Shown here piece after piece: positions 1 to 64,000 of a DNA stretch of 64,000 nucleotides. Below the pieces are notes generated by a model. That model had not been told where the DNA came from. It ran no database searches and worked only from the letters and a program-made list of their open reading frames with translations. The position numbers were made by a program, and so were the translations under genes. Location of the stretch: contig CM060734.1 in the NCBI GenBank assembly GCA_030704615.1, forward strand, positions 7,812,001 through 7,876,000, in the 5' to 3' direction. This DNA is from Takakia lepidozioides. Lineage: Eukaryota; Plantae; Bryophyta. Within the stretch, counting starts at the first letter, position 1. The number at the start of each line of letters is the position of its first letter.

Positions 1-900
1 GACAGGCTGTGCCCAGTGGCCTTTGGGGCTGTGACGGGCTGTGCGGGGTTGTGACAGGCTGTGCCCTGAGGCCTGTGGGGCTGTGACGGGCTGTGACAGG
101 CTGTGCCCATGGCCTTTGGGGCTGTGATGGGCTGTGAGGGGCTGTGACAGTGCCTGAGGCCTTTGCGGCTGTGAGGGGCTGTGAGGGGCTGTGACAGGCC
201 GTGCCCATGGCCTTTGGGGCTGTGACGGGCTGTGAGGGGCTATGACAGGCCGTGCCCGAGGCCTTTGGGGCTGTGACGGGCTGAGAGGGGCTGTGACAGG
301 TCGTGCCTGAGGCCTTTGGGGCTGTGACGGGCTGTGAGGGGCTGTGACAGGCCGTGCCTGAGGCCTTTGAGGCTGTGGTGGGCTGTGAGGGGCTGTGACA
401 GGCCGTGCTTGAGGCCTTTGAGGCTGTGGCGGGCTGTGAGGGGCTGTGACAGGCCGTGCGTGAGGCCTTTGGGGCTGTGATGGGCTGTGAGGGGCTGTGA
501 CAGGCCGTGCGTGAGGCCTTTGGGGCTGTGACGGGCTGTGAGGGGCTGTGACAGGCCGTGCCTGAGGCCTTTGAGGCTGTGACGGGCTGTGAGGGGCTGT
601 GACAGGCCGTGCCCATGGCCTTTGGGGCTGTGACGGGCTGTGAGGGGCTGTGACAGGCCGTGCCTGAGGCCTTTGAGGCTGTGACGGGCTGTGAGGGGCT
701 GTGACAGGCCGTGCCCATGGCCTTTGGGGCTGTGACGGGCTGTGAGGGGCTGTGACAGGCCGCGCCTGAGGCCTTTGGGGCTGTGACGGGCTATGAGGGG
801 CTGTGACAGGCTGTGCCTGAGGCCTTTGAGGCTGTGACAAGCTGTGAGGGGCTGTGACAGGCTGTGCCCAGTGGCCTGTGGGACTGTGACGGCTGTGACC
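1..900 (+). repeat. Minisatellite, ~51-bp unit built from ~10-bp GCTGTGAnnG subunits, in the leader of copy A
   Basis: Unit GCTGTGACGGGCTGTGAGGGGCTGTGACAGGCCGTGCCTGAGGCCTTTGGG, with starts e.g. at 321 and 372; roughly 17 copies. Confidence 0.95.
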
Positions 901-1200
901 AGTGAGCTGTGTGGGCCTGTGCTGGTCTGTGGTGGCCCGTGTTGACCTGTGGATGGCCTGTGCTGACTCGTGGAGGCACTGGTGGACTAAGGACTGGCAT
1001 GTGGTCTGGAAGGCCGAATTTTGAAGCTCGTGGAGGGCGGTTTGAGGAGTATCTTCATGATATTCCCATGGTCATGCAAGTTCAGGTGTAGGCTATGTTA
1101 GGAACTTAGTATTCCAAACCATAAGCCGCAACAGGTTCTCTACCCGGTTACCTTGTGGAGAGGGGGTTAGGGACATGTTCATGACCGGTTGAGTGTCAAC

Positions 1201-3875
1201 ACGGAGGTGCCACTAGTTGCTGGGGACAGTGCCGGTTCGAGCACTAGCGATACTAGTGGGTACACGAGACGAGGTGTGCGGTTTAGGCCACCTTCACCTC
1301 CTGTGTCTTCCACAGAAGGTTCTGATTCGGATTGTGAATCAGGAGGGCTCATACCGGCGGTGCAAGTTGTTTCTTTTCCATTATTGTGGGACACAATGGA
1401 GGAGATGTATGGAGCTACCAAGGGGCCACGAAGGTACTCTGGGGCGGTGGGCACCATTGAGTTGGATGATTTTATCCAAGAGTTTGATAGTTGGTGTGAT
1501 TTGCAGCAAATGCGCAATCCACAACTATTTACGCCGTTCATGGCATGGAAAGGGCTATTTCAGCACCTTGAGAGGCCGCCTATGGATGATTACCATGAGT
1601 TCAGGCGGGGGCATGAGGTTGAGATCGAGGAGTGGAGGATGTACTGGTCACCCGACTATGTCTCCATCACTAGGGGCACTAGAGCCACGAGGGCAGTGGC
1701 TACACCTGCCGCTGCACCGGCAGCTTCAGCAAGCAACAGTGGGACTGGTGGTACAGTAGCTACGACGTCCACCCAAGCCACTACCGCACCAGCACTAGCA
1801 CCCGTGCCTGCCTTCAACCCTGTTGTGGAGTTCTTCGAAGAGTTGAGAGGGAACTACCAAGGGGTGAGGACAGAGAAGTTGCGGAGCTTGCAAGAGTTCC
1901 AACGGAAGCCGACCGAGAGCTTGAGGGAGGCTTTCACTCGCATGAGGCGCTTGATAAATGTAACCCAAGGGGTTACGGAAGCTCAGGCAGTCCAATTATG
2001 GGATATTGGACAAGGAGCTGAGGAGAAGGGTGCGGGATGCAACTCTCCTACAAGCGGCCCAACCCACCTTAGCAAATGTGTTTTTGCTGGTAGAGCGGAT
2101 AGAGCTCAACATGGTGGAGGAACGAGTGGTCATGGTGGGATTTGCTAAGGAGACACCACGGGGTAGTGGTGCTCCTAGCCAACCACTACCTCAACGTGCT
2201 CAAGGCACCAAGGGAGCTCAGGTGAAGCTCAGGGAAGGGCAGAGAGGACCTCAAATGCAGGGGTCTCTCCCTTCATTTGCTGGCCAACAACGGGCGGATG
2301 TGGTGTGCTGGACACGTGGAGGACCCCATGTCAAGAAGGATTGCCCAGAGGGAGGCAAAGGGTCGGCACATGCACAGCCTGCACGGTTGCAGTGTGGGCA
2401 TTGTGGCAAGCACGGGCATGGAGAGGCCCAGTGTTATAGTTTGCATCCTGAGTTGCGCCCAGGCCAGTTCCAAGGGAACAATGGTGGCCGGGGGCGAGGT
2501 GGAGCAGCCCAGAGAGGACGAGGTGGCCAGCCACGAGGTGCAGGCCAAGGGCAAGCTCAACGTGGCCAAGGACGCGGAGGTCAGGGTGTTGACCAAGGCA
2601 TGGCCAACCGGCTTCAGCAGCTAGAGCAGAGGCTCGCTGCCATGGCTACAGCTCAGGTGGTACCGGCTCTAAGGCCGGATGGTCCACCTCCTGCTCCTGA
2701 GGGAGGAGATATGGGAGGCATGGGATTCATGTGTGGAGCAGCACTACCACTAGTGCAGGTGGAGTCTGCTGCAGCCGTGACTCGAGGAGCAGCACGAGTT
2801 CCTGAGCCACGAGGTGCAGAGGTGGAGTTGGATCCACAGCGTGGGGAGGCAAGCCATCAGGCTAGGCTTCCTCAGTCATTCACATTGGTGGAGACAGTGT
2901 CGACGCCATCCATGGCACCTAGTTCTCGCCCGACTGTTACCGAGGCGGAGGTCACTATGCCATTGGGGAGAGCTACACGGGTAGCACCACTACCTAGTGT
3001 TGCCAAGGCTACGGCAGCTAGTGTGCTGCTAGGAGCGGCCACATCTGTGTGCCAGGCTCCATTGTTCTCGGCTACCATGATTGCGATGCCGGGGGTAAGA
3101 CCAGCTGAGGTGTTCAGGCTGGCAGCTACACTCTGTGAGAGTGGGGAGGTTACTTCATCTTCTGCGGAGATAGTGGGAGGTGTAGCGCCGGAGGGATCCT
3201 CGGATTTGAGGGTCAATGGCAAGCTGCAGCTGCCAGGTTGATGGAGCTGCCAGCTAGGCCAGCCATTGAGCGCGCCATGGTGACACCTGGAGTTGTCATG
3301 TTAGACAACCAGGATGGCATTTTCTATTTGAGTGGACCGGCAGGCAAGAGGTACCGGCCACTGCGAGTCTTGTTGGACTCGGGAGCTCAGCCACTGATGC
3401 TGGGCAGAGCTGCTATTGCAGGCTTGGGCCTCACGGAGGCGGATATGGAGCCTTGTCCTTTCTAGATACAGACGTCTCTGGGAGGATCGGAGCAGGCTCG
3501 GGGCATGACACGGCATGAGTTGGCTATCAGACTACGGCCAGATCACCCTACAGATGGCTCAGTGATGCGAGCCAAGGCCATTGTGACAGACGCAGTCTCA
3601 TACGATGTCCTGGTTGGTGGGGCAGTGTTGTACCCCATGGGCTTCACCCTGGATTTTTGGGACGAGTCAGCTTCCTATAGGCCTGCATGGCAGTCAGGGG
3701 AGGGCCGGCGTGCGCAGCTCCCTGTGACGTTCATAGGAGGAGTTGCGGTTGCCCAGCGAGGCAAGATGCCGACACTAGCAGCATTCACAGCGGCAGTGAG
3801 TTGGCCTAGAGAGTTGCTTGAGGGCAATGCTCATTCAGAGGATGTACCACCTCCGGGAGAGCAAGATGACATGAC
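1201..3875 (+). pseudogene. gag: gag + aspartic protease of copy A (frameshifted)
   Basis: ORFs 1189-2148, 2006-3241, 3238-3465 and 3505-4359 join into one frame when compared with B and C. Lesions: 4-nt deletion at ~2000, ~19-nt deletion at ~3215, CAG>TAG at 3463, 5-nt ATGAC duplication at ~3871. Knuckle CGHCGKHGHGEAQC; protease VLLDSGAQP. Confidence 0.88.
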
Positions 3876-5030
3876 ATGTATGGTATGGCGGAGTTGCCTA
3901 CCATGGTTGCTCAGACTCCATTGTGGGGCACGAGCAAGGATTTGCAGCAGGATGCTGATCGACGGGTGCAACAAGCCTGGGTGGAGGCTTTTGTACCGTC
4001 AGGAGAGGAGGAGAGTGTGGGGATTGCACCAGGACCACCTCAATTGTCTCCATTGGACACCATACCTATTGTGTGGCAGTCTCCGGATGAAGGCATTTGT
4101 CTTCTGGACTTGTTTGGCGGGATCAGCACCGGATTGGCTGCTGTGTTACAGGCAGGTGTACGAGTTCGGCGTTACCTGTATGTGGAGAGGGATGAGACTG
4201 CACGACGCGTTTCACTTCGTCATGTTGCTCAGTTGGTGCAGCGGTACCCTGAGTTGTTGTCGGTGTCTGCAATTCGTGGATATCAGCAGGCCTTGCCAGC
4301 AGACATTTCGTTGCTGGGGGCGCAGGATTTGGAGCGGGTTGGCTCCATTGATCTGGTAGTGAATGGTTGGCCCTGCCAAGGGCATTCATCAGCCGGGCAT
4401 GGCAATGGATTGCGAGACTCGAGGTCGGGTCTGTTTTGGGAGATGGTGCGGGTTTTGCGCCACTTGCAGCTTCATCAAGCTGTATCTCCAGCATACATCT
4501 TGGAGAATGTGCCACTGATGGGCGATTCTCGGGCCAGGGTGATGGCCAGTGTGCATCAAGTCCGGTCGTGGCTTGGGTCAGCAGTGTTGCTGGATGCAGC
4601 TACAGTGGGGTCACGGGCTCATCGTCCACGGCTATGGTGGACTAACATGATGCCACCCGCACTGCTCAAGCGTGCATTTGATGGGGTGCAGCGGCCAGCA
4701 TATCTCACAGTGGATAACATTCTGGACACAGGGAGGCAGTCTCAACGTGTGAGACACGATGACCGTTCGCCTTTGGCAGTGGTCAACAAGGTGGGTCAAC
4801 CACAAGCAGCATTACCTACACTGCTCAGCTTCCCAGGATCGCATGCTTTCCGGGATAGTGGACCTGGCCTCCTGTGGGATGCTCAGTTGCAGCAGTTAGT
4901 GGAGCCTAATGCTGACGAGCGTGAGCGGGCAATGGGTTTTACCACTGGTACCACGGCGGTGTCGTCTCTTTCTGAGGCATCACGTCGTCAAGTGTTGGGG
5001 CAAGCAATGGATCTCAATTGCTTGACCTAG
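3876..5030 (+). CDS. DNMT3-like C5 cytosine methyltransferase domain (uninterrupted 384-codon frame inside the element polyprotein)
   Basis: Motifs in linear order: I LLDLFGGISTG, II YVERD, III ADISLL, IV GWPCQ (catalytic PC at 4371-4376), V LFWEMVRVL, VI YILENV, VIII AHRPRLWWTN, IX ERERAMGF, X RRQVLGQAM. Confidence 0.92.
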   Translation: MYGMAELPTMVAQTPLWGTSKDLQQDADRRVQQAWVEAFVPSGEEESVGIAPGPPQLSPLDTIPIVWQSPDEGICLLDLFGGISTGLAAVLQAGVRVRRYLYVERDETARRVSLRHVAQLVQRYPELLSVSAIRGYQQALPADISLLGAQDLERVGSIDLVVNGWPCQGHSSAGHGNGLRDSRSGLFWEMVRVLRHLQLHQAVSPAYILENVPLMGDSRARVMASVHQVRSWLGSAVLLDAATVGSRAHRPRLWWTNMMPPALLKRAFDGVQRPAYLTVDNILDTGRQSQRVRHDDRSPLAVVNKVGQPQAALPTLLSFPGSHAFRDSGPGLLWDAQLQQLVEPNADERERAMGFTTGTTAVSSLSEASRRQVLGQAMDLNCLT

Positions 5031-5340
5031 GATTATCAGCTTGGCTCTAGCTGAGCAACGCAGAGTGCGGAATACACTTCCCTCAATGGTCTCTCTGCCT
5101 ACCGAGACGGTACAGGCAGTGAGTGGGGGCGAGCATATGAGGACCACGGGGTGCATGCATCCATGGCACACGTGGGAGGTGCTCGAGGTTCAGAGGGAGT
5201 TGGCAGCCAAGGCGGCTGTGATGGATGAGGTTGGGGATTCTTCTCGAGTTGAGGAGGTCCTCAAGGATGAGATGATGGGGCAGGATGATGCCTTGTCATT
5301 GACTGAGCAGGTAGGGAGTACTGCTCAAGAGGTTGCAGCA

Positions 5341-5349
5341 TAGCAACCA
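5341..5349 (+). other. Putative stop-codon readthrough site TAG CAA CCA between ORF1 (gag-PR-DNMT) and in-frame RT
   Basis: Matches UAG-CAR-YYA. Same site in B (9805-9797, TAG CAA CCA) and C (42718-42726, TAA CAA CCA). The frame after the stop is open into RT in A and B. Confidence 0.72.
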
Positions 5350-6390
5350 CGGGACGCGTCCTCTACCTCTAAGCCCACTGGACTTAAGGTTGTAGTTACG
5401 GAGGACAATTGGGAGCCTGACATTGGACCCATTGTCACCGGAGGAGAGAGACGACATATACGGCGGTTCCTGAGGGCTTACAGGAATTGCTTTGCCTTCA
5501 GTTTGAAGGACTTGGGAGCACTGAAGGGTCAAGAGATCCGTATTGAGTTGGCCACTGACACGCCAATCTTTCGGAGACCCTATAGATACAGTGACATGGA
5601 GAGGTCTTTGATTCAGATGAGGACTCAAGATCTCTGGGAGGCAGGTTTGGTGGAGCTCTCTGGTGGAGAGTATGCTTCAGCCACAGTGATGCCAGCCAAG
5701 AAGGATGTCTATGGCAATTGGACGGAGAGACGTATGTGCGGTGATTACCGGCCTGTAAATCGTCAGACCAAGTCCGATAAGTATGCCATGCCAACACCAG
5801 AGGAGATCTTTGATGCCATCGGGCATGCTAAGGCCTTTAGCACTTTGGATTTACGATCCAGATATCACCAGTTGCCAATCAAGGAGGCGGACAAGCAGAA
5901 GACGGCATTCTGGGGGATCAATGAGCACGGCAAGGATTGCCTATATCAGTGGCGGTTCTTACCATTTGGGCTTAAGAATGCTCATGCAGAGTTTCAGAGA
6001 GTCATGGATAGGATTCTAGCAGGGGTGGACTTTGCTCGGTGCTACATAGATGACATCATCATCTTTAGTGTTACGATGGAGGAGCATGTGAGACACCTTC
6101 AGGTGGTATTGGAGCGCTTGAGAGCGCACGGATTGAAGTTGCATCCGGGGAAGTGCAAGTTTTTCCACAACCAGATTGAGTATCTGGGTCACATGATATA
6201 TCCTGGAGGATTGGGGGTACAGCAGACTAAGGTAGAGGCCATTGCACAAATTCCACGCCCCACGGATGTGAGCCGAGTTCGAGCTTTCATGGGGTTGGCA
6301 AACTATTATAGACGGTTTGTCAAGGGATTTAGTACCATTGCAAACGCTCTAACCAAGCTGACCAAGGTGGACCAGGAGTGGCAGTGGGAG
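5344..6390 (+). pseudogene. pol: Reverse transcriptase of copy A (Ty3/Gypsy-type), truncated before RNase H
   Basis: RMCGDYRPVN, FSTLDLRSRYHQ, LPFGLKNA, CYIDDII, YLGH, FMGLANYYRRFV. Confidence 0.93.
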
Positions 6391-7184
6391 CATGAAGGGC
6401 AAGCCTGGCAGCTCTGGAAAAGGGAAGAGGTCCATGGTTTCATTGTCAAAGGTGGAATTGTACCTGATGTGATTCTGAACAATGCCCTCGTGGACATGTA
6501 CGCCAAATGTGGGGGCATCAAGGGCAAGCCTGCCAGCTCTGGAAAATGGAAGATCGGGTCTATGGTTTCATTGTCAAAGCTTGCATTGTACGTGATTGTG
6601 ATTTTGGACAATGCCCTCGTGGACATGTATGCCAAACATGGGAGCATCAATGGCAAGCCTGCCAGCTCTGGAAAAGGTTCCGATCAGGTCCATGGTTTCA
6701 TTGTCAAAGCTAGAATTGTACCTGACTGTGATTCTGGACAATGCCCTCGTGGACATGTATGCCAAATGTGGGAGCATCAAGGGCAAGCCTGGCAGCTCTG
6801 GAAAAGGGAAGAGGTCCATGGTTTCATTTGTCAAAGCTGGAATTATACCTGATGTGATTCTGGACAATGCCCTCATGGACATGTATGCCAAATGTGTCAG
6901 CATGAAGGGCAAACCTGGCAGTTCTGGAAAAGGGAAGAGGTCCATGGTTTCATTGTCAAAGGTGGAATTGTACCTGATGTGATTCTGAACAATGCCCTCG
7001 TGGACATGTACGCCAAATGTGGGAGCATCAAGGGCAAGCTTGCCAGCTCTGGAAAAGGGAAGATCAGGTCCATGGTTTCATTGTCAAAGCTGGAATTGTA
7101 CCTGATTGTGATTCTGGACAGTGCCCTCGTGGACATGTATGCCAAATGTGCGAGCATCAAGGATGCGAAGGCAGTTTTCCAACA
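6384..7184 (+). repeat. Tandem array of six 125-130-bp units derived from a PLS-class PPR gene fragment
   Basis: Units start at ~6384, 6509, 6638, 6768, 6894 and 7019. Each encodes LEKGKEVHGFIVKAGIVPDVILDNALVDMYAKCGSIK-like text with frameshifts. The last unit continues into DAKAVF. Confidence 0.9.
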
Positions 7185-8241
7185 CTATGGCTCTTGGAGT
7201 GATTTTGACATGTACCAGTAGAGGGGAGAAAGTGGGGCCCTCAGCAGACGAGTTGAAAAGCACTAGTTAAAAAACACTGGTGCTTGATAGGGTGTGGCAA
7301 AATTCAGGCTGGGGCGATCATTGATATCCCGGACGTAGTGTAAAAAAGACGGTTGTGAGTGAAGTACACCCGTCAAAAAAAAACCCTGCTGTCTCAAAAA
7401 GGGAGCCAGTCACAAAGAGCAAGGCACTTTGTCCAAGCTTCTCGACATCAAGCAACAATGTGGACAGGGAGGTAGTCATTGGGAACAATTTTTGTAAGGT
7501 GGTGAAGAAAGCCTTGTCTGAGGATCACTGGATATTTCTCTAGTACGGTTGGACTAGTAGAGATTGAAATTCGTGCTCAGCTCAGCTTCAGACTGTCTCA
7601 TTGTGAGGGGCCTAGGGTTGTTGTGCACATGCGCCTACGCCCTCTCTGCTGCGTGTCCCGAACTGCATGTCAAGGTTGACTGGACAGAAATGGGATTGAC
7701 ATTTTTGGCGCTCACAAATCTCTGAGACGACAAGAGATAGTTTTATCTATAGCTTCTCAAAGCAATTGTTGTACATTGTTGATTATAGTGTGACATTCTC
7801 ATAACGATATTGTCGTCAGCTGCATGAGCAGTGCATCTTTTTGGATTGTTGGTTCCCTGCCCTTGCAGCAAACTATGAGTGCCGCCGCACCCCAAAATGT
7901 CCCAACTCCTCATGGGCATGGCGTACCAATCGCACTCGTTGTGTTGGATGAGGCACAATCCTCACTCGTCCATCCTCCCACACCCAGAGTAGGTGAGTCC
8001 CTTCCCACTTGAACCTCTTGGCTCGTTATAGGATCCGATCTCTTTCCTTAGCAGTCACACTGGCTGTTGTCTCTCATGTACGAAGATAGGCCAACACTGC
8101 TGCATCTTCATGCACATCCTTAGCACCACCAAGCTCCTCACTGATCTCCGGATCGTCATGCACACCATCTACTTGACCAATGCTATGGGATGGACCAGCT
8201 TGAGCTCCCATTGCTAGGATGCACAAAAAGGCAGATGTATG

Positions 8242-9802
8242 TCATCCTGGCACCATCTCCTCATATGTCTCACCATGCCACCAAACTCTAGTATCATCAT
8301 GCTCTGGATTACGACTCAATCCATCTGCATCCCGATTGACAATACCGGCTCGATGCACCACCTGGAAGTCGTACTCTTGAAGCATAAGTGCCCACCATGC
8401 AAGCTTCCCTGTAAACTTGTCTGACTCTATCAACCACTTCAATGGTTGGTGATCTGTGACAAGGGTGAAGAGATTGACATAGAGGTAGCATCTGAAATGT
8501 GCCACTGCCCATACCGCAGCTAGACACTCCCCTTCATATGAACTATACTTCGCCTCGGCATCATTGTTCGAGTGGCTAGCATATGCCACTACGAACTCTC
8601 TTCCCTCATCATCCACCTGTGTGAGCACTGCTCCAATCCCCAACATACTCCAATCCGTATGTAGCTGAAAAGACCGCCCCCGAATACACCGCCTCAGAAT
8701 AGGTGCAGAAGTCAATCGAGCCTTGAGTTCCTCAAAGGCTTCCTCCTGTTCCTCCTCCCACTGCCACTCCTGACCCACCTTGGTCAACTTGGTAAGAGCC
8801 TTTACAATGCTGCTAAATCCTTTGACAAACCGTCGATAGTAGTTTGCCAACCCCATGAAAGCAGGAACTATGCTAACATCTATGGGGCGTGGAATGCGTG
8901 GAATGGCCTCCACCTTCGTCTTTTGAACACCCAATCCTCCAGGGTATATCATGTGGCCCAGATACTCAATCTGGTTGTGGAAGAACTTGCACTTCCCAGG
9001 GTGCAATTTCAACCCGTGCGTTCTGAAGCACTCAAACATTACCTGAAGGTGTCTCTCATGCTCCTCAACCGTAGCACTAAAGACGATGATGCCATCAATG
9101 TAGCACCGGGCGAAGTCTAGCCCCGCGAGAATCCTATCCATGACCCTCTGAAACTCTGCAGGAGCATTCTTCAGCCCAAACGGTAAGAACCGCCATTGGT
9201 ACAAGCAATCCTTCCCATATTGGTCAATCCCCCAGAATGCCGTCTTTTGCTTATCATCCTTTTTTGATTGGCAACTGGTGGTAACCGGATCGCAAGTCCA
9301 ATGTGCTAAACACCTTTGCATGCCCAATGGCATCAAAGATCTCCTCTGGAGTTGGCATGACATATCTATCGGACTTAGTCTGACGGCTCACAGGACGATA
9401 GTCCCCATACATCCTTCTTTCTGTCTAATTGCCATAGATATCCTTCTTAGCTGGCATCACCGTTGCCGAGGCATACTCCCCGCCTGACAACTCCACAAAT
9501 CCAGCTTCGAACAACTCCATAGTCCGTGACTGGATCAATAACCTCTCCATGTCACTATACCGGTAGGGCCTTCGAAAGATTGGCGTGTCACTTGCCAAAT
9601 AAATACGAATCTCCTGACCCTTCAAACTCCCCAAATCCTTCAAACCAAAGGCAAAGCAATTTCTATAAGCCCTTAGAAATCGCTGGATCCTCCATCTCTC
9701 TCCTCCGGTGACTGTAGGTCCAACATCTGGTTCCCAATTGTCCTCAGTGACTGCAACCTTGGGTACACCAGGCTTGGAGGTAGGAGATGAATCCTTTGGT
9801 TG
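8242..9802 (-). pseudogene. pol: RT-RNase H of copy B
   Basis: LPFGLKNAPAEFQ, CYIDG (degenerate YIDD), RNase H LHTDWS...EGECLA...LVTDHQPL...NRDADGLSR; stops and frameshifts present. Confidence 0.92.
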
Positions 9803-10199
9803 CTAGATAGCAACCTCTTGGGCCTTGTCTGCCCAATCTGACTGTGGCGTAGCCTCCACTTGCTCCGCCATAGCCACCTTGAGAACATCCTCTGAGCAAG
9901 AAACATTCTCAACCTCTTCAAAAACATTGGCCACTTTTGCTTCTAACTGATCCTTAGTGTATGGCTCTCCCCACTCTTCATATTGCTGCTTGAGAGATCC
10001 AAGGGCTATCTCTTTGTGCATCTCATCCCACATCTGCCATGGGTGTTTGCAACCCACGATCTTGTGCTCGCCCCCACTCACTGCCTCAACCGTCCCGGTT
10101 GGCAGGGAGGATGCACCATCCAATGGGAGTGTAGAAGTAGCCATCAATGCTTGCAATCTCCGTTGCTCAACCATGCACAAGCCAATTATCCATGTCAAG

Positions 10200-10970
10200 C
10201 AATTTAGATCCATTGCCTAACCCAACACTTGGCATCGTGATGCCTCTGACAGAGCTGTAGTGCCCGTGGCAAACCCCATTGCCCGCTCGCGCTCATCCGC
10301 ATTGGGCTCCACCAATTGCTGTAGCACACTGTCCCAAATCAACCCAAGACCATTGTCTCGAAAAGCATGAGACGAGGGAAAGCTCATGAGCGTAGGCAAG
10401 GCTGTACGTGGCTGCCCCACTCGATTGACCACTGCTAGAGGTGGACAGTCATCATGTCGCACCCTCTGTGGTTGCCTCCCTTGGTCCAAAATGCCCTCAA
10501 CCGTGAGATTGGGTGGCCGTTGAATGGAATCATATGCTCTCTTGAGCAGCTCTGGTGGTGCAAGATTGGTCCACCACAATCGAGGTCGATGCGCACGTGA
10601 TCCCACCGCTGCTGCATCCAATAGCACCGGTGATCCAATCCAAGACTACACCTGATGCACACTGGCCATAACCCTGGCCTGAGAGTCCCCCATAAGAGGA
10701 ACATTCTCCAAGATATAGGCTAGAGGTTGCACTTGCCTTGTCTGCAAGTCACGCAACACTCTCAACATCTCCCAAAACAAATGTGATCGTGCATCATGCA
10801 AGCCATTCCCATGACCTGCGGGAGAGTGTCATTGGCAAGGCCATCCAACTATCACCAAATCAATGGCACCATGCCGGTCCAAATCATCCGCCCCCAACAA
10901 GGTAAATGTCTGTTGGCAAGGCCTTTTGATTCCCTTGAATTGCTGAGAGAGGCAACAACTTAGAATACCG
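10200..10970 (-). pseudogene. Partial C5-MTase domain of copy B (motifs I-II removed by an ~780-bp deletion from the protease)
   Basis: GWPCQ*, YILENV, RAHRPRLWWTN, ERERAMGF and QVLG*AMDL are present. Junction at ~10975 joins LEPCP directly to the region after motif II. Confidence 0.88.
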
Positions 10971-10974
10971 GTGT

Positions 10975-13228
10975 GTGAGGGCAAGGCTCCAAATCCGCCT
11001 CTGTAAGGCCCAAGCCTGTAATTGCTGCTCTTCCCAACATCAATGGTTGTGCTCCTAAGTCCAACAAGACTCGCAATGGCCTATACCTCCCCCGGGCTGG
11101 GCCACCCAACTGAAACACACCATCCTGATTGTCCACCAGGACTACCCCAGGAGTCACCATACTGCGCTCAATGGCTGGCCTAGCTGGCAATTCCTGCAAC
11201 CTTGCAGCTGCCGCTTGCCATGGCGCAGCTATGGCTGTCTTCACCCTTGAATCCAGGGCATTCATGCATTGCATCTTATCTGCTATCCCCGGAGATAGTG
11301 CCGATGCATCACCACTCTCACAGAGTGCAGCTGCCAGTCTAAACACTGCAGCTGGCCGCATCCCCGACATTGCAATTGTCGTGGCAGAAAACAATGAAGC
11401 TTGGCAAATTGCCGTAGCCGCCCCCAACAATGTACTGGCTGCACCTTGCTTTGCAGTACCACCCACTGGCATTTCTTGAGCCATACCAACTCTCCACAAT
11501 GGCACTCGTGGTTCTACCTCTAACACACTTGGGCGAGCGGGTGCCATCGATGGCATAGTTGGCACTGTCTCAGCCAATGTGAAAGATTGTGGAAGCCTTG
11601 TCTACCGACTTGTTTCCCCTCTTTGTGGATCAAAATCCACATCCGCTCCTCTTGGCTCAGGAGCACGCGTTGCTGCAGAGTCCACATGCAATGGTCCTGC
11701 AAGTACGGCTCCACACATGAAGCCCATACCAATCTGGTCTTCCCTAGGCATAGGAGGTTGTGCAGGTGGGGCTTGAACCTCAGGCCTTAGAGCTGGCGCA
11801 ACATGAGTAGTGGCCATGGTAGCAAGACGTTGCTCTAGCTGGGCAACCTATCTACCATGTCTTGGTCATGACCTTGACTGTGACCCTGTGCTCCTTGGTT
11901 TTGGTTACGACCTCCACCACGACCTCTGCCTCCTCTACCTCTCTAGACTACATTGCCTCGTCCTCGGCCACCATTGTTCCCTTGGAACTGGCCTGGCCGT
12001 AGCTCAGGATGCAAGTCATAACAATGAGCCTCTTCATGCCCACATTGTAGTTGTGTAGGCTGTGCCTGTGCCGGCCCTTTGCCTCTCTCCGGGCAATCTC
12101 TCTTAACATGGGGTCCTCCACAATCCCAACATGTCACACCCGACTGTTGTTGGCCTGAGAATGAAGGAAGTGACCTTTGCAATTGAGATCCTCTCGGCCC
12201 TTTCCTGGCTTCGCCTGAACCCCCTTGTTGCCTTGAGCACGTTGGGGTAGTGGTTGTTGTTGGCTAGGAGCCCCACTTCGTTGTGTCTCCTTACCAAATC
12301 CCACCATGACCACTCGCTCCTCCACCATATTGAGCTCTATCCGCTCTGCCAGCAAAAACACATTTGCTAAGGTGGGTTGGGCCACTTGTAGGAGAGTTGC
12401 ATCCCGCACCCTTCTCCTCAGCTCTTTGTCCAATATCCCATACCAGATTTGGACTGCCTGAGCTTCTGTAACCCCTTGGGTTACATTTATCAAGCGCCTC
12501 ATGCGAGTGTAAGCCTCCCTTAAACTCTCGGTAGGCTTTCGTTGGAACTCTTGCAAGCTCCGCAATTTCCCCGTCCTTATCCCCTGGTTGTTTCTCCTTA
12601 ACTCCTCAAAGAACTCCACAACTGGGTTAAAGGCAGGCACGGGTGTTGGTGCTGCAGCAGGAGCTTGGGTGGATTTCCCAGCTCCTATTCCACTTGACGT
12701 CCCACTGCTGCTTGCAGAAGCTGCCGGTGTAGCTGCCAGTGTCACCACTGCCCTTGTGCCTCTAGTGATGGAGACATAGTCAGGTGACCAATACACCCGC
12801 CATTCCTCAATCTCCACCTCATGTCCCCGCCTAAACTCATGGTAATCATCCATGGGCGGCCCCTCAAGGTGCTGAAACAGCCCCTTCCATGCCATAAAAG
12901 GCGTAAACAGTTGTGGATTGCGCATCTGCTGCAAATCACACCAACTGTCAACCTCTTGTATGAAGTCATCAAGCTCGATGGTGCCCACAACTCCAGAGTA
13001 CCTACGTGGCCCCTTGGTAGCTCCGTACATCTCCTCCATCGTGTCCCACAACAATGGCACGGAAATGACTTGCACCCTCGGCGAGAATCCTCCTGACTCC
13101 GAGTCTGAACCTTCCTCAGAAGACACTGAAGGTGAAGGTGGCCTAAACCACACACCTCGTCTTGTATACCCACTAGTATCGCTGGTGCTCGTATCGGCAC
13201 TCTCCTCAGCAACTGGTGGCACCTCCGT
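10975..13228 (-). pseudogene. gag: gag + partial protease of copy B
   Basis: ORFs 12134-13222, 11943-12182, 11602-11817 and 10960-11577 are homologous to copy A gag/PR; CWDCGGPHVKRDC knuckle. Confidence 0.9.
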
Positions 13229-14014
13229 GATGAAAACTCACAACCACACCTGTTGTAAACCTGTTTCTAATCCCCATTTCCACAAGGTAACCGGGTAGAG
13301 AACCTGTTGCGGCTTATGGCTTAGACTACTAGGTTCGTAACATAAACCTGCACCTGTATCCACCGCAAGCACTCCTATGGTCTGCTGGTCATCAACCCAG
13401 CCTCACCATAAGAGAAACAATGATGGTCTGACTGGTCATCACCCCAGTCTCACCACCGACAGCATGCTCTAGGATTGGCCGGTGATAAAATCCAGACCAA
13501 CCTCCTATGAAAACAAGCGCCCACACAAAACTAACATGGTGCATAGTCAAGCATGCATGTGTGGAGGGGATCCAAACACAAGAAAATCAATACAACAACT
13601 CCCCCACACCAAAAACACTCCACAGTGTCGCTCCTGCAATAACACCCCAGCCCAAACCCGGACTGACTCTTGCCTCCATCTACGGAAAGGTTTTGGCCTA
13701 CAGAGAGGGTGGAAGACTACAAGGAAGAGAGACTAAAGCAATTCCTATTACAGCATGCTCTCATCCCACTACCCTATCTCCACACTCTCTTGCTTGAACA
13801 ATAGACAAGACTACCTTTCAAGGGTCTCTCAAATAACTCTCCAGGAGCCCTCAAGAATTTGTCTCTCAAACAATCTCACTAAGGCTCCCAATCCTTGCAC
13901 GATGGGACTCCAAAACAGTACACCAAGGCCCCAAGAGCCTGCCAAAACTTAGCCCTCGAGGACCCCAATAGTCCCTCACACAAGTCGTCAAAGACTCCTC
14001 AAGGTCGCCAAATA

Positions 14015-14345
14015 TTGGCCTCCAAGGACCCCAAATAGTCCTCCAAAGAACTCCAAATGGTCCTCCAATGACCCCAAACAGTCCTCCAGGGATTCCCAAT
14101 GGTCCTCCAAATAGTCCTCCAAGGACTCCCAATGGTCCTCCAAACAGTCCTCCAAGGACTCCAAACAGTTCTCCAAGGACTCCCAATGGTCCTCCAAGGA
14201 CCCCAAACAGTCCTCCAAAGACTCCCAATGGTCCTCCAAACAGTCCTCCAAGGACCCCAAACAGTCCTCCAAGGACTCCAAATGGTCCTCCAAATAGTCC
14301 TCCAAGGACTCCCAATGGTCCTCCAAACAGTCCTCCAAGGACTCC
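14015..14345 (-). repeat. Minisatellite (~33-bp unit, GGTCCTCCAAACAGTCCTCCAAGGACTCCCAAT on +) in the leader of copy B
   Basis: Direct tandem repeats visible; same position in the element as the copy A array. Confidence 0.92.
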
Positions 14346-15966
14346 TCTATGTCACTATGTTCCCAATGGATTCCCAATAAACTCCCAAAGTTCCCAAAGT
14401 TCCATAAGAATATTCCAAAGAATATGCCATAATATTCCCCCAGTATTCCCCTGGGCCTATACGTATTCCCCTTGTATTCCCCTTAGGAATAGCCATTTCC
14501 CCCTTGGAATAGCCATTTCCCCCTCATAGAGTAGTTCATTTCCCCATAGGGTTTAGCCATTCCCCCCTAGGCTTTAGCCACTTCCCCCTCTATTTCCTTG
14601 AGGTTTAGCCTTACCAAGCTAGGGTTTGTGCTCCTTGGGGCTCCATGCTTAACCCCCTCAAGCATCCATGAATTCTATGGGGTACCAAGGCAAATTACCT
14701 TGATCTTCTTCACCTTAAGCTACTCAAGTTTGTCTCCAACTCAACTAGCAATGCATTGGCCACACAACAAGCTCAATTTCTCATTGGAACTCAAAATCAA
14801 CTTGTACCTCCTTTGGCAAGCCACCAAGCCTTGTCTCCTCCCAAGCCTTGGTCATTCAAGCTCCATTTACTTGCTAGCTCAAGAGCCACTCCTCTCAAGC
14901 TTGAAATTGCAAAGCTCAAGCCAAAAGCATGCTCCACACATGCATCACCTCATACACAAGAGAATCAACTTGCTTCCTTTACCTTCTAGCTCTCCTCAAG
15001 CTTGAAATTGGAAGCCACACTTGGGAAGCATGCTCCACATAAGCATCACTTGCTTGATCAACCATCCACCACAAAACTTAAGCCAAAAGGGAATGAATAT
15101 GTGAGCTTCACCTTCCCCTTCAAACCTCTTGAGCTTCCTAATGCTCTCCAAGTGTTTGCCCTTGTTGTCTTCAAGCCCAAGCCTATGTAGCTCCTTGGCT
15201 TCTCTTCCACAACATCCACACTTGAGCTTGCTTAACCCTAGATTGATAGTGACATGAGTACTAACAATCATTTAGTTGCTCTCCACAAGCCATGGCACAT
15301 ACCATTGACTCCATAATGCATAGAAATGATTATCAAACCCTAGAATCCATGCTTCCACACACACAAGACTTCCCTCTTGCAATCCTTGCAAATCTTGTGG
15401 CAACAAGCTCCTTCTTGAGCTCTCCAACACCTCCTTAGGGCAAAGCAATATCTCTCAAAGCCCTAACACCACAAGGATTTTCCTTTGCAATATATGCAAC
15501 ACCTTGCAACACAAGAGCTATCTTCCCAAGCTCTTCAATACACAAGTGCTAAACTAACCCTTACACTCTGCACTCACAAGCATAAGGTGATCTTCTTGTA
15601 GTGATAATGAAAGTGAACACAAGGGAAACACTCCACTCATGAATCCACTCAATCACATAAATTAAGTCAAGCCAAGGGCACCTTTGCTAAATGAATCCAC
15701 CCTACAAAGCCCTCACCACACTCTCACTCAATACCTAGAGCTATGGAGGTGGGAGAGGCTCATGGAGGCTCAACTATAAGAAGATGAGCCCTCCTCAACG
15801 CTCACAAGGGGAAAACCCATCCCCATGTCCCAAGTGAGGTTTGACACCTCACTTGGCATGTGAGACCATTGAAGTCCCAACACACAAAATACAAATATAA
15901 ATATCCAAAATGTCCTAGTTAACTAGAAGTAGGTAATTCTAGTTAACCATGACTAAAACTATGACA

Positions 15967-17810
15967 AAGTAGTAACCCCGAGAATGGTGCAAGCTTGTTG
16001 GTGACCAAAAACTAGTGAGTAAGTGAGCGAGCCGGAAAGCGACCAAGGAGTGGGGAGCTATTCCGGACTGCCATCTACCAAAGAGAATTTCCACTAGGCC
16101 TAAATTGGTGGAGGGTCTGGTGGGAGAGTAAAGGGGGACCGTTATGTCCCGGTGTGCAGCCGAAGCTCCAAGTTGGCCCGGCGGCCAGGTTGGGAGTTAG
16201 GCGCACGCATCAAAACGAATAACTATGATTTGAAGGGGAACTTACCGAAGTGAGGTGCGCGACACTTGATATCAGAGCTTAGAGTTCAGTACGCGATCGT
16301 CCTTGGGTTTGGCCTCATCATGGGGTCGGGCAAGCCAAAGCGAAAGCGGAACGGCCCGAAAGATGATTATCCTGGTGAGCCCGATGGGGGCGACGTGTCA
16401 CCAAAGCAGCCATTTGAGGAAGCGATGCATGCTTTTGAAAGCGAGGCCGCTCAAGAACGGGAGAAATCTTAGGAGTCGGAGCCTGAGGGATCCCTGAGAG
16501 CTCCGACAGACCAACAGATGCCTCCTCTGCCAGCAGCCTTTTGGAAGGGTTGTTGGCGCAGTTTGGCGGGACGTTGAAAGACATGTTGAGGGCGGCTAAT
16601 GCCACTTCCACTAAGGCAAAGTTTAAGGTGAAGCCTAAGGAACCCGACACCTTCGAGGGCGTCCGAAATCGGAAGGCACTCAACATCTGGCTCTTGGAGC
16701 TAGAGCAGTACTTCCGGGCGGCCAAGTTGAGTGACGAGGATCGGGTGGAAGTGGCTCCCACCTATTTAAGGGGCTATGCTCAACAATGGTGGCAGAAACG
16801 CCTTCACGACCGAGGTCCAAACCCGGAAACCTTGAACTGGAGTGGGTTCAAGGAACTGATGAAGAGACAGTTTGTGCCCCTCAACGCGTCCTGGCTCGCC
16901 CGGGACAAGATGAGGAATTTGAAGCAAACAGATGATATTCGGGGATATGTTCAGGCTTTCAATGTGCTGTTGCTCGAAGTTGCGGACATGGCAGAACCAG
17001 AAATGGTCTTCAACTTTGTGGCGGGACTGGCCCCATGGGCCAGACGGAAGTTGGAGGAGAAGCCACCTAAGACTTTGAATGAGGCAATTGAGAGGGCTGA
17101 ATGCTTCTCAGATGTCCCTAGGGGCGAAAGACAAGGCCGTACGGAGCTGAACCACAAGAAGACCTGGCGGGAGGGTGACTCCTTTCGACCCGAAAAGAAG
17201 TGGGATAGGCCACGCGATGACAATGGCACGTGGAAATCAAAAGGAGGGCCTTCACACGCCAAGACGACACCCGGTGCTCTGAAAGGAAAATCAGGTGCGA
17301 CGTCTTATGGCGGACAAAAGGCGACCTTCGATGGAGTGTGCTTTAATTGCGGGAAGCCCGGGCATATGGCTAAGAAGTGCGCAAAGCCCCAACAATTGAA
17401 CATGACTCGGGCGACCACAGAGCTGTCGGAAGAGTCCATCAGCCGCTTGGTGGAAACGGTGGTCGCCAAGAATTGCAAGGTAGGCAACTACTTTTGTGAG
17501 TTGTATCAGGAAATTGGCGCCCTACGTAAAGGAAGTCAGTTTTTGTTCGTGGATGGGATAATTTCCGGAACTACCATGTCGTTGTTGGTGGACACATGAG
17601 TGTCGCACTCCTTCATGACACCGACAACGGCATGAAAGCTGGGGCTCCCGACAATTGACGTGGGGGCATCTATTGAGGTGCGTTCATCCAAAGAAGAACC
17701 ACAATTGGCGACGAGGTTGATAATCGATGTTCTTCTTCAACTGGGGAGTTGGGAGAGACGTGAGAACTTCACCATTTGCGAGTTCGGGTTGATCACGGTC
17801 TCCCACATGC
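15967..17810 (+). mobile_element. Conventional Ty3/Gypsy LTR retrotransposon fragment (partial 5' LTR, tRNA-iMet PBS, gag, start of protease), interrupted by copy B
   Basis: LTR end ...GACA at 16264; PBS TGATATCAGAGC at 16267-16278 (1 mismatch to TGGTATCAGAGC); gag with CFNCGKPGHMAKKC; protease LLVDT* at ~17590. Confidence 0.85.
16320..17599 (+). pseudogene. gag: gag (Retrotrans_gag-like + CCHC knuckle) of the conventional Gypsy fragment
   Basis: KPKEPDTFEG...WLLELEQYF...YLRGYAQQWW...LKQTDDIRGYVQAF; stop at 16470. Confidence 0.85.
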
Positions 17811-17879
17811 AAGATAGACCTGTTATATTGTAGCACAGAAGAAGGACTAAAAAGATTTGCAACAATGGATCCATTCAGC

Positions 17880-19470
17880 TTGGCCTCTGCCATGACCTTT
17901 GCAAAGACACAGAAAAGACGATATTGCGATTCCCCGCCGTCGCAGACCTGTTGGGGCATCGCAATGTCGTCGTAATACCGTCGCAAGGCGACCCCTGGGA
18001 GTCGCAACCCCCTACATTTACAATATCTATAATTGCGGATTTTACGTAATGATTTTTGTTTTAGCTCTATTTTGTTCTGTGAATGCAAACCCCAGACCAC
18101 TACATCCATGGAAAAAATTGGACCAAACGAAAAAAAACAAAAAACAAAAACAAAACAAAACAAAACAAAACAAACAAAAAGAAAAAGAAAAAGAAAGAGT
18201 TTCATTCACTCATTATTGCGGAACTCTGTATGGAGAGTGCATGAAGTTGAAAAGAACTCAACTTGGGAGTGCAAATGAGGGAAGAAAATATGGTTTTCAG
18301 TCCAAATGATTTTTGTTCACTCCCAAAATTTGCACACGCATTGCAAACGCTGTCATTAAGCATATGGCTTGGGAACGGAATGAAACAAAATCATGTGCAT
18401 GTGCAAAAAATCATCATCCCACCTGAGGGGATGAGGAGGAGGATGTGGCGGCGGCCGTCAAGTTTGCTGGGATCGGCACCAATGGTGGTAGAAAGAACTC
18501 TGGCTCTGTTATACAGCAAGAGAGAAGGAGCACTATGAAGATTGGAAGAAGGGGATCAATTGACCCTGGCCTCTGCCATGACCTTTGCAAAGAGACACTA
18601 AACAGGGCCTCTCTGCAACTCCTGGACGCAGCCAAGGGGGAAATGGTATCCTTGCGACTCCCCAACGTCGCTGGCCTGTTGGAGCGTCGCTAGGCCGTCC
18701 TAGCAACGACGGGACATCGCAATACCCCGTCGAGCTAGGCGTCCAAGGGGAAATGGTGACGTTGCGACTCCCGCACGTCGCTGGAACGTTGTAGTACCAT
18801 CTAGCCTGGGGGTCTAGGATTGGGGATTTCTGGTACGTAATGATTTTTTTTTACTCAATTTGTTTTTGTGAATTCAACCCTTGTACCACTACATCTATTC
18901 CCAAAAAAAAAAAAAAAAAAAAAAAAAAAACTTTGCTCACTTTTTTAGACTCTCTATGAAGAGTGCATGAAGTTGTAGAGAACTTAACTTTGGAGTACAA
19001 ATGAGGAAGAAAATACGGTTTTGGGTCCAGATGACTTTTGTTTACTCCCAATTTTTGCACGTACATTGCACATGTTGTCATTAAACATATGGCTTGAAAG
19101 TGGAGTTTAAAAAAAAATTGTGTGCAGACGAAACGCAATATTTAGTCTCCACGACACGTAGTTTCGTTGAAATCTCGAATGACCCATTGACTGAACTTGG
19201 TTCAAGCTCATATTTGGTCCACATGTGCTTAAGTATGTTCAGATCACATATGCAAAGTTACAAATGACGAGCATCAAAAAGAAATATTCACCTCCGACGT
19301 CGTAGGCCCTGCATGAAGTTGAAGAAAACTCAACCTTGGAGAGCAAATGATGGAGGAAAATATGGTTTTGGGTCCAGATGACTTTTGTTCACTGCCAGAT
19401 TTTGCATGCACATTGCACACGCAGTCATTAAGCATATGGCTTGAGAATGGGAAAAAAAAGAATCATGTGA
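17880..19470. repeat. Degenerate local duplications (~700-bp unit x2 plus a third partial copy)
   Basis: GGCCTCTGCCATGACCTTTGCAAAGA at ~17882 and ~18568. Block GCATGAAGTTG...CAAATGA...TTTTGTT.ACT at ~18238, ~18965 and ~19311. Confidence 0.75.
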
Positions 19471-20779
19471 TTTCACAGGTCTACTAGATCCTTCCAAACT
19501 TCAAAATGATTGTCAGTTCAAAGCACACACCACTTTCTGGGTGGGGATCATGTCATTCGAGATAAGACTCACCGAGGTTCTGTAGAAGTTATCTGATGTA
19601 TCTAGATGTCAACGTTGTCTCCTCACAATGGATGTCTGCTACGACTTAGGTGATTATGTCAAACAACTCCCACAAAGGCAATGTCGTACAACTGGAGCAA
19701 GTGATGCAAAATGACACCAAGACTCTGCGCTATGTAAATCACATGGAGGTGGAAATATGAATGGGATATCCAGCAAATTACACCCATCATGTGCAAGTAA
19801 GAGAGCCGACAATTACTTAAATGCTCTCATTACAAACATGTACGTAAATATTTTTAGCTTATATTTATGGCCAGCATAGTGTATCTACGTGGTTTTGTGG
19901 AGGGAAAGAATGTGAATTAAATATGATGCAAGAGAGGCCAATTTACAATTGGTCTACATGAACATCACTAATCGCTTCGGTCGTTAATGCCATCCATTGA
20001 TTGTACTTCGACCAGGCCTGAGGTGGTCAAGAATTTTCAAACCCCAAAAAAACATCCAGGAAAGACACATAGGGATCAGGCATCCACTCAGTTACGTTCT
20101 CGGTCATCGCATAGGAACAAAAATGAGAAGTTGAAGACCAGCATCAGATGGATGTTGCTAAAATGTAAAGCTCTCATTATTGCATTTTAGAGGACTTTCT
20201 TTGGATAAAGCCAAATTTCACTTAGGGAATCCGTTGATCCGGAGTGTTGAAAACTTGGAGTGAGGCCGCTTCTCTTGTCTTTCTTGCATCTCTAACATGG
20301 GATACTCCAATGATAGTTTGGAACTGTTCGCAGTTGTGAGCATTGTTCTCTCCTTTTGACGATCCTGGTTTAAATTAGTGCAATGTAACCAAGCAACCTC
20401 TACATATTGAGATGTGCGTAATTTATGGCCCTTGGCTCGCTCGTGTCTATCCGTAGTGATTTATTTGTCCAGGGATGACATGTTCTTCCGCTGCAACAAA
20501 CTCGTTCACAAAATGCTCTTCTTTCGCTCCAATCCATTGGTCTTTTGAGTACAACCTCAGCGTAATACATTTGCACAAAGTATTGGCCGATTTTGGCAGA
20601 GGCTTTGTGTCCACACACATGTTGGAATTTGGACTTCATATTTTCCATCCAACCACGATCTAGGCTAATAACCACGATCTAATCGCTAATCGCTAATCGT
20701 TTCATCAGAGATCGTTTCAATGGCCAATCGCTAATCGATAATCTTTAAAGGCATTCACCTTTTTGCCTCAATTGTCCCA

Positions 20780-22830
20780 CCATTGATGACTGGGGTCAGA
20801 AAAGTATCCATTCCACAGCTTCTCCTCGTCTCTGTTACCAGTTTCTGGATACTTCCTTGTTGTCACATGTTGGCCGTATCATGTCAGTCACTCCAAACTA
20901 TCAAAGGTTCACTCAACCAGCTAACTTGCAGAATTCAACACGAAAATTTAGGTATGACTCTGATAACAGGGGAAACAGGCTGAAATGTGTTGAAGGTGCC
21001 TTCATTAACAGTGCCTTGTTCTATCAATTGTGCCGCTGCCGCTTATGTTTCCAGTTGACCATCTACCCACGCAGATTTCATGTAGCTATTGATCCACAGG
21101 GAATCAGAAGTAATCTTATGTTTGAAACCCGGTCCTCTTGGATGAATCTGGACCTCTATCCCTAGTCTTTCAGCTCACACTGACGGCGTGAAGTTCTTCC
21201 AGCAAATACCCCAACCCTAATGATGAGAGGGCAAAACAGACTGCCAAAAGGTTGAAGAAGGGTTTTGTCCTTGATCTTGTGTCATGACGCATGGAGATTT
21301 AACCGACCATCAACCCAAAATTCAACCTCGTGTGTGCTACTTGTGTCTATAGTCAGGTAATGTCGGATTGGTCGACTGGACAAGTGTTCATTCCACCGCT
21401 TCTCCTCATTCTGTTATCTATTTTTGGATACTTTCCTGCTGACACATCGGCAAAAACTTATCAAGTCACCCCAAACCACCACAGATCCACCCAACGAGCT
21501 AATTTACAACATTCAATATGCATCTCAGGGCCGAGTCTGATGAGAGGGCAAAACAGGCTGAAATAGGTGGAAGAAGAAGGTGCCCTCACCACATTGTCCA
21601 CGGACATATTCAAACCACTGCTAGCATTACAACGTCATCCATTAATCTCTTCCATATTGTCTCTGCTCTTGGTCCTGCAACTTTTCATTGCAAACTCACG
21701 ATAGTAGAATAGATGCGAAATGATAAGGTTGTGCCTCCTAAACCCTTCAGGCTACTGGAAGTGGGCACTTTTTCATTCAAGGTTACAGTACGTACTCTAT
21801 AAATCACTTACCTTTACACCATAAGTTGGTTCTAGTCATACAACAACTTTCTTCATTTAGTTGATCAATACCTCATCGAGCTACTGCTGGTCAGATGAGA
21901 CTAGAGGGAAATGAAATCATTATCCTCATCAGGATGCCACATATTTTGGGTTTCATACACTCTCAAGCTTGCTGGACTCATGCTGAGACATGTACAGTCC
22001 AGATCTTGGGGTAAGGAAATACCATGTCCAGATCTTGGGAAACGGGAAAGAAGTGGGCTGCTGTTCAGACAACACTAAAGTGGATCATGCACGTGCTAAG
22101 CATTTCAACACCTGCAAGCTGACTCTCCCAAAACCTTGTAAACATCAGGAAGCATACCAAATCATGGTACTAACAGGAGCCAAGAGCCCAGACTAGGTGA
22201 TTCTGACAAAGTGGGCAAGAGAAACATACACTTCTGAGATGGAGAACATCCTATCATAATACACTAAAACTGTCAACCATAATCATGGTTGACATCTCCC
22301 ACATACTTCCACCCAACTAACCCAGCTTACTTGCAGAATTCAACATGGAAATTTAGGGCCGATTCTGATAAGAGGGAAAAACAGGGTGAAATGTGTTGAC
22401 GAAGGTGCCTTGATTACCAGTGCCTGATTTTATCAGTTGTGTCGCTGCTGCTGCGGCATCCAGTTGACCATCTACCCATGCAGGTTTCTTGTAGCTATTG
22501 CTCCACATGGAATCATAAGTAATCTTGTGCTTGAAATCTGGCCCTCTTGGATGAATCTGGACCCACTCTCTATCCCTGCTCCTTTAGCTATCTCTGCCTC
22601 TGCACAAATTATGCACACATCCTTGCCTTGCTCCTAGCAGCTGACAATGACAGCCTAGATTTGTTCCAGCAAACACCCTAACCCTACTTATCACACTAGT
22701 TCATATGTTGACTTGCGCTTCCAACAGGCCTTCACTTTTTTGCACCAAAGAGCTAACTTGCAGAATTCAACCTGAAAATTTAGGGACGACTCTGATAACA
22801 CGGAAAACAGGCTGAAATGTGTTAAAGAAG
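20780..22830. repeat. Dispersed degenerate duplicated modules, possibly remnants of a PPR-associated gene on the minus strand
   Basis: ACTTGCAGAATTCAAC..AAATTTAGG..GA.TCTGATAA...AAACAGG.TGAAATGTGTT at ~20924, ~22329 and ~22756, with weaker copies at ~21500 and ~21220. Confidence 0.6.
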
Positions 22831-22834
22831 GTGC

Positions 22835-23870
22835 TCATAGGTCTCCAAAGCCTCCATCCCGCGTCCTTGCTGTGCATATCCTGCAATCATCGCACTCCAC
22901 GACACCACATCTCGTTCAGCCATACTATTGAACACTCCCTTTGCATCCTCGATGCACCCACATTTTTGCATACATGTCCACAAGAGTACTGTTCAGAATG
23001 ACATCGGGTACAATTCCAGCTCTGACAAGTCACCATGGACCTCTTTGCCCTTTTCCAGGGCTGCCAGGCTTGCACATGCATTGCAAATGCCATCAAACGT
23101 GATGTGGTCGGGCTTCACCCCTTCCGCCATCATTTGATCATAGGTCTCCAAAGCCTCATTCCCGCGGCCTTGTTGTGCATACCCCGCAAGCATCGTGTTC
23201 CACGACACCACATCTCGTTCAGCCATACTGTTGAAAACTCCCTTCGCATCCTCGATACACCCACATTTCCCATACATGTCCACGAGTGTATTGTTCAGAA
23301 TGATGTCGGGTACAATTCCAGCTCTGATGATGTCACCTTTGCCCTTTTCCAGGGTTGCCAGGCTTGTACACGCATTGCATATACAAACGAACGTGACCGG
23401 GTCTGGCTTTATCCCTTCCCACATCGTTTGCTCATAGGTCTCCAATGCCTCCATCCCACATCCATGCTGGGGATTATCCAGCGATCATCACACTCCAGAA
23501 CACGACATTTCGTTCAGCCATATTCTCAAACACTCCATTTGTATCCTCAATACTGCCACATTTGGCATACATGTCCCCAAGGGTATTGTCCAGAATGACA
23601 TCGGGTACAATTCCAAATTTGACAATGGCACCATGGACCTTTTACCCTTTTCTAGGGCTGCCATGCCCGCACACGCATTGCAAACACAACCCGGTCCGGC
23701 TTCACCCCTTCCCTCATTATTTGCTCATACGTCTCCGAAGCCTCTATACCATGCCCCTGATGTGCATATCCTTGCCCTTCCTGTATCATTTGCTCAAGAA
23801 TAGGTCTCAAAGCCTCTATCCCACGCCCCTGTATTGCATATCATGCGATCATGGCGTTCCATGATACAAG
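22835..23870 (-). pseudogene. PLS-class pentatricopeptide-repeat pseudogene
   Basis: RDVVSWNTMLAGYAQQGRGNEALETYDQM..EGVKPDHITF..ICNACASLAALEKGKEVH..NTLVDMYGKCGCIEDAKGVF; multiple frameshifts. Confidence 0.88.
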
Positions 23871-24029
23871 TTCTCACTGCTTCGGCTCGATACTAAGAAA
23901 ACAAAACTGATCGTAGCACGAGAGACAAAAGGAGGCTAAGTCCCAGCCCTCTATTCACGGCTGAACGTGGGGCAACCCTAAAGAAACTTTTTGAATTTTT
24001 TAACTTTTTGTCATGTCTATGCCTTAAAA

Positions 24030-24396
24030 TGCCACGTGTAGTGATGTCGTCACATAAACAGAGCTGTGAAACCTCATGTAGTCATGTAGTCATAAGCTTC
24101 TATGGCATGTCATCAATGTGTAGTAATGGTGTAGTCATTTAGTCATAAGCTTATGTAGCACTTGTTGATGTGTAGTAGTGCATATGACTACTAGTTAGAT
24201 AAACCAAGCCTCTGTTCTTGGTCAACAATGTTTGACCGCGGCTCCTAGTCATGTAGTAATATGTATGACTTCATGAGATTAAAATATATTAAAATTCGTC
24301 CAACAATGGGTTTTGTCACTCTGTAGTCACATATATAGTCATGGTTACCAAGGTTTATATCACCCGTAGTCATAAAAACGTTAATTTGTACTAGCA
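24030..24396. mobile_element. Possible CACTA-type terminal/subterminal fragment
   Basis: Clustered GTAGTCAT/ATGACTAC motifs in both orientations. The end reads TGCTAGTACAAATTAACGTTTTT on the minus strand, a degenerate CACTA-like terminus. Confidence 0.35.
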
Positions 24397-25399
24397 GAAG
24401 TTGAAGGAATTGCAGAAATGCATGAGGTTAACATACCTGGAAAAGAAGAACCTACCCTTGGTGATGCGGAAATGCCAAGGTTTCAGGAAGTGCACACCAC
24501 AATGTTCAGCTGCCGACACGAACATCCATAATGGGTACGACCTTCTCATCCCTCACATGGACTTCCCGGGGGCATTGACGCACATGGAGATGCAATTGCA
24601 GGAATCACAGGTTTATTTGCCTGATCCTCCAATCCACGTGGCCCACAATCCTCTACCGCATGCATCTTCCCCCATGACACCTGCCCCTATCCGTCCGACA
24701 TTGGGCACCCCACACATGGGAGGTGCTCTCACAGTTGTGGGGTCATCGTGGCACCCGCCCCTCGTGGACCATTCTTCTTTATGGAATCAGCTACAACATG
24801 GACCCCATCACTTCGTCCCCTCCCCTCCCAAACCCATGCATATGTGCTTCTGGGGTGAGCCGTCTAGCACGTTGGCCTCAAGGCGGTTTGATGGGGATAT
24901 AATTGGAAGTGTGGCGCAGGGTGCAAGGTTCCTCCAGCAACTTAGGCACGAACCAATCACATTAGGGAGCAACTTTACAATTCTCTTGAATGCCACATCT
25001 CCACCAACATCGGCCAAAGCAACTCAGTTGACACTGCTGGATGCTCAGAGCTTGAAGAGCTCGAAGGTTCGGAAAGGAAAGGGCGGAAAACTCAAACTTG
25101 CAGCTAGCAGGTATATGTGAAGGACCTTCCGGATTTATGTGTGTAGTTTGCATGAAGGCATGGAGGGCGTACTGTGAGTCCAACAACGCCATCAACCCCT
25201 CTTTTCTTCCATTCACATGGTATAGTTTGGATCTATGTTGTGGTGTAACAACGCCATAATACTGCCTACAAGTATCTAGCAAATTTCGTAGGTGCTTTTC
25301 AATGTTTGTTGTGCTGTTTTATGTCAAATTGAGAGCTTTTGCTGCAGGAATATTGTGTGTTGTGCAGTTCTGTAACGACCACCACATCGGGGACAACTT

Positions 25400-26350
25400 T
25401 GCCTCATACTGTAATTGTTTTACAGGAAAGAAGTTGTGAGAGGGTTGGACTAGTGATAGGATGATTGATTTCTGGATTGCCTCAAAAAGGCTTATCTCTC
25501 CGTCAATGTGTTTCAAGTAAATACCTTGCTTTACATTCCTTTGCGATGATTGGAATTTGAGAGCATTGTCTGAAGCATGGTAGTGATCCTGAGTCCATTC
25601 TTTGATGGATGAAGGCACGTTTCCGGACGTAGTTTTCTATGGCATAGAAGCTCTAATTATACCTGTGTACTTGGAGTAATTAGTTCATTAACCTCCCGAG
25701 CCATATTCCACCATGTCCCATTCACTGTTTCTCCACAAATGTGTGCATGAATGATATTAATGACATGTTCGAAGTGTTTGTGAGTTGTCACTGGAGCGTC
25801 CTTATTTTGGAGGCTCACAGGTACCTGCATCTCAACTCCATCAGAAGCTTTCATGCGGATCCTGGCCTCTGCTCTGAAGTTGCCAAAATGTGGGCTGTAC
25901 TACGTGGCCTCATCCCAACTTCACCTGAATGGAAGTGAGCAACGTCCACAGCCCGATGGTTGAGGCCTTCTATCCCCCACCAGGATTCCATTTGGGAGTG
26001 TGGGTTCTTTTCTACCCACTACATTGACCTGTACCTCGATCCAACATTTGTGAACCGTCATCCGAATGGGGCTGGTCCGGTATGCACCAATTTTGACCAC
26101 CCCATCATGTACAAACTGTCTATATGATATTTGCTTACACCCGTGTCTCATGTTTGCTTACATGCTCATTTGTAATGTGGAGTTGGACAACACTTGGTTT
26201 CCTGCAGAGGATGCTTTGCAGAAGAGGGTCGAAATGCAATCTATGGTGGACAAGGAGTTGAAAGGCCTTACTCCACATGGGCTGCCCTATGTTGGGAAGA
26301 GTGTCGTTCCTGACGGGGAGGACACTCCTCTTTTCATGTTGCCAGTGTAG
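25400..26350 (+). pseudogene. Possible Ulp1/C48 peptidase remnant (typically DNA-transposon cargo)
   Basis: VSCHWSVLILEAHRYLHLNS (25741-25938 frame) resembles the H-W...(D) catalytic segment; otherwise degenerate. Confidence 0.35.
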
Positions 26351-29088
26351 GCCTGAAAATTATCTTGCACGTGTCGTTATGGCGCAGGCTGGACTACTCT
26401 ATATTGTTCCTGTGTAGCCTCCTCTCTATTGTTGTGTGATGATGAATAAAAACTCTCCTGTGGCATGTACTGTGATTCAGAAATAAACTAAGTGAGACCT
26501 CAAACTCCCTTTCGGCCTGTTGGGGACTTTGCATTAGAGGACAGTGGTGCATGGTAGGATGTCATACCCATCCTCCCATTTCCATGGGAGGACTCTTACG
26601 ACTGCAATTGCAGTGCCGTGCTGCACTCATTCCATGGGGTCTATATGCAGAAGTATGCCTGCATGAATTCAATGATGTTTACACAGAAGGAAGTTCAGTT
26701 GTAGTTACTTAAGAAATGCACTTTTGTTTTTCCATTATCTGTAGATCCCCTTCAGTGTTGGGGAGTAGCATGCAATTCTGCGATAGCATTCCCATGTCCT
26801 TCGAACACGTTCCACCCATATACATGGATGACAGTTATACATGTCAAAATGGATAGCAACACCCTCAAGTTAATTCATTCATCCCGTACAAGAATTTAAC
26901 CTCCCCTTTCCGTTGCAAATTGGTTGGATTTTGAAAGTCGTCTCCTCTTTCCCCTCACCATCCTCATGCCCTCACAGAAGGCCTCTGCGGTATTTTGGCA
27001 TCTTGCCCTCGCAATGTGTGTGCAGCAAATGATTCAAATAGGTCCCCACAGGGTTCCTGTCTTTCGACTGCCAATGCATCCGTAGTCCAAGGAAGATTGT
27101 TTATGAGCCTGGCCGCGTGAGCGCAGCCAGGGTCACGCCACATCAGCATTTATCGCCACGTTGGTTCTCGCCAGCGTAGTTCACGTCACTTCATGTCATT
27201 CTCATAGGCACGGACCTATAACTGCGGACAAAATAACGTGAAGGGGCCCTATAGCCGCGGACTTTAGCGTTCGGCACGTAGAGAACCATATTTGGGCGAT
27301 GAGAAGAAGTGCAGAACAAAGGGTTCAAATGAATGTTACTGAATGATTGTGTTTGAGACCGAATATAGAAGAATGGTTGTGGATGAATTAATGAGGATGA
27401 AGGAGAATCAATGTGGATGACATGCTCAGAATATGGATGAATATGGATGAAATCTTGCAGATGAATGATAATGGTTGAATGTTGGACGACAAATTGTGGA
27501 TAAGAAGGAGTCCACACCGAAGCCGAGATCTCACCGAGCCCAGTGCAATGAGAAGAACAGACTACAGATTTTTATTTTTATTTTTATTTTTTTCCCCTGG
27601 CTGTTTGGAAAAATAGTGTGCGGCGCCGCACACTCTTTCTGCCCATTAGAAAAACACCGAATTTGGGACCCCAAACTAGGGGGGATTTTTATTTATTTAT
27701 TTATTTATTTTTCTCCTAGTTGGTTTAGGGAAATGGGATAGTATAAGTGCTCCTGAAGTATATGTCCATATCCACGGTCAGCTGAACAACTTCCAAATTT
27801 CCTCAATGAAGGAGGCTGCATATGATACTTTGTGAACCCAGAATCACATTGCACATACCACATTGACATACCACTACAGGCACACACAGAAGACAGTGCA
27901 GCGTTTTTTTGAGACCATGTGTGTCATACAAACTGTTGTGCTTCATCACACATGATTGCAAAATGGATGCCCCAACAATGCACCATAAACAATAAAAATG
28001 GCCCATGAGACACACCATACCATCTGCTAATACATCACAGATAGTTTTGGAAATGACGTTGGGCTTTATTTGATGACCATTTCGAAATACGATGCAAGAC
28101 ACGACCAAAGAATCCACATGCATATGGACATCCCCACTCCGGCCAGCCACTTCTCCCACAACTTGCCATGGATACGACATCATCATATGCCTACAAAACG
28201 GAATTATCGTTTTCCATAAGTTCATGTCATTCCCACAGAGACAGTGCGATTGTACTCATGCAGCGATGGTCAACACTTTCCCAGGAAGGCAACACCATTA
28301 GCGAAATGACTGGTACTACGTAGACACGTCTGTACATGCAGTGATGTCATGACAACACTTTGGGCGTCCGACACATGGTCGTTGGTGAAGTGAGGTTCGT
28401 TTGATTCCCACTTGACCTGCTTGTAATCCCATTCATACTCAGGAAGCACGACTTGCACATGTTACGAAGGCCTTGCCCACTCCAAGAAACGATGATCCCA
28501 ACGGAAAATCCCAATATGATGTTGAAGTGGGTTTGCTTTCTAGGCTGGCTGCACACAAATGAAGGCAATGGGTCGCATTGTGCGAATGTCCAATTGCGAC
28601 ATGAAGGAGACAACAAGGGATCCGTGGCAATCACAACAACCGGTATCTCATGGGCTTGGGTGAGGGATACCCGCGGAAAATCGTGGCGGCTGGCAAAGCT
28701 GTAGTAAGTGACAGTGCAGAAGTCCACCTTCTTCATTACCTTCCACCCGGGAGCAGTGTATTCAAACACGCGACCCGATTCGGGTCGCTTGGGAAATGAA
28801 GGGTTAATTATGCTCAGTCAAACCTGTGAATATACTGTTTGAAAATTACGAAGTTTTGAAAAACCCCTTCACTAAAACATTATAATTTTCCAATACCCAA
28901 GGTGGAAAATCGGAAAATTTGTGGAGATGACGAAAGTACCAAATAGGCTCTATGTAATGATGGTCAATTTCTCTTGATGCAACCTGGTGGGTTGATGGCT
29001 TGTGTTTTTCGTTCAAGGGCGCAATTTTTTCACATTGTTTTTTCTGTACCTTGTAGGCAGTTAAGGGTTAGGCTGTGGAACCAGCTGG

Positions 29089-29116
<28 letters not shown>
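29089..29116. repeat. (TA)14 microsatellite at the LINE 3' end
   Basis: Direct inspection. Confidence 0.95.
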
Positions 29117-29119
<3 letters not shown>

Positions 29120-29770
29120 ACAGGGGTCGGTGGCCCTGGAAATTTTATTGAATGATTATTGAAGGGAGAAAAATTAAAACCCGTAAGTTTGCCATAAGGT
29201 TTGAACTCACGGCGGGCCGTGCTGGATAACTCTGGAACCATAACAGAAGAGATCTCTTAACGGTAAGCGACACTATCGACGTTAGGGAGGACAGAAGCCT
29301 CGGTAGAACCCAGCAAGACCAAAGTAATGCTGTAAACGGGGTGTTGTTTACCCCCTACTGACCATTAGAATGACACGGAGACGACGACGAGTGCCCTAGG
29401 ATTGAGGGGAGGCTGCTATCGCGCTAAACGGAGAAGCAGTGGATCCGGTAGGATTGGACACAGGGAGCAGGAAATGAAGGGGCCAGCGAGCGATCAAGCT
29501 TGGAGCAATTAGAGTGGAGGGAGGAGAGAATCATTAGGAGAGCCGGGAGCCTATCTATGAAACTGAAGCCGCATTGCTGAGGCCGATCGAACATGCTTCC
29601 AATTGACCTCGGTTCTTTCAAACTCCGGGGATGCCGAAGAGGTAGCCTTTGTGCCCATTCCAGCAGGAGGGGATTGAATCTGCCCATACACAGGTGAGTC
29701 CATTAACGCTGTAAATAATCCCATGCTTGCCCCAGGATGCTCCGAAGGCATAGAGGAGGGAGGGCTCACG

Positions 29771-32700
29771 CTATGGCTTCCTTGCGACCGCTGCACAAAG
29801 CAATGCCCAAGCCTTTTTAGCCGCCACAGTCAGATCAAAGAGAACCATAGAGAGGATTGGCGCTGTGGCAGGTGTATTTTCGTTGTTGAGGGTCCAGGCA
29901 CATCTTTCTTTCCAGATGTTCCAAAGCACCGAGGTCCTTAGTGCTTCGTAGACTGGGCAGTCAGAGGCAGTTGATTTCTCTCTTGGGTTGTAGTTGAGAA
30001 GGATTGCAGATGAGTTAAAAGGTAAGTTATCCCATGAACTGTAGAAGGATCGGGCTAATGGCCAGCTGATTGCTGAAGGAGCCAGACAGCGGAGAAAGCA
30101 GTGTTCCATAGATTCAATTGTTTGGATGCTGCAGCATTGGCAGAGAACAGCCTCCGGGAAGTTCAGATATTGCCCCACCTTAAGAACCCTGTTGGCAATC
30201 TGCCAAAGAAAGGCACTCATCTTTGCCAATTTGGATTTGTTCCATATCCTAGACCAGATAATCTTCCAATTTTCATTCTCAAAATTTTCCTGGCCCATCT
30301 GTCATCCCATTTAGCCGTAAGAGGCCTGGCACCGAGCATTGCCCTGTAACCCTTCTTGGCAGGATAGGAGAAGAGCGGGTGCAGTTCATCTCCAAAGGAC
30401 CAGGACCACTCTGCCAGGTCTAGCTGTAATGCAGAGATTTCCGAACCCCCAACCAGAAAAAAGACCTGTTTCTACAGCCAGGAAAGAAGCGGTTGCCCTA
30501 TTGGAGCCCTGGGATTGAAGGACTTTTCAGGGGAAGACCAATGGCAGATGTGGGCTGCTGCCGCGTTGGTTTGAGGGATGGTGATGATATTGGGAGAGAG
30601 AAGGGAGAGGAGTCCAGAGATGTCGTGGGCCTGGAAGCTGAATCCGGAGTAGGAAGTGAGAGAGACCTGGGAGATATAGAAGACGTGGCTAGAGATGGAA
30701 GAATCAGGCAGAACCCATTGGTGGGGATTGAGCCGGGGCTGGCCATCTCCAAGAATAATTTTCCATGAGTCTGGAATGGATGTGATAATATTGGAAATTC
30801 CCCAGCGGAAGCGGAGGGGGCCTGAGGCTTGTTGAATGGTCTGGTGGGTCGCTGTTCCATAAGTCAATGATGGTGGAGAACCCCCTAGTCTCCCAGGCTG
30901 CCCATTTCCTTGCTGCTATTTGTTTTGCCTGAGGAGGAGAAGGGTTGTTTAGAAAGAGGTGTTGCCTAAGAGTTTCTTGAAACATTTTGGGCTCCTGTTT
31001 CCTTGAAAAAGATCTGAGGTTCTTCCATGATCTTCAGATGGAAGACCAAAGGGGGAAACCAGGTGTTTTATGGTTGAAACCTTGAACTATCCAGCGAATG
31101 GAGTTTAGGGTTTAGGTGGGGGCGACCATGTGCTTCCACCGGCCACCTTCTGGTCCAAGGAATCTTGGGAGCCATTTTCCCAACAACGCTTTAATTTGTG
31201 TTTCCAGATCCAAGACCCCAAGACCTCCCATTTTTTTTGGGAGGCAGATCTGTGCCCATGAGACCTGAGGTCTCTTGTTTTGGGTGGATGATCCTGCCCC
31301 CAGATGAAGTTCCTAATTAACCTCTTGACCTCATTTATAATTCTGTTACCAGGGCCCCAGGTGGAAGCGAAATACCATATGCTAGCCAGTAAGATTTGGT
31401 TGGCTACCAGAGCCCTACCCGTGATTGACAAATGGCAGGAACCCCAGTAGGAGAGTTGATGCTTTAGTTTCTTCAAAGTAGGCCCCATACGTTGGTCCTC
31501 CGTGAGATTGATGCCAAATGTATGCCCTAGCAGCATAGTTGGTTCGCCTTCTTTGAGCCAGACCAGGCCAAGGTGGGCTCCCCATGAAGGGTTTGTGCCA
31601 ATGGTAGATCTTGAGAGGTCACCAAGGAGGAGGGCTTTGGATTTGGACCAATCAACCTTCAAGCCTGAGACACTGCAGAAGCGAGAGAGAGTGTCCGCTG
31701 CCGCTGCCATAGAGGCGTGGGAAGCTTCAAGCAAAAGGAATGTGTCATCAATAAACATGGAATCCTTCACCTGCCTCCAGAGGCGGGTTTTCGGGTTCTG
31801 AAGCTTGAGCCCTTTGACGAGTGGGTTGTCCTCTAGCATGTAACCGAGGGCATCAGCCACAAACAAGAATAGGAAGGGCGCGAGGGGCAACCCTGCCTTA
31901 CGGATCTTTAATGCAGCTGGAATGGTTTAGAAAGATGACCATTGACTAATACCCTACTTGTGGCTCCCTGGAGGAGGATCTGGACCCACTGACAGAAGCT
32001 TGGAGGGAGACCCGATTTCCTGAGGACCGCCATAAGGAAGGCCTTGTCGACCCGTCGAAGGCTTTCTCGAAGTCCAAGAGCCATAGCGCAAGAGCCTGTC
32101 CAGAACTTGCTGCATAGGTAGATGCTTCCTGGGCTAATAAGACGTTGTCGAGAATGTATCGTCCTTTAATGAAGCCTGCTTGCCCTATCCTTATCATTGC
32201 TGGGAGGAGAGGATGGAGGCGAAGGGCGAGGGTCTTGGCTATAATTTTGTAGGCAACATTGAGGAGGGTGATGGGTCTATAGTTACCTAGCGCTGCTCTA
32301 TCCCTTTTTTTGAAGAGCAAGGTGATGATTCCTTGTGACATCTCTTCTGGCATAAAGCCTTGGGCTTTGATTGCATTGGCCATATCACAAAAGTCGGTAG
32401 AGATGGAGGACCACAAGGCCTTGTAGAACTCAACAGGCATACCATCGAGTCCCGGCGCTTTGTTGTTGTTCATTGCTTTGAGGGCGAGGTCTATCTCTTG
32501 GGGATCTAGGTCTTTGTCAAGGATGTTGATGGCATGAACAGGGAGGGAATGGGGAAACGACTCGAGACAGTCTCTCAATCTGTCAGGGTATAGGGGGTCT
32601 TTGGGGTCAGCCTGAAACAAGGAAGAGAAATGGTTATAAGCAGAAGTACACATTTGTTTTGGGATGCTTGAAGTCACTGATCCCACCTGATATGTATAGA

Positions 32701-33922
32701 GCTCAGAAATGGATTGAATGGCCCTACGCTGCTTCAACTTCTAGAAGAAGTATTTAGACATTTTTTCTCCCTTAGTGGACCAGTTAATGCCTGCTTGCAT
32801 TTTCATTTTCTTTTCTTTCAGAAGATGGAACTGGTCCAGGTTGAATCGCGCCTGCAGATAGGTCCAGAAGGTGTGGTCATCACATGAACGAGCCTCTATC
32901 TTCTTTTGGCATATCCCAAGACATTTTTTGAGCGCTTGAGCTTTTCTTTTTTGAGAAGCTGTGATTAGCAGACTAAGGTTTTGGCTTTCTTTGCATGCCG
33001 CCGCTAGCTTGGCTTGAAATTTGGCGATTGGACAAGGGATGAGGTTGCCAGATGACAGCCAGACCGCTTTAAGGCCTTTTACAAAGGAGGGAATCTTAAG
33101 GTGGGCAGAATTAAGTCTGAATACTCTTCTCTCCCTAGGGTGGGTTTTTGGGAGTTTGAGGGTTGCAAAAATAAGGGCATGATCAAAACCAAGGGGGGTA
33201 GGGTCCTGGGGGCAAGAGAAGAGGGCAGGAGATAGGGAGAGGGAGGAGTAGAAGCGATCTAATCTAGCCATGCTAAGATCATTCACTTCCCTGTTATTTG
33301 TCCAGGTAAAGAATGGGCAAGAGCTGGCAGGGTGTGGCGGGGGCCTGTCTACTTCAGCGAGGCTGTGAGTCTGGGTTAGAAGGTGCCAAGATTGCTCTTC
33401 CTCACGGCTGAGTTGAAGCGAGCCTCTACCTTTCTCGTCGCATTCATTTTCTACCATGTTAAAATCACCCGCCATGACCCATCTGTGGATATCATGGTGG
33501 GAGGACATGAGGTGGCAGATTTTGCTCCAAAGGGCTGCTCTGAGGGCTGGTTCATTCGGGGCATAGATATTGATTAGACCAATTGGATCAGGGACATTAG
33601 GGAGAAGAAGAGAGCAAAACTGCACTCTCCCAGATTACCATACTTCATCTTTGAGGAGAAACTGCTTGATAGAGGGGGAGAGGAGGATGGTTGTACCTCC
33701 CTTGGAGCCTTTGTGAGAGGGTTTCCATAGGGCTAAGGATTTAGGCCAGAGATGATTAGAGAGGTTTTGGATTTTACTATTAGTGAGCTTGTGTTCCTGA
33801 AGAAAGACAATGGATTGGGAGGGGATGAGGGGGGTTAGCTAGGCAGACAATTCTATTTTTTTGAGTGCCATTTGGTCTCACCCCAGGCCTTGAATGTTCC
33901 AAGAAGATAAGCTAACCTGCAT
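29771..33922 (-). pseudogene. LINE ORF2: APE endonuclease + reverse transcriptase + C-terminal zinc finger
   Basis: MQVSLSSWNIQG start, GDFN, RLDRFY, FDH; KAPGLDG, NYRPITLLN, DFEKAFD, QG.PLAPFLF, FIDD; CQCC..ESMEHCFLRC; frameshifts and stops. Confidence 0.92.
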
Positions 33923-34657
33923 CGGGGGCGGGTGACAGGCTGAGGGGTGTAATCTCATTTGATGGCCTGTTTGAAAAGAAGCGGAACTTGGTTCTTTTGT
34001 CCGATGGGATGAAGGATGGTGACCAGAAGTAGCTCAGAGATGCCGTGTGGATTGGCTTCTTGAGATGGACAAAAATAACCTAGATAGTTGGAGAAGACTG
34101 GTGAGGGATACCAAATGAGTTCAGGGGTATAAATCTTCCTGAATCTTGAAGAGAGGTTTTAATAGAGACTGGGTGGGAAGGGGAAGGTTGTGAGGTCCCA
34201 AGATCCGAGAGAAGTCATGCTGGGCTGGGGGGTAGTTGATAGAGGGAAGAAGTCTCCATGAGGAGGGAAGAGAGTAGACAGGACTCATGCATAAGATTCT
34301 GCATTTACTGCTGAGCTTGGAATTGTCAAAGAAGAAGAGAATAGGAATGGAACAACCATGAGGGAGGAGACTTACAGGGATGGGGGGAGCCAAGAATGCA
34401 TTTGATAGTGTGTCTTTGGTCTTGGTCAGGGTCTTGGTTGATGTGCATGGCCCCACGAAGTGATCCTGACCTGCCCAAACTCCTAGTAGCGTAGTGGTAT
34501 TGTTTCCGAGAAGAGTATCTTCATCCATAATTGCCAGTATATTAGTGTTGGGAGTGAGGTCATCGCACAGTCCTGGGAACACTTCAGAGTAGGCCCCCCA
34601 GGTGACAGCGGAGATGGAAGGGAGAGAGTACAAGGAAGGATTGCACATCTCTAACAG

Positions 34658-35341
34658 GGCAGTTGCAGCCTACGGTGGACCAAAAATGCTGTCTAAGCAC
34701 TGTTTTTTTGGGACCTTGATTAATTGTAAATTATCATACTTCTAAATGGCAATGCTGATAGTAAAAAGGGATTAAGCTATGAAGGCTCAACTACATATAT
34801 TTCCCCTATTCCAAGTCTAATAACCAAAAAAACCAAATGGTTAGAAATTATGGACTTCGGAACAAGTCCATAAGGATTTGTTTTAGTCCATATAAAAAGC
34901 AGTTATGGACTTTTTTTAGAGCATGATTAATAGAAAACTAAAAAAAAGGACTTACCAAATGTGCTTTGAGGGATAAAGAATCTAGAATGAAAACATCCAC
35001 TAAAAAATATTGAGTAATATAAATTTTATGTAATATTTTGAGCCTTCAAAATAATTATTTTCGTAAGGTCCTTTACATGTAGAATTCTTTGAAATATCAA
35101 CACTACCTCATTAAATACATAGACCAAGGGTAAACGCCCGGGGTGGATCAAGGTCAAATTTGAAAAAAACTATCGTGATATGAAACTATCGCGATTTGAA
35201 AATAAAGTATTTAATGGTCAATCATAGACGGTTGAGATTGTAAAGCGAATCCAATGGTTGAGGATTCGTCACATCCCCCTTTATGTACTTTTAGGGACTC
35301 ATGGTGTGTTTCATTTTGGTCCACCGTAGGCTGCAACTACC
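34658..35341. mobile_element. Non-autonomous TIR DNA transposon (MITE), 684 bp
   Basis: 28-bp TIR GGYAGTTGCAGCCTACGGTGGACCAAAA (1 mismatch); flanking duplication TAACAG at 34652-34657 and 35342-35347; AT-rich interior. Confidence 0.93.
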
Positions 35342-35931
35342 TAACAGAGATCCAGATGGAGTCGAGGTTCATGTTATCACACCCTGTCAACAAAAACGCT
35401 GGGTTTGGATGCTTCCGGAAAATCAGTGGAATGAGACATGTAGCCACTGGGTCTTGACTTGAGATTCCTGACTTTAAAAGGAGGTGGGAGCAGCCTTTGA
35501 GGGTCAATCGAGGGAAGAAGCATAGACTTGCATAGATTTTAGCGGTGACCGGGTTGTGTGCTACTGGGGAGTGACGCAGAACTTGGCGGGGGGCCTGTTG
35601 GACTGTTTGTCTGTGGAGAATGTTGCCCGAAGTTGCAAATATGCCGTTACTTTTTGCCATTTGAATCTCCCAGGCAATGAGCCGAGACACTGGCAGGGGA
35701 GCCGGTGGCGAAGCTTGCTGCTGGAGGATGTTGGATGTTGAAGAGCCTGACTTCCCTCTGATGATTGATGCTTCTGATTCTCATACGGAAGCCCCATTGA
35801 GAAATGACAGCGTAGTGGAAAGGGAGGCTGTCGCCTCGAGCAGCATAGGGTCTTGATGTTCCTTCCTTCTTTTGGTAGGGGGAGAGTTGGAGACTTGCTT
35901 AAGGGCAGAGTCCCATTCCTGGTAAGATGGA

Positions 35932-36246
35932 TGTCAAGTTATTTTACCACTAGTGTGAAACTAGCTAGGAAATAGTTAGTTTTGATATATTGACATTTGG
36001 GATTGACCCAAGTGTCAATCCAGGGACCAATATATGTTTGGGCACCTGACGTTGTTATCTTCACGGCAGATCGCGGTGGGCTTATCTTTCTCGAGTTGAG
36101 CCTCACCGCGTCTAGCTATGGCGCCGTAGTGTGGAGTCCCCATGGCGTGGGGTGCACTTGGCTCGACTTAATATATGAGTGATATTTTCATGTGCAAGTA
36201 TGTGAGTTTGAGAGAGCTTGTGTGCTTGTATCATTTATTTCTTTAT
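35932..36246 (+). repeat. Terminal repeat A1 (315 bp) of copy C
   Basis: Direct repeat of 44955-45269 with about 14 substitutions by eye. Confidence 0.95.
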
Positions 36247-38491
36247 CACTCGAGAAAGATCAGCTCGAGTCTGTGAGTGCCAGGTTCGAGTTAGTTGCAG
36301 CACTTGTATTTTCAGATCATGAGAAGCGGTTCAGCCTAGAGTGCAAGGATCCGTGCATGAGCCTATCCAAAGTGGATAGAGTGCAAAGGCGAACAGGTTG
36401 CAGGTTTGCAATGGATAGAGAGGCGGGTAACCTATGTTAAAGAGCGGCGTTGCATAGCTCAACGCTATGGCAACCAAGTTTGGGCTTCTAGTGTGACGCG
36501 GAGGAGATGCTAGCCACGAGTGGGCGAACTGGTGGTCGTCTTTTTCAGCTGCAGGCCGAGTTAAGGAGCTGCAGAAATGTGGGCTGCGCATGGAAAGCTA
36601 GCATGTTGCAGGTTGGTAATCAGCTCCAGGTATCTCTGCTCGAAACTAGTTGTTGCAGGTAGATGAGGAGCAGCCGAATAGTGGAGCTGCGAGGGGATGC
36701 ATCGCAGCCTGTTGGGAGCTTCAGCTCCAAGCTCATGAGGAGGTATGAGTGAAGAGAGGGGGCTGGTCCCTCTTGTGTGCAAATCAGTGCACTTGTTAAG
36801 CATGTGCTTGAGTTGGAAGTTTCAAATCTGAAACTCTAGCACGGTGAGGGCTCTTGGAGTGGCAAGAGCCGGGGCTGGAAGGGCAGCAACAAGACGTCCT
36901 AGAGCCAGGGAATGTGCAATAGAACTGCAGGTACACCAAGGTTGTAAAGGTGTGTATTTTCAGATTTGTTTTTGTGAGCTTCATGAAGAAAATGGAGCTT
37001 GTTGGGCAACATATAGCTTGCTTGTTGAGTAGGGTGCCTCTGGTGGGTCGTGAGAGCCCAAGAGAGCATGACAGCAGGTCTGGTGGCTTCGCAGAAGCCA
37101 TAGCTCGGCGGTAGCACGTGCAGGAGCAAACCCCAGCTCGGGGAGAGCTCGGGAACGCATGGGAATGCCTTGGGAACGCATGAGAACTCGTGGGGAGTTC
37201 TAGGGAACGCATGGAACAGTGGCCGTGATGGCCGTGGGGGCGGTATCACGAGATACCACGAGCCCAGGTCGTGATTGTTGACCGTGACCGTTGACCGTGG
37301 GAAGCCGTGGTGCGGACACCACGGGTGGGCACGGTGACCAGATCGTGGGGATGGTGGGCCGTGAAAGCTCGTGGGTGTGGTACCACGGGGTATCACGAGG
37401 CAGCCCATGGCCAACGAGCGCCTAGGGCGGGCCGTGAGGAGTCGTGGCGGTTGGAGCCACGGAAGGCCGCGAACAGTCAGAGTGAAAAAAATAAAAATAA
37501 AATTCACTCGTTTCGTGGGACCTTGATGGGGAGGCTGGGCTCTGAAGAACAACGGTTTTGAGCTAGCTGTTCGGCAGAAAAGTCGGAATTGCCTCCCTGT
37601 TGCATTTTAACAAAGGGGATTACTTCCCTGCAGGTAAATTTTTCGGGTTTTCAGCCCAATTCTTAACTATGGGGGAGACCAGCCTGCAGGTAATTCCTTT
37701 GGACAGAATGTTGTTGGGGCCTATATGTACCTCTATTTGCTCCATTTTTGAACCTTCAGTGAATGGCATGGTTTCCTGAGGTGGTTCCATTCTGAAGGAT
37801 GGCTGGTGAACGTAAGGGGGCACTGACAGACCCTGTGGAGGCTTGCATGGGGCCTTCGAGGCCAAGTTTCATGAGCTCGTGGAGGGCGGTTTGAGGAGTG
37901 TCCACATGATGCTCTCATGGTCATGCAAGTAAGAGAAGAGAGGAAAAAAGAGGGTGTTGGGATGAGAGCGTGCTGGGGATAGGCATTGCTTTAGCTTCCT
38001 TTCCTCATAGCTTCCCACCTTCTCTGTAGGCCGAGACCTTTCCATAGGTGGAGGCAAGAGTCAGTCCGGGTTTGGGCTGGGGTGTCCTTGCAGGAGCAAC
38101 ACGGAGTTGTTTTTGGTGTGGGGGAGTTGTTGTTTTCATTCTTGTGTTTGGATCCCCTCCACACCTGCATGTTTGATTGTGCGCCATGCTAGTTATGTGT
38201 GGGTGCTTGATTTTATAGGTGGTTGACTTGGGCTTGATCGCCGATCCAATCCTAGAGCATGTTGTCGATGGTGAGGCTGGGTTGATGACTAGTCAGACCA
38301 TCTTTGTTTTTCCTGTGGTGAGGTGGTAATGACCAGCCAACCATGGGAGTGCCTGCGGTGGATGCAGGTGTAGGTGCAGGCTATGTTAGGAACCTAGTAT
38401 TCCAAACCATAAGCCGCATCAGGTTCTCTACCCGGATACCTTGTGGAGAGGGGGTTAGAGACAGGTACCGGTTGAGTGTCAATTTATCAAC

Positions 38492-41400
38492 ACGGAGGTG
38501 CCACTAGTTGCTGGGGAAAGTGCCGGTACGAGCACTAGTGATACTAGCGGGTATACGAGACGGGGTGTGCGGTTTAGGCCACCTTCACCTCCTATGTCTT
38601 CTACGGAAGGTTCTGATTCGGATTGTGAATCAGGAGGACTTACACTGGCGGTGCAAGTTGTTTCCTTGCTATTGTTGTGGGACACAATGGAGGAGATGTA
38701 TGGAGCCACCAAGGGGCCACGTAGGTACTCTGGGACGGTGGGCACCATTGAGTTGGATGATTTTATCCAAGAGTTTGATAGTTGGTGTGACTTGTAGCAA
38801 ATGTGCAATCCACAACTATTTACACCTTTTATGACATGGAAGGGGCTGTTTCAGCACCTTGAGGGGCCGCCCATGGATGATTACCATGAGTTTAGGCGGG
38901 GGCACGATGTGGAGATCGAGGAGTGGAGGATGTACTGGTCACCCAACTATGTCTCCATCACTAGAGGCACTAGAGGCACAATGGCAGCAGCCACACCAGC
39001 AGCTTCCACGAGCAGTAGTGGGACTAGTGGTACAACACTACGACCTCCACCCAAGCTACTGCTGCACCAGCACCAGTGGCAGTGTCTGCCTTCAACCCTA
39101 TTGTGGAGTTCTTCGAAGAGTTGAGAATGAACTACCAAGTGGTGAGGACAGAGAAGTTGAGGAGCTTGCAAGAGTTCCAGAGGAAGCTTACTGAGAGCTT
39201 GATGGAGGCTTTCACTCGCATGAGGCGCTTGATTAATGTAACCCAAGGGGTTATGGAAGCTCAGGCAGTCCAATTATGGTACGAGATATTGGACAAGGAA
39301 CTGAGGAGAAGGGTACGGGATGCAACTCTCCTACAAGCGGCCCAACCCACGTTAACAAATATGTTTTTGCTGGCAGAGCGGATAGAGCTCAACATGGTGG
39401 AGGAACGAGTGGTCATGGTGGGATTTGCTAAGGAGGCACCATGGGGTAGTGGTACTCCTAGCCAACCACTACCTCAACGTGCTCAAGGCAACAAGGGGGC
39501 TCAAGTGAAGCCCAGGGAAGGACAGAGAGGACCTTAGATGCAGGGGTCTCTCCCTTCATTTGCAAGCCAACAACGGGCGGATGTGGTGTGTTGGACATGT
39601 GGAGGACCCCATGTCAAGAAGGATTGCCCAGAGGGAGGCAATGGTTTGGCACCGGCACAGCCTGCACAGTTGCAGTGTGGGCATTGTGGCAAGTATGAGC
39701 ATGGAGAGGCCCAGTGCTATGGTTTGCATCCTGAGTTGCGCCCAGACCAGTTCCAAGGGAATAATGGTGGCCGGGGGCGAGGTGGAGCAGCCCAGAGAGG
39801 ACGAGGTGGAGGCCAAGGGCAAACTCAACATGGCCAAGGACGCGGAGGTCAGGGTGGTGACCAAGGCATGGCCAACCGGCTTCAGCAGCTAGAGCAGAGG
39901 CTCGCTGCCATGGCCACAGCTCGGGTGGTACCGGCTCCAAGGCCGAATGGTCCACCTCCTGCTCCTGAAGGAGAAAACTTGGGAGACATGGGATTCATGT
40001 GCGGGGCAGCACTACCACTAGTGGGGGGTGCCACTACCACTACCACTGTGGGTGGGGCACCACTACCACTAGTGTCGGGCACCACTACCACTATCATTAT
40101 GTGCGGGGCATGACTACCACTAGTGCAAGTGGAGTCAGCTGCGGCAGTGACTCGAGGAGCAGCACGAGTTCCTGAGCCACGGGGTACGGAGGTGGAGATC
40201 CACAACGTGGGGAGGCAAGCCGTCAGGCCAGGCCTCCTCATTCATTCACATTGGCGGAGACACTGTCGACGCCATCCATGGCACCTAGTTCTCGCCCGAC
40301 TGTTGACGAGGCGGAGGTTACTATGCATTGGGGAGAGCTATATGGGCAGCACCACTACCTAGTGTTGCCAAGGCTACGGCAGCTAGTGTGCTGCTGGGGG
40401 CGGCCACAGCTGTGTGCCAAGCTCCATTGTTCTCGGCTACCATGATTGCGACGCCGGGGGTAAGACCAACTGAGGTGTTCAGGCTGGCAGCTACACTCTG
40501 TGAGAGTGGGGATGTTACTTCATCTTCTGTGGAGATAGTGAGAGGTGTAGTGCCGGAGGGATCCTTGGATATGAGGGTCAAGACTGCCACGGCGGCGCCA
40601 CGGCAAGCTGCAGCTGCCAGGTTGGCGGAGCTGCCAGCTAGGCCAGCCATTGGGCGCGCCATGGTGATACCTGGAGTTGTCATGTTAGACAACCAGGATG
40701 ACATTTTCTGTTTGAGTGGATCGGCAGGCAAGAGATACCGGCCACTGCGGGTCTTGTTGGACTCGGGAGCTCAGCCATTGATGCTGGGCAGAGCTGCTAT
40801 TGCAGGCTTGGGCCTCACGGAGGCGGATATGGAGCCGTGCCCTTTCCAGATACAGACATATCTGGGAGGATCAGAACAGGCTCGGGGCATGACACGGCGT
40901 GAGTTGACTATCAGACTACAGCCGGATCATCCTACAGATAGCTCAGTGATGAGAGCCAAGGCCATTGTGACAGACGCGGTCTCGTACGATGTCCTTGTTG
41001 GTGGGGCAGTGTTGTACCCCATGGGCTTCACCCTGGATTTTTGGGAGGAGTCAGCTTCCTATAGGCCTGGATGGCAGTCAGGGGAGGGCTGGCGTGTGCA
41101 ACTCCCTATGACGTTCATAGGAGGAGTTGCGGTTGCCCAGCGAGGCAAGATGCCGACACTGGCAGCATTTACAGCTGCAGTGACTTGGCCTGGAGAGTTG
41201 TTGGATGACAACACTCATTCAGAGGATGTGTCACCTCCAGGAGAGCAAGATGACATGCATGGTATGGCGGAGTTGCCTGTCATGGTTGCTCACACTCCAT
41301 TGTGGGGCTCGAGCAAGGATTTGCAGTGGGTTGCTGATTGACGGGTGCAACAAGCCTGGGTAGAGGCTTTTGTACCGTCAGGAGAGGAGGAGAGTGCGGG

Positions 41401-42720
41401 TATTGCACCAGGACCACCTCAGTTGTCACCATTGGACACCACACCGATCGTGTGATAGTGTCCGGATGAAGGCATTTGCCTTCTGGACTTGTTTGGCGGG
41501 ATCAGCACCGGATTGGCTGCTGTGCTATAGGCAGGTGTACGGGTACGACGTTACTTGTATGTGGAGAGGGATGAGATTGCACGACGCATCTCACTCCGTC
41601 ATGTTGCTCCGTTGGTGCAGCAGTACCCTGAGTTGTTGCCAGTGTCTGCGGTTCGTGGATATCAACAGGCCTTGCCAGCACACATTTCGTTGCTGAGGGC
41701 GCACGATTTGGAGCGGGTTAGCTCCATTGATTTGATAGTGGCAGGTTGGCCCTGCTAAGGGCATTCATTAGCCGGGCATGACAATGGATTGCGAGACTCG
41801 AGGTCGGGTCTGTTTTGGGAGATGGTGCGGGTTTTGCACCACTTACAACTTCATCAAGCTGTATCTCCAGCATACATCTTGGAGAATATGCCACTGATGG
41901 GCGATTCTCGGGCCAGGGTGATGGCCAGTGTGCATCAAGTCCGGTCGTGGCTTGGGTCAGCAGTGTTGCGGAATGCAGCTGCAGTGGGGTCACGAGCTCA
42001 TCGTCCACGGTTATAGTGGACTAACTTGATGTCACCCGCATTGCTCAAGCGTGCATTTGATGGGGTGCAGCGGCCAGCACACCTCACAATGGATAGCATT
42101 TTGGACACATGGAGGCAGTCTCAACGTGTGAGATACGATGACCGTTCGCATTTGGCAATGGTCAATAAGGTGGATCAAGCACGAGCAGCACTACCTACGT
42201 TGCTCAGCTTCCCAGGATCGCATGCTTTTCGGGATAGTGGACCTGACCTCTTGTGGGATGCTCAGTTGCAGCAGTTAGTGGAGCCTAATGCCGACGAGCG
42301 AGAGCGGGCTATAGGTTTTTCCACTGGGACCACGGCGGTATCTTCTCTTTCTGAGGCATCACGTCGTCAGGTGTTGGGGCAAGCGATGGATCTCAATTGC
42401 TTGACCTGGATTATCAGCTTGGCTATGGCTGAGCAATGTAGAGTGCGGAGTGCACTTCCCTTAACGGTCTCTCTGCCTACCGAGACGGTACAGGCAGTGA
42501 GTGGGGGCGAGCCGGTGAGGACCACGGGGTATAGACATCCATGGCACACATGGGAGGTGCTCGAGGTTCAGAGGGAGTTGGCAGCCAAGGCGGTTGTGAT
42601 GGATGAGGTTGGGGATTCTTCTCGGGTCGAGGAGGTCCTCAAGGATGAGATGATGGGGCAGGATGAGGCCTTATCATTGACTGAGCAGACAGGGAGTACT
42701 GCCATGAGGTTGCGGCATAA
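38492..42720 (+). pseudogene. ORF1 (gag-protease-DNMT3-like) of copy C
   Basis: Collinear with copy A. DNMT motifs I-X at ~41470-42410, with premature stops in and around the domain (41339, 41453, 41456, 41528, 41756, 42014). Confidence 0.92.
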
Positions 42721-43339
42721 CAACCACGGAACGCGTCTCCTACCTCTAAGTCTGCTGGACTTAAGGTTGCAGTTACGGAGGACAATTGGGAGCCTGACAT
42801 TGGACCCATTGTCACTCGAGGAGAGAGATGACGTATACGGCGGTTCCTGAGGGCTTACAAGAATTGCTTTGCCTCTCGTGCTACGGTGGAGGAGCATGAG
42901 AGACATGTTCAGGTTGTGCATCAACCGGGTTTGGTCAATAGGGATGCGGATGGATTGAGTCGCAATCCATGCACGAGCCAACATGATGACACTGGAGCTC
43001 GGTGGCATGGTGAGACGGACAAGGAGATGGTGCCGGGATGGCATGCATCTGCCTTTTTGTGTATCTTGGCATCGGGAGGTCAGGTTGGACCTACAACAGG
43101 GATGACTGTAGACAGAGTGTCTGAGGACCCCGAGGCTAGTGATGAGCCAGGTGGTGCCAGAGATATACATGAGGATTCGGTTGTGTTGGACTACCTCCGC
43201 ACTGGAGACACGACAGTTAGTGTGACTGCCAAGAAGAGGGATCGGATCCTGCAACGAGCCAAGAGGTTCAAGTGGGAGGGGATACATCTGCTTCGAGTGT
43301 GGGAGGATGGTCGGGTGAGGATCGTGCCTTACCCAACAC

Positions 43340-44555
43340 AGCATGCACCCCCAACCCCCATGAGAAGTTGGGGCATTTTGGAGTGCGACGCACTAAAAAT
43401 CTACTGCAGGGGCAGTATTGGTGGCGTGGTATGCACACAGAGGTGCAACAGTTTGTGGCTAAGTGCATGGTGTGTGACAAGGTGCGTGCTTTATTTAACG
43501 CCCCTACACCACAATTGCATCCTTTACCCATTATGGCATTGGGCTAGAGGTGAAGTCTTGACTTCGCAGGGCCGTTGCCACAGATGATGCGCCACCACAG
43601 ATATGTGTTGGTGATGGTGGAGCACTTCTCCAAGTGGATTGAGTTGGTTCCATTGCCTGACAAGACTAGTGAGGGGGTTGCGTATGCATTCTTGGATCGT
43701 GTGCTTAGCCGATTTGGTGCTTCAGCTGAGGTACTCACGGACCAAGGGAGAGAGTTCTTGGGGGAGTTTCAGGCTTTGTGTGATAAAGCCTTGATAGACC
43801 ACCGTACCACTTCTCGGGATCATCCTGAGGCCGATGGCTTGGCAGAGAGAGTGGTGCAGACGGTAAAGAGGGGTTTGCGCAAGTATGGCTTACAAAAGGG
43901 ACACCTAGGAGATTGAGATCTTCAGGTACCTTGGTTAGCCATGGGCTACAGGTCTAGCAAGCAAGCATCACTTGCCTCTTTCTCACCATATTTCATTCTC
44001 TTTGACCGAGAGCCGGATTTGCCTACATCTATTCGCAGGGAGGCTGCAGTAGTCCTTAGCCCTGATGATCCGGATGTGTGGACACAAGCATGTGCCCAGC
44101 GGGCAGAGTTGTTCAAGAGAGTCATGCCTATGGCTTTTGAGAATCTTGCTATTGCCCAACACTGAGACACATTGAGGTATGTCACTATATGTGGAGTGTA
44201 TCTGCAGCAGACAGCACCTACGACCTTGGATGTCACATCATGACATGTGATTCTAAGGGTCGAGAAGGTGTTGCCTTCAGGAGTGTTGATTCTGGAGGGT
44301 TGAGATGACATGGTATGGAAGGACCATGTGCGCAATTGTGCGCCATGTCACCTTCCACATGTGGATGGGAGGATAGATCCCATCCTTGCAGTGGTACCTG
44401 CAGGGTTGCATTGCATGCTATGTGGGCATGCTCGTGGTGCCGCCACTATGGTGGTGTGTGATGGATGTTCAAGAGGTTGGCATATGGGATGCTTGACACC
44501 ATCTCTTGAGAGGGTTCCTGATGGAGATTGGTTATGTCCACACTGCTTGGGATAG
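43340..44555 (+). pseudogene. DDE integrase with C-terminal PHD finger, copy C
   Basis: HHCC (HEKLGH...CMVC); catalytic SLDFAGP, VLTDQG, LAERVV; C-terminal WKDHVRNC then C4HC3 PHD CMLC...CDGC..GWHMGC...WLCPHC (44412-44546); stop 44553-44555. Confidence 0.92.
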
Positions 44556-44813
44556 TGGCAGTGGATATGACTAATGGTAGCTAACAAGACATGGGAGGCC
44601 AAGCTCGTAAGAGTCAATACCCGAGATCTCAGGCTCAAGTTCACAGGTTGCAAGACGACAACTAACGATGGGGTAACTCTTGTACCCGACCTCTTGATCT
44701 ATCGAGTTTGAGTGTAGTAAGGACAGTGGTGGAGGACGTAGTGAGGCTATGATCACTATCACATCTTGTGGCTACCTGGACTTAGAGGGACCTAAGCGCC
44801 AGCTAGAGAGACG

Positions 44814-44952
44814 ATTGTGATGGACTAGTGGCTACACTAGTGGTGACTAGTGATTGTCTAGTGGCAGCCTAGTGGTGCACTAGTGGTGGACTAGTGATAG
44901 ACTAGTGTTTGGTGTGCACATGTGTTGTGTAGCGATATGTATGCGCACGACA
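44814..44952 (+). repeat. Internal repeat B1 of copy C (copy of the element 3' end)
   Basis: ATTGTGATGGACTAGTGG...GCGATATGTATGCGCACGACA, matching 45270-45568. Confidence 0.93.
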
Positions 44953-44954
44953 GC

Positions 44955-45269
44955 TGTCAAGTTATTTTACCACTAGTGTGAAACTAGCTAGGAAATAGTT
45001 AGTTTTGATATATTGATATTTGGGATTGACCCAAGTGTCAATCCAAGGGCCAATATATGTTTGGGCACCTGGCGTTGTTATCTTCACGGCATATCGCGGT
45101 GGGCTCATCTTTCTTAAGTTGAGCCTCACCGCGTCTAGCTATGGCGCCGTAGTGTGGAGTCCCCATGGCGTGGGGTGCACTTGGCTCGACTTAATATATG
45201 AGTGATGTTTTCATGTACAAGTATGTAAGTTTGAGAGAGGTTGTGTGCTTGTGTCATTTCTTTCTTTAT
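44955..45269 (+). repeat. Internal repeat A2 of copy C (copy of the element 5' end)
   Basis: Matches 35932-36246; joined to B1 by the dinucleotide GC. Confidence 0.95.
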
Positions 45270-45568
45270 ATTGTGATGGACTAGTGGCAGCCTAATGATG
45301 GACTAGTGGCTGCACTAGTGGTGGCTAGTGGCAGCCTAGTGGTTGGGCTAGTGGCAGCCTAGTGGTTGGACTAGTGGCTGCACTAGTGGTGGCTAGTGGC
45401 AGCCTAGTGGTGGACTAGTGGCTGCACTAGTGGTGACTAGTGGTTGTCTAGTGGCAGCCTAGTGGTGCACTAGTGGTGGACTAGTGATAGACTAGTGTTT
45501 GGTGGGCACATGTGTTGTGTGGTTGTGGACATCGATGTAGTTGTGTAGCGATATGTATGCGCACGACA
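45270..45568 (+). repeat. Terminal repeat B2 of copy C, with expanded CTAGTGG array
   Basis: Same start and end as B1, with extra CTAGTGG-based units; ends GACA followed by the TSD TGGA. Confidence 0.93.
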
Positions 45569-46680
45569 TGGACTTGAATAGGAAAGGAGGCTGCAGGTTG
45601 AGGGGGTGATTGGCGGTATGGTTCTGATTGAGGGATGGGTTTAGAAGGCAGACCATGGTTTTGAATAATAGGAGGATGGCCCACCTGTTCCTGAACTCTG
45701 GCCATTCTTTTCCTCTTTGCCGTGGGGCAGTGTGATCTGAGATGACCAGAAAGGCCACAATAATAACAGGCTGAAAGAGGCTGTATCTTTTGAAACTTTG
45801 ACCGAAAAATAATTCCCCTGATCATCAATTGGCAGTCTGATAAATTGAGGCAAGATCTTGTCTGAGGGCATCATAACTACTATCTTTGCAAAACCATTTT
45901 CATGAGGTCTTGATGCAATCGTAGCCCCCCTCTAGAAATGATCCTTCCGCAGCGAGGCCAAGCTCATGCTTGGATCAAAAACCGCCAGGCATCCTAAAAA
46001 CGCTCCAAAGAAATTCCCTATCGTTGGCAGACAAAACAAATATTGGTCCGGAATATATGGGAGGGCGATTATCCGGGGGCTCCAGATCTTACCGTTAATG
46101 TTGCCCATACTCTTGGACCAGGGAAATATGTTGACGTTGAACCCATGCAAATGGGGATTGAAAGCCAAGGCTCCGTCTTCCGCCTTTTTGGACTCCAGGA
46201 GGACAGAGAAGAAGCCGCGACATCTTGGATGGCAAAAGTGCTGCTGCAGGTCTCCAGTTCCCCCTAGGTGCCTGATTGCCCAGTCGTGAGCGTGGTTCCT
46301 GTCAACTTTCTTGCCAGGAAAGTGCAAGAGGACCCCATTGCTTTCAATATAAGCTATGTTCGAGTAGATTTGGGGCAATTCGACTGGCAGCAGAGGGTGC
46401 TCTTTTGCCATCTCTCTTTGAAAACCTGCATTGTCGTTTAGAGATTTGTCCGGGAGGTCTTTGTCCAGGGAAGCCGGAGGGAAGCCTGTAGGACTGAGGG
46501 CATGAGGATTGACTTCGCGGGGGATGATGGCCCTGCCAAAAACCCTAACCAGTTGGGATTGGGGGGGGCGAATACGAGGGACCTTGGGGGATGAGGCCTA
46601 AAGACTGGACTTGGTGAGCCATGAAGAAACCAGTTCCTGTAGATAGGTGAAAACGCCTCGCTTCAACAAAGTTGTTGTGG
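45569..46680 (-). pseudogene. LINE ORF1 N-terminal part (zinc knuckle)
   Basis: CYYCGLSGHLRSHC; upstream IFPW...IIALPYIPDQY..CLPTIGNFFG resembles plant L1 ORF1; continues at 35931 beyond copy C. Confidence 0.75.
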
Positions 46681-47374
46681 CCAGTTCTGGCGGGGGCTGA
46701 CTTGAAAGATTTGTTGAGCTGGGGCACCATGGAGAGGATCGGGTGATGCAAGATTGCTGGGAGAGGAGAAAGTGGAGAAAACGGAGGAAGGTAGGAGGGG
46801 TGATGGAAGATGTAGCAGGTGAGAGACACAGTGATGAGAGTAGACACTTGGTTCCACGAGCTGATCAGCTGAGGCTACAATCGAGTGGGAGAGGCTACGT
46901 GAGGGAGGAGTTAGAGAAGTGACGGCTGCATGGAGGCAGTTTGCTGGGGTTCGTTACTTGGATGACAAAAGGGTAAGTGTGATTGGCTAGAGAGGTTTTA
47001 GCCGAGGGATTTTGGGAGGGCCGCCATAGGAAGGCGGCTGTTCGTTATGGAGAGATGATTAAGATAAACGTGAAGCGCTGAGTGCTGGGTTTGACACAAG
47101 GATGAAAAGATCCTTGTTAATCTGGTAGACTGCCCTAGGGAAAGTTCGGGGGAGGCCAAGGAGGGGTGATGGATTATGATGGTTCAAAATGATGTTCAAG
47201 ATATGGCGAAGGGCCCGATAGGACGAGGTGATGATGAGAGGGACGATTGAGGACACAAGAAGGCAAGATGGCATGAGATGAGACGCAGCCGTCAAGGGGA
47301 AGAGCATCAAAGTACGCCCTCTCACCGCATATCGCGGAGATCCCGTCCATCGTCTCCATCTTGGATGGTGGAGA

Positions 47375-47472
47375 ACATATTTCAATATCTGGGACAAGTA
47401 ATACCCGTTCCCCTAATAATTCCAAATAAAATCTTCCAGGGGCTTTATCCCCTGTTTAATTTAAAAAAAAAA
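47375..47472 (+). mobile_element. Short 3'-end fragment of a related LINE/SINE with poly(A) tail
   Basis: AATAAAATCTTCCAGGGGCTTTATCCCCTGTTTAATTT-A(n) resembles the 3' end of the minus-strand LINE (AATAAAATTTCCAGGGCCACCGACCCCTGTTATTA). Confidence 0.55.
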
Positions 47473-48580
47473 ACCATCCATAATATATATTTAACCCACA
47501 AACGGATGACCTTACATACAATTCCCTTTATTTATTTTTAGAAAACCAATTCCCGAAAATGGTCATAACTATACAATAATATATGCGGATCTTTTTCCTC
47601 TTTTTGGGGGGGGTGAGCTTCATCTACTTCATCTGTACACAAACCTATCTTGCTGTGTTGCGTCTAGAATGAAAAAAAAGTCACCAAAACCTTCAACACC
47701 TTGTTTTCAGCATTCATGATCTGTGAAAGCAAGGCCCCAGCATCTAAAGGACATCACCCCAACTGCCATTTGACATTCCTGCAGACAAATAGTTTTAAGC
47801 CACCTCAATGACAAGCCACAATCACTCTTCCAGTTGGAGATGACCTAATTGCCTCCCTTACATGACAAAGGGTTAAGGAACTTACAGGATGCACCATAAT
47901 TTGCATTATTCACTTCTGCTGTAACAAGGCATTAAAGAGTCGCGCAAGTGTTTCAACAGTTCTGCTGTCAGTATGTAGGCTTGTGCAAGCTTTAAGGCAC
48001 CAAAGATATATACTATGCTCAAAAGTAAAACGTTTCAATATGTTCCCCTCAACCTAATCTCTACCTCCCCAGTCACTGGGCGCAGACTTCACAAGTTGGC
48101 CAGGAAAAAGGGAATATGGCCCACGATAGAGCAATGCTCTGCTCGCACGTGTGAAGAGCGCAGATCATTTTTAATTAACTCCAACCCCTCAGGTAACTCG
48201 ACATCTCCAAAGGCTGCAGGTCTGCAATAGTAGCATGAACACCAGCACAATAGTTTGTCTACTCCACCACCCTATATCCACGCAGCGCACGCAGCGTATT
48301 ACAACCTGGTGCCTTAAGCAAGAACCAATTCTTGCAACTGTAAAACTACCTGTTGCCATGTCAAATCACCAGTTTTCATTAAGGGGGAGTCATCAGCCAA
48401 CATTGGACCCCTCCTTGAGAAGAGCTGGATCAATGATGGCCTCGAGACAGGTTGGGTCCGTGTGTGGACTCTAGTCCTCCTCCCATCATGACTTTGTCGT
48501 AGCAACTTGATACCAAGCTCCCCCCTTGGCGAACTTGTCAAAAGCACACATGATTCTGGTGAGCATGTTTATCCCTGTAT

Positions 48581-51539
48581 TTACACATTTTCCCTTCTAG
48601 AGTTGCTGTGGATGATGTTGTATTTGCACAAGGGACATGTCGCATTGATGCGCAGCCACTTGTCAATGCAGACACTATGAAAGTGATGACTGCATGGAAG
48701 CTCACGAAGCTCCACTCCATCATCATACGCTGACAGGCAGATGCAACATTCCTGTGCCCAACCAACCACCAGCATGTCAAGTCCTTCAGCATGCAACTAT
48801 GAGGACAGTGAGATCCAGTGTCAACAAGGTGCACGTCCTCTGCAGTAATAGTGTTTATTCTAGGAAAACTGCAGCTGAACCAAGGCTTACAGCGGGGTAC
48901 AAGAAGATCACCCATACTGCAACAAATTGATACCCCATGACCAAATTCAGTCTACTATCCAGAACTGCACATGCATGGCTACGCCCTCCTTCTAAAGGCT
49001 CATGTCAGACCACATACAGTTTTCAACATAATGCAACAACCAGTCGTCCATTACTATCAATCCAGCCACCATTAGTCAACCATCAGAAAGTAGTGGCTAC
49101 AACACAGGCAATAGCCCTTCCCACCTACCGCATCCTCTCCACATATGGTACGATCAGTCCCCGTGTCTGAAGCTCCAACTGAACTCATAACACCTGCCAG
49201 TAATCCTGCTTTCTCGCCAGCAGCCTTGTCATGGCTGCCAGTCCGTACAAATTTGAACTTTGCCAGTGAGTTGATATCTTCTTCTGAAGCGCCCTCCTGT
49301 CCCAGCCAAACAATTTTAGAGTACATGAGGCTTCCAAACAATATTTAAAAATGTTGCAAAGGAGTTATGGCAATCATGCACCTTCTGTGGCATGTTAAAG
49401 ACAATGACCTCCACTTTTCTATTCTGAACCAGTGAATCCAAAGAAAGCTAAGACATTTTGACGTAGCACTTCACACACCAGTAACAAAAAAATCTGAAAG
49501 TGTACTTCAGACTAATTGGCAGCCACAGGTGCTTCTCATCTCATCCGCTCCTCCTTATTCAGGAATCTTACGGCCATTCCTTCATTCTGGATGGCAAATG
49601 TGAAGGAACCGAGACAGACAGGATACTGTATACCTGATCAGCGACTGCATAAAGGATGGCGATGATGCAGGGTAGGCAGCAGCAGACGGCAATGCCAATG
49701 ACGCATGCCAGTGCAACGCAGAACACAACAAAGAAGACGTCAAATGCCAAAAACACCACGCATAGCCTGCAGACAACATGGACCAACAAATGTATCAAGC
49801 CTACCAGCTAATGAAGGCTCTCTTTCACAAACGTTTGCTGAGGCTTTCCCGTACCCCAAGGAGGATCCATTACAGGGAAAGACACAAAGTCACGAGGTGC
49901 TACAACCAGAGTTTTACCTGATTCTGTTTTCCCACGAGTTTCAAGCACAGCCATCTCAAAGCATCACACAAGTCTTGGTAAAAGTGGCGATGCTGTGCCT
50001 CTCAGGCCTGTAAGTGGAGACCCAGAGTTGAGTTGAGCTCAGGTATAAGTAACTACCCTCAATGTTTCAGTCAACAAGTCTCACGGCTTTCCTATCCACC
50101 AGCACTTTCTTATTAAGTTAGTTTAGGCCCCTTTCAACGCATTTGACAGTGAAGAGTATAACCCAGGGACGAAGTGCAGTGAGGATTGTCATTGAAGTTC
50201 CTTACCAGTACAGCTGCGGAGCATCCTGGGTAAGAGCTTGACCACCCGAAGTGATCCAGTAAAACCCAACAATCCACCACACAAACGAGAACATTGTGTT
50301 GGCAGACTCCAGTCGTTTTGCTAAGCTGAATCCAACATGGCCCAAGTAAGATGTTAGCCTCCATCTTTGACTTAATTGTGTCAGATTACTTGTGGCTCCC
50401 AAATTGGGTCACAATCAAAAGTTGCAAAAGCTGCTTCTCTGTAGTTTAATATTCTCCTGCAATCCTGACAAGATATGAAATGAGAAATTGTGCTAAATTC
50501 CCATTAAAAACAAATCTTAAGCAGCTCCTTGAACTGCAATCACATGTGAAAAAGTGGATATTAAGGGTTCACATATTATTAGAAATGTGTGGAGTTGTGA
50601 CCAACGCTAAATCATTTGAAGCTCCCCCACAAACAGGAGAGGCATCAATTAGAAATCAATGCTAATCATCAGTCAGTAATTAGGGTTTCTGACATCCAAT
50701 CAAGTATGCTGGAGAAGGACTTGGGCAGCATGAACCTCCTGGCCTTTAGAGACCATCACAAGCATGCAGAGACATAATGTGAAAGCGAAGCAGGCTCAAA
50801 CATACTTGAAGATGTTTGGCGCAGGAGGGCCACCATGTATGATCACCCCTCACAATTCTAAGATGTCCTTGAACGAAACATACCCACATTGACAAGCCAG
50901 AAATGAAGATTGGCAAACAAAAGATAAGCGAAAGGAATCATTTTGAGGGCCCAATTTAGCGTAGGAGAAAAACCTGGATTGCTCCGGAGGCCCACCGCCA
51001 TCAAATTCCAGTTCAGCATCTTGCTCAGAATCATGAGGGGCCGCTGAAGGTGACGGGTTCACAGAAGAAGAGCTTCCACTAGAGCGCTGTTGCCGCCTTC
51101 GCCGATACTCAAAGCAAACACAGAGCATGTGCACAACACACTGCAAAGCATACCCTAGGACCCACAGCCGAAGAGGCGTGCGCGGCCTCTCCTCCTTGCT
51201 CAATGCCAAGATGGCCAAGGCCACCTGCACAAATGCTAAATTCCAGATGAGGTCCAACACAACCACAGGCCTGGAGTATGCCCAATCACTCTGCCTCTCT
51301 TCCAGTTGCTCCGCTGCCGACTCCCGCACCAGCATGGACGGCTCCCGCATTATCTGCCGGCTACCAGCACGCCGCAGGTATCTGGCTGCCCCTTGCACTC
51401 TACTCCCTCTCCGACTGCTCCCCTCACTGCCGCTGCCCGAGCTACCATAGCCATTTGTCCCATGCCCATTTGCAAGCAAGGGCGTGGTATCCACTGCCAC
51501 TGATGATGAAGGAGATGGCTCCCCATTTCTGTCCATCAT
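48581..51539 (-). CDS. Transmembrane RING-H2 E3 ubiquitin ligase (At1g63170/At4g11680-like family), 5 exons
   Basis: Exons 51539-50974, 50325-50206, 49766-49634, 49296-49129 and 48751-48581 splice in frame via [33 protein letters not shown]; [12 protein letters not shown]; RING-H2 CCICL...[14 protein letters not shown]....CPLC. Confidence 0.95.
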
Positions 51540-51948
51540 TCCCACTACCTCTCTCCGCTACCTTCTTAGACCTGCACTCCGTACTCTATGCAGCCCCAGC
51601 ACAATCGGAGAACGTGGAAAGTAGTACATCACCCAAATTCCATTCTGCATCCCTTCACCTTCCCACCAAGCCAGGACCCATTCTTCTACACAACTCTCTC
51701 ACCAACTGCACAGCCCTTCTTCCTCTTCTTCGCCCGCTCTGCTTTACTCGCTGCTCCACTCCCCCATATCCAAGCGGCCCTCCACGTGCCATGCCCCATG
51801 TCCCATCGTGGACCCATGATTCTCATGGGTGAACCCTGCAAAGGAGCGGGCACATACGTGGACCCGAGGAACGGGGGGGTGTGAGGGAGCGACCCGCTCC
51901 CTCTTCTCGCGAAAAAGCTTCCTCGTCATGGCGCCCAGAGAGCCCAGC

Positions 51949-53183
51949 TAGGGAATTCCAAAAAGACCTTGATGTGAAATGCATCGCAATTCACTTGATC
52001 ACCCCCTACAAGTGCGCAATTCAATTGAATTGCAAGGGCAATTCAATTGAACTAACCCTAATTTGCAATTCAATTGAATCATCCTCCTCTGTACTTTCAT
52101 CCATGTATATCATCCATATTAGGCGAATTCATCCAAGATTTATATATTTTTTTGAGAATTTTGGCGACTTCATCCATGAGAAAATAGGGAATTTATGACA
52201 GAATATTCGATTTTGATTTTTGAGGTCGAAAAAGTGCGAAATTTCGCCAGAAATAAAAACACTGCTGACTACAATTCAATTGAATTGTAATCTATAATTT
52301 TTTAACTTATTTCTGTATATAATATATATGTATATATTTAAATTATACATATATACATACACAGGTATAAGCTAAAAATACATGCTGCCCGTTTATTCTT
52401 GCTGTCCGTCTGTCAATCCTTTGCCCGTGGTAAGGCTTGAGCCCAAGATAAGCCTAAGGGAGAGCGAGAGAGGGAGAGAGAGAGAGAGGAAGTCACGAAG
52501 CGCTTGTAAAAGCGGGATTGTCTCTCTTTGTGGATGTTGGTGCCAATATATGGCTATGTACATATACCAAACATGATACCAATGTAAGAGTATCAACGTG
52601 TAAGAGTTTGATATATTAAACTTATATAGAACACACATCCCAACTTCAACATGATACCTTTGTAAGGGTATCGAAATTTTTGATAATTCTCAAGATGAAC
52701 ATATTTTTTGTTTTCTTTGTCCTGGGCCAGATACTAGTGTTAGGGGACTACATGGTGATGCAGGGGAAGCCTTTCATCAATTGTCAGGTTTGATTTTGTC
52801 TGTTTTTTTCGGAGCCAGCCATGTTTCCTTTGCCAGTGAATCACAGGAAGCTGCTAATCTGTCTCCGTCTCTGGCTCTCCCTTTCTCGTTGAGGCTGAGG
52901 GTGGCTTCACAACTCCACAATTTCCTCAAGGGCACAAGAAAGAAGGCCAGCAAGAATAGACGGGCAACATGTATTTTTAGCTTATACTCTTATATGTGTA
53001 TAAATATAATTTGAATATATACATGTACATATATATTATATATTATATACAAAAATAAGTTAAAAATTATAGATTACAATTCAATTGAATTGCAGTCAGC
53101 AATTCAATTGAATTGCGCACTTTTAGGGGGTGATCAAGTGAATTGTGATGCATTTCACATCAAGGCCTTTTTGGAATTCCCTA
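51949..53183. mobile_element. Non-autonomous fold-back DNA transposon with ~230-bp TIRs; left TIR interrupted by a ~230-bp insert
   Basis: TAGGGAATTCCAAAAAG... at 51949 is inverted at 53183. Arms 51949-52033 plus ~52264-52405 pair with ~52948-53183. Flanking duplication CCCAGC(T). Confidence 0.9.
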
Positions 53184-53228
53184 CCCAGCTCTGTGGTGTC
53201 TGCTATACGGTAGCTGCTGCGGGCCACG

Positions 53229-56200
53229 ATGGACCCAAGTCCGAGCATCAGCATCAAGGAGATTGAGAATGAGATCCGAGAAAAAACGCATGGTCAGTGG
53301 CTGGATCGCATATTCGACAAGGATGGCTACAGGGCAGCAGTGTATTGGACGTCCGGAAACTTCTACTGTGGTGAATGGAAAAAGAATTTGAGAGATGGTA
53401 AGGGACCCTCCACATTCCAGCTCTTTGGTTGGCACCCCCAGTGCTTCGTGCATGACGCATAGAATTTCATTGTGGATGTCATGATCTGGCCTTGCACTTG
53501 TAGATTTGGAGTGTGAAGCATTTTGTTGAGAACATCTTGAAAGCCCTGAACAGAAAAGTTTGCTACACTAGTTATATTTTCAAGGAAGGATGTTCAAATT
53601 ATGAATATTGTCATATGATCATAAAAGCAGTAGAGTACTGGATATCCAAAGACTTGTTACAAGTCAGATACACTGAGAAAGACAAATGGTATTATTGTGC
53701 CCATTAAAAGATTGGTGATCAATCAGTAAAGGAAAATTAAGTCGTGATACGGATTCTGGCAAGATAGTGTAAATCTTGGAGAAAGGGTAGAGACCACTAT
53801 AATTTTCTTTACTGACATACCAAGGCTTATTAAAGGGTGCTGAAAAGGAATTATGTATATGATGTGGGAATGAATGAGGAAATTAAGGAAAAAACTAAGC
53901 AAGACAGAGCTGAAAGAATAAAGAATTATGCTGCAGAAAGGGAAGCTCGGTTGAGAAAAGAGTTCCCAGAATTACAAAATTTGAATATTATTCAAGGTGA
54001 GGCATCAAGACAAATTGACAGTGATAAACCAGAAGATCAGGAAATCGGATCTTTGGAAAGTGAGAACACTACATCAGAAGGAGTTGCAAGTAATGCACTT
54101 GGTGAATGGTTACCACAAGAAAGATTTGAAGGACCTTCTACAGTAACAAGTCCAAATCGAGGTTTTGCTGAAATATTGGAAGAAAAATTTGAGAATATTC
54201 TGAGTGAAGAAGGTGAAAGAAGTGAAACTACTTCTCCAGAAAGGATAACCAGGACTGCACTCAAAGCTTTTAAAGATTCATTAAGCTTAGTAGGGATAGC
54301 AGCTGGAAGACGGCTATCCTTGGGACAAGGACCTCCTAGTTTTGAATCATTATTTGGAAGACAAACACCAACAACACCACTAGCCTTGACAATCCCAACA
54401 CCAACACAGCCAACAGTAGCGGGACCATTCTAGTTTGGACAGCCGGTGGCACCAGCAGCACCAGTTGTACTAGTAGCACCAATGGCTTTAGCAGCAAGCA
54501 AAACCAGACCACCGTTTCCTTTATATGAAGGGAATCTGACCCGGATATCCATCTTAATCAATTTGAGAACATGTGCACCATTTACAATGAAGCAACAGAC
54601 CAGAAAAAGATCCGATTATTTCCTTGTTCAATGGCCAGAAAAGACATTGAATGGTTGGCAACCTTTCCAGCCAATCACTTTACAAATTGGGTGGATATGA
54701 TAGCCGCATTTCAAGAACGATATAGATCCAACAAAAATCTTCACATGATTACAGAACCTGAGACAGAAAAAGAAAGATTGGTAGTTGACTACCTGGAGAG
54801 AATGAAGACTTTGATCATGAAGCTACCTCAAGCACCAGGTGACGACTTACAAAAATCATGGTTCATCAATGGACTTCGTCCTGAATATGTAACCATGGTT
54901 ACATTCATGCCTAACAACACTTTGGCTAAAGCAGTAGGAACTGCAAAGAAATTGGAATTGGGATTTCATCAGAGCAGAAGTAAAGATTCCAAGGATCCCT
55001 TGGAAGAAGAAGACTCTGATGATGAAGAAAAACCCAACCAAAAGACTATTCCTAACTCCTCTGAATTTTGCATATGTCCAAATATTCTACATACATAGTG
55101 ATAGATTTTAATTTATAATTTTGATACAAACATTTGCTTATCTCTCTCTTATCTGCCACTCCCTCTTATTGTATACCCTAGTTTCGCCTTTGATATGACT
55201 GTGGAATCAATGGTGACAGGGAGGGGAATACATGTGTATAAGAGTGGGAACCGGTATGAGGGTGAGTTTAAGAATGGAAAGAGAGAAGGACATGGCACCT
55301 TTTGGGTTGTGGATGGTCCCTACTATCGGCCTACTTACCGTGGTGGCTGGAAGGCCAATTATTATCATGTATGTCGCATCTTATAAGCCTTATGTTTTTT
55401 GGTTTGTATTCTGGCTATGAAGTGGGAGAGCCAAGACAGAGAGACGGTGAGAAGTTTCCGAGCATTAGCTGCAGTAGAAGAACCAAACTTATGGAGTTCA
55501 GTGATTAAAGGTTTGATAGCAGGGCTTCCATCCTGACATAAGCTATGACATTTCTACTCTCCACATATATAAAGAACATAAGGCTGCAGCCATGTGTACT
55601 GTAGTTGCCCACCGTAAGTAGGGCAACAGCTTGACCACACGTGAGTCCCTGTCACAAGGTTGACATCATTGCCAAAAAAGTTAGTTTTTTTTTTGTTTGC
55701 CCCTTAGGCAGTAGGTGGGTGGCCTCTGGGAAGACCCTCATTCTATCTCCTGACTCCTCATCAAGTCTCATTGTTGAAGTATCATAAGCTTTGAACTAGA
55801 TTTGTGCTGATGGTGTACACTTCACACTGCTACCATGTTGTTTGCAACCTGTGAAAGAATCTCTCCTGTTGGCACGCTGTTTCACCACAGATGCCAAAAA
55901 CAAGGAACTAAAACCAAGAGATCAAAGAAGCAGGACTCTAACCTAAGTTCAGGGTTGGTTCCATTCAATAGGAATCTGACTGCTACAATTTCGCTTTTAT
56001 GGTTTCAAGCTCAGTGTATGTGACTACAACTTGTTCCGAGTCCCTCTCTTGTGCCTCTCTCTCTTGCAAACTGAACTGTTTGGTATTGTGGTTGTAGGGA
56101 CAAGGGCTTTTGTATGGGAACACAAACGTACCGTGACAGGTCATCAGAAGAAAAGGAATTTCATGTGTATAATGGCGAATGGGCCGGAAACAAACGTGAC

Positions 56201-57135
56201 GGCATTGGTACCCTCTTAATGGGTAAATATCTCGCCTCGCCACCCTCCCAAATAAATTGAGCCCTTTTTCTTCTTGGCTCACTCTATGTCTGTCTCCATA
56301 ATTTAAACTGCATCTCCCTTCTTTTCTTTTGAAGAGTGAAGGGGCACAATCTCTAACCATGTCACAACTGTGGCTAAAGGGCTAGAGGAAGAGTGTTGGA
56401 ATCTACTATCCCACGTCCCCCGTCTGATGAAAATTGAGCCGATTGATCAGCTCTCAATCCCCGCCAAGGTTTGGGGGGAATGCTCAATGTGTGCCCTCTC
56501 TCTGGTATCTGGCTGGGTTCTACACAGCAGGAAATTTTCAAGCCTGGGAAGGCAATGTCAGACAAGCTTGACGGTGTCTCTTGTACAACATGCCATCCCA
56601 TGGATATAAACAATCGATCCATCCTCTTGAGTACAACTGAATGCTGAAATGCTGTAACAGCAATTGCAAGGCTATTTGTGGAAGTAGAGCTATACGATGC
56701 ACCCCACTGTGGGTGACAATCTTGATATGAAACAACCACTCCTTGGACAGAGAGAACTGCAGGGGGTTTGGGAAATTGTATCGACCGTCCTCGTGATCAG
56801 TTGAACCTCTGGGATGTTTTCCCTACATATATTACAAGGTGAAGGCCCTCTAAAATGGTCTCTTGCTCAATGCAGTAAGTGGCAAGGTTTATCAAGGGCA
56901 CTTTGTGGATGACGTGAAAGAAGGATTGGGCATGTTTTATTACAAAGACAAGCAATCTAAGTATGAGGGTTTGTGGAGGAAAGATGTGGCTATTTGTGGC
57001 ACCTACAATCGATTCTTGAAACAAGGGTCTGGCCAGCTTGAATTGCCCTGTTTAGAGGTTCCGAGTTTCCAAGATTTGGCTGACAAGTGTCTGATGCTCG
57101 CCTCTGCAAGACCTCCCACTAGAGAGAGGTTTTGA
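53229..57135 (+). pseudogene. MORN-repeat protein gene (MORN3-like), apparently disrupted in exon 3
   Basis: Exons 53229-53397, 55220-55368, 56098-~56133 / 56140-56222 and 56876-57135 with MORN repeats (YCGEWKKNLRDG, YEGEFKNGKREG, YNGEWAGNKRDG, YQGHFVDDVKEG). In-frame TGA at 56134-56136 and a frame offset follow. Confidence 0.75.
53700..55060 (+). mobile_element. Retrotransposon gag fragment in intron 1 of the MORN gene
   Basis: FPLYEG..PDIHLNQFENMC...KIRLFPCSM...WLATFP..FTNWVDMIAAFQERY...KSWFINGLRP (Retrotrans_gag-like), frameshifted; boundaries approximate. Confidence 0.8.
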
Positions 57136-57978
57136 AATGTTTTTGTAAGTTTCTTTTGTACAAATCTTTGTAAGAAAGTTATTTCTTCTGTATACATCTT
57201 GTATGTTCTGCTTCCCCGGATCCAGGGAGAGAAGTTTTGAAGTTGGGAAACTTTATTTCAGTATCATTGCGCTCCCTGGGACCACATCCTTTGCCCTGCT
57301 TCACCTTTATCAAGAGAGGCCCTTAAGATCTATGAAAGACGCAAGGAGAAAAAAACACCTTGCAGACGACCACAGGGAGTACATGAAGGATTACCACCTA
57401 GAAGAGCCAGAAAGAACAAGATAGGAAAAAGACAATAGGTCTGCCAAGGAGTTAGCTAGCCAAAGACCTTGTCATCCTTGAACTTAAGAGGGCCAGAAGT
57501 GGTGCAGACCAAAAACACGGGCAAAACTACAAGGAACCCACCTGGTGAAGCTGAGACTGAGAAGCAGGAGTCGTATAGCACCCAGAACCACAGGAGCACA
57601 ACGCTGGCTTGAATCAATTAATAAAACGGAAGGGAAGGGAAGGAAAAAAAGTATAACAAAATGACTGATATTCCAGTTCATGACATTGAAAAGTTTAAAT
57701 GGATGAATTTCATCCTTGTTGGAAGCCTCAGCACATTAGTTCAAACTGCTCTTGTGCGCCACAGTACACCCACTAGATGCAGACCTTTAGTAGCCTAGCA
57801 TATCTCACTTCAGCCCTGCACCTATGTTACACAATCCAGTATAAGTATAGCGGTGAAGAACGGCTTTGTTGGAAAGTCTTACCTAACCTATCTTGTGAGA
57901 AACACATTGAAGAGAATTCGCAGGGATGAATTTGACCAGTGAGAGAAACGAAGACCCGCATTGATTGTGAACATGCAG

Positions 57979-60900
57979 TCAAAGGAAAGCTCGCAACATA
58001 ATTTCATTGACTTCATCTCGGCTATGTGATCTCTCTGCCTCTGCTGCCTCCACCAGGTCTTTTTGAGATATAACCCGTCTGTCCCCAACTCGCAAGGCAG
58101 CCTGCTCTTCCACATTGGTAGAAAATAAGTCGAACTGGTGTTATAGGCAGTAACCTCTTTACAGGATTGTATGGTCAATACTATGCATACATGGTCATTA
58201 TACTAGCATACACCAGAGAGATATTAGACTTTATCAACATCTTTCAAAAGAAATGGCATGTCATCCCTCTAAACATCAACAACCGACGGAAGATTCATCA
58301 AGTCTACCTGAAAAGAAAAAGAAAATTAAGCCCTACGCTCATGTTTCCATCAAGCAGCATGATGTTTCAAGTAGTCTTCATACAATGCTAGCCCGCTGGG
58401 CAGAGCTATTTATCAAGCTGTACTTGGATGGTCTTCTCCCCCATACCCTGAATGTGCTTCTCAGTCACACATGCAGAGAGATGCCGTAGACTGCCCATAG
58501 ACCATAAAGCTGGTTAGTTCACTGCAATCTAACAATATATGACAGTGTTGTGGTGCCAAGGCGTTTACAATGGAAAAACATACCTGCGCTGCAGCCCTGA
58601 CAATGGCACTGCTGATAGTTCCACTGGTGAAGTCAAAGCGGCGACCAAGCTCATCGAAGTCGATGCTCGGAGACAGGGGAGCCTGTTACAGCAAAAGAGA
58701 AGTTTGGATGGCTGACAAGATACAGGGAGTACCTAAATGGATCTAGAAATAACTCAAGGTACTCGTAGGTCTACAATATCAAGTTCATGGGAATAGTTTA
58801 GAAAAGCTCTCATAATAGACACGTCAACTCTTTGGCTCCCCGAAGCTGCCTCAGACTACATTTGGCCTGATTATAAGAAGCCAACGTCTGAAGACCGGCA
58901 GGGGTGTTTTTCAGGCTTTTTTGACAGACAGCTAAGCACTCAACCAGAATCTTCCCTCTAAGATTATTGGCTTCCGCTGCCTCTCTAGACAGGGATTGAC
59001 AGAGCTTGCGAAATGCCTGCAATTTAGCAAGAAACTTGAGAGTGGGGGAGGAGTAGCCAGCCTCCATAACCCAGCAGGCCGAGATACGATCGACAATATT
59101 AGCCCTATCCAAGATAGTGGGGTTCATCTTAAAGCCTCGATCTTTAGTGGGACTACCCAGGGACATGGATAAGGAGATAGCCGCATGATCAAACTCTGGG
59201 AGAATGGGACCAGCAGGAGAGGCATTGGACAAGCCAATGATAGCGGGAGAAATATAGAATCTGTCTAATCTCGCCATCCTCAGATCTGGAGGAGCCCTAT
59301 TGGTAGACCAGGTGAAGTGAAGATCATTTAGGCCACATTAGTCAATGCCGTAAAAAATTGTTTGCAATCCAACCTTTTCTGGAAGCATTTTTCGCCACAT
59401 ACGGGACCGAACTGATGGCTCTGGCATCTTGAACTCCACCAGAAACTTAAGCCTCCGAGTTAACTCTGGATCTAGCCTGTGAATAATGCTTCCCTGTGCC
59501 AGCAGACAGCCATCTTCAGCTTTGAGATCTCCCTGTGGCTCTCTTGAGCCCCTAGGTCTTTGAACCTAAACTAGGAGTCAAGAATGCACAATTACTTCCA
59601 GGCCTGCAATTCTTCATGAACAAGTAAAGTTGTGCCTGGAGAGAGTTGCTGCCCCCAGAGAGTAGGGCAATCATGAGAAACTTCAGTTCCCTCCGCACCT
59701 GTACATTGTTGGCAATCAGGATACAGATGCCTGGAAAGCGCTCAAGCTCATGAAGCAGCAGTCCAATTGCAACATGGGACCACGCTGACACGCTTCCAAC
59801 ACCAGACCCACCAGCTTCATCTTCGGCTCGAAATATCTAGGACCCAAAAAGACTGAAAACAGTTATATTCTATGGAACACTTCACTTCCGACTTTTAGAC
59901 AGCAGTGTGCAAAGATCATAATCCTTCAGTGCAACGGAAGAGTTTGCAATGAATTCAAAAGCTGTAGCTTGGGAGAACCTGGAAGTCTTCAAGCACAAGG
60001 ACAGCATCCATAAGGCGTGAATCTTTGAAAGCTGATATGATGTTGGATCCTGTCTTGGTGCTGCTCTCCCTTGATATCAGCTGTGCACAGTTTACAACCT
60101 GCAATCGTGCAGACATCAACACCAGCTTGGATACAAATCCAAAGAAAAAGCCAACAATACTGTATGATCCACATGGTCCGACCAATTTTTGTTGAATATG
60201 TAAGCATTTCTTCAGCAAGACATTCAAGCGCATCGATTCCTCTTATTCCCATGGTCAGCCATTTCTCTGCCACATGTATTACATGCCTCTGGGCCCTACA
60301 ACGAGTAGGATGGTGGAACACTAGCTTGGAAGCATTTGTCATTACTACACCAGAGAAAATACTGGGATTGAGTAATTTAATGTCTAGTGGGCATAAAAAT
60401 TTGAATTACCTTGAGAGGACGACCAAGCTCAAAACCAATAGCCTGCAATGACATCAATAAAAATAAAACATTAGCCATACCACTTCAAAGCTCCATTGTT
60501 TGCCACTGACAAGCCATAAACCCCCTCACTGCAGCACTGTAGAAAGATTTACAGCATACAATGGAGAGAGAGAAGCACCTCAGCAGCAGCCGATTTTCCA
60601 GTGCCATGGGAGCCCCAGAACAAACATGCAGTACCAAGGCGTTCTTGTTGAAAGCCCCATTGGCCAAGCAGGACTGCCCTGGCCTTTTCAAAATTAACAA
60701 TGGCATCCATACGATCACGCATGCCAGGACTCCAGACCAGTTCCTCCATGCTTGTCTTGGGCACAACCCTGTGAGTAAACGACTTCATCTGCATTCATGA
60801 CCAATTAAAAAAATTGTCAGACTGCATATGAACATTGAATAGTCAGCTGGCTACTCAAATTAAAGTGGTTTAGCTGGTGGAATGTACTCGTTGACAGGGA

Positions 60901-63861
60901 CGCAACAGAACGTACTATAAGACATTGTTTGCCGTAGCCTTGTGTCCATAGACCCCGCGGGCAGTTTGGACAGAACACAGCACAAGAGAACACTAGGCAG
61001 GTGAGTACATCAGTAGTGATCCCCTAGGCACACCTATCCTTTGACAATAGTGAAAAAATTCCAGTAACTAAATATGAAACTTTGTTTGAGAAAATCTTCA
61101 TCACAAACTCAGCGTTCTTAATGAAAATTTGTGCATATCTATCCAAAACAAGCTCTCCACAAGCTCTCCACAAATTAAAAGGACGGGTCTATCTTACCTG
61201 CAGACTCCCACGCATCTGAAGACGGCAACCTGATACTATATCCTCTTCAGTGACCACGGGGTTCACATTATCCCGTGAAATAGCCAACAGTAGTGCACTG
61301 ACGAGTGCATTCTTGATGTAGCCACCCGTCAACTCATACCTAATTCCATATCAGTCATGCTGAGCTCAGAAATTAAGGAGTGACTAGAACTTTTCAATGC
61401 ATGACAAGAATGATCAACGACAAAGATGAATCAGTATCTAAAATGAGTTAAACATGTATTGCATGCAAAGACCCTGATTTACCTCAGGGCAATCTTTTCC
61501 CAATCAATAATTTCAGTGACTGGCAATCGCTCTGACGCCAGCTTCCAAATCTCACGACGCTGGGTATGATCCGGGGGGTGGAATTCACTCACACACCTGC
61601 CAAACAGATACAAGAAACTTCTCAAGAAACTTTCTAATCAAACCATTTCCCTGTCAGGCACCCTGCCTCTGCCTTCATTTCATTATTAGTAGAGTAACAA
61701 ATTTCTTTCTTCTCTCTTCAGATCCCTCCCACTCTCCTCTGCACAAAGACAACACACAGAAGCAAAGAGAATTCACTCAGATGCAAAGCATACGTTATCC
61801 GCCGATGCATAGCCTCATCCAAATCCAATGGACGGTTTGTGGCCAGCATTATGATACCCTCATGCCGCTCCATCTCCGTCAGTAGCGAGTTGAGCATTCT
61901 ATCACCCCCACGCTCTCTCTGTTCACTCCAACCCACAGATAATGCAGATAATCATTACAATTCCTCGATAAATTTCACAAAGATATATAGCCAATCCATG
62001 ATTATATCATATGGTGGAGACTACTGAGCTTGGACTAGGAGACAAATGCTACCTCAAGGTTATGCAACAAATGGCAGCAAAACATTCTACCCAACTACAC
62101 AACTTTCCCTTTTGTTTGTCCTCAAATTTGAATCCTTCAGAGGCCTCTAAATTCCCTTTCACAAAAAGCCAGGCAAAAATGATGTCACCTGTCGTATTGA
62201 CTGGCCATCTGGAATTGCACGACACAAACCTGAGCAAAAATAGCTTCACATTCATCAAAGAAAATGATTGCATCATTCATATCCGCATCCCTAAAGAGTC
62301 CACGAAGGTCTGAGGAGTGGTCATCACGGCTGCTTCCCCCTGCTGGTGTGTGTAGTGAATGGAAATCCACAAGGAGAACCCGCTTGCCTGTAACACCCAA
62401 AATGCTTCAAAAACTCCTTATCCAAGAAGAGGCAATCACATGAGGTAGACACAAGAGGAGTGCACCATGGACAATGTATGGTAGTATCCATAGAAATATG
62501 CATGACTGGATTCAGACCCAAAAGCTGCTTCAAGCTTAGCCTTCAAAGCACCCATCAAAACGATTCTAACAGCAGAGAGCAATTTTGTGAAGTGTGACTT
62601 CTTATCATGCAATAGATTGAGAGTCACCCAGATGATGTGCCACCGCATTGACAGTCATGGTCTTTCCAGTGCCTGAGGCCCCACACAGCATGATCACCAA
62701 GCCAGTGCCATAACTCATTATGTCCTCCAGACCTGCCCGCTTCCTGTACTGCCGGAACTTGGCAAAGTTGTCCACAGTTTTCAAAAGCATATCCTTTTGC
62801 TCTTCGGGCAACACCACCTGATCCATAGCAACCTGCAAATCACACAGACGATTTTGAGGGGGTGGCCAAGAAATTCCTTTAAAATCTTAGCTATGAATGC
62901 TAGCGTACACGGCCAAGCTAGTAACAACAAGAAACAAAGGGAAGGTAACAGCAGTAGACCTTGGGCTTATAAAGATGGCTGCCCTCAACAAGCTCATTCA
63001 TCTCTGTATCAAGGCCCACAATCCAATCAAGCATACGGCGGTCAAGCTCAACTTGCTGGTCCATTAAGTCTCCCCCACCACGTGTGTAAGAAGCTCGCAT
63101 CTTGATCAACCCCCTTGCCACCAGCTTGCTCGACTTGTAGAAGTATGTGCGAGCTAGCACCTAAAAACACATGCAATCAACTGTATTAGTAACACCAAGA
63201 AATACTAAGGTGGTGATACCAGGACATGGTTTTCGTATTGATACATGGACAAACTCAAGCACGCAGAAATTCATCGGCCACGAGAACAACCCTCCAAGGC
63301 AGTAGCACTTCCAATCCAACAGTACAATGCTATTTCCACTGATCTTGGACAGTATTTACATACAACTGGCATTCAGTGGGCCAACATTTCAATATTGAAC
63401 ACCTCTGATGAACTCAAAGAGAAGTCACCAAGAAAACATAAACAAAACTTAAGTAGCTATTTATCAAAAATATCCCAACAGCTGTGAACAGGTCATAAAT
63501 AACACCTAAATCTGTGTGATAGCTCAAGTCAGCAATGAAGCACCTGCTCTTTGAAAGACTCGAAGTAGACTATCAAAATGTCTTTCACCTGGATCAACAA
63601 ACAAGCGCTACAAATGAGAGATGAAACTTTACACGTTGCCATGATACTAGAGGCCAAGACTGCAGCTGTTAGATGTGAACAGATGTTCCATAATAGAAAG
63701 TCAAAGAGCACTTTTTACTCCTTTTTTTAGCAGTGATGAATTACATTGCTACAATACACAAGAATACAATATTACCTGGACCGCTTCACTACTGCGCCGA
63801 TAGCTACCATCTCCATTTTCTGCTTCAAAGATGCTCTTAACGACCGGCGATATGGAAATAG
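57979..63861 (-). CDS. Multi-exon AAA+ ATPase with two AAA modules (5' end probably beyond the window)
   Basis: Module 1: Walker A GASGTGKT (exon 62832-62628), Walker B IIFFDECE, LLTEMERHEG..MLATNRP.DLDEAMHRRI. Module 2: GSHGTGKS and VLVLEDF. Last exon 58101-57979 ends EIMLRAFL*. Confidence 0.85.
58805..59335 (-). mobile_element. LINE endonuclease fragment in an intron of the AAA gene
   Basis: FTWSTNR...MARLDRFYIS...FDHAAI...FKMNPTIL, homologous to LINE ORF2 at ~32900-33310. Confidence 0.85.
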
Positions 63862-64000
63862 CTGCCATTACCGTTACAGAGGATTAAAAAACAAACAAGC
63901 ACCTTATAGCCTGCAGATAAGAGTACTTATTCAGACATCAAGAAACAGAACCACACAGAATCCATCAATCAAATACTGAGAATTCCTGCAATGAGAAGCT

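Follow-up and report, generated by a model that had tools for sequence, protein, structure and literature searches.

Organization of the Takakia locus

The window analysed here, 64,000 nucleotides of Takakia lepidozioides contig CM060734.1 (positions 7,812,001 to 7,876,000, forward strand), contains three copies, designated A, B and C, of a retrotransposon encoding a DNMT3-like C5 cytosine methyltransferase. In copy A, a gag-like region with zinc-knuckle-like segments and an aspartic protease spans 1171–3699 (+) and is disrupted by frameshifts and a stop; the protease, marked by an LLDSGA motif, covers about 3349–3699. The methyltransferase follows at 4089–5027 (+), within a frame of 386 codons free of stops (3870–5030, +) that ends early at 5028–5030, and presents motifs I–X in linear order (LFGGISTG, GWPCQ, ENV, AHRPRLWWTN, ERERAMGF and RRQVLG). 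A TAG stop followed by CAACCA (5341–5349, +), predicted to be leaky, closes the Gag-protease-methyltransferase frame. The reverse transcriptase (RT; 5551–6390, +) is truncated at ∼6390 by tandem PPR-like fragments. Upstream of gag, the sequence reads as a tandem repeat array (1–950, +), which is probably part of the 5′ untranslated region.

Copy B (7857–13775, −) belongs to a second subfamily with 71–81% DNA identity to A. It has lost both ends and retains gag, half of the protease, a partial methyltransferase (10190–10979, −), RT, RNase H and the start of the integrase region, with the conserved stop, again TAG plus CAACCA, at 9797–9805 (−). A deletion fuses the protease to the middle of the methyltransferase, so that motifs I and II are gone; what is left carries one frame break and three stops.

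Copy C (35932–45568, +) is preserved over its full extent, from TG to CA, and is inserted in a LINE-like element (29700–35931 and 45573–47400, −; RVT_1, zf-RVT and a weak zf-CCHC match). Its full-length methyltransferase (41468–42406, +) has three stops, and C is the copy in which protease, methyltransferase and linker are seen in one frame. The stop site, TAA plus CAACCA, lies at 42718–42726 (+). RT and RNase H are deleted shortly after it, with the join at about 42874–42913; a DDE integrase with H2C2 zinc finger and core (43359–44030, +; PF17921, 5.4e-12; PF00665, 1.8e-10) and, at the end of the integrase frame, a PHD finger (44412–44546, +; PF00628, 1e-8) complete the copy. By tblastn, amino-acid identity of the methyltransferase to that of A is 74% over the last 252 residues for B and 87% over 385 residues for C.

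All three copies are dead elements. The original prediction had placed the enzyme between protease and RT in all of them, called the frame of A intact and read the full motif series in A and C and a partial one in B. The position is direct in A and B, but C has its RT deleted. Copy A is open across the domain, but its protease is stopped at 3463–3465 and its frame is broken near 3866 and 5029, the latter break truncating the frame within the last helix of motif X; neither break is shared by other copies, as represented by contigs of three public runs. The complete motif series stands in A and C but not in the deleted B. The description of B as partial and of C as interrupted by stops was accurate, and PF00145 does match all three copies (with stops read as X in B and C); in A the match has an E value of 1.9e-12 and 47.7 bits, against a curated cut-off of 22. 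The whole-protein cut-off of the NCBIfam dcm model, 100.65, is not reached by the domain, which scores 43.7.

Several neighbouring features were noted. The PPR coding fragments that cut off copy A (6384–7200, +) are arranged in units of ∼129 bp; a related array (PF13041) lies at 22830–23770 (−), and both are deeply covered by contigs of the host run and may travel in another mobile element. A different short unit is arrayed upstream of gag in each copy, at the same relative position (1–950, ∼13960–14350 on the minus strand, and ∼37200–37480). An unrelated, ordinary Gypsy element at 16260–17600 (+) matches Retrotrans_gag, Ty3_capsid and zf-CCHC, has a higher CpG observed/expected ratio (0.78), and carries a tRNA-Met-like primer site near 16266.

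A predicted DNMT3-type enzyme under purifying selection

Among solved structures, the domain is closest in sequence to DNMT3A (2e-11), followed by DNMT3B, DRM-type and bacterial enzymes. A profile built from 90 relatives scores DNMT3A at 98 bits and DNMT3B at 88, compared with 51–61 for DRM-type enzymes, 41 for M.HhaI and 25–27 for the DNMT2-type tRNA enzymes. In Foldseek, the top matches to the AlphaFold model (mean pLDDT 96.8) over the full length are DNMT3A/B/C (∼316 columns, TM about 0.75), and a search of the ESM Atlas returned only C5 methyltransferase clusters. By family score and motifs, the domain is thus predicted to be a C5 cytosine methyltransferase, and by motif order, profile and modelled fold it is assigned to the unrearranged DNMT3 type rather than to DRM, DNMT1/CMT, DNMT2 or bacterial enzymes. 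This supports the earlier view that it resembles DNMT3 and not the circularly permuted DRM enzymes.

Linear motif order and fold are shared with animal DNMT3A/B and with the host DNMT3 of non-flowering plants (PpDNMT3a/b, described in the accessible text of PMC6453930). The domain differs from these in lacking DUF3444, PWWP and ADD, in carrying extra segments after motif III and within the target-recognition region, and in showing 20–26% identity to animal DNMT3. The segment that we take to align with the CpG-reading loop of DNMT3A is not conserved, and the target context therefore cannot be predicted from it.

Catalytic residues are well preserved: the catalytic Cys is present in 87 of the 89 aligned relatives with a residue at that place, the motif VI Glu in 87/90 and both motif VIII Arg in 85/90. 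This full DNA C5 catalytic set, together with the poor scores of the DNMT2-type tRNA enzymes relative to DNMT3A, argues against the idea that the element retains the domain for RNA methylation or as a particle component that binds nucleic acid. That reading would suit a domain made together with Gag, upstream of the stop, and the inactivity on yeast DNA of the related Klebsormidium domain, as given in the accessible text of PMC5890265, but we regard it as highly improbable.

For copy A against copy B, the methyltransferase has a dN/dS of 0.10 over 246 codons and RT one of 0.095; the protease half stands at 0.20 and the linker ahead of RT at 0.40 (Nei-Gojobori, codons paired by tblastn; dS is 1.77, near saturation, and the value for A versus C, 0.34, also takes in decay that followed insertion). 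For the methyltransferases of L038 and L042, a distant pair of intact relatives, the ratio is 0.11. The enzyme thus appears to be maintained as strongly as RT, and the original proposal of purifying selection on the domain with diverging linkers is borne out, the ratio between subfamilies being far from 1. That the three window copies are all broken could suggest passive cargo, with a piece of a host DNMT3 picked up a single time and since carried without selection, or else an assembly error. This is refuted by the conservation and selection results: the position of the domain is shared with three land-plant genera and Closterium, and its dN/dS is low. In addition, the domain is evenly covered by contigs in independent public runs, is intronless and has no DUF3444 match in the Pfam scans. 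We conclude that it is almost certainly a selected DNMT3-type enzyme belonging to the element.

Base composition of the copies carries no sign of self-methylation, because their CpG depletion (observed/expected 0.45–0.52) does not exceed the depletion in the window (0.46) or in the LINE-like element (0.37–0.54). Neither CpG nor CHG depletion sets the element apart.

Element organization and a conserved stop before RT

The domain order Gag-protease-methyltransferase-stop-RT-RNase H-integrase-PHD was pieced together from copies A, B and C. Protease Pfam matches were found in relatives, and the Ty3/Gypsy order (gag, protease, RT, RNase H, DDE integrase) is complete in the relatives L038, L042 and L134; this order and the short target duplication identify the element as Ty3/Gypsy. 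The Gag-protease frame, the PHD finger, the permuted terminal repeats described below and the published precedent in Klebsormidium had all escaped the original prediction.

A stop between linker and RT is present in A, B and C, which places the methyltransferase in the Gag-protease frame and not in the RT frame. The region before RT was compared in 52 sequences (49 metagenome loci and the three window copies); a stop lies within 12 codons of the site in A in 49 of them (32 TAG, 15 TAA and 2 TGA). CAR follows in 46 of these 49, and the full CARYYA, the leaky-stop context of tobacco mosaic virus, in 9. In 36 of the 49 the stop is followed by CAACCC, in most cases with an in-frame ATG next, and this context prevails in a moss-like subfamily. 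Reinitiation therefore rivals readthrough in that subfamily; the window copies have no in-frame ATG after the stop. L038 and L134 are open except for the conserved stop (1369 or at least 1162 codons, then 1047), and some more distant relatives (e.g., P0162 and P0406) keep methyltransferase and RT in one frame. Lying ahead of the conserved stop, the methyltransferase is likely made at Gag levels, and this placement predicts enzyme amounts on the scale of the capsid.

Distribution and phylogeny

Named homologues come from Calypogeia fissa, Marchantia polymorpha, M. paleacea, Riccia sorocarpa, three Sphagnum species and Closterium, and in proteins assigned by name to three land-plant genera and to Closterium the methyltransferase occupies the same place. 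Among the matches listed (120 of 219, all 76, and 106), most of which are unnamed, there is no name of a seed plant and none of Klebsormidium. At E < 1e-30 the relatives form at least 245 clusters at 50% identity. The Marchantia proteins, ∼1250–1280 residues long, correspond to Gag-protease-methyltransferase and end ∼87 residues past the domain; copy A is 79% identical to them in the N-terminal part of gag and about 60% in the protease. The family is also very abundant in its host, as ∼71,000 contigs of host run X1 fit the element.

Among 77 long relatives, the methyltransferase lies after RT/RNase H or directly before the integrase in 67, after the protease or before RT, as in the window, in 7, and is unplaced in 3; a PHD finger is present in 42. 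Quick IQ-TREE phylogenies, with SH-aLRT support only, were computed from chosen rows (68 methyltransferase and 63 RT sequences of ∼535 proteins). The methyltransferase tree groups the window copies with liverwort and moss sequences (support 100), outside a bryophyte subgroup (98 for methyltransferase, 92 for RT), and separates the type with the enzyme after RNase H as a clade of its own (99); its references are only one insect DNMT3 and three phage-contig enzymes, whose long branches meet. The two trees agree in placing the window copies beside the liverwort-moss group. This sequence-based picture fits vertical descent in land plants and would also accommodate an old horizontal transfer.

A recent bacterial origin is not supported. 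Methyltransferase searches returned five weak, partial matches to phage contigs and two matches among prokaryote genomes. One of these two is an entire element on a contig of 9.3 kb, which probably represents eukaryotic contamination of a metagenome bin. In viral contigs, a palindrome scan gave 48 matches, none with any element domain, and an RT search gave no loci.

Some database entries deserve separate mention. L134, P0019 and P0186 carry bacterial labels (cyanobacterial and other bins) and are probably eukaryotic contigs in metagenome bins. P0192, of 1053 residues, combines a PHD finger, PCIF1_WW (adenine-methyltransferase-type) and a C5 methyltransferase with no match to RT, RNase H or integrase; it is possibly part of a dual-methyltransferase element or a domesticated form. 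Run X5, labelled with another organism, covers 3291–5562 of the window with a single 2.3-kb contig, ∼99% alike, that holds the whole methyltransferase and has cloning-vector-like ends. One RNA run under another organism label contributed a single read, off the element, and has no bearing either way.

Comparison with known methyltransferase-bearing retrotransposons

The closest described system is KnitGypsy-Dnmt3 of the alga Klebsormidium nitens, in which intronless DNMT3-type domains reside in a Gypsy polyprotein with Ka/Ks <0.2 and DIRS-like repeats (accessible text of PMC5890265). The Takakia family shares the intronless, unrearranged domain, its place in a Gypsy polyprotein, the purifying selection and the A-coding-B-A-B layout. 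It differs from the system described there in its land-plant host, in its very high copy number and in its conserved stop, DNMT and RT of KnitGypsy-Dnmt3 being in one frame, although readthrough of the stop would still yield one polyprotein. The feature is thus a land-plant variant of the published Klebsormidium kind, and the relatives found here extend this kind to Marchantia, Calypogeia, Sphagnum and Closterium. The conserved stop before RT and the A-coding-B-GC-A-B ends with a 4-bp duplication are new.

The accessible text of PMC5890265 mentions neither a PHD finger, a self-priming site, a palindromic junction nor a target duplication, and does not mention Marchantia, Physcomitrella or Selaginella; later papers of the same group, as far as their text is accessible, speak only of 'streptophytes'. 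No description of land-plant members was found in the literature searched, which covered few subscription journals and included the accessible parts of PMC11982613, PMC6317226, PMC12885004, PMC9516144 and PMC10952607. The REXdb plant Gypsy survey, in the text available, has no mention of PHD and no methyltransferase domain.

Other systems are more distant. SymbioDIRS-Dnmt3 is likewise a retrotransposon-borne DNMT3-type domain with split repeats, but is carried by a tyrosine recombinase DIRS element, an independent capture according to the accessible text of PMC5890265, and not by a DDE-integrase Gypsy. It is the only tested active case in that text: its isolated domains methylate CG de novo in yeast, whereas the Klebsormidium domain gave no methylation there, a result that the authors call inconclusive (PMC5890265). 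EpiLTR and DAM-LTR elements also combine an LTR element with DNA methyltransferases and a chromatin reader, but their enzymes are a cytosine methyltransferase related to DNMT4 and an adenine methyltransferase, and their reader is a chromodomain; the accessible preprint text treats the streptophyte Gypsy-DNMT3 as a separate, earlier case (bioRxiv 10.64898/2026.05.21.726589).

Permuted terminal repeats and self-priming

Copy C begins with TGTC, ends with GACA, is flanked by a 4-bp target duplication (TGGA, 35928–35931 and 45569–45572) and has the layout A1-coding-B1-GC-A2-B2. Repeat A1 (35932–36248, +) ends in CA and is 95.6% identical to A2 (44955–45269, +). B1 (44816–44952, +) runs from TG to GACA, and B2 (45270–45568, +), which adjoins A2 end to end and also ends in GACA, contains an internal short-repeat expansion. 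At the B1/A2 junction lies the palindrome GACA-GC-TGTC (44949–44958), composed of the letters of the two inserted ends. Summed contig depth of host run X1, which is not a copy number, is 10^4–10^6 inside copy C and below 900 in the flanking bins.

Directly after A1, a predicted primer-binding site (36248–36260, +) is the exact complement of a predicted self-primer and likely transcript start within A1 (36084–36096, +). The match is 13 nt long; among 2000 internal windows drawn at random, no match was as long as 11 nt, and folding of the region gives z = −5.4. A short purine-rich tract, the predicted plus-strand primer (44803–44815, +), immediately precedes B1 and is a clear G-run in relatives. 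Self-priming complements, with different letters each time, were also found in L046 (17 nt), L038 (16), L134 (13), L026 (11) and L027 (10); L058 has its best match (11 nt) at another position, and no match at a testable place was obtained for L042 or L064. Tf1 and Tcn1 resemble this arrangement in a primer-binding site right after the LTR, a complement of at least 11 bases inside the LTR and no tRNA primer, but have ordinary LTRs at both inserted ends and, in Tcn1, chromodomains (accessible text of PMC7175516 and PMC6317226). In the window element, the inserted ends lie inside the LTR defined by reverse transcription, and a PHD finger ends the integrase.

The A-coding-B-A-B layout recurs in L046 and L058, each with a 4-bp duplication of its own. 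Target duplications are exact in C and in five of the seven loci checked, with one mismatch in the other two; the NCGN target preference of Phygy was not seen in 8 target sites. The palindrome is intact in C, L027, L032, L042, L046, L064 and L134 and mutated in L030, L058 and L073; its carriers span 42–70% methyltransferase identity and both domain orders. The A2|B2 join reads CA-GT-TG in L030, L032, L058 and L073, as expected from the joining of two RT-defined ends, and is degenerate in copy C. The self-priming site, the purine tract and the end-to-end join together suggest that B+A is the LTR of reverse transcription. Two complete direct LTRs are absent from the inserted ends, and the RT-defined repeat is instead permuted.

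In an alternative, PAT/Ngaro-like scheme the RNA would extend into B2 and the internal B-A junction would splint both ends, with no standard two-LTR reverse transcription. The repeat layout is the same as in PAT/Ngaro, a likeness noted for KnitGypsy-Dnmt3 in the accessible text of PMC5890265; a circle-junction model is described for DIRS in that of PMC7192593; and the A2|B2 join does not vary between relatives, as though inherited. We nevertheless hold this scheme to be improbable: the primer-binding site after A1 and the purine tract before B1 stand where standard B+A reverse transcription needs both, and a DDE integrase and 4-bp duplications are present, with no tyrosine recombinase match in the element strands, unlike the tyrosine recombinase elements of PAT/Ngaro DIRS order.

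Inserted ends that lie within a conserved palindrome inside the LTR fit integration from a circle, and the element probably integrates by way of this palindrome, from DNA that is circular or joined at its ends. Two counts in the moss-like loci (83–88% identical to a Sphagnum protein) stand against the circle. A circle cut at random should also yield the opposite permutation, which was seen in 0 of 17 5′ ends (two duplicate pairs). In addition, 11 rows stop at B and continue into host sequence, two pairs looking like one insertion, while six loci have the full B-GC-A tail. The tail-less forms could come from one-LTR circles, cuts at both palindromes, later recombination or assembly collapse, origins among which short-read contigs such as these do not discriminate.

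The missing permutation also bears on a restriction-modification-like role, in which methylation near GACA-GC-TGTC would shield internal or genomic palindromes or decide which palindrome of the circle is opened. In the window, L032, L042, L064 and L134, the B side has a CG adjoining the cut (CRCGACA), the palindrome includes CAG/CTG, and all palindrome elements examined carry the methyltransferase. These elements were found through the methyltransferase, however, and form a biased sample; the missing permutation is explicable by collapse of the 339-bp A repeats lying 113 bp apart; and tail-less forms are common, so that any protection would be leaky. We consider such a role quite improbable.

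A model for the methyltransferase in the element life cycle

We propose that the DNMT3-like enzyme of this high-copy land-plant Gypsy methylates the element's own cDNA in the particle, before a likely insertion from a circle, and put the probability of this reading at roughly 0.6. The stop followed by CAR would occasionally be read through, giving methyltransferase at Gag levels and less RT and integrase, and the protease would free the methyltransferase within the particle. RT would self-prime after repeat A and use the purine tract before repeat B, producing linear DNA with B+GC+A at both ends. The ends would then join, and the integrase would open the palindrome GACA-GC-TGTC in the 5′ repeat for insertion, while the PHD finger probably recognizes chromatin at the target site. 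The methyltransferase would mark the cDNA, with CG as the most likely context if it behaves like the Symbiodinium DIRS enzymes that were tested, and the marked cDNA would look like methylated host DNA on arrival.

The PHD finger also invites a different view, in which the enzyme acts on chromatin rather than cDNA, either on inserted copies or on the DNA around them, so as to silence the element or to mark targets, possibly guided by the PHD in the manner of the ADD-methyltransferase pair of animal DNMT3. Methyltransferase and PHD finger occur together in both domain orders; self-limitation was raised as an option by de Mendoza et al. (accessible text of PMC5890265), and host plant DNMT3 acts on heterochromatin (accessible text of PMC6453930). 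But the PHD lies beyond the stop, ∼1000 residues away, so that most methyltransferase molecules would be without it, and PHD fingers also occur in a Chlamydomonas Gypsy element with no methyltransferase among its listed domains. Action on chromatin is possible, if unlikely, and methylation of cDNA in the particle remains our preferred reading.

For the integration step of the cDNA model, the permuted ends imply that a DDE integrase works at a site within the LTR and probably on a circular form; for retroviruses, this route is generally seen as a side path. Cleavage of a circle-junction palindrome has a counterpart in vitro in HIV-1 integrase (accessible text of PMC1905944). A more far-reaching version, that an old and widespread Gypsy clade of the green lineage integrates obligatorily from a circle, its integrase cutting the LTR palindrome in a restriction-like manner under the control or protection of a DNMT3 present at capsid levels, is a long shot. 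If true, it would pair natural circle-junction integration with the element's own modification enzyme and be testable in Marchantia polymorpha.

The role of retrotransposon-borne cytosine methyltransferases has been open since 2018, partly because the earlier hosts are hard to work with. In Marchantia polymorpha a relative 73–75% identical is present in many copies (an 18-member cluster), and the role of the enzyme can therefore be asked in a model plant. At least 15 of the 18 members are named Marchantia and are annotated as hypothetical or generic proteins; gene counts in non-seed plants can mistake such copies for DNA methyltransferases of the host. Similarly, LTR finders that require two terminal LTRs would miss the family or set its bounds wrongly. 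No account of the permuted self-priming layout was found in the literature searched, as far as its text was accessible and with few subscription journals covered.

Four of the 15 listed Marchantia members of the cluster (P0280, P0281, P0282 and P0285) lie on the V (male) chromosome according to their gene names.

What the first reader, a model, noticed from the sequence alone, without database searches (positions are those of the whole stretch)
35932..45568. Retroelement family combining a DNA methylation writer, a chromatin reader, a readthrough-gated Pol and non-LTR-style split termini
Seen: merging copies A, B and C gives the consensus 5'-A-long leader-gag-PR-DNMT3-like-TAG CAA CCA-RT-RH-IN-PHD-B-gc-A-B-3', with TG...CA ends and a 4-bp TSD. 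B is clearly diverged from A and C yet has the same layout, so the layout is a maintained family trait rather than a one-off capture. Inference: the element makes MTase at Gag-like levels, could methylate its own cDNA or insertion site, and may use the PHD to choose chromatin. Prior art from memory, to be verified: DNMT-bearing retrotransposons were reported in dinoflagellates and the charophyte Klebsormidium. I do not know of this whole combination being described in a land plant.
Basis: partly seen in the sequence, partly recalled or inferred. Interest (0 to 1): 0.93.

Follow-up and report, generated by a model that had tools for sequence, protein, structure and literature searches.

The report
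Gypsy retrotransposon with DNMT, permuted LTRs
This is a decayed copy of a very abundant bryophyte jumping gene of the Ty3/Gypsy type that carries its own DNA methyltransferase and a histone-reading PHD finger; its odd "split" end repeats turn out to be a conserved, circularly permuted form of ordinary LTRs shared with relatives from green algae to mosses. The kind was briefly described in 2018 from the alga Klebsormidium.

Summary
The window has three dead copies of one family. Copy C (35932-45568) alone has termini, integrase and PHD. Copies A and B supply RT/RNase H. All three have the DNMT3-like domain and the stop followed by CAA-CCA.

Copy C reads A1...B1-GC-A2-B2 with TG..CA ends and a TGGA duplication. 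This is not a one-off:
- A young Scenedesmus element has the same plan (repeats 99.8-100% identical, duplication CGGC).
- So do 26 distinct metagenome loci.
- Seven of nine complete elements have perfect 4-bp duplications.

Three further features recur:
- The junction is a conserved palindrome, GACA-GC-TGTC.
- A G-run (polypurine tract) sits directly before B1.
- A2|B2 is a precise fusion of the A end to the B start.

So reverse transcription should make LTRs of the form B-GC-A, and the integrated copy is a circular permutation opened at the palindrome. That last step is inferred.

"Non-LTR-style" is wrong, and Troyka is excluded. Novelty is reduced: de Mendoza et al. 2018 already noted that KnitGypsy-Dnmt3 combines Gypsy domains with DIRS-like repeats. 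This scan has also followed up the family several times on other DNA of this genome. What may be new is the land-plant presence, the PHD, the leaky stop and the conserved terminal anatomy with target duplications.

The parts
35928..35931 (+). left target-site duplication TGGA
   Evidence: identical 4 bp at 45569-45572
35932..36246 (+). A1: left terminal repeat, starts TGTCA. It holds a TATA-like box near 36168-36179, so it probably contains the promoter, R and U5.
   Evidence: 95.6% identical to A2 over 315 bp; sequence
36247..37900 (+). long leader. No protein family hit and no tRNA-type primer binding site recognised.
   Evidence: the ORF1 start is estimated from the 1775-aa relative P0001
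38362..40300 (+). gag-like region (decayed)
   Evidence: homologous to copy A 1074-2755, where Retrotrans_gag hits weakly (E 0.0018). The same weak hit occurs in copy B.
40655..41080 (+). aspartic protease region
   Evidence: tblastn to P0166 residues 645-781; weak Asp_protease_2 hit
41462..42451 (+). DNMT3-like C5 cytosine methyltransferase domain (decayed)
   Evidence: tblastn to the P0166 DNMT, 43% identity, 7.9e-74. The copy A equivalent gives PF00145 1.9e-12 and DNMT3A 4.4e-11.
42718..42726 (+). stop codon (TAA here, TAG in copies A and B) followed by CAA CCA, a CAR-YYA type readthrough context
   Evidence: alignment A1; copy A at 5341-5349 and copy B at 9797-9805 on the minus strand
42874..42910 (+). 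internal deletion point: RT and most of RNase H are missing from copy C
   Evidence: homology to copy A ends at 42874 and homology to copy B resumes at 42910. The P0166 match jumps from residue 1284 to 1787.
43359..44300 (+). integrase (zinc-binding and DDE core), decayed
   Evidence: rve PF00665 1.5e-12 on 43554-43913; tblastn to P0166 1934-2344 at 51% identity
44412..44546 (+). C-terminal PHD finger (Cys4-His-Cys3)
   Evidence: PF00628 4.1e-11; sequence read
44804..44813 (+). polypurine-tract remnant directly before B1. Most family copies carry a G-run here; this copy has G>A changes.
   Evidence: the majority has G at 44807, 44809 and 44811. G-runs sit in the same place in L002, L007, L062, L090, L045 and L057.
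44817..44952 (+). B1: internal copy of the right terminal repeat, ends GACA
44953..44954 (+). GC spacer at the centre of the palindrome GACA-GC-TGTC (abutted element ends)
   Evidence: the same junction occurs in 13 other loci
44955..45269 (+). A2: internal copy of the left terminal repeat
45270..45568 (+). B2: right terminal repeat, ends CA. It holds an expanded 11/44-bp tandem array.
   Evidence: the family boundary at 45568 comes from read depth and loose ends
45569..45572 (+). right target-site duplication TGGA
1074..6396 (+). copy A (both ends missing): gag, PR, DNMT, stop at 5341, RT. About 90% identical to copy C.
7857..13775 (-). copy B (both ends missing): gag, DNMT, stop, RT, RNase H. 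About 70-80% identical to copies A and C.

Best explanation
Copy C is a dead, internally deleted insertion of a very abundant Ty3/Gypsy-type (Metaviridae-like) retrotransposon family of a bryophyte, probably a liverwort.

The family polyprotein reads gag-PR-DNMT3-like, then UAG-CAA-YCA, then RT-RNase H-integrase-PHD.

Shown here:
(1) The domains and their order.
(2) The termini A1...B1-GC-A2-B2, with TG..CA ends and a 4-bp target duplication.
(3) This terminal plan, the palindromic junction GACA-GC-TGTC, a G-run polypurine tract directly before B1, and a precise A-end/B-start fusion at A2|B2 are conserved in relatives from a chlorophyte (Scenedesmus) and in 26 distinct metagenome loci.
(4) A1/A2 and B1/B2 age together within each element.

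Inferred:
- A contains the promoter, R and U5, and the minus-strand primer site lies just after A1.
- Plus-strand synthesis starts at B.
- Reverse transcription therefore yields a linear DNA with LTRs of the form B-GC-A.
- Its ends are joined (A end to B start, as in a 2-LTR circle).
- The DDE integrase then nicks after each CA of the intra-LTR palindrome. This gives recessed CA-3'OH ends with 2-nt GC overhangs, which integrate with a 4-bp duplication.
- The integrated copy is thus a circular permutation of LTR-internal-LTR. B1-GC-A2 is the intact LTR core that regenerates both termini in the next cycle.
- The DNMT is made with Gag-PR ahead of the leaky stop in this sub-lineage.
- The PHD, of the class that reads unmodified histone H3 tails, probably tethers the integrase to H3K4-unmethylated chromatin.
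For: Domains:
- The best solved match for RT-RH-IN is Ty3 Gag-Pol at 2.3e-96.
- The DNMT best matches DNMT3A, with catalytic motifs present.
- The nearest solved PHD relatives are KDM5 PHD1, PHF12, CHD4, BAZ2, BHC80 and AIRE.

Termini of copy C.

Family boundary at 45568 and G-run in the majority of copies.

Same plan elsewhere:
- Scenedesmus sp. PABB004 locus L002 has repeats 99.8-100% identical, duplication CGGC and junction ...TCA-GC-TGTCA.
- L045, L057, L060, L062, L078 and L090 are complete split-repeat elements.
- After removing duplicates, 26 distinct loci show B-A-B after the PHD.
- Perfect 4-bp duplications: TGGA, CGGC, ACCT, ACAT, ATCA, ACAA and ATAA. L090 matches 3 of 4.
- The junction motif occurs in 14 sources.

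Repeat-pair identities track each other: 95.6/96.5, 99.8/100, 88.3/88.6, 90.7/92.3 and 87.5/86.0.

The stop is conserved in copies A, B and C, in L001 and in Calypogeia L010.

Literature: KnitGypsy-Dnmt3 has 'the structure of repeats of a DIRS retrotransposon' (PMC5890265).
Against: - No tRNA-type primer binding site was recognised after A1 in any element.
- A simple 2-LTR circle has two identical palindromes. Random choice between them predicts equal numbers of the other permutation (A-B-GC-A...B). None was seen among about 12 loci with upstream sequence. The pathway must be directional in a way I cannot explain, or the circle model is wrong.
- 19 distinct loci have a single B after the PHD. 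These could be B1xB2 deletions or direct 'A-internal-B' products.
- No RNA ends, circles or enzyme activities were observed.
- All window copies are dead. Within the window, termini, IN and PHD come from one copy only.
- The leaky stop is absent from some close relatives (P0166, P0012). It was not found in the five moss-like loci searched.
Confidence: 0.75

Rival explanations
1. The split repeats of copy C are a one-off rearrangement of an ordinary LTR element. Possible causes would be nested or tandem insertion, an adjacent solo LTR, or misassembly. On this view they are not a family trait.
For: Inside the window only copy C has termini. Some relatives are messy: L007 has extra A-B units with imprecise junctions, and L009 lacks a recognisable B2.
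Against: The same A...B-GC-A-B plan with 4-bp duplications recurs in Scenedesmus (near-identical repeats) and in 26 distinct metagenome loci. The family-wide read-depth boundary falls at 45568. It was also reported for Klebsormidium.
Confidence: 0.03
2. It replicates like DIRS/PAT/Ngaro elements. A sub-genomic transcript is copied, and the internal B1-A2 junction serves as a bridging template that restores and joins the ends during cDNA synthesis. No canonical B-GC-A LTR linear DNA is made. Only the last step differs: a DDE integrase cuts the joined ends instead of a tyrosine recombinase.
For: The repeat topology is identical to the split direct repeats of PAT/Ngaro. No tRNA-type primer site was found. 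Only one permutation is seen, which a directional bridging mechanism would explain.
Against: A conserved G-run lies exactly at the B1 start, and the A2|B2 fusion is precise. Both are what canonical LTR-type plus- and minus-strand priming predicts. RT-RH-IN is closest to Ty3, not to DIRS. No tyrosine recombinase is present.
Confidence: 0.2
3. The true element is A1...A2, an ordinary LTR element whose LTR is A. On this view B1 and B2 are just a variable tandem-repeat satellite flanking A2.
For: In the window, B consists largely of 11-bp tandem units and differs in length between B1 and B2.
Against: The duplication TGGA flanks the A1 start and the B2 end, not the A2 end. Depth stays at family level through B2 and collapses only at 45568. 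In other lineages B is non-repetitive and still duplicated, for example 200 bp at 100% identity in L002. The sequence before A2 is the conserved GACA-GC, not a polypurine tract.
Confidence: 0.02

Closest known systems
KnitGypsy-Dnmt3 of Klebsormidium nitens (de Mendoza et al. 2018, PMC5890265)
   Same: A Ty3/Gypsy-type polyprotein with an un-rearranged DNMT3-like domain. Its repeat structure is described as 'the same as that of a DIRS retrotransposon'.
   Different: That element is described from a streptophyte alga only. The paper's text mentions no PHD, no leaky stop, no target duplications, no palindromic junction and no polypurine-tract position. I could not fetch a K. nitens copy, so direct relatedness is untested. 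The present family is from a land plant. Its DNMT sits before RT, in a sub-lineage that forms one group in the RT tree.
DIRS-order elements with split direct repeats (PAT-like, Ngaro)
   Same: A1-internal-B1-A2-B2 topology. The internal junction is a copy of the abutted termini.
   Different: Those elements encode a tyrosine recombinase and make no target duplication. Where they carry a methyltransferase it is Dam-like (N6-adenine). Here there is a DDE integrase, TG..CA ends, a 4-bp duplication and a C5 DNMT3-like enzyme.
Ty3 and other Metaviridae, including chromoviruses
   Same: PR-RT-RH-IN order. The best solved match is Ty3 Gag-Pol. TG..CA ends, a short target duplication, a polypurine tract, and a chromatin-reader module fused to the integrase C-terminus.
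   Different: The integrated copy is a circular permutation of the LTRs, not LTR-internal-LTR. An extra DNMT domain is present.
Cleavage of palindromic LTR-LTR junctions by spumavirus and HIV integrase, and circle junctions of IS3/IS30-type insertion sequences (recalled from memory, not checked here)
   Same: Abutted ends separated by a few base pairs act as the substrate from which a DDE enzyme liberates reactive 3'-OH ends.
   Different: In those systems circularisation creates the junction. Here the palindrome is encoded inside the LTR, and circularisation would create the other (A|B) junction. No biochemical evidence exists for this family.
Troyka (Kojima 2025, PMC12440569)
   Same: An atypical Gypsy-like lineage defined by its termini.
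   Different: Troyka has 3-bp duplications and CG..CG termini and is found in animals. Here the duplication is 4 bp, the ends are TG..CA and the hosts are green plants.

Membership tests
Ty3/Gypsy (Metaviridae) LTR retrotransposons | Pol order PR-RT-RNase H-integrase, with RT closest to Ty3/Gypsy | tested here: met
   Pfam order in P0166, P0163 and P0012, and tblastn colinearity of copy C. Ty3 Gag-Pol 2.3e-96 is the best solved match.
Ty3/Gypsy (Metaviridae) LTR retrotransposons | DDE (rve) integrase, TG..CA ends and a 4-6 bp target duplication | tested here: met
   rve 1.5e-12; ends and TGGA; seven perfect 4-bp duplications across elements
Ty3/Gypsy (Metaviridae) LTR retrotransposons | Two identical direct LTRs flanking the internal region | tested here: not met
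   The integrated form is A...B-GC-A-B. It can be read as a permuted LTR pair.
Ty3/Gypsy (Metaviridae) LTR retrotransposons | Polypurine tract before the 3' LTR and a tRNA primer binding site after the 5' LTR | tested here: inconclusive
   A G-run lies directly before B1 in seven elements. No TGG-type primer binding site was recognised after A1.
DIRS order (DIRS1, PAT-like, Ngaro) | Tyrosine recombinase instead of integrase | tested here: not met
   Only rve and Integrase_H2C2 were found, in the window and in intact relatives.
DIRS order (DIRS1, PAT-like, Ngaro) | Split direct repeats A1-B1A2B2 | tested here: met
DIRS order (DIRS1, PAT-like, Ngaro) | No target-site duplication | tested here: not met
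   4-bp duplications
Gypsy-DNMT3 retrotransposons (KnitGypsy-Dnmt3 type) | Un-rearranged DNMT3-like C5 methyltransferase inside the polyprotein | tested here: met
   PF00145 1.9e-12. DNMT3A is the best solved match, with motifs I, IV, VI, IX and X in canonical order.
Gypsy-DNMT3 retrotransposons (KnitGypsy-Dnmt3 type) | DIRS-like repeat structure combined with Gypsy domains | tested here: met
Gypsy-DNMT3 retrotransposons (KnitGypsy-Dnmt3 type) | Sequence-level relatedness to the K. nitens copies | not tested
   No K. nitens sequence was retrieved. Named relatives were Calypogeia, Marchantia, Closterium, Monoraphidium and Scenedesmus.
Troyka | 3-bp duplication and CG..CG termini | tested here: not met
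   4 bp and TG..CA here
Chromoviruses | Chromodomain at the integrase C-terminus | tested here: not met
   A PHD finger is there instead.

The most novel reading that the evidence does not exclude
A whole lineage of DDE-integrase Ty3/Gypsy-like retroelements, conserved from chlorophytes to liverworts, integrates as a circularly permuted provirus. Its attachment site would be a palindrome (GACA-GC-TGTC) encoded inside the LTR. The integrase would open joined-end DNA at that palindrome. Split direct repeats would then not be a hallmark of tyrosine-recombinase elements, and 'SDR plus no TSD' classification rules would misfile these elements. The lineage also couples a DNA-methylation writer and an H3-tail reader to this cycle.
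Probability: 0.4. Interest if true: 0.8.

Novelty: new member of a known kind. Interest (0 to 1): 0.6.

Why it matters
Retrotransposons that carry their own cytosine methyltransferase are rare. In the literature I could search they are so far documented in dinoflagellates and one streptophyte alga. This family shows that they are abundant in land plants (liverworts, and probably mosses) and widespread in green algae.

The terminal anatomy documented here is a split direct repeat combined with a DDE integrase, a 4-bp target duplication, a conserved intra-LTR palindrome and a polypurine tract at B. It contradicts the working rule that split direct repeats mark tyrosine-recombinase (DIRS) elements without target duplications. 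Annotation pipelines will therefore misclassify or truncate these elements.

It also gives a concrete, testable model for an unusual integration pathway. Natural young copies, such as the one in Scenedesmus sp. PABB004, are available to test it.

Tried and rejected
- Troyka: excluded by its published termini.
- DIRS membership: excluded, because there is no tyrosine recombinase and target duplications are present.
- tRNA-type primer binding site: none recognised after A1 in the window or in L002, L007 and the moss-like loci. No tRNA genes in the window.
- Leader ORFs on both strands (36183-38504): no Pfam family.
- Closterium L008, Calypogeia L010 and Marchantia L011: family fragments without recognisable termini, so uninformative for the repeats.
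- L001 and L003-L005: short contigs that break at the repeats.
- L009: has A1/A2 at 100% identity and the GACA-GC-TGTC junction, but no recognisable B2 or duplication.
- L027: a single-B copy without a matching duplication.
- The stop-CAA-YYA motif was not found between DNMT and RT in five moss-like loci. I therefore do not claim it for them.
- The Logan contigs laid on the 3' end were mostly 110-260 bp. They gave the boundary and the majority bases but could not bridge whole repeats.
- The alternative permutation A-B-GC-A...B was looked for and not seen.
Full report
WHAT IS IN THE WINDOW

A self-comparison shows three copies of one element.
- Copy A, + strand, about 1074-6396, is about 90% identical to copy C.
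- Copy B, - strand, 13775-7857, is 70-80% identical to A and C.
- Copy C, + strand, 35932-45568.

All three are broken by stops and frameshifts.

Pfam results:
- Copy A: a weak Retrotrans_gag hit, DNA_methylase at 1.9e-12 and RVT_1 at 3.6e-30.
- Copy B: the same weak gag hit, RVT_1 at 6e-22 and RT_RNaseH at 3.6e-32.
- Copy C: a weak aspartic protease hit, rve at 1.5e-12 and PHD at 4.1e-11.

tblastn of the intact relative P0166 against copy C shows protease, DNMT, integrase and PHD in the same order. Residues 1285-1786 (RT and most of RNase H) are deleted.

Inside the window, the integrase, the PHD and both termini are seen only in copy C. Copy B cannot testify to them.

The DNMT is DNMT3-like. 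Human DNMT3A is the best solved match (4.4e-11). Motifs I (FGG), IV (PCQ), VI (ENV), IX and X appear in the normal order.

RT-RH-IN of an intact relative matches Ty3 Gag-Pol best (2.3e-96).

The stop followed by CAA-CCA/TCA lies between DNMT and RT. It is TAG in copies A and B, TAA in copy C, and TAG in metagenome relative L001 and in a Calypogeia fissa copy.

THE TERMINI

- A1 35932-36246 equals A2 44955-45269 (95.6%).
- B1 44817-44952 equals the end of B2 45270-45568 (96.5% over 114 bp). B2 carries more copies of an 11/44-bp tandem unit.
- B1 and A2 are joined as ...GACA GC TGTCA..., a 10-bp palindrome.
- The element begins TGTCA and ends GACA.
- TGGA lies on both sides.

Contigs of four runs of the same organism were laid on 44300-45700.
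- The family is extremely abundant: thousands of contigs matched.
- Summed depth falls about 500-fold between the 45522-45568 and 45569-45615 bins.
- 45 and 35 contigs in two of the runs continue into unrelated, mutually different sequence after 45568. That position is therefore the family's real 3' end.
- The majority of copies have G at 44807, 44809 and 44811. This restores a G-run directly before B1.
- About half of this copy's differences from the majority are C>T or G>A.

IS THE SPLIT REPEAT A FAMILY TRAIT?

A phmmer search with the DNMT piece found 252 cluster representatives below 1e-30, many of them long polyproteins.

P0018 lies on a contig of Scenedesmus sp. PABB004. The assembly was identified through PMC12571836. 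That element (L002) reads:
- duplication CGGC
- A1 8761-9309
- internal region
- B1, ending at 20494
- GC
- A2
- B2, ending at 21251
- duplication CGGC

Its repeats are 99.8% and 100% identical, and its junction reads ...TCA GC TGTCA....

A scan of metagenome contigs with an integrase-PHD alignment returned 80 loci. Results from these loci:
- Six distinct loci are complete A...B-A-B elements with the same order PR-DNMT-RT-RH-IN-PHD.
- After removing duplicates, 26 distinct loci show B-A-B right after the PHD, 19 show a single B and 2 show B-A.
- Perfect 4-bp duplications are ACCT (L045), ACAT (L057), ATCA (L060), ACAA (L062) and ATAA (L074, a single-B copy).
- L090 matches 3 of 4. L078 fits only if transitions are allowed.
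- With TGGA and CGGC, that makes seven perfect duplications in nine elements examined. The chance expectation is 1/256 each.

The exact junction GACA/TCA-GC-TGTCA occurs in 14 sources.

Within each element the identities of the A pair and the B pair track each other: 95.6/96.5, 99.8/100, 88.3/88.6, 90.7/92.3 and 87.5/86.0. This is expected if both pairs are created at insertion.

The one-off explanation is therefore rejected.

HOW THE REPEATS ARE BUILT

Three boundaries are informative.

First, B1 is always preceded by a G-run. This holds in L002, L007, L045, L057, L062 and L090 and in the family majority in the window. That is the place and composition of a polypurine tract.

Second, A1 runs into the leader, where a minus-strand primer site is expected. 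I could not recognise a tRNA-type site there.

Third, A2|B2 is a precise fusion of the last base of A to the first base of B, with no extra bases.

A also holds a TATA-like box 70-160 bp before its end, in the window and in L060.

Taken together, reverse transcription by the usual LTR rules would make a linear DNA whose LTR is B-GC-A. The integrated copy, A-internal-B-GC-A-B, is that molecule with its ends joined (A|B) and re-opened at the palindrome of the upstream LTR.

Nicking 3' of CA on both strands of GACA-GC-TGTC leaves recessed CA-3'OH ends with 2-nt overhangs. That is the normal substrate for strand transfer by retroviral-type integrases, and it fits the 4-bp duplication.

This step is inference.

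Problems for the model:
- A 2-LTR circle has two equivalent palindromes.
- The other permutation was not seen in about 12 informative loci.
- The 19 single-B copies may be secondary B1xB2 deletions or direct products.

A DIRS-like bridging mechanism ending in integrase cleavage remains a live rival.

OTHER FEATURES

The PHD is closest to KDM5 PHD1, PHF12, CHD4, KAT6A, BAZ2, BHC80 and AIRE fingers. From my own knowledge, these mostly read unmodified H3 tails. Tethering to H3K4-unmethylated chromatin is therefore a reasonable but untested guess.

Among 220 retrieved relatives, about 105 carry the DNMT between RNase H and integrase, and about 17 carry it before RT, as here. In a quick RT-RH tree of 90 sequences, the 12 'DNMT-before-RT' rows form one group with SH-aLRT 100. 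This group includes the Closterium sequences.

Both layouts share the split repeats and the palindrome. The terminal plan is therefore older than the position of the DNMT.

Placing the DNMT ahead of a leaky stop is not general: P0166 and P0012 are single open reading frames.

PRIOR ART

De Mendoza et al. 2018 described KnitGypsy-Dnmt3. In the legend of Fig. 4c they state that its repeats have the structure of a DIRS element while its domains are those of Gypsy. A 2026 preprint cites 'streptophytes (Gypsy-DNMT3)' as known.

Curation guides still treat split direct repeats as a DIRS mark without target duplications.

In the searchable library I found no paper on these elements in land plants. 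I also found none on their target duplications, palindrome or polypurine-tract position.

This scan has already followed up the family on other DNA of the same genome for the DNMT, the PHD and the leaky stop. Two unfollowed notes report split repeats on other copies.

VERDICT

This is a real element and a true family trait. The core combination (DNMT3, Gypsy domains and DIRS-like repeats) is already published for an alga, so this is a new member of a known kind. The conserved anatomy of the permuted LTRs, with target duplications, is the part worth pursuing.

Noticed in passing
window 1-898: Tandem array with a period near 51 bp (84-91% between copies) just upstream of truncated copy A. It is not similar to the 51-bp array inside copy C at 39997-40125.
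   Followed up: no
window 6384-7192 and 22832-23771: A satellite with a unit of about 125-130 bp replaces the 3' part of copy A right after RT. It recurs, inverted, around 22.9-23.7 kb.
   Followed up: no
related proteins P0001-P0220: There are two placements of the DNMT domain: RT-RH-DNMT-IN-PHD (about 105 proteins) and PR-DNMT-RT-RH-IN (about 17). The second forms one group in the RT-RH tree (SH-aLRT 100). Both share the split repeats and the palindromic junction.
   Followed up: partly
L006 1-18357: A long-read metagenome contig whose name ends in _c is a 2.2-fold repeat of an 8262-bp unit (A-internal-B-GC) at 99.8% identity. It is either an assembler path through the B-GC-A junction or a real tandem or circular form of an intact element (2358-aa ORF).
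   Followed up: partly
L007 8592-18801: A complex array, A-B-A-internal-B-A-B-A, with imprecise junctions. One has an extra GCTGTC and one lacks GCTGT. It may reflect self-insertion at the palindrome or heterogeneous end joining.
   Followed up: partly
L014, L015, L018, L022, L074 and others: 19 distinct metagenome loci carry a single B after the PHD (form A...B). L074 still has a perfect 4-bp duplication (ATAA); L027 does not.
   Followed up: partly
window 44300-45700: Relative to the family majority, copy C differs mainly by C>T and G>A transitions (39 of about 82 listed places). This is the signature expected for deamination of methylated cytosines in a silenced repeat.
   Followed up: partly
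window 45270-45568 versus 44817-44952: B2 holds about 20 copies of an 11-bp unit, against about 8 in B1. The repeat that should be copied from B1 has changed length since insertion, or at it.
   Followed up: no
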